The notes under the pieces were generated by a model. That model saw only the letters and a program-made list of their open reading frames with translations, did no database searches and was not told the DNA's origin. A DNA stretch of 64,000 nucleotides from Deferrisomatales bacterium (GTDB lineage: Bacteria > Desulfobacterota > Deferrisomatia > Deferrisomatales > JACRMM01), in assembly GCA_033551855.1 (NCBI GenBank), contig JAWSUI010000004.1, positions 2,673-66,672 on the forward strand, in the 5' to 3' direction. The position numbers and the translations under genes were made by a program. Of the stretch, positions 1 to 64,000 are shown piece by piece (position 1 is the first letter of the stretch; every line of letters begins with the position of its first letter).

Positions 1-87
1 GCCCGTACAATCCCGCTCCTTCCCCGACCGAGGTCGGGGCGGGGGATTTCCCGTGACCCGGTATGGAGCCGTAAGAGGGCTGGTCCG

Positions 88-1005
88 ATGGCTGACGAGG
101 CGTTGCGCCGAGACATCCGGAAGTTGCTGGCGGAGCGCCGGGGCGTGCTGCTCGCCCACAACTATCAGCGCCCGGAGATCCAGGAACTGGCCGACATCAC
201 CGGGGACAGCCTGGCCCTCTCCACCGAAGCCGCCCGCACGGACGCGAAGGTGATCGTGTTCTGCGGGGTGCACTTCATGGCGGAGAGCGCGGCGATCCTC
301 TCGCCGGAGAAGACCGTCCTGCTCCCCCGCATGGATGCCGGCTGCCCCATGGCCGACATGATCACGGCGGCGGACGTGCTCCGGGTGCGGGAGGAGAACC
401 CGGGGGTCCCCATCGTCACCTACGTCAACTCCTCCGCCGAGGTGAAGGCGGAGAGCGACGTGTGCTGCACCTCGGCGAACGCGGTCAAGGTGACCCGGGC
501 CACGGGAGCCCCGACGGTGTACCTCACCCCGGACCGGAACCTGGCCCAGTGGGTGGCCCGCCACACGGACCAGAACGTGCGGTTCTGGGACGGCTACTGC
601 CCCACCCACCATCGGCTGCGCGCCGAGCAGGTGCTCGAGACCCGCCGCCGGTACCCGGGGGCGCCGTTCGTGGCGCACCCGGAGTGCCGCCCCGAGGTGC
701 TGGACCTGGCCGACGCCGTGCGCAGCACGTCCGGGATGATCGCGTACTGCCGGGCGTCCGATGCCCCCACGGTGATCGTGGGCACCGAGACCGGCCTGTT
801 CCACCGCCTGCAGAAGGACAGCCCGGAAAAGACCTTCGTGGCCCCCTCGCCCGATCTCGTCTGCCCCAACATGAAGCTCACCACCCTCGAGGACGTTCGG
901 GAGGCCCTGGAGACCATGGAGAACGTGGTCGCGGTGCCCGAGGCCGTACGCACCCGGGCGGCGGCCGCCCTGGAGAAGATGCTCCAGGCGGGCCGAGACG
1001 AGTAG
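88..1005 (+). CDS. nadA: quinolinate synthase
   Basis: [31 protein letters not shown] and CPNMK motifs of NadA. Confidence 0.96.
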
Positions 1006-1020
1006 GGGGCCGACCGTCCC

Positions 1021-4000
1021 TTGACTTCGTCGTCGTCGGACCGCACCTTCGGCCGCTTCGAGCACCTGCTGGAGGCCCTGCGGGCGGACCGCCGCGTCCG
1101 CGCCCAGGGGCTGCGGGGCTCGAGCCGCGCGTTCCTGCTGGCCCGTCTGCTCCGGGTCCTCGGCCAGCCGGTCCTCGTCCTCACCCCGACGCTCACGGAG
1201 GCCCGGCGTTTCGCGGACGAGCTGCGGTTCTTCCTGGGCACCGACGGGGAGGAGCGTTCCCCGGCCGATCCCCCCGTAGTGGTGTACCCTGGCTGGGACG
1301 CCGCCCCCTTCGAGGGGATCGCCCCCATCCCCGAGGTCTCCTCCCGCCGGATCTCCGCCCTGTACCGAGCCTCACAGCCGGACCCCTTCGCGCTGGTGGC
1401 TCCGGTGTCGGCTGTTCTGCAGAGGGCCGTGCCCCCGGGGGTGATCGACGGCGCCGGTGTTCGCCTGCGGGCGGGCGACGAGCTGGACCGGGAAGCGTTT
1501 CTCCGCCGCCTCGTGGAGGCTGGGTACCACTCGGTGGGCCAGGTGGAGGAGCGGGGGGAGGTGAGCCTGCGGGGCGGCATCGTGGACGTGTTCGCTCCCC
1601 ACTACCCCAACCCCCTGCGGATCGAGCTCTTCGGGGACCAGGTGGAGTCCCTCCGGGCCTTCGACCCGGAGACCCAGCGCTCCACCCGGCGCCTGGAGGA
1701 GGCCGTGGTGCTTCCGGCCCGGGAGGCAGTGGCCGACCCGGCGGCCCTCGAGCGGGCGTCGGTGCGGTTGCGGGCGCGGTGCCGGGAGCTGGGGCTCTCC
1801 CGCGCGCGGACCGCGGAGGCCTTGGAGGGCCTGCGCTCCGGGGGGGCGTCGCCCCTGAGGGACGTCCTGTACCCCTACTTTTCCGGTGGCGCGGTCCCTG
1901 TGTGGGCGCACCTTCCCGCGGGATCCCTCGCGGTCTTCGACGAGGCCGCCGCGGTGGAGGAGCGCGCCGGCGAGGTCTTCGAGGAGATCCGGCTGTCCCA
2001 CGCCCGGGCGCTGGAGCGCGAGCAGGCGGTCCCGGACGTCGGGGAGGTGTACCTGAGCCCCGAGGAGTGGGGGGCGTTCGGGCAAGGGGCAGGGCGCCTG
2101 GACCTGGAGGAGCTCGAGACGGAGGGGGGATCTACCCACACGATCGCCTTCTCGACCCAGTCCAACCAGGACCTGACCCTGGCCCTGCGCCAGAACCGGG
2201 GCAGCGACCGGCTCCTGACGCCGCTGGTGGAGGAGATCGCCCGCTCGCGGGAGCGGGGACAGTCCCTCTGGCTGGCGGCCCGCAGCTCGGGGGCGGTGCA
2301 GCGCCTGCGCGACCTGCTGGGCTCCTACGGGGTTCGCCTGGGGGAGGTCGAGCCGTTCCCCGAAGAGCCGCCTCGGGACGGAAAGCTCCACGTGGCGGTG
2401 GGCAAGCTGGCTCGGGGGTTCCGGTTCCCCGCCAAGGGGATCGCGGTGGTCACCGAGACCGAGATCCTGGGGGAGAAGGTGCGCCGGTCCGCGCCGGTCC
2501 AGCGCAGGGGCTTCCGCTCCACCCTGGCCGACCTCCAACCCGCCGACGCCATCGTCCACGAGGATTTCGGCGTGGGGCTCTACCGGGGTTTGGTGCGACT
2601 GGAGGTGGCCGGGGAGGAGGGGGACTACCTCCACCTGGAGTACGCCGACGGCGACCGGCTCTACCTGCCGGTCACCCGGATCGGGCTCGTCCGGAAGTAC
2701 TCGGGGCCGGGGGAGGGGCTGCCGCGCCTGGACAAGCTCGGCGGCAAGGCCTGGGAGAAGGCCCGCCGGAAGGCCCGGGAGGGCATCGAGAAGATGGCCC
2801 TCGAGCTGCTGGAGCTCTACGCGCGCCGACAGCTCGCCACCCGGCCGCCGTATCCCCCGGCGGATGTCTCCTACCGGGAGCTGGAGGCCACCTTCCCCTA
2901 CGAGGAGACCCCGGACCAGCTCTCGGCCATCGAGGACGTGCTCCGGGACCTGGACGGCCCCCATCCGATGGACCGGCTCATCTGCGGCGACGTGGGGTAC
3001 GGGAAGACCGAGGTGGCCATCCGCGCGACCTTCCGGGCGGTGACGGGCGGCCGGCAGGTGGCCGTGCTCGTCCCCACGACCGTCTTGGCTGCCCAGCACT
3101 TCCAGAGCTTCCGGAAGCGCTTCGAGGGGTATCCCCTCAACGTGGAAATGCTGTCCCGCTTCGTCTCGCCGGCGGAGCAAAAGAACATCCTGGCGCGCAT
3201 CGCCCGCGGGGGCGTCGATGTGGTGGTGGGCACCCACCGTTTGCTCCAGAGGGATCTCACCTTCAAGAACCTGGGCTTGGTGGTGGTGGACGAGGAGCAC
3301 CGGTTCGGGGTGTCCCACAAGGAACGCCTCAAGCGGTTGCGGGCCCGGGTGGACGTGCTCACCCTCTCGGCGACGCCCATTCCCAGGACCCTGAACATGG
3401 GCCTCTCGGGCGTCCGGGACCTCTCGGTGATCGAGACCCCCCCCGCGGACCGCCTGGCGGTGCGAACCACCCTGGCCCGCTTCGACGACGACGTGATCCG
3501 GGAGGCGCTGCAGCGGGAGCTCCACCGCGGGGGCCAGATCTACTTCGTGCACAACCGGGTCCAGTCCATCGAGGCTATGGCCGCCCACGTGAGCCGTCTG
3601 GTTCCGGGGGCGCGGGTGGCGATCGGGCACGGCCAGATGCGAGAGCGCGACCTGGAGCAGGTGATGGAGCGGTTCGTTGCGGGGGAGCTCGATGTGCTCG
3701 TCTGCACCGCCATCATCGAGTCGGGGCTCGACATCGCGCGGGCCAACACCATCGTCATCAACCGGGCCGATCTCTTTGGCCTGGCCGACCTCTACCAGCT
3801 CCGGGGCCGAGTGGGCCGGGCCAACCTGCGGGCCTACGCCGTGCTCCTGGTGCCGGAGGAGGCCGAGCTCACGGGCGATGCCCGCAAGCGCCTCCAGGCC
3901 CTGCAGGAGTTCACCGAGCTCGGGGCCGGTTTCAAGATCGCCACCCACGACCTGGAGATCCGGGGGGCCGGGGAGCTCCTGGGCAAGGCCCAGTCCGGGC

Positions 4001-4521
4001 AGATGGCAGCCATCGGCTTCGACCTCTACGCCGAGCTCCTGGAGGAGGCGGTGCAGCGGCTCCGGGGAGAGCCCGTGGAGAGGCCTCCCGAACCCGAGAT
4101 CCGCCTCCGGGTGCCCGCCCACTTCCCCCTGGACTACGTGGAGGACCCGCGGCAGCGCCTGGTCCTGTACGAGCGGCTCACCCGGGTGGGGGCGGTGGCC
4201 GAGGTGGACGAGCTGCGCTACGAGCTGATCGACCGCTACGGCCCCGTGCCCCTGCCGGTGGAGAACCTGCTCGAGGTGATGAAGATCCGAAGGCTCCTGC
4301 TGGACCTTCGGGCCACGGGGCTCGACTACACGGGGCGCGACCTGGTGGTGAGCTTCGGGGAGGAGCCCCGGGTGGACCCGGCCCGGGTGCTGGCCTTGGT
4401 CCGGGGGGAGCCGGGGCGATGCCGGGTGACCCCCGACAACCGGATCCTTTGGGGCGGAGGCGCCCTGGAGAGCTCCCAGGTGCTGGCGGCGGCCCGGGAG
4501 CTGTTGAACCGCCTGGGGTGA
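1021..4521 (+). CDS. mfd: transcription-repair coupling factor
   Basis: UvrB-like N-terminus, RID, GDVGYGKT Walker A, DEEH box, QLRGRVGR, DLEIRGAG, TRCF C-terminus; TTG start approximate. Confidence 0.96.
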   Translation: MTSSSSDRTFGRFEHLLEALRADRRVRAQGLRGSSRAFLLARLLRVLGQPVLVLTPTLTEARRFADELRFFLGTDGEERSPADPPVVVYPGWDAAPFEGIAPIPEVSSRRISALYRASQPDPFALVAPVSAVLQRAVPPGVIDGAGVRLRAGDELDREAFLRRLVEAGYHSVGQVEERGEVSLRGGIVDVFAPHYPNPLRIELFGDQVESLRAFDPETQRSTRRLEEAVVLPAREAVADPAALERASVRLRARCRELGLSRARTAEALEGLRSGGASPLRDVLYPYFSGGAVPVWAHLPAGSLAVFDEAAAVEERAGEVFEEIRLSHARALEREQAVPDVGEVYLSPEEWGAFGQGAGRLDLEELETEGGSTHTIAFSTQSNQDLTLALRQNRGSDRLLTPLVEEIARSRERGQSLWLAARSSGAVQRLRDLLGSYGVRLGEVEPFPEEPPRDGKLHVAVGKLARGFRFPAKGIAVVTETEILGEKVRRSAPVQRRGFRSTLADLQPADAIVHEDFGVGLYRGLVRLEVAGEEGDYLHLEYADGDRLYLPVTRIGLVRKYSGPGEGLPRLDKLGGKAWEKARRKAREGIEKMALELLELYARRQLATRPPYPPADVSYRELEATFPYEETPDQLSAIEDVLRDLDGPHPMDRLICGDVGYGKTEVAIRATFRAVTGGRQVAVLVPTTVLAAQHFQSFRKRFEGYPLNVEMLSRFVSPAEQKNILARIARGGVDVVVGTHRLLQRDLTFKNLGLVVVDEEHRFGVSHKERLKRLRARVDVLTLSATPIPRTLNMGLSGVRDLSVIETPPADRLAVRTTLARFDDDVIREALQRELHRGGQIYFVHNRVQSIEAMAAHVSRLVPGARVAIGHGQMRERDLEQVMERFVAGELDVLVCTAIIESGLDIARANTIVINRADLFGLADLYQLRGRVGRANLRAYAVLLVPEEAELTGDARKRLQALQEFTELGAGFKIATHDLEIRGAGELLGKAQSGQMAAIGFDLYAELLEEAVQRLRGEPVERPPEPEIRLRVPAHFPLDYVEDPRQRLVLYERLTRVGAVAEVDELRYELIDRYGPVPLPVENLLEVMKIRRLLLDLRATGLDYTGRDLVVSFGEEPRVDPARVLALVRGEPGRCRVTPDNRILWGGGALESSQVLAAARELLNRLG

Positions 4522-4605
4522 TGTGCTAGCGTTTTTGCCCTGTCCGGGCCCCCGAAGCTTTCTCAACCCCCGCCCTTTTCCCTCACTGCGGGCTCTCGAG
4601 GACAC

Positions 4606-5499
4606 ATGATGCGCTGGTTTCTCCTGCTGGCCTCTTTCCTGGCCGCCGTCCCCGCCGCCGGCGCGGCGGTGGACGGCCTGGCCGCCGTCGTGGACGGGCG
4701 CGTGATCACCCGCAGCGAGCTCCGTCAGGCCGTGGACCTGGCGGAGCGGACGGGGCGCGCCGAGGGGCCGGACGCCTCCGCCCAAGTCCTGGAGGGGCTG
4801 ATCGAGCAAGCGCTGGTGGAACAGGAGGCCCGGCGGCTGGGGGTCGCCGTGACCCCGGAAGAGCTGGAGCAGACCGTGGCGGACATCCGGACCCGCAACG
4901 GTCTTGACGAGGCTGCCTTCCGGGCCGTCATCGTCGGCCAGGGCATGGACTACGACGCCTACCTGGAGGAAGTCCGATCCCAGATCTTGCGGCTCAAGGT
5001 CGCAGGGCGGGCGCTGCGCTCGCAGATGCAGTTGGGGGACGAGGCCCTGCGGGAGTACTTCCTGAAGAACGTTGCGACCTTCTGCGAGCCGGACGCCGTG
5101 CGGCTCTTCCACGTCCAGGCGGGGGGGGCCCAGGCACGACAGGCGGCCGAGGCGGCCCGGGCGCGGGTGCTGGCCGGGGAGGATCCGGCCGAGGCCGCCC
5201 GGGGGGTCTCGCCGCAGGCGACGGGGACCGACATGGGGTACGTCCTGTTCGAGAATCTCTCCGACGAGGTGCGGGCTGTCCTGAACGAGGCGGGCGAGGA
5301 GGGGGTGAGCCCGGTGCTGGAGATGCGGGGGGCCTGCCACTTCTTCGTGGTGTCCGACCAGAGGAGGGGCCGCATCCCGGACTTCGAGGAGGTGCGCGAC
5401 CAGGTGCGGGAGCGCTACTTCGTGGATCGGGAGGAAGAGCTCTACCGGACGTGGATGGACACCCTCAAGGCACGGGCCCGGATCGTGAGGAAAATGTGA
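4606..5499 (+). CDS. surA: SurA-like chaperone / parvulin peptidyl-prolyl isomerase
   Basis: Signal peptide, 'VDGLAAVVDGRVIT' SurA N-domain, parvulin-like 'GTDMGY'; sits in the mfd-surA-pdxA synteny. Confidence 0.8.
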   Translation: MMRWFLLLASFLAAVPAAGAAVDGLAAVVDGRVITRSELRQAVDLAERTGRAEGPDASAQVLEGLIEQALVEQEARRLGVAVTPEELEQTVADIRTRNGLDEAAFRAVIVGQGMDYDAYLEEVRSQILRLKVAGRALRSQMQLGDEALREYFLKNVATFCEPDAVRLFHVQAGGAQARQAAEAARARVLAGEDPAEAARGVSPQATGTDMGYVLFENLSDEVRAVLNEAGEEGVSPVLEMRGACHFFVVSDQRRGRIPDFEEVRDQVRERYFVDREEELYRTWMDTLKARARIVRKM

Positions 5500-6470
5500 C
5501 CCTGACCCTCGCGCTCACCTGCGGGGAGCCTGCAGGTGTCGGCGCGGAGGTGGCCCTCAAGGCCTTGAGGGGAGGGCTTCCGGCAGGGGTGGAGCCGGTG
5601 CTCGTGGGGCCGCGCGGGGTCTGGGAGACGGCCGCGGGCCTGCTGGAACCGGGTGTCGATCTCTCTCCCTGGAGGATCCGGGAGCCCGGACCCCCCGACC
5701 TCTGCACCGATCCCGACTGGGGATGGGGACGCCCCACGGCCCGTTCGGGACGGTTGGCGGCCGCTTCGGTGGAGCTGGCCGCGCGGATGGCCCTGGCGGG
5801 GGAGGTGGACGCCCTGGTGACCGCCCCCCTCACCAAAGAGGGGCTGCAGGCGGCCGGCCGGCCGTTCCCGGGACACACGGAGCTCCTGGCCGGCCTCTGC
5901 GGGCCGGGCCATCGCCCGCTCATGCTGCTCGCAGGCCCCCGTCTGCGGGTCTTCCTCGTCACCACCCACCTGCCTCTGGCCCGGGTGCCCGGGCAGGTGA
6001 CCCGCGAGGTCGTGGTGGCCACCCTCGAGGCGGCCCACCGGGGGCTCGAGGGGGACCTGGGGGTGCCGCGGCCCCGGCTGGCCGTGTGCGGCCTGAACCC
6101 CCACGGGGGGGAAGGCGGGCTGCTGGGGGGGGAGGAGCGGGACGTGATCGCGCCCGCGGTGGCGGAGGCGCGCGGCCGCGGCATCCGAGCCGAAGGCCCG
6201 TTCCCGGCGGACAGCCTGTTCCACAGGGCTGCCGAGGGCGCGTTCGACGGTGTGGTGGCCATGTACCACGACCAGGGGCTCGTGGCCCTCAAGCTCCTCC
6301 ACTTCTGGGATGCCGTGAACGTGACCCTGGGCCTGCCCCTGGTGCGCACGAGCCCGGATCACGGCACGGCCTTCGATCTTGCGGGGCGAGGTGCGGCACG
6401 GCCCGACAGCTTTCGGGAGGCGGTGCGCTGGGCGGCGGACATCGCCCGCCGGAGGCGCGTCGCCCCGTGA
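5496..6470 (+). CDS. pdxA: 4-hydroxythreonine-4-phosphate dehydrogenase
   Basis: GEPAGVG, FPGHTE, GLNPHGGE, MYHDQG, RTSPDHGTAFD motifs; GTG overlaps the surA stop. Confidence 0.93.
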   Translation: MTLTLALTCGEPAGVGAEVALKALRGGLPAGVEPVLVGPRGVWETAAGLLEPGVDLSPWRIREPGPPDLCTDPDWGWGRPTARSGRLAAASVELAARMALAGEVDALVTAPLTKEGLQAAGRPFPGHTELLAGLCGPGHRPLMLLAGPRLRVFLVTTHLPLARVPGQVTREVVVATLEAAHRGLEGDLGVPRPRLAVCGLNPHGGEGGLLGGEERDVIAPAVAEARGRGIRAEGPFPADSLFHRAAEGAFDGVVAMYHDQGLVALKLLHFWDAVNVTLGLPLVRTSPDHGTAFDLAGRGAARPDSFREAVRWAADIARRRRVAP

Positions 6471-7888
6471 AGATCCACTTCGGCACGGACGGCTGGCGCG
6501 GGGTGATGGCCCGGGACTTCACCTTCGCCAACGTGCGCCGCGTGACCGCGGCCATCGCCGCTTACCTGGAGGGGGAGGGCACGGCCGGTCGGGGGGTGGC
6601 GGTCGGGTGGGACCGGCGCCTCCTCTCGGACCGGTTCGCGGCGGAAGGCGCCGGGGTGCTCGCCGCCCGTGGGATCCCCGTGTGGCTGACCCCCCGCCCG
6701 GAGCCCACGCCCCTCCTGTCCTGGGCGGTGCGCCGCCGGGGGCTGGCGGCGGGCATCGTGATCACCGCCTCCCACAACCCTCCCGAGTGGAACGGCGTGA
6801 AGCTCAAGGAGCCCTTCGGCGGCGCAGCCCGCGAGTCGGTGAGCCGCCGGGTCGAGGAGCTCCTGGCGGAGCGGGGGCCGGGTGACGAGGTTCCGTGCCT
6901 CCCCCTGTCCGAGGCTCGGGTGCGTGGGCTGCTCCAAGACCTGGACCCCTGGGAGGGGTATCGGGAGGCCCTGGGCCGGCTGGTCGACTTCGATGCCTTG
7001 GGCCGGGCCGGGCTCACGGTCGCCGTGGATGCGATGCACGGGTGCGGCTCCCCGGGGCTTCGCCGCCTCCTGGAGGGGGCGGGCTGCCCGGTGGTGGAGC
7101 TCCGGGGGGAGTGGAACCCCGGCTTCGGCGGGGAGGCCCCCGAACCCCTGGAGTCGCGGCTGTCGGGACTCGCTGCCGCCGTGCGGGACCGAGGGTGTGC
7201 CCTGGGGTTGGCCAACGACGGCGACGCCGACCGGATCGCGGCAGTGGACGAGCGGGGGCGCTACTTCTCGCCCCAGCGGATCCTGGCGGTGCTCCTGCGC
7301 TACCTCCGGGAGGAGAAGGGGCTGCCCGGGGGGGTCGTGAAGGCCGTTTCGGCCACGTCACTCCTGGACCTCCTGGCCGCGCGGCACGGTCTGGAGGTCA
7401 CCCTCACCCCCATCGGGTTCAAGCACATCGGCGAGGCGATGCTGGGGCGGTCGGTCCTGATCGGCGGGGAGGAGAGCGGGGGGATCGGGATCCCGGCCCA
7501 CCTGCCGGAGCGCGACGGCCTGCTCAACGCCCTCCTCCTGACGGAGATCGTAGCCCGCACGGGCCGGGGTCTTCGGGCCTATCTGCAGGAGATCTTCGAC
7601 CAGGTGGGGTACCTCACGTACGATCGGGTGGATCTTCCCCTGCCGCCCGAGTCCGCCGCCGCGGTGCGGGAGAGGGTAGCCCGCCTGGAGCCCCCGCCGA
7701 ACCTGGCCGGTGGGAGGGTCGTGGAGGTGACGCGGCTCGACGGGACCCGCTTCCTGCGGGACGACGCTTCCTGGCTCCTGCTGCGCCCCTCGGGGACCGA
7801 GCCCGTCCTGCGCCTCTACGCCGAGGCCCGGAGTGAGGGCGAGGTCGCGGCCCTGCTCCGGGAGGGGAAGCGGATGGCAACCATCTGA
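6467..7888 (+). CDS. phosphoglucomutase/phosphomannomutase family protein
   Basis: [33 protein letters not shown] motifs; GTG overlaps the pdxA stop. Confidence 0.93.
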
Positions 7889-8048
7889 GGGTTGCGCGGC
7901 GTGGACTGCCCGTTGCGCGCGCCGGGCCGAGTGGGTCCGGCTTCAGGATCCCGCCGCGCCTTCCCCGTGGGAACGGAAGCCGGCAGTCCGGACGCCGCGA
8001 AAACCGAGACGCGACCTTCCGCGGGCAACCCGCAACGAGCAACCCACC

Positions 8049-10886
8049 ATGTCGTACGACGCCATCCGCATCCGGGGTGCCCGGCAGCACAACCTCAAGG
8101 ATCTCCACCTGGAGATCCCCCGGGGGCGCTTCGTGGTGATCACCGGCCTGTCGGGCTCGGGCAAGTCGAGCCTGGCCTTCGACACCCTCTACGCGGAGGG
8201 CCAGCGTCGGTACGTGGAGAGCCTGTCCGCGTACGCCCGGCAGTTCCTGGAGCAGATGGACAAGCCCGACGTGGACTCCATCGAGGGCCTCTCCCCCGCG
8301 ATTTCCATCGAGCAGAAGACCACCAGCAGGAACCCGCGCTCCACGGTGGGCACGGTCACCGAGGTGTACGACTACCTCCGGCTCCTCTACAGCCGGGTGG
8401 GGACGCCCCGCTGCACCTCCTGCGGGAAGCCCATCGCCAGCCAGACCGTGACCCAGATGGTGGACCGGGTGCTGTCCCTGCCCGCGGGCACGCGCTTCGA
8501 GGTGCTGGCTCCGGTGGTCCGGGGCCGGAAGGGGGAGCACCGGGCCCTCCTGGAGGAGCTGCGCAAGTCCGGTTTCCTGCGGATCCGGGTGGACGGTGCG
8601 GTACGGGAGCTGGAGGAGGAGATCCTCCTCGACAGGAACCGCAACCACACCCTCGAAGTGGTGGTGGACCGGCTCGCGGTGAAGCCGGAGGCGCGGTCCC
8701 GGCTGGCCGAGGCCCTGGAGCTCGCCCTCGCCCGGGCCGAGGGCGTGGCGGCGGTGGAGACGCGGCCCGGGGAGGGCGGTCCGGGCGAGAGACTCCTGTT
8801 CTCCGAGCGCTTCGCCTGCGCGGAGTGCGGGGTGTCCTTTCCCGAGATGAGCCCCCGGGCCTTCAGCTTCAACTCCCCCCACGGGGCCTGCCCCACCTGC
8901 GACGGCCTCGGCAGCCGGCTGGCGGTGGACCCCGCGCGGGTGGTCCCGGACGAGGGGAAGTCCCTGGCCGAAGGGGCGGTGGCGCCCTGGGCGGGGAAGA
9001 ACGGCGTCTTCTTCCAGCAGACCCTGCGCTCCCTGCAGAAGCACCTGGGCCTCGATCTGTCTGCGCCCTGGCGCGACCTGCCGGAGCCGGTGCGAAGGGC
9101 CGTGCTCTACGGGACCGAAGAGGCGGTGAGCTTCGCCTTCGAGTCGAAGGACTCGAGCTTCCGGTTCCAGAAGCCCTTCGAGGGGGTCGTCCCCCGGCTC
9201 GAGCGCCTGATCCGGGAAACCGGGAGCGAGGACCGCCTGGAGGAGCTGGCACCCTTCCTGGAGTCCCGGCCCTGCCCGGCTTGCGGCGGGGCGCGCCTGC
9301 GGCCCGAGAGCCGCGCGGTGACGGTGGGGGGGCGCCCCATCCACGAGGTGACGGCGCTGCCGGTGGAGGACGCCCACGACTTCTTCCGGGGTCTGACCCT
9401 GCCGCCGCGGGAGGCCGGCATCGCGGAGCGCGTCCTCAAGGAGATCCGCGACCGCGTGCGCTTCCTCCTGGACGTGGGCCTGGGCTACCTCGCCCTGGAT
9501 CGGGCCTCGGCCACCCTGTCCGGGGGCGAGAGCCAGCGCATCCGGCTGGCGACCCAGGTGGGCTCGCGTCTGACCGGGGTGCTCTACATCCTGGACGAGC
9601 CCACCATCGGCCTCCACTCCCGGGACAACGCCCGCCTGCTGCGCACCCTCGAGGAGCTGCGCGACCTCGGCAACACCGTGATCGTGGTGGAGCACGACGA
9701 GGAGACGATCCGGGCGGCGGATCACGTGATCGACATGGGCCCCGGCGCGGGGGAGCACGGGGGGCAGGTGGTCGCCCAGGGGACGCCGGCGGAGGTGGAG
9801 GCCCACCCGGCGAGCCTCACCGGAGCCTACCTCTCCGGACGCCGGTCCGTGCCCATGCCCGGGGCGCGCCGCAGCCCCAACGGGAAGGTCCTGCGGGTGC
9901 GGGGCGCCACGGGCAACAACCTGCGGTCCGTCGATATGGACCTGCCCCTGGGGCTCTTCACGGCGGTCACGGGGGTGTCCGGGTCGGGCAAGTCCACCCT
10001 CGTGGTGGAGACCCTCTTCCCGGCCGTGGCGGCGGCCTTGCACGGGGCCCGGGCCCGGCCGCTCCCCTTTGAGGCCCTCGAAGGGCTCGAGCACCTCGAC
10101 AAGGTGGTGGACGTGGACCAGTCCCCCATCGGGCGCACGCCCCGCTCGAACCCGGCGACCTACACGGGGCTCTTCGGGCCCGTCCGCGACCTCTTCGCCC
10201 GGCTGCCCGAGGCCCAGGTCCGGGGCTTCGGTAAGGGGCGGTTCTCCTTCAACGTCAAGGGGGGCCGGTGCGAGGCCTGCCAGGGGGACGGGCTCCTGAA
10301 GATCGAGATGCACTTCCTGCCCGACGTCTACGTCACCTGCGAGGAGTGCGGCGGCCGCCGGTACAACCGGGAGACCCTGGAGGTGCGGTACAAGGGCGCC
10401 ACGATCGCCGACGTCCTGGAGATGACCGTGACCCAGGCGCGGGAGTTGTTCCGCAACGTGGGCGCCGTGCGGGCCAAGCTCGACACCCTCGAGGACGTGG
10501 GGCTCGGCTACCTCCGCCTCGGCCAGTCGTCCACGACGCTCTCCGGGGGCGAGGCCCAACGGGTGAAGCTCGCCAAGGAGCTCGCCCGCCGGGCCACGGG
10601 CCGCACCCTGTACATTCTGGACGAGCCCACCACGGGCCTGCACTTCGAGGACGTGCGCAAGCTCCTGGAGGTGCTCCATCGCCTCGTGGACCAGGGCAAC
10701 ACCGTCGTGGTGATCGAGCACAACCTCGACGTGGTCAAGACCGCGGACCACGTGGTGGACCTGGGGCCGGAGGGGGGTGGGGGAGGCGGCCGGGTGGTGG
10801 CCAGCGGCCCCCCGGAGGCGGTGGCCGCCTGCGCCGAGTCCCATACCGGTCGGGCCCTGTGGCGGGTGCTGGGGTCGCCGACGTGA
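8049..10886 (+). CDS. uvrA: excinuclease ABC subunit A
   Basis: GARQHNLK, two GxSGSGKS Walker A motifs, zinc fingers, LSGGE signatures. Confidence 0.97.
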
Positions 10887-11188
10887 CCCGCTGCCAGCGT
10901 TGCGGCGTCGAGCTCCGCCCCGGGAGCCCGAAGTACCTCCTGACCCTCCACGTGACCGCAGACTTCGACGGGACCTTGCCGGCCGAGGGGGGGATCGAGG
11001 ACCTGGAGGCCTTCATGCGGCAAGTCGACGCCCCGGATGTGGCCGAGCCGGAGAAGGACGTCTACCAGTCCCAGGGGTACCTCCTCTGCCCCGCCTGCAA
11101 GACGGCGTTCCTGGCCGACCCCCTGGGCCTGGCGCGGCGCGGCGAGCGGTCGTCGGAGGGATCCGGGGAGGGGGGGCGCGTGCACTGA
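10883..11188 (+). CDS. small hypothetical protein with two CxxC motifs (putative zinc ribbon)
   Basis: GTG overlaps the uvrA TGA; CQRC...CPAC; GC3-rich codon usage. Confidence 0.7.
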
Positions 11189-11395
11189 GGCGCCTGCGCG
11201 GGCACCGGACGGCGGCAGGGGGCCTCCTGGGGGGGCGAGGGGGTTCTCGGCGGTGGTGCGGCTCCCCCAACACGTGTACACTTCTACCCCTTTCGCCGCC
11301 TCGTTTCGGGGCAGCCCCACTCTCTCCCCCACCCCGATGCCCATGCAAGAACACCCGAAGGCCCACAGCAGCACCTTGGGGGACGCGGCCCGCTG

Positions 11396-13927
11396 ATGCG
11401 CTACGGTCTCGCACTGCTGGAGGTGGAGAGGCCCGGCCGGTATGAGGGCCTGGAGGCCGGCGCCGTCGTCAAGGACTGGGACGCGGCCCGCGTCCGCGTG
11501 GCGCTGTGCTTCCCCGACCTGTACGAGATCGGGATGAGCCACCTGGGCCTCCCGCTGCTCTATCACGTGCTCAACCGGCGAGACGAGGTGCTGGCCGAGC
11601 GCGCCTACGCCCCCTGGGGCGACATGGAGGCGCTGCTGCGGCGCCGGGGTTGGCCTCTCGTGACCCGGGAGTCGGGGCGCCCCCTGCGGGAGTTCGACCT
11701 GGTGGGCTTCACGCTGCCCTACGAGCTTCTCGCCACCAACCTCCTGGCCATGCTGGAGTTGGGGGGCGTCCCGCTCCTGGCGAAGGAGAGGGGCGCAGGC
11801 GATCCGCTCGTGCTCGGGGGGGGGCCCGTGGCCGCCAATCCCGAGCCCCTGGCGGACTTCTTCGACGCCTTCTTCGTGGGGGAGGCCGAAGAGGGGATCG
11901 TCGAGGTGGCCGAAACACTGGCCGCGGCGAAGGCCTCGGAGGCAGACCGGGCCGGCCGGCTCGCCGCACTGGGGCGCGTACCGGGCGTGTACGTGCCTTC
12001 CGCCACGCGGCCGGTGTTTCGGGGCGGCCGGCTCGCCGGTTTCGAGCCGCCCCTGCGCGTCCGCCGGCGGGTGGTGGCGGATCTGGAGACGGCGGCGGTG
12101 CCCGAGCGGCCCCTGGTCCCCTTCGTCTCCGCGGTCCACGAGCGCCTGGCGGTGGAGCTGGCCCGGGGGTGCACCCGGGGGTGCCGGTTCTGTCAGGCCG
12201 GCTATCTGTACCGACCGGTGCGGGAGCGAAGCCCGGAGCGTGTGGCGGAGTTGGTGGCCCGGGGCCTCGCCGGGACCGGGTTCGAGGAGGTGGGGCTCCT
12301 GTCCCTCTCCACGGGGGATTACTGCGCCATCGGCCCCCTCCTGGTGCGCCTCATGGACGCCCACTCTCCGGAACGGGTTGCCGTGAGCCTTCCCAGCCTC
12401 CGGGTGGACAGCCTCGAGCCCCGGCTCCTGGAGGAGGTGGGGCGGGTTCGGAAGACCGGCTTCACCGTCGCGCCCGAGGCGGGGACCGACCGCTTGCGCC
12501 GGGTGGTCAACAAGAACGTCACCGAGGAGGACGTGCTGCGGGCCGCGGAGAGGGTCTTCGGCGCCGGCTGGAAGGCGCTGAAGCTCTACTTCATGGTGGG
12601 GCTACCCACCGAGACCCGCGAGGACTGGGCCGGCATCGTCGACCTCGTGCGGAAGGTGGCCCGGCTGGCGCCTCCGGGCCGGGGCCGCGTGGGGGTGAGC
12701 CTCTCCAACTTCGTCCCCAAGGCCCACACGCCCTTCCAGTGGTGCCGGCAGCTGGGGCCGTCGGAAGTCGCCGAGGCTCAGGAGTATTTCCACCGGGAGC
12801 TCGCCCGGGAGAGGAAGGTGGAGCTCAAGTGGCACAGCGGGCCCATGAGCGCCCTCGAGGGGGTCTTCGCCCGGGGGGACCGCCGGGTGGGGGCCGCCGT
12901 GCTCGCCGCCTACCGCATGGGCTGCCGGATGGACGGCTGGACCGAGCGATTCCGGTGGGACCTGTGGCAGGACGCCCTGGCCCAGGCCGGCCTTTCCCTG
13001 GAGGAGTTCCTGCGGGAACGGGACCTCTCCGAGGCGCTCCCGTGGGACGTGGTGGACCTGGGGGTGGACCGGGCCTTCCTCCAGGCCGAGTGGGAGAGGG
13101 CCCGAAGCGGAACCCCTACGGACGACTGCCGGGACGGGGCCTGCCAGGGGTGCGGCCTCTGCGACTTCCAGGCGCTCTTGCCCCGGGTGGCCGGCCCGCG
13201 GGACTTTCCCCCGGGCCGTGACGCGGAGGGGGCTCCGGGGGACGCCGGGGGAGAGGACACCTCGCTTCTGCCGCGCCTGCGGTTCCGGTTCACCAAGACG
13301 GGGCCCGCCGGCCTCCTGTCGCACTTGGAGACCGTGGCCGCCCTCCATCGGGCGTTGCGGGCGGCCCGGGTGCCCCTGGCTTACTCCCAGGGGCACCACC
13401 CCCACCCCCGCCTCACCCTGGGCCCGGCGCTCCCCCTGGGCACGGAGAGCCTGGCCGAGCAGGGGGAGGTGAAGGTGTGCGAGGTGCCCCCGCTGCTGGC
13501 CACCCAGACGGCCCTGAACGAACACCTCCCCGAGGGGCTGCGGGTGGAAGCCCTCTGGACCGTGGTTCCGGGCTCCCGGGGCCTCACCGGCGGCGACACC
13601 CGGGAGGAGTACCGGGTGTGGCCCTCGCAGGCCGCCACGGCCCAGGTGGCTTCAGAGGGGGGGTGGCGCGGGGCGGTGGAACGCTTCTGGGCGCATCCCT
13701 CGTTCCCCGTGGTCAAGCGCCGCCGGAACAAGGCCGCCCGGGTCCTCGACGGGCGGGCGTACGCGGAGGGCCTGTGGGTAGACGGAGACGTCCTCGCGGT
13801 GCGGGTGCGCCGCGCCCGGGACGGCACGGCCCTCGGGATGGAGGACCTCGTGCGCACGCTGGCCGAGCTTCCCGAAGGGGAACGGGCGTGTGCCCGCATC
13901 GTCAAGACCCGAAGCGAGCCGGCGTGA
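11396..13927 (+). CDS. radical SAM protein (TIGR03960-like) fused to a C-terminal DUF2344/TIGR03936-like domain
   Basis: FPDLYEIGMSHLG, CTRGCRFC radical SAM motif, APEAG, C-terminal 'LSHLE...AYSQGHHPHP'; lies upstream of rng as is usual for this family. Confidence 0.88.
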   Translation: MRYGLALLEVERPGRYEGLEAGAVVKDWDAARVRVALCFPDLYEIGMSHLGLPLLYHVLNRRDEVLAERAYAPWGDMEALLRRRGWPLVTRESGRPLREFDLVGFTLPYELLATNLLAMLELGGVPLLAKERGAGDPLVLGGGPVAANPEPLADFFDAFFVGEAEEGIVEVAETLAAAKASEADRAGRLAALGRVPGVYVPSATRPVFRGGRLAGFEPPLRVRRRVVADLETAAVPERPLVPFVSAVHERLAVELARGCTRGCRFCQAGYLYRPVRERSPERVAELVARGLAGTGFEEVGLLSLSTGDYCAIGPLLVRLMDAHSPERVAVSLPSLRVDSLEPRLLEEVGRVRKTGFTVAPEAGTDRLRRVVNKNVTEEDVLRAAERVFGAGWKALKLYFMVGLPTETREDWAGIVDLVRKVARLAPPGRGRVGVSLSNFVPKAHTPFQWCRQLGPSEVAEAQEYFHRELARERKVELKWHSGPMSALEGVFARGDRRVGAAVLAAYRMGCRMDGWTERFRWDLWQDALAQAGLSLEEFLRERDLSEALPWDVVDLGVDRAFLQAEWERARSGTPTDDCRDGACQGCGLCDFQALLPRVAGPRDFPPGRDAEGAPGDAGGEDTSLLPRLRFRFTKTGPAGLLSHLETVAALHRALRAARVPLAYSQGHHPHPRLTLGPALPLGTESLAEQGEVKVCEVPPLLATQTALNEHLPEGLRVEALWTVVPGSRGLTGGDTREEYRVWPSQAATAQVASEGGWRGAVERFWAHPSFPVVKRRRNKAARVLDGRAYAEGLWVDGDVLAVRVRRARDGTALGMEDLVRTLAELPEGERACARIVKTRSEPA

Positions 13928-13970
13928 GCGCCCCCGCGTCCAGCCGGCCCACAGACCGCAGGGGAGTGCC

Positions 13971-15539
13971 ATGAAGATCGCAAGCCAGCCTTCGGGCCAT
14001 TCCGGACTCGTTTCCGATGCCGCCGCCACGACCCTGACCAAGGAGATCGTGATCAACGCCAGTCCCCAGGAGACCCGGGTGGCTCTGCTGGAGAACAAGA
14101 TCCTGGCGGAGCTCTACATCGAGTACGTGAAGGACCGGCGGGTCGCCGGGAGCATCTACAAGGGCCGGGTGGTGCGGGTGCTCCCCGGGATGCAGGCGGC
14201 CTTCGTCGATATCGGGCTCGAGAAGGCGGCGTTTCTCTACGTCTCCGACGTGAAGTCCTCCGTGCGGGAGTACGCCGAGCTCTTCGGCACGGATCAGGAG
14301 CTCGACGAGGAGGAGCCGTTTCCCAGGGCGCGGGTCCTCACCCCCATCGAAGACCTCCTGCAGGAGGGCCAGGAGCTCCTGGTCCAGGTCTCCAAGGAGC
14401 CCCTGGGCCGCAAGGGGGCGCGGATCACCCAGTTCGTCAGCCTGCCGGGCCGCAACGTGGTGTACCTGCCCGACGTGAACCACGTGGGGGTCTCGCGGCG
14501 GATCACCGACGAGGCGGAGCGCGCCCGCCTGCGGGAGACGGTGACGGGCCTGCGGCCCGGCTCCACCGGGGGCTTCATCGTGCGCACCGCCGCGGAGGGC
14601 TGCGGCGCCGAGGAGCTCCAGCCCGAGACGGAGTTCCTCGTCCGCCTCTGGGACGAGATCGGCAAGAAGGCGGCCCGGGCCGCCGCCCCCAACCTCATCC
14701 ACTCGGATCTGGACGTGGCCTTCCGCTCGATCCGCGACCTCTATGCTCCGGACGTGCAGAGGGTCGTCGTGGACTCCCCGGAGGAGTACCGGAAGATCCT
14801 CGACTTCGTCGAGAAGTACGTTCCCCAGGCCAAGCCGGCGGTGGAGCTCTACACCCGGCCGGAGCCCATCTTCGACTTCTACGGCATCGAGCTCGAGATC
14901 TCCAAGGCCCTGGAGCGCAAGGTGTGGCTCAAGAGCGGCGGCTACATCGTCATCGAGCTCACCGAGGCCCTCACGGCCATCGATGTCAACACCGGGTCGT
15001 ACGTGGGGAAGAGGAACCTCGAGGAGACCATCCTCAAGACCAATCTCGAGGCCGCCCGGGAGATCGCCTACCAGCTCCGGCTGCGCAACATCGGCGGCAT
15101 CATCATCCTGGACTTCATCGACATGGAGGTGGAGGAGAACCGGGGCAAGGTGTTCGAGGCCCTGGAGGCGGAGCTGCGAAAGGATCGGGCCAAGACCAAC
15201 CTCCTGGAGATCTCGAGCCTCGGCCTGGTGGAGATGACCCGCAAGCGGATCCGGGAGAGCCTGGGCCGCACCCTGTGCGAGCCCTGCCCCTACTGCGAGG
15301 GCAAGGCCACGGTCAAGGCGCGCACGACCGTGGCCTACGAGCTCTTCCGGGAGCTGCGCCGCCGCCGCCGCAGCTTCGTCGGCGAGGAGGTGGTGGTGCT
15401 CGCCCACCCGGACGTGGTGGGCTACCTCTACGAGGACGAGCGGGCCAGCCTGGAGGACCTGGAGCGGATGCTCGCCCGGCGCATCTCCCTGCGGGCCCGG
15501 CAGGACTTTCACCAGGAGGATTTCGAGGTTCTGGGGTAG
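13971..15539 (+). CDS. rng: Rne/Rng family ribonuclease (RNase G-like)
   Basis: S1 domain 'VLPGMQAAFVDIG', 'AIDVNTG', 'QLRLRNIGGIIILDFIDM', CPYCEG; start uncertain. Confidence 0.9.
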   Translation: MKIASQPSGHSGLVSDAAATTLTKEIVINASPQETRVALLENKILAELYIEYVKDRRVAGSIYKGRVVRVLPGMQAAFVDIGLEKAAFLYVSDVKSSVREYAELFGTDQELDEEEPFPRARVLTPIEDLLQEGQELLVQVSKEPLGRKGARITQFVSLPGRNVVYLPDVNHVGVSRRITDEAERARLRETVTGLRPGSTGGFIVRTAAEGCGAEELQPETEFLVRLWDEIGKKAARAAAPNLIHSDLDVAFRSIRDLYAPDVQRVVVDSPEEYRKILDFVEKYVPQAKPAVELYTRPEPIFDFYGIELEISKALERKVWLKSGGYIVIELTEALTAIDVNTGSYVGKRNLEETILKTNLEAAREIAYQLRLRNIGGIIILDFIDMEVEENRGKVFEALEAELRKDRAKTNLLEISSLGLVEMTRKRIRESLGRTLCEPCPYCEGKATVKARTTVAYELFRELRRRRRSFVGEEVVVLAHPDVVGYLYEDERASLEDLERMLARRISLRARQDFHQEDFEVLG

Positions 15540-15546
15540 CGGGCGC

Positions 15547-17298
15547 CTACCGGGGGGCGGTGCTCCCCTCGTGGGGCACCCGTACCCGCACGGTGGTCCC
15601 CCGGCCGTGCTCGCTCTCGATGGTCAGGTCCCCCCGGAGCGCTTCCACCAGGTGCTTGACGATGGACAAACCCAGCCCGGTGCCGCCGCGAGCGCGGGAG
15701 CGCCCCGGGTCCACCCGATAGAACCTCTCCGCGACCCGGGGGAGGTCCTTGGGGGGGATCCCGATGCCCGTGTCCGAGACCCGGTATGCGACTCCCCCGG
15801 GCATCGCCTCTACGCCCACGGACACATTCCCCCCCCGGGGCGTGTAGCGCACGGCGTTCTGCACCAGGTTGACCAGAATCGACTCCAGCCGGTCCGGGTC
15901 CGATACCAGGCGCACGGGTTCCCGAGGGAGATCCTCGGTGAGTGCCACCCCCGACGCCTCGGCCTCGGCCCGGAAGAGCTCCAGCACGTGGTGCACCGGC
16001 TGACGGCCGTCGAGCTCTCGCGGCTCCACAGGCTCGGCGCCCGCCTCGATGCGCGCCAGGTCGGACACGTCACCCAGTAGGGCTTCCAGGCGCAAGGCGT
16101 TTCGCCGGATCGATTCCAGGAAGCGCTGGGCTGCCGGGGGGTCGGCCAGGGCGCCGTCCAGGAGGGTCTCGGCCGAGGCCCGGACCGCTGTCAGGGGGGT
16201 GCGGAGCTCGTGGGAGAGGTTGGCCACGAAGTCGGTGCGGACCCTCTCGAGGTGTGCCTGCCGGGTTACGTCGCGCAGGACCACGAGCACCCCGGGGAGC
16301 CCCTCCTGATCCGGAAGAGGCCGGAGGACCGCCTCCAGCTCGCAGGTGGGTTCGGGCCAGGTGAGCCGCACCGGCTCGGGCTCGGCGCCCTCTGCCTTCC
16401 CGAACCGATCCAGGGCCTCCAGGAGGCGCGGCTCTCGCAGGAGCTCGGCCCCGGGCAGGCCCTCGATGGCTTCCCGGGGCAGGCGCAGGAGGCGGCGCGC
16501 GGGCTCGTTGGCGACGGCGAGGCGCCCCTCCCCGTCCAGCAAGGCCACGGCGTCGGGCAGGCCGTCCACCAGGGCCTGGAGGCGCCCCCGGTCCCGCCGG
16601 AGGGCGCCCACCTGCCGTTCCAGGTCGCCCCGCAGATCCCCGAGGCTGCGTTCCAGGTCGGCCAACTCGTCGCTGCCGTGAACGGCGAGCCGGGCCCCGT
16701 AGTCCCCGGCGGCGAGGCGGGCGGCGAACCCGGCCATGGCCGAGAACCGCCGGGTGAGGCCCCGGGAGAGAAGGAGGGCGAGGCCGAGGGCCAGGGTGAG
16801 TGCGGGGACCACCGAGAAGAGCACCTTCCGGCGGGCCTCCCAGAGCACGGAGCGGACGTCCGCAAGGGGCAGGGCCGCCCGGACGACCGAGGGGCCCGGG
16901 AGCGCCACGTAGAGCATGTCCACCCCGAGGGTGGGGCTGCGGCGCACTCCCGCCCCCCGGGTACCCGCCAGGGCCGCGGCGATCTCGGGGCGGCCGGCGT
17001 GGTTCTCCATCCCCGAGGGATCGAGCTCCGAATCGGCGAGGACCGTCCCGTCCCGGTCGACCACCGTCAGTCGAAACCCGCCCGCCGCCCCCCGGCGGCG
17101 CACGGTCTCCCGGAGCACGGGACCTGCCGGCGGGAGGTCCACCGCCGCGAGGTTCGCGAGGCTCGTGAGCCGGGACTCCAGGCGCCGGGTCTCGCGCCCT
17201 ACGATGAAGGGGTCGAGCGCCATGCCCGCCACCAGAAGCACGACCACGAGGAGGACAGCGGAGTGGACGGCGAGTCGGGCGAAGAGGGTTCGTGCCAC
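15547..17298 (-). CDS. phoR: phosphate regulon sensor histidine kinase
   Basis: TM-HAMP-PAS-HisKA (SHELRTP)-HATPase (ERFYRVD, GGTGLGLSIVKH); follows phoB. Confidence 0.88.
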   Translation of the reverse strand: MARTLFARLAVHSAVLLVVVLLVAGMALDPFIVGRETRRLESRLTSLANLAAVDLPPAGPVLRETVRRRGAAGGFRLTVVDRDGTVLADSELDPSGMENHAGRPEIAAALAGTRGAGVRRSPTLGVDMLYVALPGPSVVRAALPLADVRSVLWEARRKVLFSVVPALTLALGLALLLSRGLTRRFSAMAGFAARLAAGDYGARLAVHGSDELADLERSLGDLRGDLERQVGALRRDRGRLQALVDGLPDAVALLDGEGRLAVANEPARRLLRLPREAIEGLPGAELLREPRLLEALDRFGKAEGAEPEPVRLTWPEPTCELEAVLRPLPDQEGLPGVLVVLRDVTRQAHLERVRTDFVANLSHELRTPLTAVRASAETLLDGALADPPAAQRFLESIRRNALRLEALLGDVSDLARIEAGAEPVEPRELDGRQPVHHVLELFRAEAEASGVALTEDLPREPVRLVSDPDRLESILVNLVQNAVRYTPRGGNVSVGVEAMPGGVAYRVSDTGIGIPPKDLPRVAERFYRVDPGRSRARGGTGLGLSIVKHLVEALRGDLTIESEHGRGTTVRVRVPHEGSTAPR

Positions 17299-17304
17299 CG
17301 GGGG

Positions 17305-18006
17305 TCACTCCTTGGCGGGACGGGCCTGGAAGCGGTACCCCGCCCCCCGCACCGTCTCGATGAGGACCGGGTTCGAGGGGTCGGGCTCCACCCGGGCCCT
17401 CAGGCGGCGCACGTGGACGTCCACGGTGCGCGGGTCCACGTACACCTCCGGGTCCCAGGCCTGCCGGATGAGGGCCTCTCGGGAGTAGACACGGTTGGGG
17501 TGGGTGGCCAGGAAGGCGAGCAGCCGGTACTCCTGGGGCGCCAGCACCAGCTCCTCTCCGGCCCGGCGCACCCGGTGGGCGTCGAGATCGAGCTCCAGGT
17601 CCCCGAAGCGCAGCCGGGGCCGCTCGGGCTCTTCGCCCCGGGAGCGCTTGAGGATCGCCCGCACCCGGGCCAGGAGCTCCCGGGGGCTGAAGGGCTTGAC
17701 CACGTAGTCGTCGGCCCCCAGCTCGAACCCCACGAGCACGTCCGACTCCTCTCCCCGGGCGGTCAGCAGGATGACCGGGACGGCCCGGGTTTTCTCCCGG
17801 CTGCGCAGGATGCGCAGCACCTCGAAGCCCTGGAGGTCGGGGAGCATCACGTCGAGCAGGACGAGGTCCGGGGTGCGTCGGCCCGCCAGCTCCACGGCCA
17901 GGCGCCCCGTGGGGGCTCGGTCCACCTGGAAGCCCGAGACCTCCAGGTTGTAGGCCAGGAGCTCCAGCAGGTCTTCTTCGTCGTCCACGATGAGGACGCG
18001 GGGCAT
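17305..18006 (-). CDS. phoB: PhoB/OmpR-family response regulator
   Basis: REC domain plus winged helix 'RTVDVHVRRLR', 'ETVRGAGY'; in the pst/phoU operon. Confidence 0.88.
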   Translation of the reverse strand: MPRVLIVDDEEDLLELLAYNLEVSGFQVDRAPTGRLAVELAGRRTPDLVLLDVMLPDLQGFEVLRILRSREKTRAVPVILLTARGEESDVLVGFELGADDYVVKPFSPRELLARVRAILKRSRGEEPERPRLRFGDLELDLDAHRVRRAGEELVLAPQEYRLLAFLATHPNRVYSREALIRQAWDPEVYVDPRTVDVHVRRLRARVEPDPSNPVLIETVRGAGYRFQARPAKE

Positions 18007-18010
18007 GGCT

Positions 18011-18703
18011 TCAGCCCTCCTGGGGCGTCGTGCGCTTCCAGACCGTGTGGCGGATGTCCTTGCCCTTCACCAGGTAGATCACCATCTCCGAGATGTTGGT
18101 GGCGTGGTCGGCGATGCGCTCCAGGTACTTGCCGATCATGATGAGCCCGAGCGCCCGGGGGATGTTGGCGGGGTTCTCGAGCATGTAGGTGAGGAGCTCC
18201 CGGAAGACCTGGTCGTTGAGCCGATCCACCTCGTCGTCGAGGGCGCACACCTCCTGGGCCCGCTCCGCGTCCCGGGCGACGTACGCGTCGAGGGCCTGGC
18301 GCAGCATGGCCCGGGCCCGGTCGGCCATGCGGGGCAGGTCGATGAGGGGTTTCAGGGGCGGGGCCTCCAGGAGTTCCAGCACCCTCTCGCAGAGGTTCAC
18401 CGCGAGATCCCCGATGCGCTCCAGGTCGGTGGTGATCTTGAGCCCGGTGATGATGAGGCGCAGATCCCCGGCGGCCGGCTGGCGAAGGGCCAGGAGCTCG
18501 ATGCAGTGCTCGTCCACCTCCACCTCGAGGCGGTTGATCAGGTGGTCTCGCCCGATGGTCTCGCGAGCCCCTTCGGGGTCCCTGTCCACCAGTGCGGTCA
18601 AGGCGCGCCCGATGGCGTCCTCCACCAGCGACCCCATCCGCAGAACCTTCTCCTGCAAGGCCTCGAGATCGGCCGCAAACGCCTTGCTCGTGTGTTTCTG
18701 CAT
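18011..18703 (-). CDS. phoU: phosphate signalling protein PhoU
   Basis: QPAAGDLR, DLERIGD, LERIADHATNI repeats; ATG at 18703. Confidence 0.94.
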   Translation of the reverse strand: MQKHTSKAFAADLEALQEKVLRMGSLVEDAIGRALTALVDRDPEGARETIGRDHLINRLEVEVDEHCIELLALRQPAAGDLRLIITGLKITTDLERIGDLAVNLCERVLELLEAPPLKPLIDLPRMADRARAMLRQALDAYVARDAERAQEVCALDDEVDRLNDQVFRELLTYMLENPANIPRALGLIMIGKYLERIADHATNISEMVIYLVKGKDIRHTVWKRTTPQEG

Positions 18704-18716
18704 GGAAAACCCTTCT

Positions 18717-18904
18717 TGGACGGGATAACGGGATCGACGGGATAAGGCAGTAGGTCGGGTTGGCGAACCGCAACCTGACGCTACTCCGCCCGGCCACCTC
18801 CATGCGACTCTGCGTCTCAGACAAGAACCCTTTTGGGACAGGATAACAGGATGGACCGGATACGGCTTCATCCCATCCCGTTCATCCCGTTATCCCGTCA
18901 AAAA
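18717..18904. repeat. cluster of short palindromic repeats: 9-bp tandem units (ACGGGATAA-like), a GTAG-type REP and a long hairpin
   Basis: ggacgggataacgggatcgacgggataa; gtag-gtcgggttg...caacctgac (18750-18779); ttttgggacaggataacaggatg...catcccgttatcccgtcaaaaa. Confidence 0.7.
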
Positions 18905-18911
18905 CCGTTCT

Positions 18912-19670
18912 TCACCCGAAACGCCCCGTCACGTACGCCTCGGTCCGCTCTTCCCGGGGGGTGGTGAAGATCACCTGGGTCCGGTCGAACTCCACGAGCT
19001 TTCCCACGTAGAAGAACCCCGTGAAGTCCGAGAGCCGTGCCGCCTGCTGCATGTTGTGCGTGACGATGACGATGGTGTAGCGGCTCTTCAGCTCGCCGAT
19101 CAGGTCTTCCAGTCGGGCCGACGAGATGGGGTCGAGCGCGCTCGCGGGCTCGTCCATGAGGAGCACCTCGGGCTCCACCGCGAGCGCCCGGGCGATGCAC
19201 AGCCGCTGCTGCTGCCCGCCGGACAGCTCCAGGGCCGAGTGGCGCAACCGGTCCTTCACCTCGTCCCACAGGGAGGCCATCTTGAGGGCGCTCTCCACGA
19301 GCTCGGCGAGGCGAGCCTTGTCCTTGACCCCGTGGATGCGGGGCCCGTAGGCGACATTGTCGAAGACCGACTTCGGGAAGGGGTTCCAGCGCTGGAACAC
19401 CATGCCCACCCGGCGGCGCAGGTCCACCACGTCGGTGTGGGGCCGCAGGATGTCCTCGTCGTCCAGGAGGATCTGGCCTTCGGTGCGGGTGCCGGGGATG
19501 AGCTCGTTCATGCGGTTGAGACAGCGCAGGAACGTGCTCTTGCCGCACCCCGAAGGCCCGATGAGGGCCGTGACCCGGTTGGAGGGGATGTCCAGGTGGA
19601 TGCCGTCGAGGGCCTTGGTCGGGCCGTACCAGACGCCCACCCCCTTGCAGGCGATGCGGATGTCTTTCAT
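18912..19670 (-). CDS. pstB: phosphate ABC transporter ATP-binding protein
   Basis: [41 protein letters not shown]-terminal GRFG. Confidence 0.96.
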
Positions 19671-19673
19671 CTG

Positions 19674-19834
19674 GTGTCCTGGGTCATTGATTCGCTGTCA
19701 TACCGAAGCCGCCGCCGCGCCCGCTGCGCAAGGCGCGAGGAGGGCGAATATTGGGAATATTCAACCGACGAGCAACGCAGTGCAGCCGGATGCAGCGGCG
19801 GATGAATATCGGTGGAATGAATGACGCAGGACAC
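19674..19834. mobile_element. MITE-like element (family D, about 160 bp) with 20-bp terminal inverted repeats
   Basis: Left GTGTCCTGGGTCATTGATTC versus reverse complement of right GTGTCCTGCGTCATTCATTC (18/20); internal palindrome GAATATT-GGG-AATATTC. Confidence 0.75.
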
Positions 19835-20688
19835 TATCGTGCGCTCTCCAATTTCCTTCGCATCCGGCTCCGCACCGCGAACGCCCCCAGGTTCAGGGTG
19901 AACACGAGCGCCACGAGCACGAGGGCGGTGCCGTAGGCGAGCGGCCGCACCTTCTCGATGGCGTGGTGCTGGGTGGAGAGGATGTAGAGGTGGTAGGGCA
20001 GGGCCATGAACTGGTCCGAGAGGGACCCCGGCACGAAGGGGAGGTAGAAGGCCACCCCGGTGAAGAGGATGGGCGCCGTCTCACCGGCGGCGCGGCTCAG
20101 CCCCAGGATCGCGCCGGTGAGGATGCCGGGCAGGGCGGGGGGGAGCACCACCGTGCGCACCGCCTGCCAGCGGGTCGCCCCCAGGGCCAGGGCCCCGTCC
20201 CGGTAGCTCTGGGGCACGCCCCGCAAGGCCTCCTCGCTGGCCGTGATGATCCAGGGGAGCGTCAGGAGCCCCAGAGTCAGGCCCGCGGAGAGGAGGCTCG
20301 TCCCCAGGCCCAGGAGATCGACGAAGAGCACCACCCCGAAGAGGCCGTACACCACGCTCGGCACCCCGGAGAGGTTGCGGATGGCGAGCCGGATCATCCG
20401 GGTCGTGGCGGCGTCCCGCGCGTACTCGTTCAGGTACACGGCCGCCCCCACCCCCAGGGGCAGCGCGAAGAACACCGTGAGGAGGCTCACCATGGCGGTT
20501 CCGGCGATCGCGGGGAAGATCCCCCCCTCGGTCATCCCCCTGCGGGGCGGCGCGGTCAGGAACTCCCACCCCAGGACCTCCCAGCCCTGGAGGGCGATGT
20601 GCCCCAGAAAGCCCAGGAGCACCGCCACGGTGGCCAGGGTGCACAGCACCAGGTAGGATCGTCCCAGGGCCGACCAGAGCCGCTTCAC
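19834..20688 (-). CDS. pstA: phosphate ABC transporter permease PstA
   Basis: GGIFPAI, VPSVVYGLFG, SRAAGETAPI motifs. Confidence 0.94.
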   Translation of the reverse strand: MKRLWSALGRSYLVLCTLATVAVLLGFLGHIALQGWEVLGWEFLTAPPRRGMTEGGIFPAIAGTAMVSLLTVFFALPLGVGAAVYLNEYARDAATTRMIRLAIRNLSGVPSVVYGLFGVVLFVDLLGLGTSLLSAGLTLGLLTLPWIITASEEALRGVPQSYRDGALALGATRWQAVRTVVLPPALPGILTGAILGLSRAAGETAPILFTGVAFYLPFVPGSLSDQFMALPYHLYILSTQHHAIEKVRPLAYGTALVLVALVFTLNLGAFAVRSRMRRKLESAR

Positions 20689-21626
20689 CGCCGTCCCCCC
20701 TGGTACCGGTGGAGCACCCGATCGGCCACCCAGTTCACGGTGAAGGAGATGCAGAAGAGAGCGAATCCTACGGCAAAGAGGGCGTAATAGTGGGAGGTTC
20801 CCCGGGGGACCTCCCCGAGCTCGATGGCGATGGTGGCCGTCATGGTGCGCACGGCGGAGAGCAGGCCGTCCGGAAAGGCCGGGGCGTTGCCCGTGGCCAT
20901 AAGCACCGTCATGGTCTCCCCGATGGCCCGCCCCATGGCCAGCATCATGGCTGCCAGGATCCCTGGGGCCGCGGCAGGCAGGGTGACCTTCACCAGGGTC
21001 TCCCAGGGGTTCGCCCCCAGGGCCAGACTCGCCAGCCGGTGGTCACGGGGTACGCTGCGCAGGGCATCCTCCGAGAGGCTCACCGCCGTGGGTAGGGCCA
21101 TGACCGCCAGAAGGAGCGACCCGTTGAGCGCGGTGAGCCCGTTGGGGAGCCCGAAGGTGCGGGCGATCCAGGGCCCCACCACCACGATCCCGATGAAGCC
21201 CACGACCACGCTCGGGATGCTGGCCAGGATCTCCACCGCGGGCTTCAGGATCTCGCGCACCCGGGGCCGGGCGAACTCCGCCAGGTACGCGGCGACCCCG
21301 ATGCCCACGGGCACGGTGAGTGCCATGGCGCCCAGGGTCACCAGGGCGGTGGAAGCCACCATGGAGAGGATCCCGTACCCGGCCTCCACGGGGCTTGTGG
21401 GGTCCCAGCGGGCGGAGGCCAGGAACTGGGACAGGGGGATCTCGCGGAAGGCCTGGGCCCCCTTCCAGAAGAGCAGGGCGAAGATGCCCCCCAGCACCGC
21501 CACCGAGCCGAACCCGCAGGACGCCAGCACCAGCTCCACGGCGCGCTCGCCCCACCGGGCGCGGGGTTTGCGCCTCACCGGTGCCTGGGGGGCAGGGGCG
21601 GGCGGGGTGTCTGGTCGCGAGTTCAC
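20685..21626 (-). CDS. pstC: phosphate ABC transporter permease PstC
   Basis: EILASIPSVVVG, GRAIGETMTV, TMTATIA motifs; start approximate. Confidence 0.93.
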   Translation of the reverse strand: MNSRPDTPPAPAPQAPVRRKPRARWGERAVELVLASCGFGSVAVLGGIFALLFWKGAQAFREIPLSQFLASARWDPTSPVEAGYGILSMVASTALVTLGAMALTVPVGIGVAAYLAEFARPRVREILKPAVEILASIPSVVVGFIGIVVVGPWIARTFGLPNGLTALNGSLLLAVMALPTAVSLSEDALRSVPRDHRLASLALGANPWETLVKVTLPAAAPGILAAMMLAMGRAIGETMTVLMATGNAPAFPDGLLSAVRTMTATIAIELGEVPRGTSHYYALFAVGFALFCISFTVNWVADRVLHRYQGGRR

Positions 21627-21678
21627 GTCGGTCTGGCTCCGGAGCTCCGGTTGGGGAAGGCGCAGGGTACTGCCCGAT

Positions 21679-21717
21679 TGTTACGGGCAGGTTACCGCCC
21701 GATTGCGGGCGTGTGAA
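21679..21717 (-). promoter_or_regulatory. Pho box array (4 half-sites) for pstCAB-phoU-phoBR
   Basis: Minus-strand TTCACA, GCAATC, GTAACC, GTAACA at exact 11-bp spacing (21712, 21701, 21690, 21679). Confidence 0.75.
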
Positions 21718-21758
21718 ATCCCCTGCCGGCGGGCCTGCCCGGAGCCCTGAGGCGAGCC

Positions 21759-21797
21759 TTCACACAGCCGTCAACATTTCGTCATCGTCCCGTAACA
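21759..21797 (+). promoter_or_regulatory. Pho box array (4 half-sites) for pstS
   Basis: TTCACA (21759), GTCAAC (21770), GTCATC (21781), GTAACA (21792), 11-bp period. Confidence 0.8.
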
Positions 21798-21890
21798 CCG
21801 CGGGCCTATCCTGGCCACAGCTGTCGAAAACGGCTGCCGCAACGCAGTGAACTCCAGGAATGGCCCTGGAATCGAGAGAGGAGAACCGCC

Positions 21891-22796
21891 TTGAAGAAGA
21901 GAGTGCTGCTCGTCACCCTTTGTGCCGTGCTGGCCGGGGCCTTCCTTGCCCCGCCGGGCGAGGCCCAGCGCAGGCAGATGCTCCAGGTGAAGGGGTCCGA
22001 CACCCTGGTGAACCTGGTCCAGTCCTGGTCCGAGGCCTTCCTGGAGGAAACGGGGGTCTTTGCCGCCGTGACCGGGGGGGGCTCGGGCACGGGCATCGCG
22101 GCCCTCATCGACGGGAAGACGGATCTCGCCAACTCCTCCCGGGAGATCCGCCCCAAGGAGATCGAGCTCGCCGGCGCCCGAGGCGTCGAGCCGGTGGAGT
22201 TCGCCGTGGCGGTGGACGGCCTGTGCGTCATCCTGAACGCTGCCAACCCCGTCCAGGCCCTCACCGTGGCCGACATCGGCCGGCTCTTCCGGGGCGAGGT
22301 GGCCAACTGGAAGGCCCTGGGGGGAAGCGACGCCCCGGTCACCCTGTACGGCCGCCAGTCCAACTCGGGCACCTACGTCTTCTTCCAGGAGCACGTGCTC
22401 GGCAACCAGGATTACGCCACCCGCATGAACCACATGAACGGGAGCGCCCAGATCGTGGAGGCCGTGCGCAAGGACCCCTCGGCGGCCGGGTACGTGGGCA
22501 TCGGGTATATCCTGGGCGAGGACGGCAAGGTCCTCCCCGGCATCCGGGCCCTGGGCGTGCTGCCGGCCGCCGGCGGCCCGGCGATCAGCCCGCTCGACCG
22601 GGCGGCGGTCAACGACGGCACCTACCCCCTCTCGCGCCCGCTCCTCCAGTACACCAACGGCAAGCCCACGGGCGACGTGGCCCGCTTCCTCCGGTTCGCC
22701 CTCTCCCCGGCGGGCCAGAAGATCGCCGAAGAGCAGGGCTTCTACCCCGTGGGCGGCGCCCTGGCCGAGAAGAACCGCGGGAACCTGGGCGAGTAG
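21891..22796 (+). CDS. pstS: phosphate ABC transporter substrate-binding protein
   Basis: Signal peptide, KGSDT, GGGSGTGIAALI, GRQSNSGTY, YPLSRPL. Confidence 0.93.
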   Translation: MKKRVLLVTLCAVLAGAFLAPPGEAQRRQMLQVKGSDTLVNLVQSWSEAFLEETGVFAAVTGGGSGTGIAALIDGKTDLANSSREIRPKEIELAGARGVEPVEFAVAVDGLCVILNAANPVQALTVADIGRLFRGEVANWKALGGSDAPVTLYGRQSNSGTYVFFQEHVLGNQDYATRMNHMNGSAQIVEAVRKDPSAAGYVGIGYILGEDGKVLPGIRALGVLPAAGGPAISPLDRAAVNDGTYPLSRPLLQYTNGKPTGDVARFLRFALSPAGQKIAEEQGFYPVGGALAEKNRGNLGE

Positions 22797-22835
22797 GAGC
22801 GGCCGAACCCGCCCCGCCCCCTGCCGGTCTCCTCC

Positions 22836-22861
22836 AAAGGCCCCCTCGCGGGGGCCTTTTC
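22836..22861 (+). terminator. intrinsic terminator after pstS
   Basis: aaaggcccc-ctcgc-ggggcctttt hairpin plus T tract. Confidence 0.75.
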
Positions 22862-22862
22862 G

Positions 22863-23071
22863 TCGTCATCCGGGAAACGGCCGGCTGGGTCCGCCCACCC
22901 CGGCGGCCGATGCCGGACGACCCGAGGCTTGCGAGCCCTCGGGTCGTCCAGAACGCCCGAAGGGGCCACAGGCCCCGACGGGGATACGTTCATCGAGCGG
23001 CCGTCCGCCTGCGCCGTCGGACCCACCCGGCGGTCCTCGAGTACGGCAACCCGTCATTCCCCGGAAGAGCC
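22863..23071. mobile_element. MITE-like element (family B, 209 bp), copy 1
   Basis: Imperfect TIRs (tcatccgggaaacggcc / gtcattccccggaagagcc); colinear with 44347-44555, sharing e.g. TCGAGCGGCCGTCCGCCT. Confidence 0.65.
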
Positions 23072-23281
23072 TTTCTTCGTGGGTTTCGCCCGCGGGCCCA
23101 GGGGCGGCCGAACCTCCCTCGACGTGGCCGATGCGCATCTATCCGTTGTGACGATACATTCACATATTGGCCGCAACGGGGAATTCGGGCGCCGCCCTCC
23201 TGGGAGATCCTCTCTCGGAAAAACCTTCTGTGATGTGCCGCCATTAGACAATTAGAATGTTTCGATGCATCTCGGAACCTC

Positions 23282-23307
23282 CTCCCCTTGACCTGTGTCA
23301 AGGGGAG
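23282..23307. promoter_or_regulatory. perfect palindrome containing a CRP/FNR-family-like box (TTGAC-N4-GTCAA)
   Basis: CTCCCCTTGAC-CTGT-GTCAAGGGGAG, about 50 bp upstream of the TetR start. Confidence 0.55.
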
Positions 23308-23356
23308 AACTAGCCTGCCGGCGTTAAGGTGACGATGCATTTACAAGGGAGGCCCC

Positions 23357-24010
23357 ATGGGCGAGGAACGGCTCGGTACCGAGGTTCGTAGAGAGCAGAT
23401 CGCGGAGGCGGCCCTGGCCCTGATCTCCGAGCGGGGGCTCGGAGGGCTCAGTGTGGCGGCCGTGGCGCGCCGGGTGGGGCTCGTCCCCTCGGCCATCTAC
23501 CGGCACTTCGAGGGGAAGGAGGGCGTCGTCGACGCGGTCGTCGGGCTTATTCGCGACCGGCTCCTGCGAAACGTCCGGGAAGCGTGCACCGAGGCGGACG
23601 ACGCCCTCGACTGCTTGCGCCGCATCCTCACCCGCCACGTGCAGCTCATCCGCAACAACGTGGGCGTCCCCCGGGTCGTCTTCTCGGAAGAGCTCTACGC
23701 GAGCCGCCCGGGGCGCAAGGGCGAGGTCCACGCCGTGGTGGCCGGCTATCTGGCGAGCGTGGCGGAGGTCATCCGCCGGGGACAGGCCGCGGGGTGCATC
23801 CGCCCCGGGCTGGAGCCCGGCACCCTGGCGGTGATGTTCCTGGGGCTCGTCCAGCCGTCGGCGATCCTCTGGCACCTGAGCGACGGCCAGTTCGACGTGA
23901 CCAAGCACACCCAACGGGCCTGGGAGGTCTTTCGCGGCGCCATCGAAGCGCCCGGCCGCCCCCAGCCCAGCCAGCGCCGCGAGAGCGGCAGCGAAGGAGA
24001 GATGTCATGA
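23357..24010 (+). CDS. TetR/AcrR family transcriptional regulator
   Basis: N-terminal HTH 'VAAVARRVGLVPSAIYRHF'; GGAGG RBS. Confidence 0.92.
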   Translation: MGEERLGTEVRREQIAEAALALISERGLGGLSVAAVARRVGLVPSAIYRHFEGKEGVVDAVVGLIRDRLLRNVREACTEADDALDCLRRILTRHVQLIRNNVGVPRVVFSEELYASRPGRKGEVHAVVAGYLASVAEVIRRGQAAGCIRPGLEPGTLAVMFLGLVQPSAILWHLSDGQFDVTKHTQRAWEVFRGAIEAPGRPQPSQRRESGSEGEMS

Positions 24011-24603
24011 GAAACCGGACGAAGTCGAACCTGTTCCCCCTCGCCTGCGCGGCCGCCCTCGGCCTCGCCCTCCTCCTGCCCGTCGCGGCGGACGCCCACT
24101 GCGATACCCTGGACGGGCCGGTGGTAGGAACGGCGCGCACGGCCCTGGAGAAGGGCGACGTGACGCCCGTGCTCAAGTGGGTGCGCCCCGAGGAGGAGGG
24201 GGAGATCAAGGCAGCGTTCCAGCGGACCCTGGCGGTCCGGGGCAAGGGGGCTGCGGAGAAGGAGCTTGCCGACCTCTACTTCTTCGAGACCCTGGTCCGC
24301 GTCCACCGGGCCGGGGAGGGGGCGCCCTACACCGGCCTCAAGCCCGGCGCGGCCATCGACCCGGCGGTCGCCTTGGCGGACAAGGCTTTGGAGAGCGGCT
24401 CCGTGGATAAGCTCGCCGACGTGCTCGCCAACGCCATGACCAAGGGGATCCGGGAGCGGTTCGCCGACGCCCTGGAGAAGCAGAAGCACGCGGAGACCAG
24501 CGTGGATGCGGGGCGGGAGTTCGTGGAGTCCTACGTGGTATTTACCCACTACGTGGAAGGACTTCACGGCTTGATCAAAGCCGGCGCTGCCCACGGACAC
24601 TGA
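24007..24603 (+). CDS. exported DUF6448-like protein
   Basis: Signal peptide then 'AHCDTLDGPVV', 'FFETLVRVHRAGEGAPYTGLKP'; ATGA overlap with the TetR stop. Confidence 0.75.
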   Translation: MRNRTKSNLFPLACAAALGLALLLPVAADAHCDTLDGPVVGTARTALEKGDVTPVLKWVRPEEEGEIKAAFQRTLAVRGKGAAEKELADLYFFETLVRVHRAGEGAPYTGLKPGAAIDPAVALADKALESGSVDKLADVLANAMTKGIRERFADALEKQKHAETSVDAGREFVESYVVFTHYVEGLHGLIKAGAAHGH

Positions 24604-24913
24604 GCCCGGCCTGACGCCCCCCCCCTTCCCGGCCTGTGACGGCCGTGGGAGGGGGGCGGCGGCCCTGGCCAAGGCGTGGCTGCCGGGTATCCTTGGGGAC
24701 TGGAAGTCCCGAACAATGCGTCAATTGCCTGGCGGCTCCCGAGTGGGCACGAGGCACATGGGCATGCCGTGCACATCGAAATCGGAATCGATCTCGACTC
24801 CGCTCCCCATTTCGATTTCGTTCGGGTAAGGGGAAAGCAGGTGTCCCGCCTCGTCTTTGGGGGGCGCACCCGTGAGCACTACGAGACCCCCGAGAGCCAA
24901 GGAGGTACGCAGC

Positions 24914-26035
24914 ATGTCGATCCACCGAGAGCGAATTCGCCGCGCCACGGAGCTCATGGAGGAGCAGGGGATGGACGCCCTCATCCTCGTCAAGCCCGCC
25001 AACATGTATTACCTGGTGGGCGACGGGCGCCTGTGTGCCTACGCCATGATCACCCGGGCGGGGGAGGTGGGCATGGGGGTGCCCGAGACGGATCTCGCGG
25101 ATGTCGGCGCCCTCGCCACCTTCGACCACGTCGCCGGGTTCGAGGACGAGGTGGGGATGATCCACTCCATCGCCCACTACTTCGAGCAGTTCGGCATCCG
25201 GGAGGGGAAGGTCGGGGTGGAGGTCGCGTTTCTCCCCAAGCCCCGGATGGGCATGCTCACCCACCCCCACGCCAAACCGGAGGCCGTAGTCCCCGTCGAC
25301 TGCACTGGCTTGATGTCGGCGCTTCGCCTGGTGAAGGACGAAGCAGAAATCGAACGGCTCCAGGCCGCCGCCCGGGTCGCGGACGCAGGGATGAAGCGGG
25401 CGATCGAGCGGCTGCGCCCCGGCATGACCGAGAGCCAGGTGGCGGGGGAGGCCGAGTACGCCATGCGCCAGGAGGGAGCCGAGGACTTCTACCGCACCTA
25501 CGTTGCCTCCGGCCCCCGGACCAGCGTGGCCCACGGCACCCCCACTTCGCGCAAGCTGCAACCGGGCGACCTGGTGATGATCGACGTCCACCCCGTGGTC
25601 GACGGGTACGCGGCGGACCTCGGCCGCACCGTCTGCCTCGGGAAGCCCACCCGTGAGCAGGAGGCGGCCCACCGGCTTTACGTCGATGCACTGGAACGAA
25701 CCATCGCCAAGGCCGGCGCCGGGGTGACCATGACGGAGCTCGAGCAGACCATGCACGGGGCCTTCGAGGCCGCAGGGCACAAGGAACACCTCTTCGGCCC
25801 GCCGATCCACGGGGTGGGCATCGAGTTCGAGGAATCGCCGTTGCCCGCGGGCCACGCGTTCTTCCACGGCGAGCCCGCACCGCTGCCCCTCGCCGCCGGA
25901 GTCGTCATCGCCATCGGCAACTGCGGGCTCTACACGGGCCCTTGGGGGGTGCGGGAAGAGGACACGGTGGTCGTGGGCGAGGGCGGCCCGAGGCTCCTGA
26001 CCCGGTTTCCGCGATCGCTTGAGGCCGGAGCCTGA
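24914..26035 (+). CDS. Xaa-Pro peptidase (M24) family protein
   Basis: RLVKDEAEI, DGYAADLGRT, HGVG, GVREEDT; GGAGG RBS. Confidence 0.88.
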   Translation: MSIHRERIRRATELMEEQGMDALILVKPANMYYLVGDGRLCAYAMITRAGEVGMGVPETDLADVGALATFDHVAGFEDEVGMIHSIAHYFEQFGIREGKVGVEVAFLPKPRMGMLTHPHAKPEAVVPVDCTGLMSALRLVKDEAEIERLQAAARVADAGMKRAIERLRPGMTESQVAGEAEYAMRQEGAEDFYRTYVASGPRTSVAHGTPTSRKLQPGDLVMIDVHPVVDGYAADLGRTVCLGKPTREQEAAHRLYVDALERTIAKAGAGVTMTELEQTMHGAFEAAGHKEHLFGPPIHGVGIEFEESPLPAGHAFFHGEPAPLPLAAGVVIAIGNCGLYTGPWGVREEDTVVVGEGGPRLLTRFPRSLEAGA

Positions 26036-26129
26036 TCCGGAGTTGCCTCGGGCGGGGGGGGCTGACCGCGAGACCCGCACCGCCGCCCTGCGCCGCAGGC
26101 CCCGGGAGGGGCCTGCGGGCGCTCCCGGG

Positions 26130-26705
26130 TCAGTAGTTCTCCCCCAGCAGCTCGAAGTGTGCCTTGGGGTGCACGCAGGCGGGGCAGGCGTCCGGCGCCC
26201 CGGTGGCCTGGTGCAGGTAGCCGCAGTTTCGGCACCGCCAGGTCACGGCCTCGTCCCTCCGAAAGACCCGGCCGCCCGCGATGTTGGCCGCCAGCGCGCG
26301 GTAGCGCTTCTCGTGCTGGCGCTCGGCCACGCAGACCGCGTCGAACGTCCTGGCCACGTCGTCGAACCCCTCCTCCCGAGCCACTCTCGCGAACCCCGGG
26401 TAGAGGTCGACGTGCTCGTGGCGCTCGCCGTCCGCCGCCGCGAGCAGGTTCTCCGAGGTGGTGCCGATCGTCCCGGCCGGGAAGGCCGCCGTCACCTCCA
26501 CCTCCCCGCCTTCCAGGAACTTGAAGAAGCGCTTGGCGTGCTCCTTCTCCTGGTCCGCGGTCTCCTCGAAGATCGCGGCGATCTGCACGAACCCGTCCTT
26601 CTTGGCCTGCCCGGCGAAGTAGGTGTACCGGTTGCGGGCCTGGGACTCCCCCGCAAACGCCTTGAGCAGATTCTTCTCCGTCTCGGTGCCCTTCCGACTC
26701 TTCAT
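26130..26705 (-). CDS. rbr: rubrerythrin
   Basis: AFAGESQARNRY, EKEHAK, ERQHE, C-terminal CRNCGY...CPAC rubredoxin-like domain. Confidence 0.94.
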   Translation of the reverse strand: MKSRKGTETEKNLLKAFAGESQARNRYTYFAGQAKKDGFVQIAAIFEETADQEKEHAKRFFKFLEGGEVEVTAAFPAGTIGTTSENLLAAADGERHEHVDLYPGFARVAREEGFDDVARTFDAVCVAERQHEKRYRALAANIAGGRVFRRDEAVTWRCRNCGYLHQATGAPDACPACVHPKAHFELLGENY

Positions 26706-26849
26706 CGTGAATCCTCCCTCGAAGCGGTTCCAGCTGAGCTCCCACGGTAACACGAAACCACCCGACCTCGGAATCCCTCCTAGCCAAAGGCGCCCGTCCA
26801 CAGGTGGTTCCCGCCGCAGAGGGTTCCCGAGGCTCACGGCGAGTCCTGG

Positions 26850-27001
26850 CAGGGTACTGAAAAACCCCCTCCACGGGGTCTTTCAGGTGAGGGCTCTCGG
26901 GGACGGCCCCGTCGAACCCTCTCGAATCACTGGGCTTTTCAAGCTCCGAGATTCGGCGCCCCCTACGTGGGGCGCACCGCAGGCCGTTTTTCCACGTCCT
27001 G
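26850..27001. mobile_element. MITE-like element (family A, 152 bp), complete copy
   Basis: TIRs CAGGGTACTGAAAAAC / CAGGACGTGGAAAAAC (rc), flanked by CTGG direct repeats; about 105 bp closely matches the reverse complement of 36511-36623. Confidence 0.8.
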
Positions 27002-27220
27002 CTGGGGCGGGGAATCCAGGGTTCCAGGCCACAGCTTGACTCTTCGACCCGGTTCCGGGTACTTCTCGTCTGCTGGAGCCTCCCAGCCTCCGGAGCCGGG
27101 GTTCGGCGCCGAGGCGCCGGAAGGACCCTCGCACGTCGTCCGGCGACGGCAACCGCGGTCGCCACTCCCAGACACCCGAAGCCGGCCCGCCCCAGGCGGG
27201 TTTCCGAAGGAGGAAGCCCT

Positions 27221-28627
<1,407 letters not shown>

Positions 28628-28651
28628 AGAGCGGGGTGCTTCGAGGAAGCC

Positions 28652-29320
28652 GTGGCCCTCACGCCGCCTGCTCACCGCTCCCTGGACCACCCGTACAGCG
28701 CCGCGGAGGAGGTCCTTCACGTGGCCACCCACGGCCTGGGGGCCCTCCTGAGCCTGGCCGGCCTCGCCGTTCTCCTCCCTGCCGCCGCGCGAACCGGGGA
28801 CCCATGGAAGGTGGCCGGCACGGCGGTGTACGGTGTGACCCTGTTCCTTCTCTACCTGGGATCCACCCTCTACCACAGCGCCCGCTCCTCGTCCTGGCGG
28901 AGGACGGCCAGGACCCTGGACCACTCGTCGATCTACCTGCTGATTGCCGGCACGTACACCCCCTTCACCCTCGTGACGCTCCGCGGGGCGTGGGGATGGA
29001 CCCTCTTCGGCATTGTCTGGGGGCTGGCCGCGTTGGGGGTCGCTCGAGAGACGTTGCAGGCGACCCGGCGCAAGTGGCTGTCCGTCACCCTGTACCTGGC
29101 CATGGGGTGGGTGGTCGTGGTGGCCGCCGGCCCCCTGGTGGAGCGCCTGCCTGCGGGGGGGGTGCGGCTGCTCGTGGCCGGGGGGCTCGCGTACACCGTG
29201 GGGGCGGTCTTCTACGGGCTCAAGCGGATCCCCTACATGCACGCGGTCTGGCACCTCTTCGTGCTGGCGGGGAGCGTGGCCCACTTCTTCGCCGTGGCAT
29301 TCTACGTCGTGGGGGTGTGA
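28652..29320 (+). CDS. hemolysin III (PAQR/TrhA) family membrane protein
   Basis: STLYH, LDHSSIYLLIAGTYTPF, HAVWHLFV. Confidence 0.92.
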   Translation: MALTPPAHRSLDHPYSAAEEVLHVATHGLGALLSLAGLAVLLPAAARTGDPWKVAGTAVYGVTLFLLYLGSTLYHSARSSSWRRTARTLDHSSIYLLIAGTYTPFTLVTLRGAWGWTLFGIVWGLAALGVARETLQATRRKWLSVTLYLAMGWVVVVAAGPLVERLPAGGVRLLVAGGLAYTVGAVFYGLKRIPYMHAVWHLFVLAGSVAHFFAVAFYVVGV

Positions 29321-29410
29321 CCGCCGCGCCCCGGCTTCTCCCCGCGGCGTGGTATGCTGCCGCCCGTTGCACAGGTTCGGGCGTTGTGTTGCGAGGTATC
29401 GGGTCCGCGC

Positions 29411-29824
29411 ATGGCATCGCCGCCGCCGCCCCTCCCGGGCTGGGACGAGTCTTGTACGGTCGGGGTCCCGGAGCTGGACGACCAGCACCGAAGGCTCTTC
29501 CGCGCCCTGGAGGGGTTGCGGGCGTCCCTGCAGGGACGCGGGTCGGCCCTCGAGGGGCTGGAGGGGCTCCTTCGGGACTGCGCGGAGCACTTCGCCGACG
29601 AGGAGCAGCTCCTGGCGCGGGTGGGCTACCCCCGCGCGGTCCAGCAGCGGGTGCAGCACCGGGTGTTCCTGGGGAGGGTCCGCCGCCTGGCGGAAGGGGT
29701 GCGCGGGGGCACGGAGGCCGTGGGTGAGGGAACCGTCGGGGGGCTGGCGGCCTGGTTCCGCGGGCACGTCTGCGGCCTCGACCGCGAGTACGGGGAGTGG
29801 CTGCGGGGCCGGGGTAGGGAGTAG
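29411..29824 (+). CDS. bacteriohemerythrin-like protein
   Basis: VGVPELDDQH, HFADEE, WFRGHVCGLD motifs. Confidence 0.8.
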   Translation: MASPPPPLPGWDESCTVGVPELDDQHRRLFRALEGLRASLQGRGSALEGLEGLLRDCAEHFADEEQLLARVGYPRAVQQRVQHRVFLGRVRRLAEGVRGGTEAVGEGTVGGLAAWFRGHVCGLDREYGEWLRGRGRE

Positions 29825-29827
29825 GAG

Positions 29828-30214
29828 ATGGCGATTCGCGTGGTCCGCCTGGGAGGCCCCCGCCTGCCGGGGGAGGGGCTGCGGCTCGGGACGGTGCGGC
29901 GCCCCCCCCGGGGCGTGCCCAAGGCCGAGTTTGCCTCGCGGGACTTCTACGACCTCTGGCTCCCGGAGCTCGCCCCGAGCGAGGGGCTCGTGAAGGCCGC
30001 CCGGGGGGTGGAGGACGAGGCCTCGTGGCAGGCCTTCGTCCGCAGGTACCGCGCCGAGATGTCCGCCCCGGAGCGGAGCCGGCTGCTCGACCTCCTCGCC
30101 GCCCTGTCCCGCCGGACGGACTTCTCGGTCGGCTGCTACTGCGCCGACGAGGCGCGCTGCCACCGCTCGGTGCTCCGGGTGCTCTTCGCGGAGCGGGGCG
30201 CGGCTCTCGTCTGA
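29828..30214 (+). CDS. DUF488 family protein
   Basis: RRPPRGVPK, WLPELAPS, CHRSVL. Confidence 0.8.
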   Translation: MAIRVVRLGGPRLPGEGLRLGTVRRPPRGVPKAEFASRDFYDLWLPELAPSEGLVKAARGVEDEASWQAFVRRYRAEMSAPERSRLLDLLAALSRRTDFSVGCYCADEARCHRSVLRVLFAERGAALV

Positions 30215-30444
30215 CGTCTCGGCCGGGCGGGGCTCTCTGTGCGAGGCGCGCCGCGGGCGGCTTCGAGGCGGCTCGCGGCTGCTGCCGCACCCGAATCGGA
30301 TGCCGCCGTGCGCCTCCGGGACGACGTCGCCGTGCGCGGGCTGCCGCACCTGCGCTCTTGGAGTCGCGGTCGGGTGTTCCGGGGGCTTCCGGCCGCCCAT
30401 GTGCCCGGCTGGAGGGAGTTTGCCACGGGAAGCCGTGCCCCATC

Positions 30445-31047
30445 ATGAACGACCGCTCCTCTCCTCCCCCCCTGACCCCGGAGCTCCTGGTGGCCGCCTA
30501 CTGCCGGGGTTGGTTCCCCATGGCCGACGACAGGGGGCGGATCCTGTGGTACGACCCGGACCCCCGAGGGGTCTTTCCCCTGGAGGCCTTCCACGTCCCG
30601 AAGCGACTCGTCCGGACGGTGCGCCAGGGCCGCTTCGAGGTGCGGGTGGACACAGCCTTTTGCCGGGTCATGGAGGGGTGCGCGGCGCCGGCGCCCGGCC
30701 GGGAGGGCACCTGGATCTCACCCGAGCTCGTGGACGTCTACACGGCGCTGCACGCGGCCGGGCTGGCACACAGCGTGGAGACCTGGGCGGACGGGGACTT
30801 GGTGGGAGGGGTGTACGGCGTGGCGATCCGGGGGTTCTTTGCCGGGGAGAGCATGTTCAGCCGGCGTACCGACGCGAGCAAGGTGGCCCTGGTGCACCTG
30901 GTGGGACGCTTGCGCCGCGGCGGTTTCGTGCTCTTCGACACCCAGTTCGTGACACCCCACCTGGCCCGCCTCGGGGCCGTGGAGATCCCCCGCCCCCGCT
31001 ACCGGCGTCTCCTGGCGGAAGCCCTGCAGGTCGACGCGGCCTTCTGA
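30445..31047 (+). CDS. aat: leucyl/phenylalanyl-tRNA--protein transferase
   Basis: AYCRGWFPM, TWI, AHSVETW, GESMFS, DASKVAL, DTQF. Confidence 0.93.
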   Translation: MNDRSSPPPLTPELLVAAYCRGWFPMADDRGRILWYDPDPRGVFPLEAFHVPKRLVRTVRQGRFEVRVDTAFCRVMEGCAAPAPGREGTWISPELVDVYTALHAAGLAHSVETWADGDLVGGVYGVAIRGFFAGESMFSRRTDASKVALVHLVGRLRRGGFVLFDTQFVTPHLARLGAVEIPRPRYRRLLAEALQVDAAF

Positions 31048-31193
31048 CCGCTCGCCGCTCCCGGAGGTGGGTGGCCGACTCCTCGGAGGAAGGGCGTGCC
31101 CACCGGCAGGGCGGCGGGTGTTCGGGTTGCCATGGCGGGGCGGCGAGGTACGCTGGGGGGCGTGGCCTTGCCTTGTCGCGCGGGAGGAGAGAG

Positions 31194-31601
31194 ATGAACT
31201 GGAAGGCGTACTTCGAAAGGAGCCAGGGTGCGGGCTTCTTGGCTACGGCCGGCCGTGGCGGGGAGGTGAACCTCGCGGTCTACTCCCGGCCGCGGGTGCT
31301 GACCGACGGCACCCTTGCCTTCGGCATGGCGGACCGCCTGACCTACGCCAACCTCCAGGAGAATCCCCTCGCCGTTTACGCCTTCCAGCAGAAGGGGTTT
31401 CGGGGGGTGCGCCTGTACCTGGAGAAGGTGAGGGAGGACGACCATGGCCCGGTCCTCGAGGAGATCCGCGCCCGCGCGGACGACATCGTGGGCCCCGGGA
31501 CCGGCGACTCCGTCACGCACCTCGTCTGTTTCCGAGTGGTGAAGGCCCTGAACCTGGTGGGGGACGGGACCCCGGCGGAGGAGCCTCCGGCGGCGGTGTG
31601 A
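31194..31601 (+). CDS. pyridoxamine 5'-phosphate oxidase-like (split-barrel FMN-binding) protein
   Basis: LATA...VNLAVYSRP, 'TYANLQENP'; GGAGGAG RBS. Confidence 0.75.
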   Translation: MNWKAYFERSQGAGFLATAGRGGEVNLAVYSRPRVLTDGTLAFGMADRLTYANLQENPLAVYAFQQKGFRGVRLYLEKVREDDHGPVLEEIRARADDIVGPGTGDSVTHLVCFRVVKALNLVGDGTPAEEPPAAV

Positions 31602-31623
31602 CGCCCTCGGGCAGGTGCGCCGA

Positions 31624-33159
31624 TCAGGACTCGTAGGGGATCGCGAACCCGAAGGTGCTCCCCCGGTCGGGCCTGCTCGTGACCCACATCCGGCCCTTGT
31701 GCAGCTCCACGAGATTCTTCGCGATGGTCAGCCCCACCCCGGAGCCCCCCTCGCTCTTCTTGGTCGGGGGCGCCCCCTGCTGGAACTTGAGGAAGATCCG
31801 TTCCACGTTCTCCTGGCGGATTCCTTTGCCCTGATCGGTGACCTGCACCACGGCGAAGGGGCATCCTCCCTCCTCCGCGGGGCAGTCCTCCTGCGGGCGG
31901 CCGGGCCGACGGTGCGCGAGGCGGCTGCGCACCGTGATCTTGCCCTTCTGGCTGAACTTGATGGCGTTGTCGAGCAGGTTGAACACCACCCGGCGGATCA
32001 GGGTGGGGTCCAGCAGGATCAGGGGAAGGCTCAGGGGCTCGAACTGGAGCTCGAGCCCCTTCTCCTTGGCGCGGGGCTGGAGGGAAGCGACGGCGGAGCG
32101 GATCAGCTCGTTCAGGTCCGTGGGGACGGCGTCCAGCTCCACGGTGCCGTGCTCGATGTCCTTGAGGGAGAAGATGTTCTCGAGGATGAGCTGGAGGTGC
32201 TTGCCGTTGGCCTCGATCAGCTCCAGATCGGTGCGCTGCTCGGGGGCCAGGCCCGCCTGGGCCTCCTTCAGGAGGAGGCCGGCGTACCCGATGATGGCGT
32301 TCAGGGGCGTCTTGAGCTCGTGGTTGATGTTGTTGAGAAATTCGTCCTTGACCCGGTTGGCCTCCTCCAGGTGGGCGTTCTGGGCCCGGAGCTCTTCCAG
32401 GGCCGTCTGGAGGGCGCCGGTGCGTTCCTGCACCCGCTCCTGGAGCTCCTGGTTGTTCCGGGAGATCTCGCTCTTGGCCTGCTCCAGGCGTCTCGTGCGC
32501 ACCCGGACCCGCTCCTCGAGCTTCCGGTTCGCGCTCCGCAGCTCCTGCAGGAGCTGCCCCTGGGAAAGCGCCACCGCCAGATACCCTGACAGGATCCGCC
32601 ACACGGGCAGGCGGTGGGTGTCCAGACCCTGGGGCGCGGGGTGGCTGAGGCACACGACGCCCAGGGGCTTGTCCCGGCAAAGGAGGGGCAGGCAGGCCAG
32701 GCTGCCCACCGGGGTTCCCCCTTCACGGGGGACGAACCGCGCGTCCGCGGAGACGTCGTCGGCGCTCAGGTCCTCACCCTCCGCCAGGCAGGCGCCGGCG
32801 AGCCCTTCCCCCACGTGGAACAGGCGCTGGGGTGCTCCCTGCGGGCCGTAGTAGGTGGCCCTCGCCTCGGATCTTCCCTGACGGGCGAAGAGGACCAGCT
32901 CTTCCGCCGCCTCCGCGTACAACAGGATCGAGACGTGCTGCGCGCGGGAGGCCCGGAAGAAAAGGGGCAGGGCGTGGTCGGCCAGATCTTCCAGGCGCTG
33001 GACGCGCTCGAAGAGCTCCCCGAGCTGGCGCACGATCCCCAGCTCCTCGATGCGCGACTCCAACTCCCGGGAGGAGCTGCGAAGGGCGCGGGCGTAAAGC
33101 TCCCGCTGCTGCTCCACCCGTTGGAGGGTCTCCACGCCGGCGGGATCGGTCAGGGGCAT
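31624..33159 (-). CDS. GAF-domain sensor histidine kinase
   Basis: GAF (GEGLAG), coiled coil, NHELKTPLN, NLLDNAIKF, GSGVGL. Confidence 0.88.
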   Translation of the reverse strand: MPLTDPAGVETLQRVEQQRELYARALRSSSRELESRIEELGIVRQLGELFERVQRLEDLADHALPLFFRASRAQHVSILLYAEAAEELVLFARQGRSEARATYYGPQGAPQRLFHVGEGLAGACLAEGEDLSADDVSADARFVPREGGTPVGSLACLPLLCRDKPLGVVCLSHPAPQGLDTHRLPVWRILSGYLAVALSQGQLLQELRSANRKLEERVRVRTRRLEQAKSEISRNNQELQERVQERTGALQTALEELRAQNAHLEEANRVKDEFLNNINHELKTPLNAIIGYAGLLLKEAQAGLAPEQRTDLELIEANGKHLQLILENIFSLKDIEHGTVELDAVPTDLNELIRSAVASLQPRAKEKGLELQFEPLSLPLILLDPTLIRRVVFNLLDNAIKFSQKGKITVRSRLAHRRPGRPQEDCPAEEGGCPFAVVQVTDQGKGIRQENVERIFLKFQQGAPPTKKSEGGSGVGLTIAKNLVELHKGRMWVTSRPDRGSTFGFAIPYES

Positions 33160-33194
33160 CGAAGCTCCTGGATAGGGAGGGCAGGGGGGCGTCC

Positions 33195-34007
33195 TCAGGA
33201 GATGGCCCGGTAGAACTCTTCGGCCTCGAGCCGCGCCTCCTTGATCCTGCCCTTCAGAAGGTCCCCGAGGGGTGCGGTCACGATCTCGCCGATCGGGGGC
33301 TCTCGGCCCCGGGCGGCGGCATGGGAGGCCGCCACGACCTCGAGGGGTGCCTGGAGCTCGTCCCGCAGGGCCTCGCCGTCATGATGGTGGCGAACCAGGG
33401 CGCTCATCCAGGGGGGAAGGCTCCAAGAGGCCAACAACTCGCCTCCCGCCTCGGCGTGGTCCCTCCCGAAGCGCAGAAGCTCCCGGGCGCGCAGGTCCTC
33501 GCTGGAGGTGGACTCCTCCAGGTCCTTACCGTACCCCGCGGCGTCCTCGGCCAGGAAGAGGATCTTGCCCACGTCGTGGAGCAGGCCCGCCAGGAACAGG
33601 GCGTCGGGGTCGAGGCGCAGCAGTCGCGGCGGCAACGTCTTGGCGAGGACGCGGCAGCCCATGCCGCAGAGGTAGGAGTGCACCCACACGTCTTCCACCG
33701 TGGCGGGGAGGCGCCTGCCGCGCCAGGCGCGAAGCAGGGAGGCCCCGAGGGCGACGGCCTGGACCGTGACCTCCCCCAGCAGCACAACGGAGCGCTGCAG
33801 GGTGCCGACATGCCCCACGAAGCCGTAGTAGGCGGAGTTGGCGAGCCGCAAGAGCCGTGCGGAGAGGCCGGGGTCCGCCTCCAGGACCGCCACGATGTCG
33901 TCGGCGGTGTACTCCTCGTCGGCGTACAGGGCCAGGAGCCGCGCGACCACGATCGGGAGGGTCGGGAGGGGTCCTTCCGGGGCCGCTCGGTCGGGGACGG
34001 CCGCCAT
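33195..34007 (-). CDS. HDOD domain protein
   Basis: LPTLP, DPGLSARLLRLANSAYYG, GLLHDVGK, DHAEAG. Confidence 0.88.
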   Translation of the reverse strand: MAAVPDRAAPEGPLPTLPIVVARLLALYADEEYTADDIVAVLEADPGLSARLLRLANSAYYGFVGHVGTLQRSVVLLGEVTVQAVALGASLLRAWRGRRLPATVEDVWVHSYLCGMGCRVLAKTLPPRLLRLDPDALFLAGLLHDVGKILFLAEDAAGYGKDLEESTSSEDLRARELLRFGRDHAEAGGELLASWSLPPWMSALVRHHHDGEALRDELQAPLEVVAASHAAARGREPPIGEIVTAPLGDLLKGRIKEARLEAEEFYRAIS

Positions 34008-35224
34008 CAGCTCATCTTTCCCGAAGCGTCGGCGCGGGGAAAGTGGATGCGGAACGTCGTTCCCGTGCCGACCGCGCTGTGCAGCTCCACCCGTCCCCCC
34101 ACGTCATCCAGAATCTGCTTGACGATGTACAGCCCCAGGCCCGTGCCCTGGCCCCGGGGCTTGGTGCTGAAGAACGGGGTGAAGAGGCGGTCCTGGTACT
34201 CGGGGTGGATGCCCGCCCCGTTGTCCGAGACTTCCACCCAGACGAGCCCGTTGCCGTTGTGCCCGGCGTCGAGCCGCACCGTTCCGAGGAACCCGTTGCC
34301 CTGGGAGAGCCTCCGCTCCTCGACGGCCTGGGCGGCGTTGCGCAGCAGGTTGAGGAACACGTGGTGCAGCTGGCCCTCGCTCGCCCAGACCGACGGCAGC
34401 CCGGCCGGGAGCTTCTGCAGCACCTGGACGCCGCGGGTGCGGAACTCGTGCTCCGAGAGCAGGACGGCCTCGTCGAGGACCTTGGGGAGGTCCACGAAGC
34501 CCCGGGTCGCTTCCGAGGGGCGGGCGAAGCTTGCCAGGGCCTCGGCCAGGCGCTGGATCCTCTCCACGTTCCGGCCGACCATCTCCATGTGTTGTCGCTG
34601 GGGCCCGGTCTCGGGGGCCTCTCGAAGCAGGAGCTGGACCGCGAAGGAGATGCTGGAGAGGGGGTTGTTGAGCTCGTGGGCGATGCTGGCGGCCATCTCG
34701 CCGAGGCTCGCGAGCTTGTCCTTGTGGCGGATCTGCTCGTGGGAGAGCTTGAGCTGGCCGAGGCTCGACTCGAGCCTGTCCACCAGCTTGCGCGTGTGCT
34801 CCCGCAGGTAGCGGCGCTCCTCGGCCGCGGGTACCTTCTCTCGCCGGCCCTTCAGGTACTCCCTTATCCGCTGGGGGAACGAGTGGATGTCGATCGGCTT
34901 GGGGATGTAGCCGTCGCAGCCGGCGGCCAGGGTCCGTTTCCGGTCGCCCTTGAGGGCGTTGACCGTGACGGCGATGATCGGAATGGCCTCGAAGCCTGGG
35001 GTGGCTTTGAGCTTGGTCGCGGCCTCGTAGCCGTCCATGCCGGGCAGGTTGATGTCGAGGAGGATGAGCTCCAGGCGGTCCCGCTCCTCGATGGCCCGCT
35101 GGACCCCCTCGAACCCGTCCCTGGCGTGGAGGACCTCGAACCCCTCGTCGCGGAGGAGTCGCTCGACGAGGCGGTAGTTCGCGGGGTTGTCCTCGATGTA
35201 GAGGATCCTCCGAGTGGACTCCAT
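34007..35224 (-). CDS. hybrid response regulator / histidine kinase
   Basis: N-terminal REC domain, AHELNNPL, FTPFFSTK, GTGLGL. Confidence 0.88.
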   Translation of the reverse strand: MESTRRILYIEDNPANYRLVERLLRDEGFEVLHARDGFEGVQRAIEERDRLELILLDINLPGMDGYEAATKLKATPGFEAIPIIAVTVNALKGDRKRTLAAGCDGYIPKPIDIHSFPQRIREYLKGRREKVPAAEERRYLREHTRKLVDRLESSLGQLKLSHEQIRHKDKLASLGEMAASIAHELNNPLSSISFAVQLLLREAPETGPQRQHMEMVGRNVERIQRLAEALASFARPSEATRGFVDLPKVLDEAVLLSEHEFRTRGVQVLQKLPAGLPSVWASEGQLHHVFLNLLRNAAQAVEERRLSQGNGFLGTVRLDAGHNGNGLVWVEVSDNGAGIHPEYQDRLFTPFFSTKPRGQGTGLGLYIVKQILDDVGGRVELHSAVGTGTTFRIHFPRADASGKMS

Positions 35225-35443
35225 CCCTTCCCCTCTCCGCCTCCTAAGAACTCGGCGTGGGCGGCATTCTATGGAGGACCGGAAATGTTGTAAAGATCAA
35301 ATGTTGCCGCGCAAATGTTTGGTAAAGCCAAAGCGGTGTCTCGATGGGTGCGACGATCGTGTTTTCGTTTGACTCTCCCGGGGGCGGATGCTTTCATAGC
35401 GCCTCTTTCGCAAGCCGGTACCGAGCACAGCGTGGAGGAGGTC

Positions 35444-36535
35444 ATGGGCAACGTCTATCGCATCGCCGTCGTTCCCGGGGACGGCACCGGTCCTGAGGTC
35501 GTGGAGCAGGGGCTCAAGGTCCTGGACGCGGCGGCCGGGGTGTTCGGTTTCGACACCGAGCGCAAGGCCTTCCCCTTTGGAGGCGACCACTACTTGAGGA
35601 CTGGAGAAACCCTCTCGGATGGAGACCTCGAGGAGTTGAGGGGCTACGATGCGATCCTCCTGGGCGCCATCGGTCACCCCGACGTCAAGCCCGGCATCCT
35701 GGAGCAAGGTATCCTGCTGCGCGCCCGCTTCGCCCTGGAACAGTATGTCAACTTGAGGCCGGTGAAGCTCTATGACGGGGTGGAGTCTCCCCTGCGCGAC
35801 AAGGGACCGGCGGACATCGATTTCGTCGTGGTGCGGGAGAACAGCGAGGGGCTCTATGTGGGCTCGGGGGGGTTCCTGCGCAAGGGGACACCGGACGAGA
35901 TCGCGATCCAGGAGTCGGTGAACACCCGCAAGGGCGTGGAGCGCTGCATCCGATACGCCTTTGACTACTGCAGGCAGCGGAACCGTCGGAAGAAGCTGAC
36001 GCTGGTGGGCAAGACCAACGTCCTCACGTACGCCTTCGACCTCTGGGAGCGCACCTTCAACGAAGTGGGAGCGGAGTACCCGGACGTGGAGAGGGACTAC
36101 GCCCACGTGGACGCGTGCTGCATGTGGATGGTCAAGAACCCGGAGTGGTTCGACGTGATCGTCACCGACAACATGTTCGGCGACATCATCACGGACCTGG
36201 GCGCCATGGTGCAGGGGGGGATGGGCGTGGCCGCCGGCGGCAACATCAACCCCAACGGGGTGAGCATGTTCGAGCCCATTGGGGGCTCGGCCCCGAAGTA
36301 CACGGGGCAGAACGTGATCAACCCCCTGGCCGCCATCGCGGCAACCGGCATGCTGCTGGAGCACGTCGGCGAGAAGGAGGCATCACGCCGCGTCGAGGAT
36401 GCCGTGCAGTGGGTGACGTCCAAGAAACTCCACAGCCTGGCGGCGGGGCGGATGGGGTACTCCACCAGCGAGGTTGGGGACCTGATCGTGAGCCACCTGC
36501 GCGGGGCGCAGGTGGCGCCGAATCTCGGGGCTTGA
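35444..36535 (+). CDS. leuB: 3-isopropylmalate dehydrogenase
   Basis: PGDGTGPEV, NLRPVK, RENSEGLY, DNMFGDIITD, FEPIGGSAP. Confidence 0.88.
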   Translation: MGNVYRIAVVPGDGTGPEVVEQGLKVLDAAAGVFGFDTERKAFPFGGDHYLRTGETLSDGDLEELRGYDAILLGAIGHPDVKPGILEQGILLRARFALEQYVNLRPVKLYDGVESPLRDKGPADIDFVVVRENSEGLYVGSGGFLRKGTPDEIAIQESVNTRKGVERCIRYAFDYCRQRNRRKKLTLVGKTNVLTYAFDLWERTFNEVGAEYPDVERDYAHVDACCMWMVKNPEWFDVIVTDNMFGDIITDLGAMVQGGMGVAAGGNINPNGVSMFEPIGGSAPKYTGQNVINPLAAIAATGMLLEHVGEKEASRRVEDAVQWVTSKKLHSLAAGRMGYSTSEVGDLIVSHLRGAQVAPNLGA

Positions 36536-36623
36536 AAAGCGCAGTGATTCGTGAGGGTTCGAAGGGACCGTCCCCGAGAGCCCTCACCTGAAAAACCCCG
36601 TGGATGGGGTTTTTCAGTACTTG
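36511..36623. mobile_element. partial family A element (inverted), overlapping the leuB 3' end
   Basis: Reverse complement matches 26850-26963; contains the leuB TGA. Confidence 0.75.
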
Positions 36624-36813
36624 CTAATGGCCCGTGACACTGGTCGACCCCGAGGAATGAAACGGTAGGGCGGGAGGTTCCCGCGAAGCGGGGCGCACTC
36701 GGCCCATCCATGGGTCTCGCCCTGCGGCGGTCCCGGCGTGCGGAGAGGGGCGGGTTCGTGGCGGTCCCATGACCCGCCTCGTATGCTCCTGCGAGGTGGG
36801 GGCCCCGGCCGCC

Positions 36814-37485
36814 CTACAGGCGAAGCCGGCTCTTCGACTTGGCCCGCTGGCGGGAGGAGGCGTAGACGTAGCCGAGCACCCATCCCAGCAGGAGCACGAC
36901 CACGCCGGAGAAGAACCAGTAGAAGGTCTCCCGGGCCTTCAGGCTCCGGTTCTCCGTGCGCAGCAACTCCAGCTCCGCCAGGGCGTCCTCCTGGGCTCCC
37001 TGCAGCTCTGCCGCCCGTTCCCTCAGCGTCACCACGTCCTGATACGTCGCCTTCCAGTCGGCGAACTCCTTCTCCACTTCGCTGAGCCTGGCCTGGAGTC
37101 GGCTCGCTTCCGCGCCGCTCCGGTCCCGCTCCGTCCGGACCCCATCCAGGGCGCCCCTGTGCTGAGCGGCCTCGGTGCGCAGCGTCTCGAGCTCCCGCAA
37201 GGCCGCCTCGAGCCGGGGGCCCTTGGGCGGCTCGGAGGTGAGGTACCGGGCCACCAGCCACCCCTCCTCCCCCGCGGGCGTGCGCACCCGAGCCCAGCCT
37301 TCCTGCTCCTCGAGGCGCTCCAGGGGGGTCCCGCTCGGCAGCATCCGGATGATGCGGTGGGCCAGGGTCGGCCCGGAGCGCAAGTCCACTTCCAGTTGAT
37401 CCGTCACGAAGAGCCTCGCCGAGGCTGAGGCTGCCAGGGCGACGACGAGCACGAGAACGAGCAGGGCGGTGCGGAGTGCGGGCAT
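36814..37485 (-). CDS. SH3-domain protein (TIGR04211/YgiM-like)
   Basis: Signal peptide, 'TDQLEVDLRSGP' SH3b, coiled coil, C-terminal TM 'WFFSG'. Confidence 0.82.
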   Translation of the reverse strand: MPALRTALLVLVLVVALAASASARLFVTDQLEVDLRSGPTLAHRIIRMLPSGTPLERLEEQEGWARVRTPAGEEGWLVARYLTSEPPKGPRLEAALRELETLRTEAAQHRGALDGVRTERDRSGAEASRLQARLSEVEKEFADWKATYQDVVTLRERAAELQGAQEDALAELELLRTENRSLKARETFYWFFSGVVVLLLGWVLGYVYASSRQRAKSKSRLRL

Positions 37486-37540
37486 GGGGGGCTCCTGATG
37501 GGGGAGGTGCCTGGATACAACAGGAGCTTCCCCAGCGTCA

Positions 37541-37585
37541 AGGCGCAGGGCTGACAGTCGCAGGGCTGACAGGCGCAGGGCTAAC
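37541..37585. repeat. 3 x 15-bp tandem repeat
   Basis: aggcgcagggctgac / agtcgcagggctgac / aggcgcagggctaac. Confidence 0.8.
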
Positions 37586-38004
37586 CAGGATGCACCGGCT
37601 GACACGTGCCCGGGGCCGGGGAGCCCCTCCGCTCCGCCCCGCAATCCGCGGCCGTTCGAAGGGGAGACCCCCCAGCCCCCGGTACGCCGGGCTTCACCCG
37701 TTTGCGCCAGATTCGGCGGGTCGGTCGAGGCGGTACGAGGCTGCGCTCCAAGGCTCCCCGGCGCCGCCCGAAAATCTGGTGGTGGATCCTGGCTGACCTG
37801 GATCTGCCGGCTGGTCCGCAAGCGGAGTCCGGGAGCCCCTGCGTTTCACCCCGCAACCCGCGGCCATTCGAAGAGGTGTCGCAGCAGTCCGCGGTGCGTC
37901 GGGCTTCACCCGCTTGCGCCGGCCTCATCGACTCGGTGGAGGCGGTGCGGGGCTGCACTCCTGGGCTCCCGGACTCCGCACCACAACGTGGTGGTGGATT
38001 CTGG
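37585..38004. mobile_element. two tandem 208-bp MITE-like elements (family C): 37585-37792 and 37797-38004
   Basis: TIRs CCAGGATGCACC / GGTGGATCCTGG; shared internal motifs GGGAGCCCCT, CCCCGCAAYCCGCGGCC, CGGGCTTCACCCG. Confidence 0.75.
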
Positions 38005-38130
38005 TCAAGAGGCGCCCGGGGTGCCTGGATCTGCTGCCGCGGCGGGGTCTTTCCGGGGCAACCCGATTCTGTTACCTTCTGGAGCCGACTGGGTGCCGCC
38101 GGACGCGGAGAGACGAGGAGAAGCAACGGG

Positions 38131-38886
38131 ATGGCAGGGCACAGCAAGTGGGCGAACATCAAGCACCGGAAGGGCCGCGAGGACGCGAAGCGGGGAAAGG
38201 CGTTCGCCAAGGTGGCCAAGCAGATCATGGTGGCCGCCAAGCTCGGCGGCGGCGACCCGGAAGCGAACCCCCGGCTCCGGCTCGCGATCGACAAGGCCCG
38301 CGACGTGAACATGCCCAAAGACAACGTGGAGAGGGCGATCCGCAAGGGCACGGGCGAGGGCGGGGAGACCAACTACGAGGAGGCATCCTACGAGGGGTAC
38401 GGACCCGGCGGGGCGGCGGTTCTCGTGGAGGTCCTGACCGACAACCGTAACCGCACCGTCGCCGAGGTGCGCCACGCCTTCAGCAAGAACAACGGGAACC
38501 TGGGGGAGAACGGCTGCGTCGCGTGGCTGTTCGAGGCGAGGGGGTACATCGCGGTGCCCCGGGAGGGGGTGGGCGAAGACCGGATCATGGAAGCCGCCTT
38601 GGAGCTGGGCGCGCTGGACGTGGCGGACGGCGGGGACCTCTGGGAGGTCACCACCGAACCCGAGGACTTCCACGCGGTCAAGGAGGGGCTCCTGGCGGCT
38701 GGGCTCCGGGTCGAGTCCGCGGACCTCACCCGCATCCCCAAGAACACGGTGCGGGTGGAAGGCAAGGAGGCCGAGCAGTTGCTCCGGCTGATGGAGATGC
38801 TCGAGGACAACGACGACGTGCAGCAGGTCTACGCCAACTTCGACATCGACGAGTCGGAGATGGAGCGGCTGGCCGAGGCGGGATGA
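38131..38886 (+). CDS. yebC: YebC/PmpR family protein
   Basis: [38 protein letters not shown]. Confidence 0.95.
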
Positions 38887-39392
38887 TTCGGGTCCTGGGC
38901 ATCGACCCCGGCTCGCGCACCACGGGATACGGGGTCGTGGAGATGCAGGGCAACCGCCTGGCCCACGTCGCCCACGGGGCGATCTCCGGGGGTAGGGAGG
39001 AGAGCCTGGGCCCGAGGCTCGCGGCCATCTACCGTGGGCTGCGGGAGGTGCTGGAGGCGTACCGCCCCCAGGAGATGAGCGTGGAGGGCATCTTCCACGC
39101 CCGCAACGCCCAGTCGGCGCTGAAGCTGGGCCATGCCCGGGGAGTCGTTCTCCTGACGGCCGAGCTCGCGGAGGTCCCGGTGACCGAGTACACCCCCATG
39201 CAGGTCAAGTCCGCCGTGGTCGGCTACGGGAAGGCCGAGAAGCGCCAGGTCCAGGACATGGTCCGCCGGCTCCTCGGGCTCCCGGAGCCGGCGGGCCCCG
39301 ACGCGTCGGACGCCCTGGCGGTGGCCATCTGCCACCTCCAGACCCGGCGCACGGTGCAGGCCTACGCCGTTCGGCGGGCGGCGCTTCGGTGA
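38883..39392 (+). CDS. ruvC: crossover junction endodeoxyribonuclease
   Basis: [28 protein letters not shown]. Confidence 0.95.
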
Positions 39393-39982
39393 TCGCCAGC
39401 CTCAACGGCCGCCTGGAACGCTCCTCCCCCGGCCAGGTGGTGGTGGAGGTGGGGGGGGTCGGGTACCGTGTGGACGTACCCCTGTCCACCTACTCCGTGT
39501 TGCCCGGGGTCGGCCGGGAGTGCCGCCTGCGGGTGGTTACCGTGGTCCGGGAAGACGAGATCCGCCTCTTCGGGTTCGCCACCGGCGAGGAGGAGGAGCT
39601 CTTCGGGCTCCTCCAGGGGGTCACCGGGGTGGGGCCGAAGCTGGCCCTCAAGGTGCTCTCGGGCCTCAGCGCCGGGAACCTGAGAGCCGCCCTGGCCAAG
39701 GGTGATCTGGGGGTACTCACCTCGGTGCCGGGGGTGGGGAAGCGCCTGGCCGAGCGCCTCGTGGTGGAGCTTCGGGACAAGGTGGGGCCGGCGTTCGAGG
39801 TGCCCGCGCCCACCCCGGCCGCCGGGCAGGCGGAGGCGGACGCCCTGGAGGCGCTGACCGCCCTGGGCTACCCCCCGAAGGTGGCCCGGCGTGCCCTGGA
39901 GGGCGCCCGGAAGGCCGGGGTCGAAGCGGTGGAGGACCTGGTGCGCGAGGCCCTGCGGGGGCTCGCGGGGAAGCGGCCTTAA
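39389..39982 (+). CDS. ruvA: Holliday junction branch migration protein RuvA
   Basis: GGVGY, LFGF, GVGPKLA, PGVGKRLAERL. Confidence 0.95.
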   Translation: MIASLNGRLERSSPGQVVVEVGGVGYRVDVPLSTYSVLPGVGRECRLRVVTVVREDEIRLFGFATGEEEELFGLLQGVTGVGPKLALKVLSGLSAGNLRAALAKGDLGVLTSVPGVGKRLAERLVVELRDKVGPAFEVPAPTPAAGQAEADALEALTALGYPPKVARRALEGARKAGVEAVEDLVREALRGLAGKRP

Positions 39983-39988
39983 CCCCCC

Positions 39989-41008
39989 ATGGACGACCTC
40001 ACTCGCGCGGTGGCGCCCGATCACCTGGAGGAGGATGCCCTCGCAGGCAACCTCCTGCGCCCTCCACGTCTGGACGACTACGTGGGCCAGGAGCGCTTGA
40101 GGGCGAACCTGCGGGTGTTCATCGAGGCGGCCCGGCGGCGGGGGGAGGCCCTGGACCACGTGCTCCTGAGCGGCCCGCCGGGCCTGGGGAAGACCACCCT
40201 GGGCTACATCATCGCCTACGAGATGGGGGTCGACATCGAGACCACCTCCGGGCCGATCCTGGAGCGCCCAGGGGACCTGGCGGCCATCCTGACGAACCTG
40301 AAGAAGGGCGACGTGCTCTTCATCGATGAGATCCACCGGCTCAGCCCCGTGGTGGAGGAGATCCTCTACCCGGCCATGGAGGATTTCCAGCTCGACATCC
40401 TCATCGGCCAGGGCCCGAGTGCCCGGTCCATCAAGATCGACCTTCCCCGCTTCACCCTGGTGGGTGCCACCACCCGATCGGGGCTTCTCACGGCGCCCCT
40501 GCGAGACCGCTTCGGGGTGGTGAGTCGCTTGGAGTACTACACCCCGGAGGAGCTCCAGGTCATCGTGCGCCGCTCGGCCCAGATTCTCGACATCCGGGTG
40601 GCGGACGACGGCGCGTGGGAGATCGCCCGGAGGAGCCGCGGGACGCCCCGGATCGCCAACCGCCTGCTCAAGCGCGTGCGGGATTTCGCCGAGGTGCGCC
40701 ACGGCGGCGTGGTGGACCGGGCCAGCGCGGACCAGGCGCTCTCGGCCCTCGACGTGGATGGGGCGGGCCTCGACCGGATGGACCGGCGGATCCTCCTCAC
40801 GATCATCGAGAGCTTCCGGGGGGGGCCGGTGGGCATCGACACCCTCTCAGCCTCGGTCAGCGAGCAAAAGGACACCCTGGAGGACGTCTACGAGCCCTAT
40901 CTCCTCCAGCAGGGGTACCTGATACGCACCGCCCGCGGGCGCATGGCCACCGAGGCGGCCTACCGCCACCTGGGCCGTCCACCGCCGGCCCAGGGCGCGC
41001 TCTTCTAA
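39989..41008 (+). CDS. ruvB: Holliday junction branch migration helicase RuvB
   Basis: [32 protein letters not shown]. Confidence 0.97.
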
Positions 41009-41066
41009 ACGTCGGTCCCATGCCCGCGGGATGCTCCCGCCTGGCCCCCTGAAAGGCTTTCCCCGC

Positions 41067-42155
41067 GTGATCCCTCCGCCCCCGCCCCACCGAAGGTCCA
41101 CCCGGCCCCTGCGCCTGGGAAGAGTCGCTGTCGGCGGGGGGGCCCCGGTGAGCGTCCAGTCCATGTGCTCCACCGATACCCGGGATTCCGAGGCCACCCT
41201 GTCCCAGATCCGCCGCTTGGAGACCGCGGGCTGCGAGATCGTCCGGGTCGCCGTGCCCGATGCCGATGCCGCCGCGGCCCTGGTCCCCATCCGCCGGGGG
41301 ACGAAGACGCCCCTCGTTGCCGACGTGCACTTCGACCACCGCCTTGCCCTAGCCGCCCTGGAGGCCGGGGTCGACGGCCTGCGCCTGAACCCGGGGAACA
41401 TCGGGGCCCGTTGGAAGGTCGAGGAGGTGGTGCGGGCCGCTCGGGAGCGGAGCGTGCCCATCCGGATCGGGGTGAACGCCGGGAGCCTGGAGAAGGCGCT
41501 CCTGGAGCGGTTCGGCGGGCCTCGCCCGGAGGCCTTGGTGGAGAGCGCCCTCGGCCACGTCCGGCTCCTCGAGGACCTCGGCTACCGTGAGATCAAGGTG
41601 AGCCTCAAGGACTCGAACGTGCCCCGGACCGTGGAGGCCTACCGGGTCCTCGCCGGGCAGTGCGACTACCCCTTCCATGTGGGTATCACGGAGGCGGGTA
41701 CCCTGCTGCGGGGTGCGGTGAAGAGCGCCGTGGGGCTGGGAATCCTGTTCTACCTGGGCCTCGGCGACACCGTGCGGGTCAGCCTCACCGGGGACCCGGA
41801 GCCGGAGGTGGGGGTGGCCTACGGTATCCTGCGGGCCCTGGGGCTCCGGGCCCGGGGGGTCGAGGTCATCTCGTGCCCCACCTGCGGCCGCACCCGGGTC
41901 GGTCTCGCGGCCCTGGCCGAAGAGGTCGAGAGCCGGCTGGCCTCGGTCTCCGCGCCGCTCACGGTGGCGGTGATGGGGTGCGAGGTCAACGGCCCGGGGG
42001 AGGCCCGGGAGGCCGACGTGGGCGTGGCCTGCGGAAGGGGTGCCGGCCTGCTCTTCCGCCGCGGCCAGGTCGTCCGCAAGGTCCCCGAAGCGGAGATCGC
42101 CGACGCCCTCGTCGCCGAGGTGGAAGCGCTGGCAGGGGGGCATCGAGATGGTTGA
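41067..42155 (+). CDS. ispG: 4-hydroxy-3-methylbut-2-en-1-yl diphosphate synthase
   Basis: SVQSM, RLNPGNIG, RIGVNAGSL, SCPTCGR, MGCEVNGPGE; start approximate. Confidence 0.95.
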   Translation: MIPPPPPHRRSTRPLRLGRVAVGGGAPVSVQSMCSTDTRDSEATLSQIRRLETAGCEIVRVAVPDADAAAALVPIRRGTKTPLVADVHFDHRLALAALEAGVDGLRLNPGNIGARWKVEEVVRAARERSVPIRIGVNAGSLEKALLERFGGPRPEALVESALGHVRLLEDLGYREIKVSLKDSNVPRTVEAYRVLAGQCDYPFHVGITEAGTLLRGAVKSAVGLGILFYLGLGDTVRVSLTGDPEPEVGVAYGILRALGLRARGVEVISCPTCGRTRVGLAALAEEVESRLASVSAPLTVAVMGCEVNGPGEAREADVGVACGRGAGLLFRRGQVVRKVPEAEIADALVAEVEALAGGHRDG

Positions 42156-42460
42156 TCCCCAGCATTTCTTCCAGTTCGCCGCACCACTACCCCCTCCTGG
42201 TGGATCTCTACTACCGGGCCGAGGGGGTGAACGACGCAGAGCTCTCGGCGCTGGTGGAGCGCCACCGGTCCGAGCGCCACCCCGCGCCCCACTACGTGGC
42301 CGACCGCCTCCTCAAGCTCGGTATCCTCGAGGCCGTGCCCGACGCCACCGCGGTCTGCGAAGTGGTCCGGCCGGTGCGCAGCCTTCTGGGCTTCCTCCCG
42401 GCGGAGCACCGGCTCACCTCTGCGCCCGTCCTCCAGGCCTACCTGACCGAGCTCGACCCG
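42148..42460 (+). pseudogene. frameshifted, truncated N-terminus resembling the first (about 420-aa, non-SMC) subunit of Mks condensin operons
   Basis: ATG 42148 MVDPQHFFQFAA, frame change near 42184, then HYPLLVDLY...LLKLGILEAVP...FLPAEHRLTSAPVLQAYLTELD; similarity recognised from memory of Pseudomonas Mks proteins. Confidence 0.55.
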
Positions 42461-42585
42461 GCTGTGGGCGGCCGCCGGGGCTTGGCCGTGCGCCTCGGAC
42501 CGTCACCTCGCCCGCAGCCGTCTTGCCTCGGCCCTGCGCTCCGATATCCTGGAGGCGGCCCTTTCCCGGCCTCCAGGAGGCGACC

Positions 42586-42899
42586 ATGCCCGAGCTGCCC
42601 CGCCCCTTCCGCCGCTTTCTCTCTCGCTACCCGGCCGTGGAGAAGGCCCACATGGAGCTCTCCCTGGCCGTCAACCGCGAGGGGCCCCTGGACGAGCGGG
42701 CCCGCCGCCTCGTTCGGCTGGGCATCGCCATCGGCCAGCAGAGCCCTGGGGCCGTCAAGTCCCACGTGCGCCGGGCCCTCGAGGAGGGGCTGACCGCCGA
42801 CGAGGTGCGCCACGCCGCCCTCCTCGCCCTGCCCACCTTGGGTTTTCCCCCGATGGTCGCAGCCCTCGAGTGGGTGGAGGCGGTGTTGGAGGAGGGCCC

Positions 42900-42903
<4 letters not shown>
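42586..42903 (+). CDS. carboxymuconolactone decarboxylase (AhpD-like) family protein
   Basis: GPLDERARRLV, AVKSHVRRAL, PTLGFP; AGGAGG RBS. Confidence 0.85.
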
Positions 42904-43443
<540 letters not shown>

Positions 43444-43557
43444 TCGCCTCCGTAGTGGCCGGCGGCGTCGGGTTACCGAATCGGAACGCGGATACGCAGG
43501 GGGGGATGCCGGGGTCGGCCTCCGGTGCCTCGCCGCAGCCCAGGTCCTCCGGAGCCC

Positions 43558-43573
43558 TGGCCCGTGTCTTGCA
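43558..43573 (+). promoter_or_regulatory. putative sigma-54 (-24/-12) promoter
   Basis: TGGCCCG-TGTC-TTGCA matches TGGCACG-N4-TTGCW, about 55 bp upstream of the TPR gene. Confidence 0.6.
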
Positions 43574-43627
43574 CGCGGGGGAGCGAACCGCAGTTCCCCG
43601 GACCCTTGCGCGCTGTGGAGGTGCCCT

Positions 43628-44179
43628 GTGGAGAGAGCCCTGACCGACTTCGACCGCCTCTTCGACTCCCTGGTGGGGGAAGCTCCGTCCGTGGGCGCCC
43701 CGGAGCCGGTACCCGTCCCCGGAGCGCTGGCGGCGATCGGGGACCTGGAGCGCAAGGTAAACCGGGCCGTGGCCCTGTTCCACCGGGGGGACTACGCCCG
43801 GTGCCACGCCCTTCTCCAGGCCTGCGGCGACGACGTCCTCCGGGACCCGAGGGGCCAAGCCTTCCAGGCGGCAAGCCGGGCGATGGTCAACGGCCGGTTC
43901 CGCGAGGGGGTGGACGCCTGCGTCCAGGCGATCCGCGGGGCGTTCTACATCCCGGATCTGTACTGTGCCCTGGGGGTGCTCCTGCTCCGGGCGGGGGAGC
44001 GGGCCAAGGCCCACGCTGCCTTTCAACGGGGTCTGCGCCTGGACCCGCGGCACCCGGGGCTCCGGGCGCGGGTTCGGGACATGGGGGAACGGCGTGCCCC
44101 CGTGCTGGTCTTCCTCGCCCGATCCCATCCCGCCAACCGCTTCCTGGGAAGGCTGCGGACAATCCTCCGGTCCCGCTAG
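43628..44179 (+). CDS. tetratricopeptide repeat protein
   Basis: TPR-like 'LYCALG...AFQRGLRLDPRH'; C-terminal 'FLARSHPANRFLGRLR'. Confidence 0.72.
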   Translation: MERALTDFDRLFDSLVGEAPSVGAPEPVPVPGALAAIGDLERKVNRAVALFHRGDYARCHALLQACGDDVLRDPRGQAFQAASRAMVNGRFREGVDACVQAIRGAFYIPDLYCALGVLLLRAGERAKAHAAFQRGLRLDPRHPGLRARVRDMGERRAPVLVFLARSHPANRFLGRLRTILRSR

Positions 44180-44346
44180 AAGTACAGCGAGAGTTGTGAC
44201 AGAGTCGGGCGCGGGGCCGTCCTGGAGCGCGGGCAGGCGGCGCTGGAACGATGCTCTGGGCGCACCGGAGGGGCGTAGGGCCGCTGGAAACGGCCTCGAG
44301 AACTGCACTTCGCGTCGGGATCCTGCCCGCCGGAGGGAAGGTTTCG

Positions 44347-44555
44347 GGTTCTTCCGGTAAACGACCGGGTGGGCCCGCCCACTCCGGCAGACGAGGCCGG
44401 GCTGCACGGTAGGTGTTCTCCCCCGCCGCGTCCGGAATCCTCGCGACATCGCGACTCCCGAAGCGGCTGCTCACGTCGAGCGGCCGTCCGCCTACGTGGT
44501 CGGGCCCACCCGATCGTCCCTGGACACCAGTACCCGGTCATTTCCCGGATGATCC
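44347..44555. mobile_element. MITE-like element (family B, 209 bp), copy 2
   Basis: TIRs GGTTCTTCCGGTAAACGACCGGG / GGATCATCCGGGAAATGACCGGG (rc). Confidence 0.7.
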
Positions 44556-44839
44556 AGGTTTCGCGCCGAATCCACGCGGAGAACCGATCCCTCGTTGTAG
44601 AAGTGGGAACCTGTGAAACGGTCTGCTGCGCGACCGGTCCGCGTCGTTGCACACGCGCGCACTCCTCGCCTGTCTACCGGAGATGTCACGTCGTTCGTTC
44701 TTGCGCGCCTCGCGTTCCGGCGGAACACCCAGGGGGGAGGGAGCCCGCGCCCCCCTGGCGTGAGGCAGGCGCCTCTGGTAGGGTGGCGCGGCCTCCCCCC
44801 GTTCAGCACCCGGCCGCGTGCCGTCCCACCGGAGCCTCC

Positions 44840-45829
44840 ATGTGCGCGAAGACCTCCCAGGTTCCCACCACCCCCGGGGGCGGGGCCGGAACGACCGCGG
44901 GAACGGGGGTCCCCTCCTTCCCGGATTTCTGCGAGGTTTCCCTGGAGCTCCGGGACGAGGTGGCGGGGGTCCTGGGAGGCCTCCGCCCCGAGATTGCCGA
45001 GCTCACCTTCGCCAGTCTCTTCCTCTTTCGGAAGGCCCACGCCTACCGGTTGAGCCGCTGGGGCTCGCTCCTGCTCGTGATGGCGCGGTCATACGGCGGC
45101 GAGCCCTATGCCTTTCCTCCGCTGGGAGCGGGAGGGGCGGCGGAGGTCGAGGATGCCTCCCGTGGTCTGTGTGAGCACCTGCGCGGGCTGGGTGGGGCGC
45201 CGGTCCTCTTTCCGGTGCCCGAGGCCTGGGTGTTCCACCGCTACGGTGCCGGGTGGAGCGTCCAGGCGGACCGCGACCAGGCCGACTACGTGTATTCCCG
45301 TGAGGAGCTGGCCCAACTTCCGGGGAAGAAGTTCCACAAGCGGCGCAACCGGTTGGCGAAGCTCCTGCGGGAGGAGGCCTCGGGCTACGAGTACCGGCAA
45401 CTCGGCCCGGAGCACGTGGACGGGTGCCTGGAGCTGGCTCAAGGCTGGTGCACGATCCGGTGCTCGACGGAGAAGCCGTCCACCTTCCTGGAGACGTCCG
45501 CCGCCACGGATGCCCTGGCCCACAGGGAGCGGCTGGGGTTGCGGGGCGGCGTGATCCTCCTGGGAGGAAGGGTCGCGGCCTTTTGCCTGGGCGAGGAGCT
45601 CAACCCCGAGACCTTCGTCGTACACTTCGAGAAGGCCGAGCCTTCGCGGGACGGACTCGCCCAGCTCATCAACCGGGACTTCTGCCTCCACTCTCTGCAG
45701 GGGTATCGCTGGGTCAACCGGGAGCAGGATCTCGGGGACCCGGGGCTCCGGCAGGCGAAGGAGAGTTATCATCCCGCCTTCCTGGCGGCCAAGTATCGTG
45801 TCTCCCCCCAGTGGGAGGGGCACCCGTGA
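44840..45829 (+). CDS. DUF2156 (lysyl-PG synthase C-terminal-like, GNAT fold) protein
   Basis: DRDQADYVY, GKKFHKRRN, VVHFEKA, VNREQDLGDPGLRQAKESYHP; start uncertain. Confidence 0.85.
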   Translation: MCAKTSQVPTTPGGGAGTTAGTGVPSFPDFCEVSLELRDEVAGVLGGLRPEIAELTFASLFLFRKAHAYRLSRWGSLLLVMARSYGGEPYAFPPLGAGGAAEVEDASRGLCEHLRGLGGAPVLFPVPEAWVFHRYGAGWSVQADRDQADYVYSREELAQLPGKKFHKRRNRLAKLLREEASGYEYRQLGPEHVDGCLELAQGWCTIRCSTEKPSTFLETSAATDALAHRERLGLRGGVILLGGRVAAFCLGEELNPETFVVHFEKAEPSRDGLAQLINRDFCLHSLQGYRWVNREQDLGDPGLRQAKESYHPAFLAAKYRVSPQWEGHP

Positions 45830-46476
45830 GGGGGCGCGGAGAGCTGCTCGAGGCGGTCGGCGCAGCCCGAGCCCTCTTTGACGCCCTGCCTCTGGGGGCG
45901 TTTCTGGTGGACCGCGACCGGGTAGTCCAGGCGGTGAACGCGCGGGGGCGGCAGTTCCTGGGGTCCGAGGTGGAGGACGCCATGGGACTTCGGCCCGGAG
46001 AGGCCCTGCGCTGCGTCAACAGCCTGCACTGCCCCGAGGGGTGCGGGCATGCTCCCGCGTGCCAGGGTTGCGTCCTGCGGGAGTGCGCGGAGCAAGCCCT
46101 GGCGGGCGCCACGGCAGAGCAGCGGGAGGTTCGGCTCGTGACGCGGGGAACGAACCCTGCGGATCGGGCCTTGCTCGTCTCGGCGGCACCCATCTCGTGG
46201 GGCGGCCGGTCTTTTGCCTTGCTGCTCCTCCAGGACGTCAGCGCCCTGCACCGGCTGCGGGGCCTGCTTCCCATCTGCGCCGGCTGCAAGAAGATTCGCC
46301 GGGAGGATCAGGCCTGGGAGGCCGTCGAGGCATTCGTGGAGCGCCATTCCCTGGCGGAGTTCACCCACGGGCTCTGTCCCGAGTGTCTGGAGCGGCTGTA
46401 CCCGGAGTGCGGCGAGGAAAACCCCACCCCGGAAGGCCGTCACGGTTCTGGGGGCTCCTCGAGAACCCCTGACTGA
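45826..46476 (+). CDS. Cys-rich PAS-domain protein with C-terminal CxxC...HxxCxxC domain
   Basis: PAS-like N-terminus with CVNSLHCPEGCGHAPACQGC; LLPICAGCKKIR...FTHGLCPEC. Confidence 0.75.
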   Translation: MRGRGELLEAVGAARALFDALPLGAFLVDRDRVVQAVNARGRQFLGSEVEDAMGLRPGEALRCVNSLHCPEGCGHAPACQGCVLRECAEQALAGATAEQREVRLVTRGTNPADRALLVSAAPISWGGRSFALLLLQDVSALHRLRGLLPICAGCKKIRREDQAWEAVEAFVERHSLAEFTHGLCPECLERLYPECGEENPTPEGRHGSGGSSRTPD

Positions 46477-46485
46477 GGGCACGTC

Positions 46486-47616
46486 ATGGACGTCCTCCTG
46501 ATCGACGACGAGAAGGGAATCCGCGATGCCCTCGCGGCGTTCCTTCACTCCCAGGGCCACGTGGTGCGGGAGGCCACTCGGGGTGAGGAGGGGCTGTGGC
46601 TTCTCGAGACGCGCCCGGCGGACCTCGTCATCACCGATATCCGGATGCCCGGCCTCACCGGCATCGATGTGCTGCGCCAGGTGCGGGAGCGGTGGCCGGG
46701 GGTCGAGGTGGTCCTGGTCACGGGCTTCGGCACCCTGGACGATGCGGTGGAGGCCCTGCGCCTGGGGGCGTACGACTTCCTGATCAAACCCCTGCGGCTG
46801 GCGCACCTCGAGGTCCTGCTCCGGCGGGTCGAGGAGAGACTGCGCTACTCCCGCGACAATCGGGAGTTGCGAGAAGTGGTGGAGAGGCTGAAGGACCTGA
46901 ACGACCGCAAGGAGAAGTTCATCGCCATCGCGAATCACGAGATCCGCACCCCCACGACCGTAGCCGCGGGGCTCGTCTCCCTGTTGGCCGGCAGTGGGAC
47001 GGGTCTCCCGGAAGAGCAGCGCCGCCTCCTGGAAGTGGCTGACCGTGCCCTGCGCCGCCTCAAGGAGATCGTGGAGGACCTGGGGGACCTGGGGTCCGGC
47101 GGCCCCGCCGGGATGAGGGTGCAGCCGGCGCCGTACACCGTGGGGGAGCTGGCACGGGACATCGACGGCCTGTGCGAGATGTACCGGAGCCTCCGGGAGC
47201 TGGCTGTCGGCTCTACGTGCCGGTGCCCGGAGGCCGAGTCCGTCTGGGTAGATGGCCGGAAGCTCCTCCGGGCCGTCGGTGCGCTGTTGCAGAACGCGGT
47301 GAAGTTCACCCCCGACGGCGGGCGGGTGGCGGTGCAGATCGGCACCGAGACGGGGGCGCTCGTCGTGGAGGTCTCCGACACCGGCGTGGGGGTGCCCGAA
47401 GAGGAGCGGGCCAAGATCTTCGAGCTCTTCTATGCGTCGGAGGACGTGCGTCACCACCGAACCTCGGGCCACGCGTTCGGGGGGGGAGGCCTGGGTATCG
47501 GGTTGCCCCTGGCCCGGGCGATCGCCCGGGCCCACGGGGGGGAGATCGGCTACGCGCCCCGTCCGGGGGGTGGGAGCCTCTTCTCCATCCGGGTTCCGGC
47601 GGTCGCACCGGCGTAG
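46486..47616 (+). CDS. hybrid response regulator / histidine kinase
   Basis: REC domain, NHEIRTP, NAVKFTPDGG, GLGIGL. Confidence 0.87.
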   Translation: MDVLLIDDEKGIRDALAAFLHSQGHVVREATRGEEGLWLLETRPADLVITDIRMPGLTGIDVLRQVRERWPGVEVVLVTGFGTLDDAVEALRLGAYDFLIKPLRLAHLEVLLRRVEERLRYSRDNRELREVVERLKDLNDRKEKFIAIANHEIRTPTTVAAGLVSLLAGSGTGLPEEQRRLLEVADRALRRLKEIVEDLGDLGSGGPAGMRVQPAPYTVGELARDIDGLCEMYRSLRELAVGSTCRCPEAESVWVDGRKLLRAVGALLQNAVKFTPDGGRVAVQIGTETGALVVEVSDTGVGVPEEERAKIFELFYASEDVRHHRTSGHAFGGGGLGIGLPLARAIARAHGGEIGYAPRPGGGSLFSIRVPAVAPA

Positions 47617-47633
47617 GGGCCCGGGTCCGCGAC

Positions 47634-47740
47634 GCGGCGGGCTTCACCCGGTCGAGCCGGAGGCGGCGGGCCGGTCGATGCGCTAGCGGTCTGCTCCGGG
47701 GCCCCGGACCCCGCCCCAGGGTGTGGCGGTGGAATCTGGA
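47634..47740. repeat. degenerate right half of a family C element
   Basis: cgggcttcacccg ... ggcggtggaatctgg matches 37897-38004. Confidence 0.55.
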
Positions 47741-47749
47741 CCGGCTCCG

Positions 47750-48478
47750 TCAGCGCCCCCCGATGCGCTCTTCCAGTTTCCCCACGAGCTCGGCCATGGC
47801 CGCCGCGGACCTCGCGAGGAGCTCTTCACCCTTCTCCCGGGTCGCCTTTCCCGGGTTTCCCCACACTCCCCCCGGCCAGTGGGGCCGCTTGTGCCGGGTG
47901 ACGAAGGGGCGCGGGAACGAGGGGTATTCCTCCGGGCTCGTCCCCTTTACCAAGGTCGGGTCCAGGGCGAGGATCCGGCTGGTCTCGATCTCGCCCGCGT
48001 GGCCGTCGTCCGCGGTCTCCACGATGCCCTGCCGGCCGCTGGCCTGGGCCCAGTGGTACTCGCAGACCACCGCCACCTCGAGGTCCGGGAATGCCTCGAC
48101 GAGTCGCTCCCCGGCTTCTTCCAGGGCGGCCATGTGCAGGCCCCCGGCGTGCCCCGAGGCGACCAACAGCCCCCGCAGCCCCTGGCGGTGCAGACTCGCA
48201 CCGATGTCGAACACGAGGCAGCGCACCGTCTCGGGGGAGATCGACAGCGTGCCGGGGTGGTCGCGGGTGCTGCGGCAGTAGCCATAGTGCAACGGGGGGC
48301 AGAGGAAGGCAGGCGCGAGCTCCGCAGCCCGGCGGGCTACCTCCCACACCTGGTAGGTGTCGGTCCCGAGGGGGAGATGAAGGCCGTGCTCCTCCACGCT
48401 CCCCACGGGCAGGATCGCCGTGCGGGTGCAGGCGAGGCCCGCCTCGAATTCGGCCATGGTCAGGTCGGCGACGATCAC
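47750..48478 (-). CDS. creatininase family amidohydrolase
   Basis: GSVEEHGLHLPLGTD, SGHAG, HAGEIETS. Confidence 0.9.
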   Translation of the reverse strand: MIVADLTMAEFEAGLACTRTAILPVGSVEEHGLHLPLGTDTYQVWEVARRAAELAPAFLCPPLHYGYCRSTRDHPGTLSISPETVRCLVFDIGASLHRQGLRGLLVASGHAGGLHMAALEEAGERLVEAFPDLEVAVVCEYHWAQASGRQGIVETADDGHAGEIETSRILALDPTLVKGTSPEEYPSFPRPFVTRHKRPHWPGGVWGNPGKATREKGEELLARSAAAMAELVGKLEERIGGR

Positions 48479-48565
48479 GGTTCCTCCGGGGTCTCGGGGC
48501 CGCCCGTCCGGTAGGCGGCGCAGGGGGTGTCTCTGCAGTCGGGCCCTCTTCGGCGTGGCCCGTGC

Positions 48566-50746
48566 TCAGGGTCCGATGTCTCCGCGCCCTTCCCGGCGGA
48601 TCGCCGCCGCGATTCCGGCGGCCCGCTCCCGACCGGGCCATGCCTCGAGCGGTACCGCGACGCGCCGGCGCCAGTTGGGGTGCTCGTCGAGGGTTCCGGG
48701 GAGGTTCTGCATCTCCCGCTCGCCGAGGAGGTCGTCCAGGTTCGCCACGAACAGGGCCGAGGGTGCGCGCGCCAGGTAGGCGTGCACGGCCGCGGCCAGG
48801 TCGTCGAGGCGGGTCTCGGGCACCTCGTGGGCGGGCTCGAGACCCGGGGGAAGCAGGTCCTCCTCCCGCAGGGCCTCCAGGAGACGGAGGCGGTCCCACC
48901 GCCGGGCCTCTGCGTCGCCCGCCTGGGCCTCGGGGGAGGGGTACTGCCCCAGGGTGGATTTGACCTCCAGGTCCCGCCCCAGCCAGAAGCCGTCCACCGT
49001 CGGCAGGTCGTGGGTGGCCACCGAGACGAGTGCCTGGCGCGGGTATTCCGCCGGCTGGCGGAACCGGCCGTCCCCGTGCTTCTCGAAGACGAGGAGTCGA
49101 TACCCGTAGAAGCCCGACGTCTCGAGGACCTGCCGCACCTCGGGGGGCACGGTCCCCAGGTCCTCCCCCACCACGAGGCACCGGTGGTCGTTCCCCAGGC
49201 ACCGCAGCACCGCCAGGAGCTCGTCGGCCCGGTCGGTGACGTAGGCTCCCCGGCTGGCCGGCAGCCCGCCGGGGATCCAGAACAGCCGCCACAGGGCCAG
49301 CACGTGGTCGATGCGCAGCGCCTCCCCCCGCCTGGCGTTGTGGGCGAGGGTGTCGCGGAAGAAGGCCCACCCCGTCCGCCTGTGCCGCTCCGGGACCGCG
49401 GGGGGGACTCCCCAGCTTTGCCCCAGCAGGCTGAAGGGGTCGGGAGGGGCCCCGGCCGAAGCCCCGAGGGCCAGTACGTCCTGGTAGACCCAGGCGTCCG
49501 CGCCGCAGGGGTCCACCCCCAGGGCAAGGTCCAGGTACAGCCCCAGGGCCATCCCGAGCTCCTGCGCTCGGGCCCGGCACCGGGCGAGCTGTGTCTCGGC
49601 GACCCACTGGAGCCAGGCGTGGAATCCCACCGCCTCCTGGGCTTCGCCGGCGAAGGCGCGCACCGCCGGGGAGCCGGGCCGGCGGAACCCCTCGGGCCAC
49701 TCGGTCCACGGAAGGGTCGTCCCCTTCGGGGTGGCCAAGTGCTCCCGGAGGGCGCAGAACACGGCGAAGTCTTCGAGCGCCCGGCCCTGGGCAGCCCGCC
49801 AGGCGGCGAAGGCGGCTCTGCGACCCACCGCTTCCCCCTCCTGGAACTCGCGGTAGCACACCTCCAGGGCGCGGCGCTTGAGGAGCCAAGCGCCGCGATG
49901 GTCCACCAGCGGGGAGGCGCGGAGCCGGGCGAGCTCCGCTTGGACCCCGTCCGACTCCAGGAGCTCCTGCACGGGGGGAAGCCGGGCCTCGGGCAGGCAG
50001 TCCACGGCGACGTGGAGGGGGTTGAGCCACAGGCGGCTGGAGGGGTAGTACGGGCTCACCCCGTGCGGCGGTTCGTTGAAGAGGGCGTGGAGCGGCAGCA
50101 GCCCCACGAGGTCGGCCCCGAGACCGGCTGCCCACTCGACGGCGCGGGCCAGGTCCTCGAAGTCGCCGACCCCCCAGTTCCTCGCCGAGCGCACTCCGTA
50201 GAGGGGAAGGCTCACCCCCCAGAGGCGTCCTCCCCGTGCCAGGGCGGGGGGCTCGTAGCCCCTGGCCGGGGCCACCACGCACAGCAGCCGCGCGGTCTCC
50301 CGGGCGCACGGGCTCGCCAGGTCGAGCTCCAGGTCGTGGAGGCCGGCCGGCAGGGGTGATGCGGGTTCCAGGAGCAGGGTGAGCCGGCCCGGCCACCCGG
50401 GAGCCGGCTCGGTCCCCGTGCGCCGGAGCGGGACGACGCGGCCCCCGAGGCGAGCGGACGCCTGCCAGCTCTCCTCCCCGGACGGCACGGTCACCCGGAG
50501 CACCTGGGGCGCCTCCTCCCGCAACACGGCCACCGGTTCCGCCGCACACCGGGATGGGGCCGTCTCCCGCAGGGCCAGCTCGCCCTCCAGGGCCTCGGCG
50601 CCCGCAACGTCGAGACCCATGGCGCGAAGCACCGCCCGCAGGGTGTCGGGGTCGGCCCGGTGGTACCGGCCCCAGATGTCGTGGTAGCCCGGAAGGACTC
50701 CACAGACCTCGGCCAGACGGACGAGGAGGGCCTCCTCCCGGTCCAT
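48566..50746 (-). CDS. malQ: 4-alpha-glucanotransferase (amylomaltase)
   Basis: NWGVGDF, SPYYPSSR, YLDLALG, RIDHVL, GEDLGTV, THDLPT, NLPGT. Confidence 0.93.
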   Translation of the reverse strand: MDREEALLVRLAEVCGVLPGYHDIWGRYHRADPDTLRAVLRAMGLDVAGAEALEGELALRETAPSRCAAEPVAVLREEAPQVLRVTVPSGEESWQASARLGGRVVPLRRTGTEPAPGWPGRLTLLLEPASPLPAGLHDLELDLASPCARETARLLCVVAPARGYEPPALARGGRLWGVSLPLYGVRSARNWGVGDFEDLARAVEWAAGLGADLVGLLPLHALFNEPPHGVSPYYPSSRLWLNPLHVAVDCLPEARLPPVQELLESDGVQAELARLRASPLVDHRGAWLLKRRALEVCYREFQEGEAVGRRAAFAAWRAAQGRALEDFAVFCALREHLATPKGTTLPWTEWPEGFRRPGSPAVRAFAGEAQEAVGFHAWLQWVAETQLARCRARAQELGMALGLYLDLALGVDPCGADAWVYQDVLALGASAGAPPDPFSLLGQSWGVPPAVPERHRRTGWAFFRDTLAHNARRGEALRIDHVLALWRLFWIPGGLPASRGAYVTDRADELLAVLRCLGNDHRCLVVGEDLGTVPPEVRQVLETSGFYGYRLLVFEKHGDGRFRQPAEYPRQALVSVATHDLPTVDGFWLGRDLEVKSTLGQYPSPEAQAGDAEARRWDRLRLLEALREEDLLPPGLEPAHEVPETRLDDLAAAVHAYLARAPSALFVANLDDLLGEREMQNLPGTLDEHPNWRRRVAVPLEAWPGRERAAGIAAAIRREGRGDIGP

Positions 50747-51177
50747 CACGCTGCGAAGACCAGCTTCATGCCGAAGGCGCGACACCCGTCGAGCTCGGCG
50801 TCCTGCACCCCCTGGCGGGCCCGGAGGGGCTCGGCCACCATTCGCATCCCGCACTCCCTCTCCAGACGGAGGGCCACGATGTGGGGCCCCTCCCCGCTCC
50901 AGCCGTAGGACCCGAAGGCCGCCGCGAGCTTGCCCCGGACGCCGCTGGCAGCGAGCCGCTCGAGAAACGACGTGATCTCGGGCACCTCTTTGGCTTCCTG
51001 GGTCGGGGTCCCCACGGCCAGCGCGTCGTAGGAGTCGAGCACGGACGGGTCGGGGAGGTCCTCCGCCCGGAAGAGGTCCGCCTCTCCGCCCATGGCGCGC
51101 ACGCCCTCGCCGATGGTCCGGGCCATCCTTTCCGTCTCCCCCGTCCGGGTGCTGTACACCACCGCCACCTTTCTCAT
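50746..51177 (-). CDS. flavodoxin-domain protein
   Basis: VVYSTRTGETERMA, GTPT, FGSYGWSGE. Confidence 0.85.
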   Translation of the reverse strand: MRKVAVVYSTRTGETERMARTIGEGVRAMGGEADLFRAEDLPDPSVLDSYDALAVGTPTQEAKEVPEITSFLERLAASGVRGKLAAAFGSYGWSGEGPHIVALRLERECGMRMVAEPLRARQGVQDAELDGCRAFGMKLVFAA

Positions 51178-52385
51178 GGTTCCCTCCCTCCGTGCACGCC
51201 CGCCGCCCCACTCCCGCCGAGCCACGCCTGAACCATGAAGGACGCGACGGTGCCTTCCCCGACGGCGGCCGTGATCTGTTTGGCGCTGCCCGCCCGCACG
51301 TCGCCTGCGGCGTACACCCTCGGCAACGAGGTGGCCAGGGTGACCGGGTCCGTGCGGACGAATCCCGTCTCGTCCAGGTCCAGGGCGCCGGCCAGGAAGC
51401 GGCTGTTGGGCACCAGCCCGATAAACACGAACACACCGTCGCACGGGATCTCTCGGTGCTCCCCCGACGAGAGGTCCGTCACCTCCACCGCCTCGACCCC
51501 CTCTTCACCGAGGATCCGGGTCACCCGCTGGGACAGGAGGACCTCCACCGGGTCCAGGCCTCCGACCCGCTCCTGGAGGACGGCGCTGGCCGTGAGGCGG
51601 TCCAGGACCTGCACCAGGGTGATGCGGGCGGCGAACTCGGCGAGGTGAACCGTCTCCTGGAGGGCGGAGTTGCCCCCACCCACGACCACCACGTGCTTTC
51701 CCCGGAAGAAGGGTGCGTCACAGGTGGCGCAGAAGCTGACCCCCCGTCCGATGAGCCGGTCCTCCCCGGGAACCCCGATCCGGCGGTAGACCGAGCCCGT
51801 CGCCACGATGACCCCGCGGGCCCGGTGGGTTACCCCGTTGGACTCCACCTCCAGGAGCCCACCCCCCGGGCGCAGGGCGGAGACCTCCTCGAAGGTGCGC
51901 ACCTCCGCGCCGAAGCGCTGCGCCTGCCGGAGGATGCGTTCGGTGAGCTCGGCCCCGGATACCGGGTCGGGGAAGCCGGGGTAGTTCTCGATCTGCCCGG
52001 TCACGGCGGCCTGCCCCCCGGGCAGCCCCCTCTCGAGCACGAGGGTACGCAGGCGCTCCCGGGCAGTGTAGATGGCGGCCGTGAGGCCGGCCGGCCCCCC
52101 GCCCACGATGATCACGTCGAAGAGGTCCAGGGCCTCCGGAACGGGAACTCCCAGGGCCTCTGCCAGCTCCGCGTCGGAGGGGTCTGACAGGAACCGCCCG
52201 TCCACCTCCACGGCGGGCACGTCCAGGCTGCCCTCCCCGGCGGCGCGCAGGCGCTCGGCTCCCGCAACGTCCTCCTCGGGATCCACCTCCCGATACGCCC
52301 GCCCTGCCGCCTGGAGGAATCGCCGCACCCGGTGACACTTCGGGCACCAGGGCACCACATAGAGGACCGCCGGGTCCTTCCCCAT
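51174..52385 (-). CDS. trxB: thioredoxin reductase with fused N-terminal glutaredoxin (NrdH-like) domain
   Basis: WCPKC glutaredoxin motif, GGGPAG, IENYPGF, CATCD, GGGNSA, AAGDVR. Confidence 0.88.
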   Translation of the reverse strand: MGKDPAVLYVVPWCPKCHRVRRFLQAAGRAYREVDPEEDVAGAERLRAAGEGSLDVPAVEVDGRFLSDPSDAELAEALGVPVPEALDLFDVIIVGGGPAGLTAAIYTARERLRTLVLERGLPGGQAAVTGQIENYPGFPDPVSGAELTERILRQAQRFGAEVRTFEEVSALRPGGGLLEVESNGVTHRARGVIVATGSVYRRIGVPGEDRLIGRGVSFCATCDAPFFRGKHVVVVGGGNSALQETVHLAEFAARITLVQVLDRLTASAVLQERVGGLDPVEVLLSQRVTRILGEEGVEAVEVTDLSSGEHREIPCDGVFVFIGLVPNSRFLAGALDLDETGFVRTDPVTLATSLPRVYAAGDVRAGSAKQITAAVGEGTVASFMVQAWLGGSGAAGVHGGREP

Positions 52386-52605
52386 CGCTTTCCTTCCGGC
52401 TGCGCACGGTCCTCAAGCTACCAGATCGCCGGGCCTGCGAAAACCCCGGTCCCGGGCTTCGAGCGCCCGCACCCGGGGGCGTCCCCAAGACGCGCGCCGA
52501 TGGGGCGGCCGCCGCCGGCGCCCGGGATTTCCTGGGTTGACAGGGAAAGCTCTTGTGGCAACCTCCCCAAAACAGGTCCAAATGGGAGCCGGGAGGTGGG
52601 AGACG

Positions 52606-53679
52606 ATGGAGAACACGCATCCGGTGCGGTTCGCGGTGATCGCGGTCTTCTTGGTGCTGGGGGCGGTCGCAGCCCTGGCGTCCGCCCGCCAGGGGGGCGA
52701 GGACTACCCTGGGGGGCGGTTCCTGGCCACGGGGACGTGGCTGCGGGCGCACCTGAACGACCCGAATCTGGTCGTGGTCGATGTGCGTACCGACCGGGAC
52801 TTCGACGGCCGCGCCATCCCGGGCGCGGTTCGGATGCCCTGGACGCTCTTCCGCTACGACGACCCGTCGCGTGGCCACGGGGACATCTTCGTGGGCACCG
52901 TGCGGGCCCAGGAGATCCTGGGGGCGCACGGCATCGCCCGCACGGACACCGTGGTGCTGTACGACACGGCAAAGAAGGACGGCGGGGCGCTCTCGTCCTA
53001 TGTCTTCTGGGTCCTCGATCTCCTGGGCCACCGGGAGATGAAGGTCTTGGAGCGGGGCCTCGACGGGTGGCTCGCGGCGGGGGGCGAGACGGCCCCCGAG
53101 CCGCGTACCCCCGAGCCGCTTCTCTATCAGGCACCGGCCACCGAGATTCGACGGAGCCGCATGGTGGACGCGGCGTTCGTGCAGGCGCGGCTCGGCGATC
53201 CCTACTACCAGATCCTGGACGTGCGTTCCCGGGAGGAGTACCTGGGCGAGCGACCCAGTGAGGGTCTCGGCGGGGAGCCCCTGCGCCTGGGGCACATCCC
53301 CACGGCGGTCAACGTGGATTACCGGCTCCACTGGGCCGATTCCGAGACCAAGGCCCTCATGAGCTACGGGGAGCTCCAGGAGCTGTACCGGGGCCTCGAC
53401 CCCTCGAAGACCGTCATCACCTACTGCCATTCGGGCCGCCGCGCGTCGTTCAGCTACTTCGTGCTCCGACTCATGGGGCTCGAGGACGTGGCCATGTACG
53501 AGGCGTCGTGGTTCGAGTGGGGGAACCCCCGGACCTTTTTCCCCATCGAGCTCGAGGAGCGCGTCCTGAGCGGAGAGCGCCCGGGAACACCCCTTCGGAA
53601 AGCCGAGGCCGGCCGGTCCGCCCCGCCCCGGCCCGAGGCCGCCCCCGTCCGGGGCGGGTACGTCTCGTGCGGCGGGTGA
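52606..53679 (+). CDS. exported tandem-domain rhodanese / sulfurtransferase
   Basis: Signal peptide, VDVR, GHIPTA, active-site YCHSGRRA, YEASWFEWG; Pro/Ala linker ending GGYVSCGG. Confidence 0.88.
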   Translation: MENTHPVRFAVIAVFLVLGAVAALASARQGGEDYPGGRFLATGTWLRAHLNDPNLVVVDVRTDRDFDGRAIPGAVRMPWTLFRYDDPSRGHGDIFVGTVRAQEILGAHGIARTDTVVLYDTAKKDGGALSSYVFWVLDLLGHREMKVLERGLDGWLAAGGETAPEPRTPEPLLYQAPATEIRRSRMVDAAFVQARLGDPYYQILDVRSREEYLGERPSEGLGGEPLRLGHIPTAVNVDYRLHWADSETKALMSYGELQELYRGLDPSKTVITYCHSGRRASFSYFVLRLMGLEDVAMYEASWFEWGNPRTFFPIELEERVLSGERPGTPLRKAEAGRSAPPRPEAAPVRGGYVSCGG

Positions 53680-53687
53680 GGAGAGCC

Positions 53688-54230
53688 ATGCACACGCCAC
53701 GGCCTGACAACGTGTACTGGGGGTGGGTGCCTTCGGCCTTTGCCCTGGCCGGGATCGTCCTGTTCGTCTTCGCCACCTTCGGGCCACCTGCGTCGTCGAG
53801 TGGGTTCGTCACGTCCTTGAAGGGCGCGCTGTCCCAACTCGCCCCGGACTACGCCGAGTCTCACGAGCACTACCGCATGATGCCCGGCCCGGGATCGTGG
53901 CTCATGGCCTTCGTCCTCGGCATGGCCATGGGCGGGTTCGTCGGGGGCCGAACGCTTCGAAAGCCGATGCGTGACGTGCCGGTCCTCTGGGAGAGGCGCT
54001 TCGGGCAGGACCGGGGAGGCCGGGTGAAGCGGTACCTGGCGTGTTTTGCCGGGGGGTTCCTGATCCTCTTCGGCGCCCGCCTGGCGGGCGGCTGCACCCT
54101 GGGGCTCTTCATCTCCGGTTCCACCCAGCTCGCCGTGAGCGGGCTGTACTTCGGGGTGGTGATCTTCGCCGTGGCCATGCTGGTCGCGCGCCTCGTCTAC
54201 GGGAGGACGGTCCGGGAGGTGTCGAGATGA
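53688..54230 (+). CDS. YeeE/YedE family sulfur-compound transporter half
   Basis: Hydrophobic, 'FGARLAGGCTLG' motif. Confidence 0.85.
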   Translation: MHTPRPDNVYWGWVPSAFALAGIVLFVFATFGPPASSSGFVTSLKGALSQLAPDYAESHEHYRMMPGPGSWLMAFVLGMAMGGFVGGRTLRKPMRDVPVLWERRFGQDRGGRVKRYLACFAGGFLILFGARLAGGCTLGLFISGSTQLAVSGLYFGVVIFAVAMLVARLVYGRTVREVSR

Positions 54231-54766
54231 CGCAGGTCTGGCTGGGACTCTTCTCGGGACTCGCGTTCGGGTTCGTGATCCAACGGGCGGGGGCCACCGA
54301 TCCGGATCAGATGGCCCGCGGACACCTGATGCTCGACGGCCGTCTGCCGCGGTTCATGGTGCTGGCCGTGGCTCTGGCGGCGGTGGGCCTCCTGGGCCTC
54401 CAGTCGGCCGGCGTGGGGCGCACGATGGTCCTGCCCGTGAGCCTGGTGGCCACCGGCCTGGGGGCCGTGATCTTCGGGGTCGGTTGGGGCCTTTCCGGGT
54501 ACTGCCCCGGCACCTGCTGGGCCGCCGCCGGCGAAGGGCGGATGGACGCACTCTTCGCCCTCCTGGGGGGCTTTGCCGGGACCGCGGTGTTTGCCCACTT
54601 CCACGAGGTGCTGGTGCCGGCCCTGTACCTGCCCACGAGCCTCGGTCCCCTCACCCTGGCCGACTGGCTGGGGTCTCCAGCCCTCGCCACGGGCGTTCTG
54701 GCGGTGGGATTCGGCCTGTGTGCCTGGCTGATGGGCTATGTCTGGGGCCGCGGTGAGGAGGGCTGA
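54227..54766 (+). CDS. YeeE/YedE family sulfur-compound transporter half
   Basis: 'GLAFGFVIQR', 'IFGVGWGLSGYCPGT' motif; ATGA overlap. Confidence 0.87.
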   Translation: MTQVWLGLFSGLAFGFVIQRAGATDPDQMARGHLMLDGRLPRFMVLAVALAAVGLLGLQSAGVGRTMVLPVSLVATGLGAVIFGVGWGLSGYCPGTCWAAAGEGRMDALFALLGGFAGTAVFAHFHEVLVPALYLPTSLGPLTLADWLGSPALATGVLAVGFGLCAWLMGYVWGRGEEG

Positions 54767-55373
54767 CGCAGCCCTCGGCGCCGCTTTGCTGGTTTGTGCG
54801 TTCGGCGTCAGCCTGGCGGCGGGGTGCTCGCGGGAACCGGGAGAGGTGCCCGTCTCCGTGCCCCGGGGTTACGTTCCCCGGCTCGAGCTCTCCTTCGAGG
54901 GGCACCAGTACGGCTTCGGGCCCTTCGTGGGGTACTACTTCCGGCCGGACGAACCAGCCGATCTCACCCGCCTGCGCTTCGTCTGCTACAACGAGCGGGG
55001 CTTCTACGCGTCGGATGCCCCCGTGAACGCCCTGCTCTACGAGGGGGAGGCGGTGCTGGCGCGGCTGCCCGAGGGGCCCCAGGCGTTGCTCCGGGGCCCC
55101 GGGGACCGGATCGAGCCCCTGTTCTTCGATGAGGCGCCCCCGGAATGGCTCGCCACTCGGCCGGAGCCCCAGGAGGAGTTCGTGCACTTCCACTCGGCCT
55201 ACGACGCCGTCGGCCCGGCCCTGGTGGGGTACTGGCTCCGCCACGTCGCGGTGAGGGGATTCACCTATGACATGGGGGGGCGCGTGGGTCCGGGGGGGCC
55301 CTTGTACCATGCGGTGCCGCCGGGGCCGGACCTGGAGTTCCCCCGCATCATCGAGTTCGACCGGGGGCCGTGA
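54738..55373 (+). CDS. hypothetical lipoprotein
   Basis: Lipobox-like LAAG-C, aromatic-rich body, FVHFHSAYD; start uncertain. Confidence 0.65.
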   Translation: MSGAAVRRADAALGAALLVCAFGVSLAAGCSREPGEVPVSVPRGYVPRLELSFEGHQYGFGPFVGYYFRPDEPADLTRLRFVCYNERGFYASDAPVNALLYEGEAVLARLPEGPQALLRGPGDRIEPLFFDEAPPEWLATRPEPQEEFVHFHSAYDAVGPALVGYWLRHVAVRGFTYDMGGRVGPGGPLYHAVPPGPDLEFPRIIEFDRGP

Positions 55374-55414
55374 ACCCCGCCCCGTTCTTCTCCGAGACGG
55401 GGGGTCCAGGTTGG

Positions 55415-55499
55415 TCACGATCCGCCACCAGGTGTTCGGGCGGGGCCGGGGAGCGGAGGGGCTCCCCGGCCCCGGCACGTGTCAGGCGATGGATCCCGG
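55415..55499. mobile_element. internally deleted family C element (85 bp, inverted)
   Basis: Reverse complement starts ccgggatccatcgcctgacacgtgcc and ends cccgaacacctggtggcggatcgtga. Confidence 0.65.
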
Positions 55500-55551
55500 C
55501 GCACCTTGCCTCTTGCGCCGGTGACCCGTCTCCAGGACACTGGCCGCGCCC

Positions 55552-57363
55552 ATGACTGCCCAGACCCTCCTCACCTTCGGTATCCTGGCGGCCGCCATCG
55601 TTCTCTTTCTGAGCGAACGGGTCCGGGCCGATCTGGTGGCCCTGTGGGTGGTGGCCGCCCTCGGGCTCACCGGTGTCCTGAGCCCCCAGCAGGCCTTTTC
55701 CGGTTTCGGCAGCCCGGCCGTGGCCATCATCGTCTCCATCTTCGTGCTTGCCGAGGGGCTGCGGGTCACGGGCCTCACGGATCGGGTCGGCGCGCTTCTT
55801 CTCCGCCTCGGGGGACGGGGCGAGGGCCGGCTCGCCTCGGCGGTCATGCTCTCGGGGGCGTTCCTCGCCCTGTTCATGAACAACACTGCCGCCGCTTCGC
55901 TCCTCCTCCCCGCCGCCACCAGCGCGGGACGGTGGGCAGGCGTCTCGGTCTCGCGGCTGCTCATGCCCCTGGCGTTCGCCACGATTCTCGGGGGCACGGC
56001 GACCCTTCTCACGACCAGCAACGTGGTGGTGAGCGACATCCTGCGGGAGCGGGGCTACCGGGGGTACGGGCTCCTGGACTTCCTCGCCGTGGGCTTGCCC
56101 CTGGTAGCCGTGGGCGTGGCCTACATGGCGGTGCTCGGGGTGCGGCTGCTGCCCCGGCACTCCCCGGGCGAGGCCGAGCGGACCGGACCGCAGGGGGACT
56201 TGCTGCAGGTCTACCGCCTTGGCGAGCGGCTGTTCCGCGTCCGCGTCGAGCCGGGTTCCTCCCTTGACGGCAAGTCCCTGGCCGCGTGCAGCTTTCGGGA
56301 GCTCTGCGGGGCCACCGTCGTGGCCGTGGAACGAGGCGGTCGCGTATCCCTCTCCCCGGAGCCGGGGGAGGTGCTCCGAGGGGGCGATGTCCTTCTCCTG
56401 GAGGGGAAGCAGGAGGAGCTCGAGCAGATGGACGGCGAGCATTGCCTCCTCTCCCTGGAGGCGGCCGCACCCCCGGCGGAACACCTGGAGTCCTCGACCG
56501 TGGCGGTGGTGGAGGCCGTGCTCTCCCCCCGGTCCGCCCTGATCGGCCAGACCCTGGCGGGGGCACACTTCCGGGAGAAGTACGGCATGACCGTGCTGGC
56601 CCTCTGGCGGGCGGGCAAGCCCACCCGCACCGGCCTCCGGGACCTGGAGCTGCGCTTCGGCGACGCCCTCCTGCTCCAGGGCCCCCGGGAGCGGATCCCG
56701 GTGCTGCGGTCGGACCCGGACCTGATCCTCCTGGAATCGGGGGTGGCCGAGCCCCGCAGGCCCGAGAAGGCCCCCCTGGCCCTGCTGATCATGGGCGCGA
56801 CGCTGCTCTGCCTGCTCCTGGGGTGGCCGTCACCGGCCCTGGCGGTGTTGGCCGGGGCCCTGTGCATGATCCTGGCGCGGGTCCTCCCGGCCGACCTGGC
56901 GTACCAGGCCATCGAGTGGCGCGTGATCTTCCTGATGGCGGGGATGTTGCCGATCTCCACGGCCATGGTGGAGAGCGGCGCTGCACAATTGTTGGCGGAG
57001 GGGATCGTGCGGGGTCTCGGGGGCGCCGGCCCCCTGGCAGTGGCAATGGGGGCGTTCGGCCTGTCGGCCCTCCTAGTGCAGACCATGAGCGGGGTTGCGG
57101 TGGCGGCGGTGGTGGCCCCCGTGGCCATCCTCGCGGCGGACACCCTGGGGCTGGACCCTCGGGCGATGGGCATGGCGGTGGTCCTGGGAAGCTCCATGGC
57201 CTTCGTGACTCCCCTCGGCCACCCGGTCAACCTCCTGGTCATGGGCCCCGGAGGCTATCGGTTTCGTGACTTCCTCAAGGTGGGGCTCCCCCTGACCCTG
57301 CTGCTGTTCGCCGTGGTGGCGGCCCTGCTGCCCGTCGTCTGGCCCCTGCGCGGGGCACCTTGA
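55552..57363 (+). CDS. SLC13/CitMHS family permease with two TrkA-C domains
   Basis: FMNNTAA, LGGTATLL, central RCK-C domains, TPLGHPVNLLVMGPGGYRFRDF. Confidence 0.9.
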   Translation: MTAQTLLTFGILAAAIVLFLSERVRADLVALWVVAALGLTGVLSPQQAFSGFGSPAVAIIVSIFVLAEGLRVTGLTDRVGALLLRLGGRGEGRLASAVMLSGAFLALFMNNTAAASLLLPAATSAGRWAGVSVSRLLMPLAFATILGGTATLLTTSNVVVSDILRERGYRGYGLLDFLAVGLPLVAVGVAYMAVLGVRLLPRHSPGEAERTGPQGDLLQVYRLGERLFRVRVEPGSSLDGKSLAACSFRELCGATVVAVERGGRVSLSPEPGEVLRGGDVLLLEGKQEELEQMDGEHCLLSLEAAAPPAEHLESSTVAVVEAVLSPRSALIGQTLAGAHFREKYGMTVLALWRAGKPTRTGLRDLELRFGDALLLQGPRERIPVLRSDPDLILLESGVAEPRRPEKAPLALLIMGATLLCLLLGWPSPALAVLAGALCMILARVLPADLAYQAIEWRVIFLMAGMLPISTAMVESGAAQLLAEGIVRGLGGAGPLAVAMGAFGLSALLVQTMSGVAVAAVVAPVAILAADTLGLDPRAMGMAVVLGSSMAFVTPLGHPVNLLVMGPGGYRFRDFLKVGLPLTLLLFAVVAALLPVVWPLRGAP

Positions 57364-57451
57364 CCGACACGGGCCGGGGGCTCCCCGACCCCGAGCACGT
57401 TCCAAGTGGTGAATCCAGGTTCATCCCTCGGGTTGACCCCGGGTCAGCACC

Positions 57452-59167
57452 TCACACGATCCAGAGTCCTCGGGTGAACCGGGGGTCAGGCACCTCGTCC
57501 ACCGCCAGGTGGCCGAACTCCTCCTCGAGAAGCCAGAAGCACCCGCCCACGAATTCCCGGAGGTGGCCCTCTTCCGAGGGGGTGAGGTCGCCGGCCGCCT
57601 TCGCCCACTCCACTGCCGTGTCGTCGAGGCCGGGCTTGACCCGGCGAGGGGGGGTCTCCGAGGCCCACACCCGGGAGAGCCCCTGCCGTACATCGTTCCG
57701 GGGGATGGGAGCGAAGCGGAAGGAACGCTCCAGGGCGGCATTCACGAGCGCCGTCAGGAACACCGTGCTGCCTTTGAGGTTCTCGGTCTCGACTCCGACC
57801 CGGGCCTCCTTGAGGTCGCCCAGGTGCAGCTCCACGATGCTGAGCAGGAAACGCCCCAGAAAGTCCGCCTGGTCTACGGTCCTCTCGGCCCGCCGCACTT
57901 CCCCGAGGGCCCGGAAGGGTCTGTAGGGCGGAGTCTCTCCCTCCCCGGCGTACCAGAGGGGATGGACCCGGAGCAGTCCCTCCAGCACCTCGGGCAGAGG
58001 GGAATCCAGGAAGAGAAGGCGCTCCTTGTGGCCCTGGGGCCAACCCTTTTCGAACAGGCCCCGGGCCCTGCCCCTCAGCGCCCGGATGGGGCCCCAGCCG
58101 GCCTGGAAGAGGTGCTGGAGCCAGTGTTCCTCCAGGGCCCGGGCGGCCGCTGCCTCGTCGAGATCGCACAGGGACTCCAGGCCGACGGAGACATAGGAGC
58201 TCACCTTTCGCAGCGCCGCCTGGAAGGAGCCCAGGTCGTCCAGGTCGAGCCGATCCGCGACCGCCACCTTGTTGGTGAGATAGGCGAGATCGGACCAGAG
58301 GCCGTCCAGGGTCGGTCCCGGGGGGACGTGCCGCAGGGCGTGCAGGAAGACGTCGGGTGTCGCGTCGGGAAGGGCGACGGGATACCGGGGGGGGGCCGCC
58401 GGCGGCTCGTCCGAGTCCCGCTTGGGGTCCCTGGGGCGACGGGGCAGCTCGTCGGCGGTCGACGCCCGGAGGGGGGCGTAGACCTCCAGGGCCTCCTCCC
58501 GCGGAGGAAATCCTCGAAGGGCCAGCCGCCGCTGGCGCTCCTGGTACTCCGCTTCCTCGAGCTCCGAGTCCAGGTCGCGCATGAGCGCCTCCACCAAGCG
58601 GGCATAGCGGTCGGGATCCGTATCGCGGACGATTCGCAACAGGTCTCGCACCAACGGCTCGGCCTCGGGGGACGTGGCAATGTAGTACCGGCCCTCCAGG
58701 GTGAAGGGTGCTCTGCCCGGCAGCTCCTGAAAGGGATCCCGCTCCTCGTCCGCGAGGTGCACGGCGGCGACGCTGCCCAAGAGGAGCACCCACGTGGCGA
58801 GGTCCAGGCGCTGGAGCCATCGGCCCAGGGCTTCCTCCCCGCAGGAGTGGAGGCGCCCGAGCCACGGGAGGACGCGCTCCCTGCGGATCCGATCCCCCTT
58901 CCAGAGCTCCAGGTCCAGGACGAGCTCCACCTGTTCGGTGCGCGCGTGGCGCAGCACGTCGGGGACGTTGTCCGCGTCGAGCTCCTTGAGGGTGAAGTAG
59001 AGCTCCTCGGGGGGCATGAGACCGACCACGGCTCCGAGGTTGCTCGAAACCAGGAGGCGGTCTTCGCGTTCGTGCCCGCGCACCGAGAGCACCGCGTCGA
59101 TCTCCCGCCGCAGCGGCGTTGGCGTGGGCGAGGGGAAAACGGGTCGGGGCCGGGGGTGGTGAGGCAT
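57452..59167 (-). CDS. DUF6178-like hypothetical protein
   Basis: 'LDLELWKGD', 'GFPPREEALEVY', 'LTNKVAVAD'; long ORF with coding-like codon usage; start uncertain. Confidence 0.65.
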   Translation of the reverse strand: MPHHPRPRPVFPSPTPTPLRREIDAVLSVRGHEREDRLLVSSNLGAVVGLMPPEELYFTLKELDADNVPDVLRHARTEQVELVLDLELWKGDRIRRERVLPWLGRLHSCGEEALGRWLQRLDLATWVLLLGSVAAVHLADEERDPFQELPGRAPFTLEGRYYIATSPEAEPLVRDLLRIVRDTDPDRYARLVEALMRDLDSELEEAEYQERQRRLALRGFPPREEALEVYAPLRASTADELPRRPRDPKRDSDEPPAAPPRYPVALPDATPDVFLHALRHVPPGPTLDGLWSDLAYLTNKVAVADRLDLDDLGSFQAALRKVSSYVSVGLESLCDLDEAAAARALEEHWLQHLFQAGWGPIRALRGRARGLFEKGWPQGHKERLLFLDSPLPEVLEGLLRVHPLWYAGEGETPPYRPFRALGEVRRAERTVDQADFLGRFLLSIVELHLGDLKEARVGVETENLKGSTVFLTALVNAALERSFRFAPIPRNDVRQGLSRVWASETPPRRVKPGLDDTAVEWAKAAGDLTPSEEGHLREFVGGCFWLLEEEFGHLAVDEVPDPRFTRGLWIV

Positions 59168-59255
59168 GGAGCGGGCCTCCGTCGGATGGCGGGTTGGGCG
59201 GGGGGCGCCGCAAGGGTAGCACGGCTTCCGCGACTCCTTCCAGGCGCGGAAGCCT

Positions 59256-59488
59256 CCCGGAGTCCCCGCCTGACACGTGGTCGGAGCCGGGGAGCCCTCG
59301 GCTTCGCCCCGCAATCCGCGGCCTCTGGCCTCCCACTCACCCGCTTCCCTCATCTCCCTCCCCCATCGGGGGAGGGCCGGGGTGGGGGCCTCCCACTCAT
59401 CCCGCTTCCCTAGTCTCCCTCCCCCATCGGGGGAGGGCCGGGGTGGGGGCCTCCCGGTCCCGCCCGAACAGTTGGTGGTGGATCTTGG
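59256..59488. mobile_element. family C element carrying an internal 60/61-bp tandem repeat
   Basis: Family C ends (cctgacacgtgg... / ...ggtggtggatcttgg); 59327-59455 is two copies of a unit with hairpin CCCTCCCCCATCGGGGGAGGG. Confidence 0.7.
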
Positions 59489-59593
59489 GCCTCCTGGAAG
59501 GTCCGTTGCGCAAGGGAACGGCAGAGCGCTGCGGTTGCGGGCAGGGAAGCCTGTTGCGTAGGATGGGTGCCGACCCCGGAGAGGAGGTGTGCG

Positions 59594-61120
59594 GTGATCC
59601 CAGGGAGGCGACTAGGTGCGTCAACCGTTCTAGCGCTCGCGGCGGCGTTCGGTTTCCTGCTGGAAACCGGCTCGGCCGGCGCATCGCCGGCCCCGAGTCT
59701 GGAGGGTCGGGTCGCGGAGCGGCGGCTGGCCAACGGCCTGACTGTCCTCGTGCTCCCCCGTCCGGCTTCCCCGACGGTCAGTCTGCAGATGACCTTCCGG
59801 GTGGGGGGGGTGGACGAGCCGGCAGGCCAGACGGGTACCGCACACCTGCTGGAGCACATGCTCTTCAAAGGAACCCGGACCCTGGGCACGGTGGACTGGA
59901 AGCGCGAGGAGCCCCTCCTGGCCCGGATCGAGGCCGTCGGGCGGGAGCTGGACGCCGAGCGCCGGCGGGGCCGTGCAGCGGACGCCTCCCGGCTGGAGGA
60001 GCTCGCCGCCCGGCTGGAGGAGCTCCAGCGGGATCACCGGCCGCTGGTGGTGAAGGACGAAATCGACGCCATCTACGCGCGCCACGGTGCCGTGGGGTTC
60101 AACGCGTCCACGAGCGCCGACCTCACGAGCTACACCGTGAGCCTGCCCTCGGACCGGCTCGAGCTCTGGGCCGCCATCGAGGCGGCGCGCATGGGGGACC
60201 CCGTGCTGCGGGAGTACTACGTGGAGCGGGAGGTCGTGCAGGAGGAGCGGGCCCAGCGATTCGGGGGGGACCCGGGCGGCCGCCTCTACGAAGCCCTCCT
60301 GTCCGCGGCCTTTGCCGCGCACCCCTATGGAAATCCGGTGATCGGGTGGCCCTCGGATCTCGCCGTGCTCGACATCGAAGACACGCATTCCTTCTATCGG
60401 CGGTACTACGGGCCCGACAACTGCGTGATCGCCGCCGTGGGGGACGTGGAGCCCGACGGGTTCTTCGCCCTGGTGGAACGGTATTTCGGGGGGATTCCGG
60501 CGCGGGGAGTCGGCCGGGCGCACCGGACCGAGGAGCCGCCCCAGACGGGACCCAGGCGGGTGGAAGTCACCTTCGATGCCGAGCCGCGCTTGGCGGTGGG
60601 GTTCCACAAGCCCACCCTGCCGGAGCGGGACGACTACGTCTTCGACGTCATCGCGGGTGTGCTGTCCGACGGGCGCAGCTCCCGCCTGGTGCGCGAGCTC
60701 GTCGACCGCAAGCGCGTGGCCGCCGCGGTTCGGGCCGTGAACGGGATTCCCGGCGCTCGCTACCCGAACCTTTTTGCCGTGTTCCTGACCCCCCTCGCCC
60801 ACGTGACCCCCGAAGAGGCCGAGGAGGCCCTGCTCGAGGAGCTCCGGCGGCTGGCGGAGGAGCCGCCTTCCCCCGAGGAGATCTCCCGGGTCGTCCGCCG
60901 GCTCGAGGCCGCCCGGGTGCGGTCGCTGGTGTCCAATGCGGCCCTCGCGCGGCAGTTGGCGTACTTCCAGGCGGTGGCGGGGGACTGGCGCTACCTGGAG
61001 GAGCACGCGGCGGTCTTGGCCGGAGTGACGCCCGAGGAGGTGGCTGCGGCGGCCCGGACCTACCTGACGGCGGCGAACCGCACCGTGGCCGTTCTCCGGG
61101 GCGAAGGGGGCGGCTCGTGA
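59594..61120 (+). CDS. M16 (pitrilysin) family zinc peptidase, catalytic subunit
   Basis: AHLLEHMLFKG inverted zinc motif, FNASTS, HPYGNPVIGW; GAGGAGG RBS. Confidence 0.92.
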   Translation: MIPGRRLGASTVLALAAAFGFLLETGSAGASPAPSLEGRVAERRLANGLTVLVLPRPASPTVSLQMTFRVGGVDEPAGQTGTAHLLEHMLFKGTRTLGTVDWKREEPLLARIEAVGRELDAERRRGRAADASRLEELAARLEELQRDHRPLVVKDEIDAIYARHGAVGFNASTSADLTSYTVSLPSDRLELWAAIEAARMGDPVLREYYVEREVVQEERAQRFGGDPGGRLYEALLSAAFAAHPYGNPVIGWPSDLAVLDIEDTHSFYRRYYGPDNCVIAAVGDVEPDGFFALVERYFGGIPARGVGRAHRTEEPPQTGPRRVEVTFDAEPRLAVGFHKPTLPERDDYVFDVIAGVLSDGRSSRLVRELVDRKRVAAAVRAVNGIPGARYPNLFAVFLTPLAHVTPEEAEEALLEELRRLAEEPPSPEEISRVVRRLEAARVRSLVSNAALARQLAYFQAVAGDWRYLEEHAAVLAGVTPEEVAAAARTYLTAANRTVAVLRGEGGGS

Positions 61121-62547
61121 GGCCCCGGCGGGTCGCGCCGCGGGCAGGGGGGGTGCGCCTCGGGGCGGTGATCCTCGCCCTGGGGGTCCTGGCCTGGGGC
61201 TGCGGTGGTGGGCGAGGCCTGGATCCACGGACGGCGCGGTTCCCCGGGCCGGAGCACCGCTCCCCCCCGCTGGTGGAGGCCGTGCTTTCCGGGGGTGCGC
61301 CGGTCTTCCTCCTCGAGGATCGAGCCGTGCCCCTGGTACGGGTCTACGCCGTGTTCCGGGGTGGGAGCCTCTACGATCCCGCGGCCCGGGCGGGGCTCGC
61401 GGCCGTTGCGTCCCTCACCTGGCGGACCGGCGGTGCCGGGGAGCTCTCCCCGGAGGCGGTCGACGAGGCCCTCGAGGACCGGGCGATCGCTCTCGACCTC
61501 GGGATGGGCCGGGAGAGCGGGTGGGCAACCCTGTCGGTCCTGCCGGGGGACCTGGAGCGGGGCTTGGAGCTCCTCTCGCTCCTCCTTTTCGAGCCCGCCT
61601 TCGCGGAGGAGCGGTTTGCCTGGGCGGTGGGCCAGGTCGGCGAGGGCATTCGTCGGGAAACGGACTCCCCAAGGGAACTGGCCTTTCGCGAGCTCCGTCG
61701 TGGCCTGTACCCCGGCCACCCCCGGGGAGTGGTCCCCACGCTGGAGACCATCGGGCGCGTGACCCGGGACGACGTGGTGGGCCTGCACCGGCGTCTGCTG
61801 GGGGAGGGGGCCTGGGCCCTCGGCGCCGTGGGGGACTTCGAGGGGAGCGAGCTGCTGGGGCGCCTCGAGGCCCGTCTCGGGTCGCTTCCGGGGAGCGGTG
61901 GGGGGTTCCCCCCCGTACCCGTGCCCGCGGAGCCGGAGCCGCGCACCGTGCTCGTGCCGCGGCCGCTGCCCCAGGCCACGGTCCTCTGGGCCCGCCTGGG
62001 TCCGGGGCGCCTGAGCCCGGACTTCCATCCCCTGGACCTGGCGGATCACCTCCTGGGGTCCGGCGGGTTCTCGTCGCGGCTGATGCGGGACGTGCGCTCG
62101 GATCGCGGGCTGGCCTACAGCGTTGGGAGCTTCTACCAGGCCCTGCCCGATTTCGGCGTGCTCGGCGTTCACGCCGCCACCCGGGTGGCGGCGGTGGGAC
62201 AGGTCGTGGACCTGCTCCGCTCCATCCCCCGCGAGGCCTCCCGGGAGGGGTTCCCGGACGAGGAGGTGGCCGCGGCGCGGGAGGCCCTGGTGAATCGCCA
62301 TGTATTCCGGTACGAGGATCCCGCGAGCGTCGTCCGGGAGCGTCTCGGCCTGCTCCTGGACGGCCTCCCCCCCGACCTGCCGGCCCGCTACCCGGAGGGG
62401 GTGCAGGCCGTGGAGGCGCGGGCTGCGAGCGCCGCGGCGGCCGCCTTCGATCTGGACGCGGGCGTGCTCGTGGTGGTGGGCGATGTGGACCCGACGGACC
62501 CGCGGTGGGCCGGCAGGGGTCCGGTGGAGGTGGTGACGGTGCCGTGA
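61117..62547 (+). CDS. M16 family peptidase, non-catalytic partner subunit
   Basis: M16 fold without HxxEH; GGFSSRL, RSDRGLAYSV; lipobox-like LAWGC. Confidence 0.85.
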   Translation: MRPRRVAPRAGGVRLGAVILALGVLAWGCGGGRGLDPRTARFPGPEHRSPPLVEAVLSGGAPVFLLEDRAVPLVRVYAVFRGGSLYDPAARAGLAAVASLTWRTGGAGELSPEAVDEALEDRAIALDLGMGRESGWATLSVLPGDLERGLELLSLLLFEPAFAEERFAWAVGQVGEGIRRETDSPRELAFRELRRGLYPGHPRGVVPTLETIGRVTRDDVVGLHRRLLGEGAWALGAVGDFEGSELLGRLEARLGSLPGSGGGFPPVPVPAEPEPRTVLVPRPLPQATVLWARLGPGRLSPDFHPLDLADHLLGSGGFSSRLMRDVRSDRGLAYSVGSFYQALPDFGVLGVHAATRVAAVGQVVDLLRSIPREASREGFPDEEVAAAREALVNRHVFRYEDPASVVRERLGLLLDGLPPDLPARYPEGVQAVEARAASAAAAAFDLDAGVLVVVGDVDPTDPRWAGRGPVEVVTVP

Positions 62548-62574
62548 GGGGGGCCTCGTCCGCTGTCGGCGCGG

Positions 62575-62745
62575 GAACGACGTGGCGGTGGCCGCGAGCA
62601 CGAAGACCCACATCGGGATCTGGCGGCCGGCGATGAAGTAGTCCGAGGCGGTCTTGGCCTTGAAGTAGCCCTTGATGCCCCAGAACAGGCAGTAGGCCCA
62701 GTAGATGGCCACGAAGACGAACAACCAGAATACGCTAGCTTCCAT
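62575..62745 (-). pseudogene. truncated 5' end (57 codons) of a sodium:solute symporter gene
   Basis: MEASVFWLFVFVAIYWAYCLFWG...DYFIAGRQIPMWVFVLAATATSF, then abrupt loss of similarity; GAGGAGG RBS. Confidence 0.75.
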
Positions 62746-62913
62746 GGATGGGTTCCCTCCTCAAGCGTCGGTTTGCCAACAGGGGCTGCGCCTGCAGGGC
62801 TTCTCCTTTCTCCCCGGCGCCTCGGGCATGGGCGTTTCATCGTACGAAAACGCTTCGCGCCTCCTGAAAAAACGAACGCGTATGATCCGAAAGACGTAGG
62901 CGCGAGTGCGCGG

Positions 62914-62942
62914 AGTCTAGAACACGGTCTCGGTGGCGTCAA
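62914..62942 (-). promoter_or_regulatory. sigma-70 type promoter
   Basis: TTGACG-N17-TAGACT on the minus strand. Confidence 0.7.
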
Positions 62943-63009
62943 GCAACATTTCTCGACGTCCTCCCGGGGCCTGCGCGCCCTTGGTTTCCGTGCCCGGCGA
63001 ACCGGCGTC

Positions 63010-63107
63010 AGAGGCCCGCTCCTGCCGGCAAGAGAACGCCGGGGTGCACGGGGGGCGCTCCCGCGCCGCGTCCGGAATCCTCCCGATATTTCGGCTCCCG
63101 AAGCAGC
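63010..63107. repeat. internal fragment of a family B element
   Basis: CGCCGCGTCCGGAATCCTC...CTCCCGAAGC shared with 44424-44464. Confidence 0.6.
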
Positions 63108-63116
63108 AGTGGTTGC

Positions 63117-63137
63117 GGTGGGCGGTGCCCACCCTAC
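63117..63137 (-). repeat. GTAG-type REP
   Basis: Reverse complement GTAG-GGTGGGC-ACC-GCCCACC. Confidence 0.65.
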
Positions 63138-63286
63138 GGGTCCTCGTCCCCCGTCGGCGCGGTGCGGGTGCTTCACGGGGTCACGGGGGTCGACATGCCC
63201 TCCGGGGCGATTCACGCCCCTTCTCCGCTCCCCGCTCCCCGCTCCCTGCTCCCCGACCCCCGACCCCCGTCTTCGCACGCAAAGGG

Positions 63287-63312
63287 AGAGGCGGCCCCGA
63301 AGGGCCGCCTCT
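63287..63312 (-). terminator. hairpin downstream of the symporter gene
   Basis: AGAGGCGGCCC-CGAA-GGGCCGCCTCT, weak U tract. Confidence 0.55.
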
Positions 63313-63345
63313 CGACGTGCTGCGCTCGAAGTGCCGGATGCCGGG

Positions 63346-64000
63346 CTACACGCCGGGCTCCTCCAGGTCGAGGCGGATGGGTGACTTCTCGCTGTAGGTC
63401 ACCTGGAAGTCCTCGCGGAGCGACTCCACCTCGCCGAAGTGGGTGGAGAACTCCAGCTTGTAGGCCAGGAGCCACATCATGTAGACGCCGATCAGCCACC
63501 AGACGATCTGCCACAGCCAAAGCGGCGCCATGCCGAAGGGCCAGTTGCTCGGGTCGGCCGCGTTCCAGAAGAAGAAGTTGTTTCCGAGCACCGCGCCCGG
63601 GCCGATCGCGAAGAAGAACCACCCGATGGTGACGACCCACGCCCAGGGCTTGAGCTTCTCCTTCTCGGGCGGGAGCCGGGTAAGGGACCGGAGCCAGGTG
63701 TGGTAGCTCATGCGCCGGTCGTACTCCTTCTTGTCGGGCTGGGTGAGCGCGCTGACGATCACCGCCACCCCGACGTTGAAGAAGACGCCCCAGCCGGCGC
63801 AGTGGATGGTGAGGGGGTAGTGGCCGAACCCGAGGGAGTCGCGGAAGGCCTTGAACCACGCGTACCCGAAGGGGTAGGTGATGGTCACGGCGAGGAGACC
63901 CGCCACCAGGCCCCAGGTGACGCCCTGGCGGGTGAGCCAGGGGAAGTAGAGGACGCCCGCGAGCGGGATCCACATCATGGTGCCGTAGGAGACCGCGAGC
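63346..64000 (-). CDS. sodium:solute symporter family protein (3' part; start lies outside the window)
   Basis: Multi-TM; 'YFPWLTRQGVTWGLVAG', 'PLTIHCAGWG', 'WFFFAIGPGAVLGN'. Confidence 0.8.
   Translation of the reverse strand, partial: LAVSYGTMMWIPLAGVLYFPWLTRQGVTWGLVAGLLAVTITYPFGYAWFKAFRDSLGFGHYPLTIHCAGWGVFFNVGVAVIVSALTQPDKKEYDRRMSYHTWLRSLTRLPPEKEKLKPWAWVVTIGWFFFAIGPGAVLGNNFFFWNAADPSNWPFGMAPLWLWQIVWWLIGVYMMWLLAYKLEFSTHFGEVESLREDFQVTYSEKSPIRLDLEEPGV

What the first reader, a model, noticed from the sequence alone, without database searches (positions are those of the whole stretch)
52606..57363. Candidate sulfur-relay module: exported rhodanese with a tethered SoxY-like Cys-Gly-Gly arm plus a split YeeE/YedE transporter
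Seen: a signal-peptide tandem rhodanese (catalytic CHSGRRA) continues through a Pro/Ala/Arg-rich linker of about 25-30 aa and ends GGYVSCGG-stop. It is followed by two YeeE/YedE halves with their conserved Cys motifs (GGCTLG, GYCPGT), a lipoprotein and an SLC13 permease. Established: SoxY carries sulfur on a C-terminal GGCGG swinging arm, and YeeE/YedE proteins move thiosulfate or sulfane sulfur via Cys residues. Inference: the rhodanese may load sulfur onto its own C-terminal Cys and hand it to the membrane transporter, a single-chain enzyme-plus-carrier design I do not recognise as characterised. The divergent glutaredoxin-TrxR fusion could be the cytoplasmic reductant.
Basis: partly seen in the sequence, partly recalled or inferred. 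Interest (0 to 1): 0.72.

Follow-up and report, generated by a model that had tools for sequence, protein, structure and literature searches.

The report
Exported rhodanese with tethered cysteine arm
A four-gene set found in many sulfur- and metal-respiring bacteria pairs an exported sulfur-transfer enzyme that ends in an invariant cysteine on a floppy tail with a two-piece membrane sulfur channel and an unknown lipoprotein, which looks like a way to pass sulfur across the membrane hand to hand.

Summary
Window 52606-53679 encodes a tandem rhodanese with an N-terminal export signal, catalytic CHSGRRA, a low-complexity linker and the ending GGYVSCGG-stop.

The real unit has four genes: rhodanese-arm, a PmpA-like half, a PmpB-like half, and a lipoprotein with invariant histidines and no known family or fold match (72 of 80 loci). 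The SLC13 permease (0 of 80) and the glutaredoxin-TrxR fusion (2 of 80) are not part of it.

Best reading (about 0.5): a periplasm-to-cytoplasm sulfane-sulfur relay in which the terminal cysteine acts like SoxY's carrier arm. This is inference. The monomer model shows only a disordered arm, and the complex prediction gave no verdict.

A new point is that copper-efflux ATPases flank 14 of 80 loci (fused to the PmpB-like half in two), and oxidative-stress genes flank many others. That suggests a stress-defence setting. I found no published description. It is a new variant of known kinds. Interest 0.7.

The parts
52606..53679 (+). Exported tandem rhodanese with a C-terminal cysteine arm (357 aa). 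The signal-like segment is aa 1-27. The N-terminal domain is inactive (D120 at the Cys position) and the C-terminal domain is active.
   Evidence: Pfam PF00581, 2 stretches, 108 bits. The A1 profile matches solved tandem thiosulfate sulfurtransferases at E 5e-45, and none of them covers the tail. There are 659 homologues with E<=1e-3.
53425..53427 (+). Codon of catalytic Cys274 (loop CHSGRRA).
   Evidence: C274, R278 and R279 are invariant in 28 sequences. 109 of 120 homologues have exactly two Cys, this one and the terminal one.
53551..53655 (+). Low-complexity tether (aa 316-350).
   Evidence: The region is unalignable in A1. It is 35-53 aa long (median 41), 62% G/A/S/T/P and has no Cys. pLDDT falls to 37-49 from residue 331.
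53656..53679 (+). Invariant terminal motif G-Y-V-S-C-G-G plus stop. The Cys355 codon is 53668-53670.
   Evidence: 118/120 and 80/80 end SCGG. Synonymous codon variation is seen at every position.
53688..54230 (+). Half A of a split YeeE/YedE channel (PmpA/YedE1-like, equivalent to the C-terminal half of TsuA). It has invariant RLAGGCTLG (Cys136, codon 54093-54095) and a family-specific N-terminal FGPPASSSGF motif.
   Evidence: PF04143 37.9 bits against cut-off 27. Alignment A3. The Cys aligns with the GGC near residue 293 of S. thermophila YeeE, 6leo. It lies directly downstream of the rhodanese in 79/80 loci.
54227..54766 (+). Half B (PmpB/YedE2-like, equivalent to the N-terminal half of TsuA), with invariant GYCPGT (Cys93, codon 54503-54505). 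Its start overlaps the stop of half A (ATGA).
   Evidence: PF04143 47.7 bits and DUF6691 33.4 bits. Alignment A4. The Cys aligns with the GGC near residue 91 of 6leo.
54738..55373 (+). Orphan periplasmic lipoprotein (lipobox LAAGC). H150, H152, H169, H191, M179, W137, W166, E206 and D208 are invariant, and C83 is nearly so.
   Evidence: Present in 72/80 loci, downstream of half B in 45 and upstream of the rhodanese in 27. No Pfam family in 0 of 28 members, no NCBIfam match and no PDB sequence match. The AF2 model has pLDDT 93.5. No fold match: best Foldseek E 0.68, best VIA-align Z 4.2. 575 homologues, every source name seen among the 120 listed being 'hypothetical'.
55552..57363 (+). CitMHS/SLC13-type permease with two TrkA_C domains. 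It is a neighbour in this genome only and not part of the cassette.
   Evidence: Pfam. 0 of 80 loci hold a homologue within 6 kb. A 31%-identical paralogue lies beside the genome's second split YeeE pair.
51174..52385 (-). Glutaredoxin-thioredoxin-reductase fusion, divergently transcribed. It is a lineage-specific redox neighbour and not a core part.
   Evidence: Pfam and NCBIfam. A homologue is adjacent only in L001 and L002, with a weak distant hit in L034.

Best explanation
This is a self-contained four-gene cassette that captures sulfane (zero-valent) sulfur in the periplasm and relays it, cysteine to cysteine, into the cytoplasm. In the proposed sequence, the exported rhodanese takes sulfur from thiosulfate or polysulfide onto catalytic Cys274 as a persulfide. 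That sulfur passes to Cys355, which sits three residues from the free C-terminus on a roughly 40-residue flexible tether. The loaded arm reaches the periplasmic mouth of the heterodimeric PmpA/PmpB-like channel. The sulfur then moves to the membrane-embedded Cys93 of half B, to Cys136 of half A, and finally to a cytoplasmic acceptor. The His-cluster lipoprotein is an obligatory periplasmic helper, either a substrate or metal-dependent mobiliser or a docking scaffold. Its role is unknown.

Shown here: the anatomy, the invariance of both rhodanese cysteines and both channel cysteines, the disorder and variability of the tether, and the strict four-gene synteny. Inferred: export to the periplasm, the direction of flow, the Cys274-to-Cys355 transfer, the arm-to-channel hand-off, and the physiological purpose. 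From the neighbourhoods, the purpose is most likely to raise protective cytoplasmic sulfane sulfur, or to feed Fe-S repair, under copper or oxidant stress.
For: - Tail: 118/120 and 80/80 family members end SCGG. Six tail residues are invariant beside a hypervariable linker. Codons vary synonymously.
- Cysteines: 109/120 proteins have only two Cys, the catalytic one and the terminal one, and the linker has none.
- Free end: all 80 genomic copies and all 120 listed homologues stop right after the motif. No longer fused forms were found, which is weak evidence.
- Arm: residues 331-357 are predicted disordered, as expected for a swinging arm.
- Synteny: half A follows the rhodanese in 79/80 loci and half B follows wherever DNA remains. 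The lipoprotein is present in 72/80; 7 of the other 8 are cut by contig ends and L027 keeps only a weak fragment.
- Genome level: in one 401-genome sample of the phylum, 13 genomes have all three tested parts and 386 have none. The two exceptions are a contig end and a fragment.
- No other neighbour is conserved.
- Channel cysteines align with the two GGC sites of solved S. thermophila YeeE. Those are the sites that PMC11582611 (passages read) equates with the essential Cys91 and Cys293 and with the single Cys of PmpB and PmpA.
- Precedent: PMC10812762 (passages read) reports that a split YedE1E2 pair imports zero-valent sulfur or polysulfide, needs both cysteines, lowers ROS, and does not export, whereas full-length YedE3 did not speed polysulfide uptake.
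- Open gap: PMC11582611 says periplasmic SoxYZ-bound sulfur reaches the cytoplasm 'by unknown means' and proposes passage through a YeeE-like SoxT. This cassette would fill that gap in a fused form.
- Context: heavy-metal P-type ATPases lie within 6 kb in 14/80 loci, and oxidative or thiol-stress genes within 2 kb in 23/80 by my tally.
Against: - No experiment or structure shows sulfur on Cys355, or any contact between the arm and either the active site or the channel.
- The AF2 monomer gives no confident docking of the tail.
- Export rests on reading an N-terminal hydrophobic segment plus A-x-A. No signal-peptide predictor was run.
- No cytoplasmic acceptor (TusA, DsrE) is encoded in or next to the cassette in any of the 80 loci, unlike TsuA-TsuB.
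- Gly at position -2 uses GGA in 69/80 loci, so GGAGG may double as the ribosome-binding site of half A and explain part of the Gly-Gly conservation.
- The lipoprotein's role is unexplained by the relay model.
- The copper-gene neighbours fit a metal-centred reading equally well.
- The cassette is patchy: 14 of 401 genomes in the phylum sample, and only one of the three other genomes of the window's own family has even the rhodanese, at a contig end. It is therefore accessory.
Confidence: 0.5

Rival explanations
1. The terminal cysteine is a resolving or regulatory cysteine for the rhodanese itself and not a carrier to the channel. It would swing back into the active site and attack the Cys274 persulfide, releasing sulfide or forming a di- or trisulfide lid. 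That would make the enzyme a periplasmic thiosulfate/polysulfide-cleaving or self-gated sulfurtransferase. The split channel would independently take up a small sulfur solute made by it.
For: The protein has only two cysteines, on one chain, joined by a tether long enough to reach back. C-terminal redox tails that visit an active site are known in high-Mr thioredoxin reductase and MerA (recalled, not checked here). Nothing computed here shows contact with the channel. The strict synteny would be explained equally by a metabolic coupling of enzyme and transporter.
Against: The AF2 monomer does not dock the tail on the active site. A resolving Cys needs no invariant G-Y-[VI]-S context and no free Gly-Gly end. 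The roughly 40-residue tether is far longer than needed to reach its own active site. A periplasmic disulfide would need a reductant, and none is encoded in the cassette.
Confidence: 0.15
2. The cassette is mainly a copper (thiophilic-metal) defence device. The His-cluster lipoprotein and the cysteine arm would bind periplasmic Cu, and the rhodanese persulfide would sulfidate it to an inert copper sulfide. Sulfur might be supplied outward through the split channel. The system would work alongside CopA/CopB pumps and multicopper oxidase.
For: - Heavy-metal P-type ATPases lie within 6 kb in 14 of 80 loci (Pfam-confirmed in 10 of them).
- In L007 and L014 a CopB-like pump (CPH motif, His-rich N-terminus) is fused in frame to half B.
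- In L011 and L041 a multicopper oxidase sits between half B and the pump.
- On the rhodanese tree this adjacency needs at least 9-11 changes, so it recurs independently.
- The own genome has 5 P-type ATPases in 4.24 Mb, so roughly 1.5% of 13-kb windows would hold one by chance (my estimate).
- The lipoprotein has four invariant His plus a nearly invariant Cys on beta strands.
- PMC12455602 (search listing and start of abstract only) links reactive sulfur species to copper stress in Acidithiobacillus.
Against: 66 of 80 loci, including the window, show no such pump nearby, though many contigs are short. No known copper-binding domain (HMA, CopC, CusF, cupredoxin) was found in any core protein. 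The lipoprotein is not Met-rich. PMC10812762 found import, not export, for a split pair. The core enzymes belong to sulfur families.
Confidence: 0.15
3. The cassette handles selenium (or tellurium) and not sulfur. The rhodanese and arm would carry selenium as a seleno-persulfide, and the YedE-type channel would import it.
For: YedE relatives act in selenium transport (stated in PMC11582611, passage read). Weak NCBIfam matches link the halves to selenium YedE models and the rhodanese to the selenite/tellurite ExtH model and a rhodanese-related selenoprotein model.
Against: All those matches are far below cut-off (for example 33.5 against 200 bits for ExtH, and 20-21 against 350 for selenium YedE). 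No selenium gene lies among the neighbours annotated. No co-occurrence test with selD was run.
Confidence: 0.05
4. The conserved ending is not functional in the protein. It would be a by-product of nucleotide constraints (ribosome-binding site and translational coupling to half A) or of gene-calling.
For: Half A starts 2-121 nt after the stop. Gly at position -2 is GGA in 69/80 loci, giving GGAGG.
Against: Tyr, Ser and Cys are invariant while their codons vary (TAC 50/TAT 30; four Ser codons; TGC 54/TGT 26). Gly -1 uses all four codons, and 58 distinct 24-nt tails occur among 80. In the window the ribosome-binding site lies after the stop.
Confidence: 0.02

Closest known systems
SoxY of the SoxYZ carrier (periplasmic Sox system)
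   Same: Both have a periplasmic, flexible C-terminal stretch with one cysteine close to the free end and glycines after it. In SoxY this arm carries sulfur intermediates covalently and visits partner active sites. The 'swinging arm' is described in PMC11237559 (passages read). The exact GGCGG motif is recalled from the Sauve et al. 2007 reference cited there, which I did not read.
   Different: There is no SoxY fold or Pfam domain and no SoxZ partner. The own genome lacks SoxY. Here the arm hangs on the enzyme itself through a roughly 40-residue low-complexity tether, and its context is G-Y-[VI]-S-C-G-G. This is an analogue, not a homologue.
YedE1E2 / PmpAB split YeeE-family transporters
   Same: Both consist of two adjacent half-size genes in PmpA-then-PmpB order. 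Each half has one conserved Cys at the TsuA Cys293 or Cys91 position. Import of zero-valent sulfur with both Cys essential is reported in PMC10812762.
   Different: The halves here are about 180 aa rather than about 130. Half A carries an extra N-terminal segment with invariant FGPPASSSGF. The pair is strictly tied to a rhodanese-arm and an orphan lipoprotein, not to ArsR/PDO-type operons.
TsuA-TsuB (YeeE-YeeD) thiosulfate uptake
   Same: Both use a YeeE-family channel that works with a dedicated sulfur-binding protein partner bearing a reactive Cys (PMC13047784 and PMC11582611, passages read). The solved structures 6leo and 8j4c are the nearest structural relatives.
   Different: The partner there is a cytoplasmic TusA-like protein. 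Here it is a periplasmic rhodanese arm, and no TusA gene is adjacent. The first TsuA cysteine region is not conserved in half B (QRxGAT). The channel is split.
Periplasmic rhodaneses (Sud, PspE, YnjE, SbdP; 'pRho' of cable bacteria)
   Same: All are exported rhodanese-domain sulfurtransferases thought to mobilise polysulfide or thiosulfate. YnjE is a weak PDB match. pRho genes are highly expressed in Desulfobulbales (PMC13047784, passages read).
   Different: None of the 33 solved relatives aligns beyond about profile position 325 of 364, so none covers the tail. I found no report of a conserved terminal Cys arm. Whether any published pRho belongs to this family was not checked.
DsrC/TusE C-terminal arm; CstA multidomain sulfurtransferase
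   Same: The concept is shared: a mobile C-terminal cysteine arm (DsrC) or a single chain that combines several sulfur-relay cysteines (CstA). Both are recalled from general knowledge and were not tested here.
   Different: Those are cytoplasmic, have different folds, and have no link to a membrane channel.

Membership tests
Tandem-domain rhodanese / thiosulfate sulfurtransferase (PF00581) | Two rhodanese domains scoring above the Pfam gathering score | tested here: met
   108.3 bits against 22.2, 2 stretches. The A1 profile matches solved TSTs at E 5e-45 to 1e-42.
Tandem-domain rhodanese / thiosulfate sulfurtransferase (PF00581) | Catalytic Cys at the start of a six-residue loop in the C-terminal domain, with no Cys at that position in the N-terminal domain | tested here: met
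   C274-H-S-G-R-R is invariant or nearly so. D120 is invariant at the equivalent N-domain position.
3-mercaptopyruvate sulfurtransferase SseA (NCBIfam NF008557 equivalog) | Score above the curated equivalog cut-off | tested here: not met
   63.6 bits against 250.
SoxY sulfur carrier | SoxY domain (PF13501) | tested here: not met
   No match at E<=0.01 in the rhodanese and none in the own genome.
SoxY sulfur carrier | Carrier Cys near the free C-terminus, followed by Gly-Gly, on a mobile peptide | tested here: met
   The ending is S-C-G-G-stop in 198 of 200 sequences. The arm is predicted disordered. The SoxY motif itself is recalled, not re-derived here.
SoxY sulfur carrier | Covalent sulfur adducts on the arm cysteine | not testable with these tools
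   This needs mass spectrometry of the protein.
YeeE/YedE family (PF04143), split PmpAB/YedE1E2 type | PF04143 above cut-off in two adjacent half-size proteins that cover the C- and N-terminal halves of the full-length profile | tested here: met
   Half A scores 37.9 bits (positions 177-309) and half B 47.7 bits (positions 18-143), against a cut-off of 27.
YeeE/YedE family (PF04143), split PmpAB/YedE1E2 type | One conserved Cys per half, at the positions of TsuA Cys91 and Cys293 | tested here: met
   C93 and C136 are invariant and align with the GGC sites of 6leo.
TsuA (thiosulfate transporter equivalogs NF052577 / NF041049) | Score above the curated cut-off and an adjacent TusA-like TsuB | tested here: not met
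   The best score is 39.9 bits against 400. No TusA was found among neighbours in 80 loci.
Any described family for the lipoprotein | A match to Pfam, NCBIfam, a PDB sequence or a PDB fold | tested here: inconclusive
   0 of 28 members match Pfam credibly. No NCBIfam match. Best PDB sequence E 0.31. Best Foldseek E 0.68. Best VIA-align Z 4.2. The ESM Atlas returned only unnamed clusters. A weak or missing fold match does not prove a new fold.

The most novel reading that the evidence does not exclude
A sulfur atom is carried across the cell envelope without ever being a free solute. An enzyme loads its own tethered C-terminal cysteine and threads that arm into a split YeeE channel, handing a persulfide directly to a membrane-embedded cysteine. 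A new-fold His-cluster lipoprotein assists. The whole device is deployed as a defence that couples sulfane-sulfur import to copper and oxidant stress, which would explain the repeated juxtaposition with CopA/CopB pumps and even fusion to one. This would be the first natural 'enzyme plus swinging-arm carrier in one chain' feeding a transporter. It would be a ready model for the unsolved step by which periplasmic protein-bound sulfur enters the cytoplasm.
Probability: 0.35. Interest if true: 0.85.

Novelty: new variant of a known kind. Interest (0 to 1): 0.7.

Why it matters
How zero-valent sulfur made or captured outside the cytoplasm gets in is an acknowledged gap. PMC11582611 says the SoxYZ-bound sulfur is transferred to the cytoplasm 'by unknown means' and only proposes a YeeE-like route.

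This cassette puts a carrier arm, its loading enzyme and a cysteine-lined channel under one strict genetic linkage. It occurs in hundreds of genomes, including cultured strains (Desulfosarcina alkanivorans PL12, Desulfatitalea alkaliphila). The hand-off therefore becomes directly testable with a few point mutants.

It also defines an orphan lipoprotein family of at least 575 members with a confident model, no fold match and a likely metal site. And it points to an unexplored link between sulfane-sulfur import and copper or oxidant defence in anaerobes of sulfidic, metal-rich habitats.

Tried and rejected
- Complex prediction of half A + half B + mature rhodanese (collected): no verdict. Scores were 0.12 and 0.02 against a mark of 0.32, and the controls were not run. 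This counts neither for nor against binding.
- Before that job was accepted, the queue was full, and hand-ins came too early.
- AF2 of the rhodanese alone gives no information on where the arm goes.
- Fold searches for the lipoprotein, the ESM Atlas and a PDB profile search gave nothing usable.
- Search for longer fused forms of the rhodanese: none, which is weak evidence.
- Expression: no RNA holder is listed for window 52500-55400, only one DNA run.
- The promoter/terminator scan of 52300-55700 was uninformative: 0 promoter-like sites, and the terminator-like hits lie inside genes.
- Literature: six full-text searches and passages of PMC13047784, PMC11582611, PMC11237559, PMC10812762, PMC12998232 and PMC13490349 gave no description of a rhodanese with a conserved terminal Cys-Gly-Gly arm or of this four-gene cassette. 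Subscription-only papers and supplements were not searched.
- SLC13 as a module member: rejected (0/80).
- Grx-TrxR as a dedicated reductant: rejected as a general feature (2/80).
- ThiS/MoaD-like thiocarboxylate on the terminal Gly-Gly: considered and set aside, because it needs ATP-dependent adenylation, which is not expected in the periplasm (reasoning only).
- C-terminal sorting signals (GlyGly-CTERM, PEP-CTERM): set aside because no transmembrane segment follows the motif.
- A wider trend of distant rhodaneses ending in Cys (P0141, P0173, P0230, P0256): close to chance expectation, kept only as a lead.
- My first neighbour selection used wrong columns and was redone.
- The ORF clustering hid the P-type ATPases, because fused ORFs merged them with the halves. 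They were found later.

Full report
**What is in the window.** The region lies in a roughly 71% G+C genome. It holds four co-directional, tightly packed genes on the + strand.
- A 357-aa tandem rhodanese, 52606-53679.
- A 180-aa protein matching the C-terminal half of the Sulf_transp/YeeE profile, 53688-54230.
- A 179-aa protein matching the N-terminal half plus DUF6691, 54227-54766. Its start overlaps the previous stop by ATGA.
- A 211-aa protein with a lipobox, 54738-55373.

After a 178-nt gap comes a CitMHS/SLC13 permease with two TrkA_C domains (55552-57363). Divergently upstream lie a glutaredoxin-thioredoxin-reductase fusion (51174-52385) and a flavodoxin (50746-51180). The rest of the window is housekeeping.

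The rhodanese has one hydrophobic segment (aa 9-27) followed by A-S-A, an Asp at the cysteine position of the first domain, CHSGRRA in the second, and the ending GGYVSCGG.

**The tail is real and under selection.**
- The best 120 of 659 homologues are all 356-393 aa long. 118 end in SCGG, one in SCGD and one in SCGE.
- In 28 diverse members, G351, Y352, S354, C355, G356 and G357 are invariant. The 35-53 residues before them cannot be aligned.
- That linker is 62% Gly/Ala/Ser/Thr/Pro and never contains Cys.
- 109 of 120 proteins have exactly two cysteines, the catalytic one and the terminal one. The extras lie mostly in the signal segment.
- In 80 loci from species-representative genomes, all 80 genes end SCGG-stop.
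- The 24 nt encoding the tail occur in 58 distinct versions, with synonymous variation at every position.
- One caveat: Gly -2 is GGA in 69 of 80 loci. GGAGG may therefore also serve as the ribosome-binding site of the next gene.

An exhaustive HMMER search of 1.84 billion representatives shows a tight family. Scores fall from 459 bits to 280 and then to generic multi-rhodanese proteins. Seven of the best 150 representatives end in CGG, several of them fragments. No solved relative covers the tail.

**The true unit is a four-gene cassette.**
- tblastn of the window's proteins against the 80 loci found half A 2-121 nt (−3 in L010, a 4-nt overlap) from the rhodanese stop in 79. The remaining contig ends 5 nt after the stop. 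Half B follows wherever sequence remains.
- The lipoprotein homologue is present in 72 loci: directly after half B in 45 and directly before the rhodanese in 27. On a rhodanese tree that switch needs only one change.
- Of the 8 loci without it, 7 are cut by contig ends on the relevant side. L027 keeps only a weak fragment.
- The SLC13 permease has no homologue in any of the 80 loci. The Grx-TrxR fusion is adjacent only in L001 and L002.
- All-against-all clustering of flank ORFs found no fifth conserved gene.
- In one sample of 401 genomes of the phylum, 14 have the rhodanese family, 13 the half A subtype and 14 the lipoprotein. Thirteen genomes have all three. One has the rhodanese at a contig end, one has a lipoprotein fragment, and 386 have none.
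- Carriers are labelled Desulfobacterales, Desulfobulbales, Desulfuromonadales/Geobacter/Pelobacter, Desulfatiglandales and Deferrisomatales.
- The window's own genome has no DsrA above cut-off, three TusA-like genes and no SoxY. The cassette is therefore not tied to dissimilatory sulfate reduction.

**The parts.** Half B's invariant GYCPGT cysteine and half A's invariant GGCTLG cysteine align with the two GGC sites of the solved Spirochaeta thermophila YeeE. Li et al. (PMC11582611, passages read) showed that PmpB matches the N-terminal half of YeeE and PmpA the C-terminal half. They also showed that the single cysteines correspond to the essential Cys91 and Cys293. The halves here are longer than the roughly 130 aa quoted there, and half A has a family-specific invariant FGPPASSSGF segment.

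The lipoprotein belongs to a family of at least 575 proteins. Every source name seen among the 120 listed is 'hypothetical', and none carries a Pfam domain. Its AF2 model is confident (pLDDT 93.5, pTM 0.83). It has no credible match by Foldseek (best E 0.68) or by an exhaustive VIA-align scan (best Z 4.2). Four His, one Met, two Trp, Glu206 and Asp208 are invariant and Cys83 is nearly so. The H-x-H on one strand, with further His on neighbouring strands, suggests a metal or anion site. I could not inspect coordinates.

**How it most likely works.** A rhodanese makes a persulfide on its catalytic cysteine (established for the family). SoxY carries sulfur on a cysteine near its free C-terminus on a swinging arm (PMC11237559, passages read; the motif itself is recalled). 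A split YedE1E2 pair imports zero-valent sulfur or polysulfide and needs both cysteines. It lowers ROS and does not export. Full-length YedE3 did not speed polysulfide uptake (PMC10812762, passages read).

Putting these together with the anatomy, I propose the following route: Cys274 persulfide, then Cys355 on the tether, then half B Cys93, then half A Cys136, then a cytoplasmic acceptor. The AF2 monomer leaves residues 331-357 at pLDDT 37-49. That fits a free arm but shows no docking. Every transfer step is inference.

**An unexpected context.** Annotating neighbours within 2 kb (189 ORFs of 170 aa or more, 110 of 90-169 aa) and a tblastn scan gave the following.
- *Copper genes.* Heavy-metal P-type ATPases occur in 14 of 80 loci.
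  - Eight are co-directional on the cassette's strand, most of them directly flanking it.
  - Three are HMA-type and divergent upstream.
  - In L007 and L014 a CopB-like pump (CPH motif, His-rich N-terminus) is fused in frame to half B.
  - In L011 and L041 a multicopper oxidase sits between half B and the pump.
- *Stress genes.* Twenty-three loci by my tally carry oxidative or thiol-stress genes:
  - DJ-1/PfpI: L006, L009, L011, L012, L024, L056
  - desulfoferrodoxin: L034, L038, L062, L074
  - AhpC: L034, L038
  - MsrAB: L051, L078
  - SOD: L012, L075
  - OsmC: L079
  - SufBD with an ABC ATPase: L059, L074
  - glutathione-reductase-like flavoproteins: L006, L015
  - nitroreductases: L028, L064, L068
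  - Usp: L013, L026, L062
  - Grx-TrxR: L001, L002
- No TusA, DsrE, CsoR/ArsR or CopZ was seen.
- The own genome has 5 P-type ATPases in 4.24 Mb. By my rough estimate about 1.5% of 13-kb windows would hold one by chance, against 17.5% observed.
- On the rhodanese tree the adjacency needs 11 changes, at least 9 of them forced by supported branches. It therefore arose repeatedly, although absences include truncated contigs.

This fits a cassette that supplies protective sulfane sulfur, or sulfur for Fe-S repair, under copper or oxidant stress. It also keeps alive a rival in which the arm and lipoprotein deal with copper directly.

**Rivals.**
- The arm may be a resolving or regulatory cysteine for the enzyme only.
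- The cassette may be chiefly a copper-sulfidation device.
- It may handle selenium. All selenium-model matches are far below cut-off.
- The idea that the tail is a nucleotide-level by-product is contradicted.

**Novelty.** The domains belong to known families. Three things are new: the invariant cysteine arm tethered to the enzyme, its strict coupling to a split YeeE channel, and the orphan lipoprotein. Six literature searches and passages of six papers gave no prior description (see Tried and rejected). I rate it a new variant of known kinds, of good interest, because it makes an open question directly testable: how protein-bound periplasmic sulfur enters the cytoplasm.

Noticed in passing
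L007:7647-10472 (+) and L014 (tblastn match 2634-4760): Half B is fused in frame, through a roughly 100-aa low-complexity His/Asp/Gly-rich stretch, to a CopB-like P1B ATPase (CPH motif, DKTGT). The two MAGs come from one study and the pumps are 96% identical, so this is probably one event. It implies that half B's C-terminus is cytoplasmic.
   Followed up: partly
L093 (G102:C1:869500-876500), 1226-1948 and 4553-4960: In one complete genome the rhodanese gene is split after about residue 243 by an IS21-like element (544-aa transposase plus 271-aa helper). Half B is matched only over residues 92-170. This is a decaying copy of the cassette.
   Followed up: partly
L091 (G000:C6:63500-72500), 4534-5052 (-) and 6541-8364 (-); window 55552-57363: The genome's second split YeeE pair (contig C6) also lies near an SLC13+TrkA_C permease that is 31% identical to the window's. 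The pairing of split YeeE with this permease may therefore be a habit of this lineage, although it is absent from the 80 other loci.
   Followed up: partly
Proteins P0127 and P0128: Two database proteins join the N-terminal two thirds of the rhodanese to the end of the lipoprotein (P0127) or to the start of half A (P0128). These are probably assembly or deletion artefacts and not natural fusions.
   Followed up: no
Proteins P0123, P0141, P0173, P0230, P0256: Some more distant exported tandem rhodaneses end in a cysteine after an extension (..VPACR..GTRC..APTC..GGGC..SSGC). The count is near chance, but a terminal Cys on a tail may be a wider theme.
   Followed up: no
Window 53671-53676 and the same codons in L001-L080: Gly -2 of the tail is GGA in 69 of 80 loci, giving GGAGG just before the stop. 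This is a likely Shine-Dalgarno site for half A embedded in the arm's codons.
   Followed up: yes
L034:8804-9628, L038:8853-9620, L029:4999-7557: Unannotated ORFs (no Pfam match at E<=1e-12) sit between the lipoprotein and the CopB-like pump in L034 and L038, or directly after the lipoprotein in L029. They may be further accessory parts.
   Followed up: no
Window 57452-59353 (-), 59567-61120 (+), 26130-26837 (-), 29354-29824 (+): A DUF6178 protein and an M16 peptidase lie downstream. A rubrerythrin and a hemerythrin lie about 25 kb upstream. No dissimilatory sulfur genes occur anywhere in the window.
   Followed up: no
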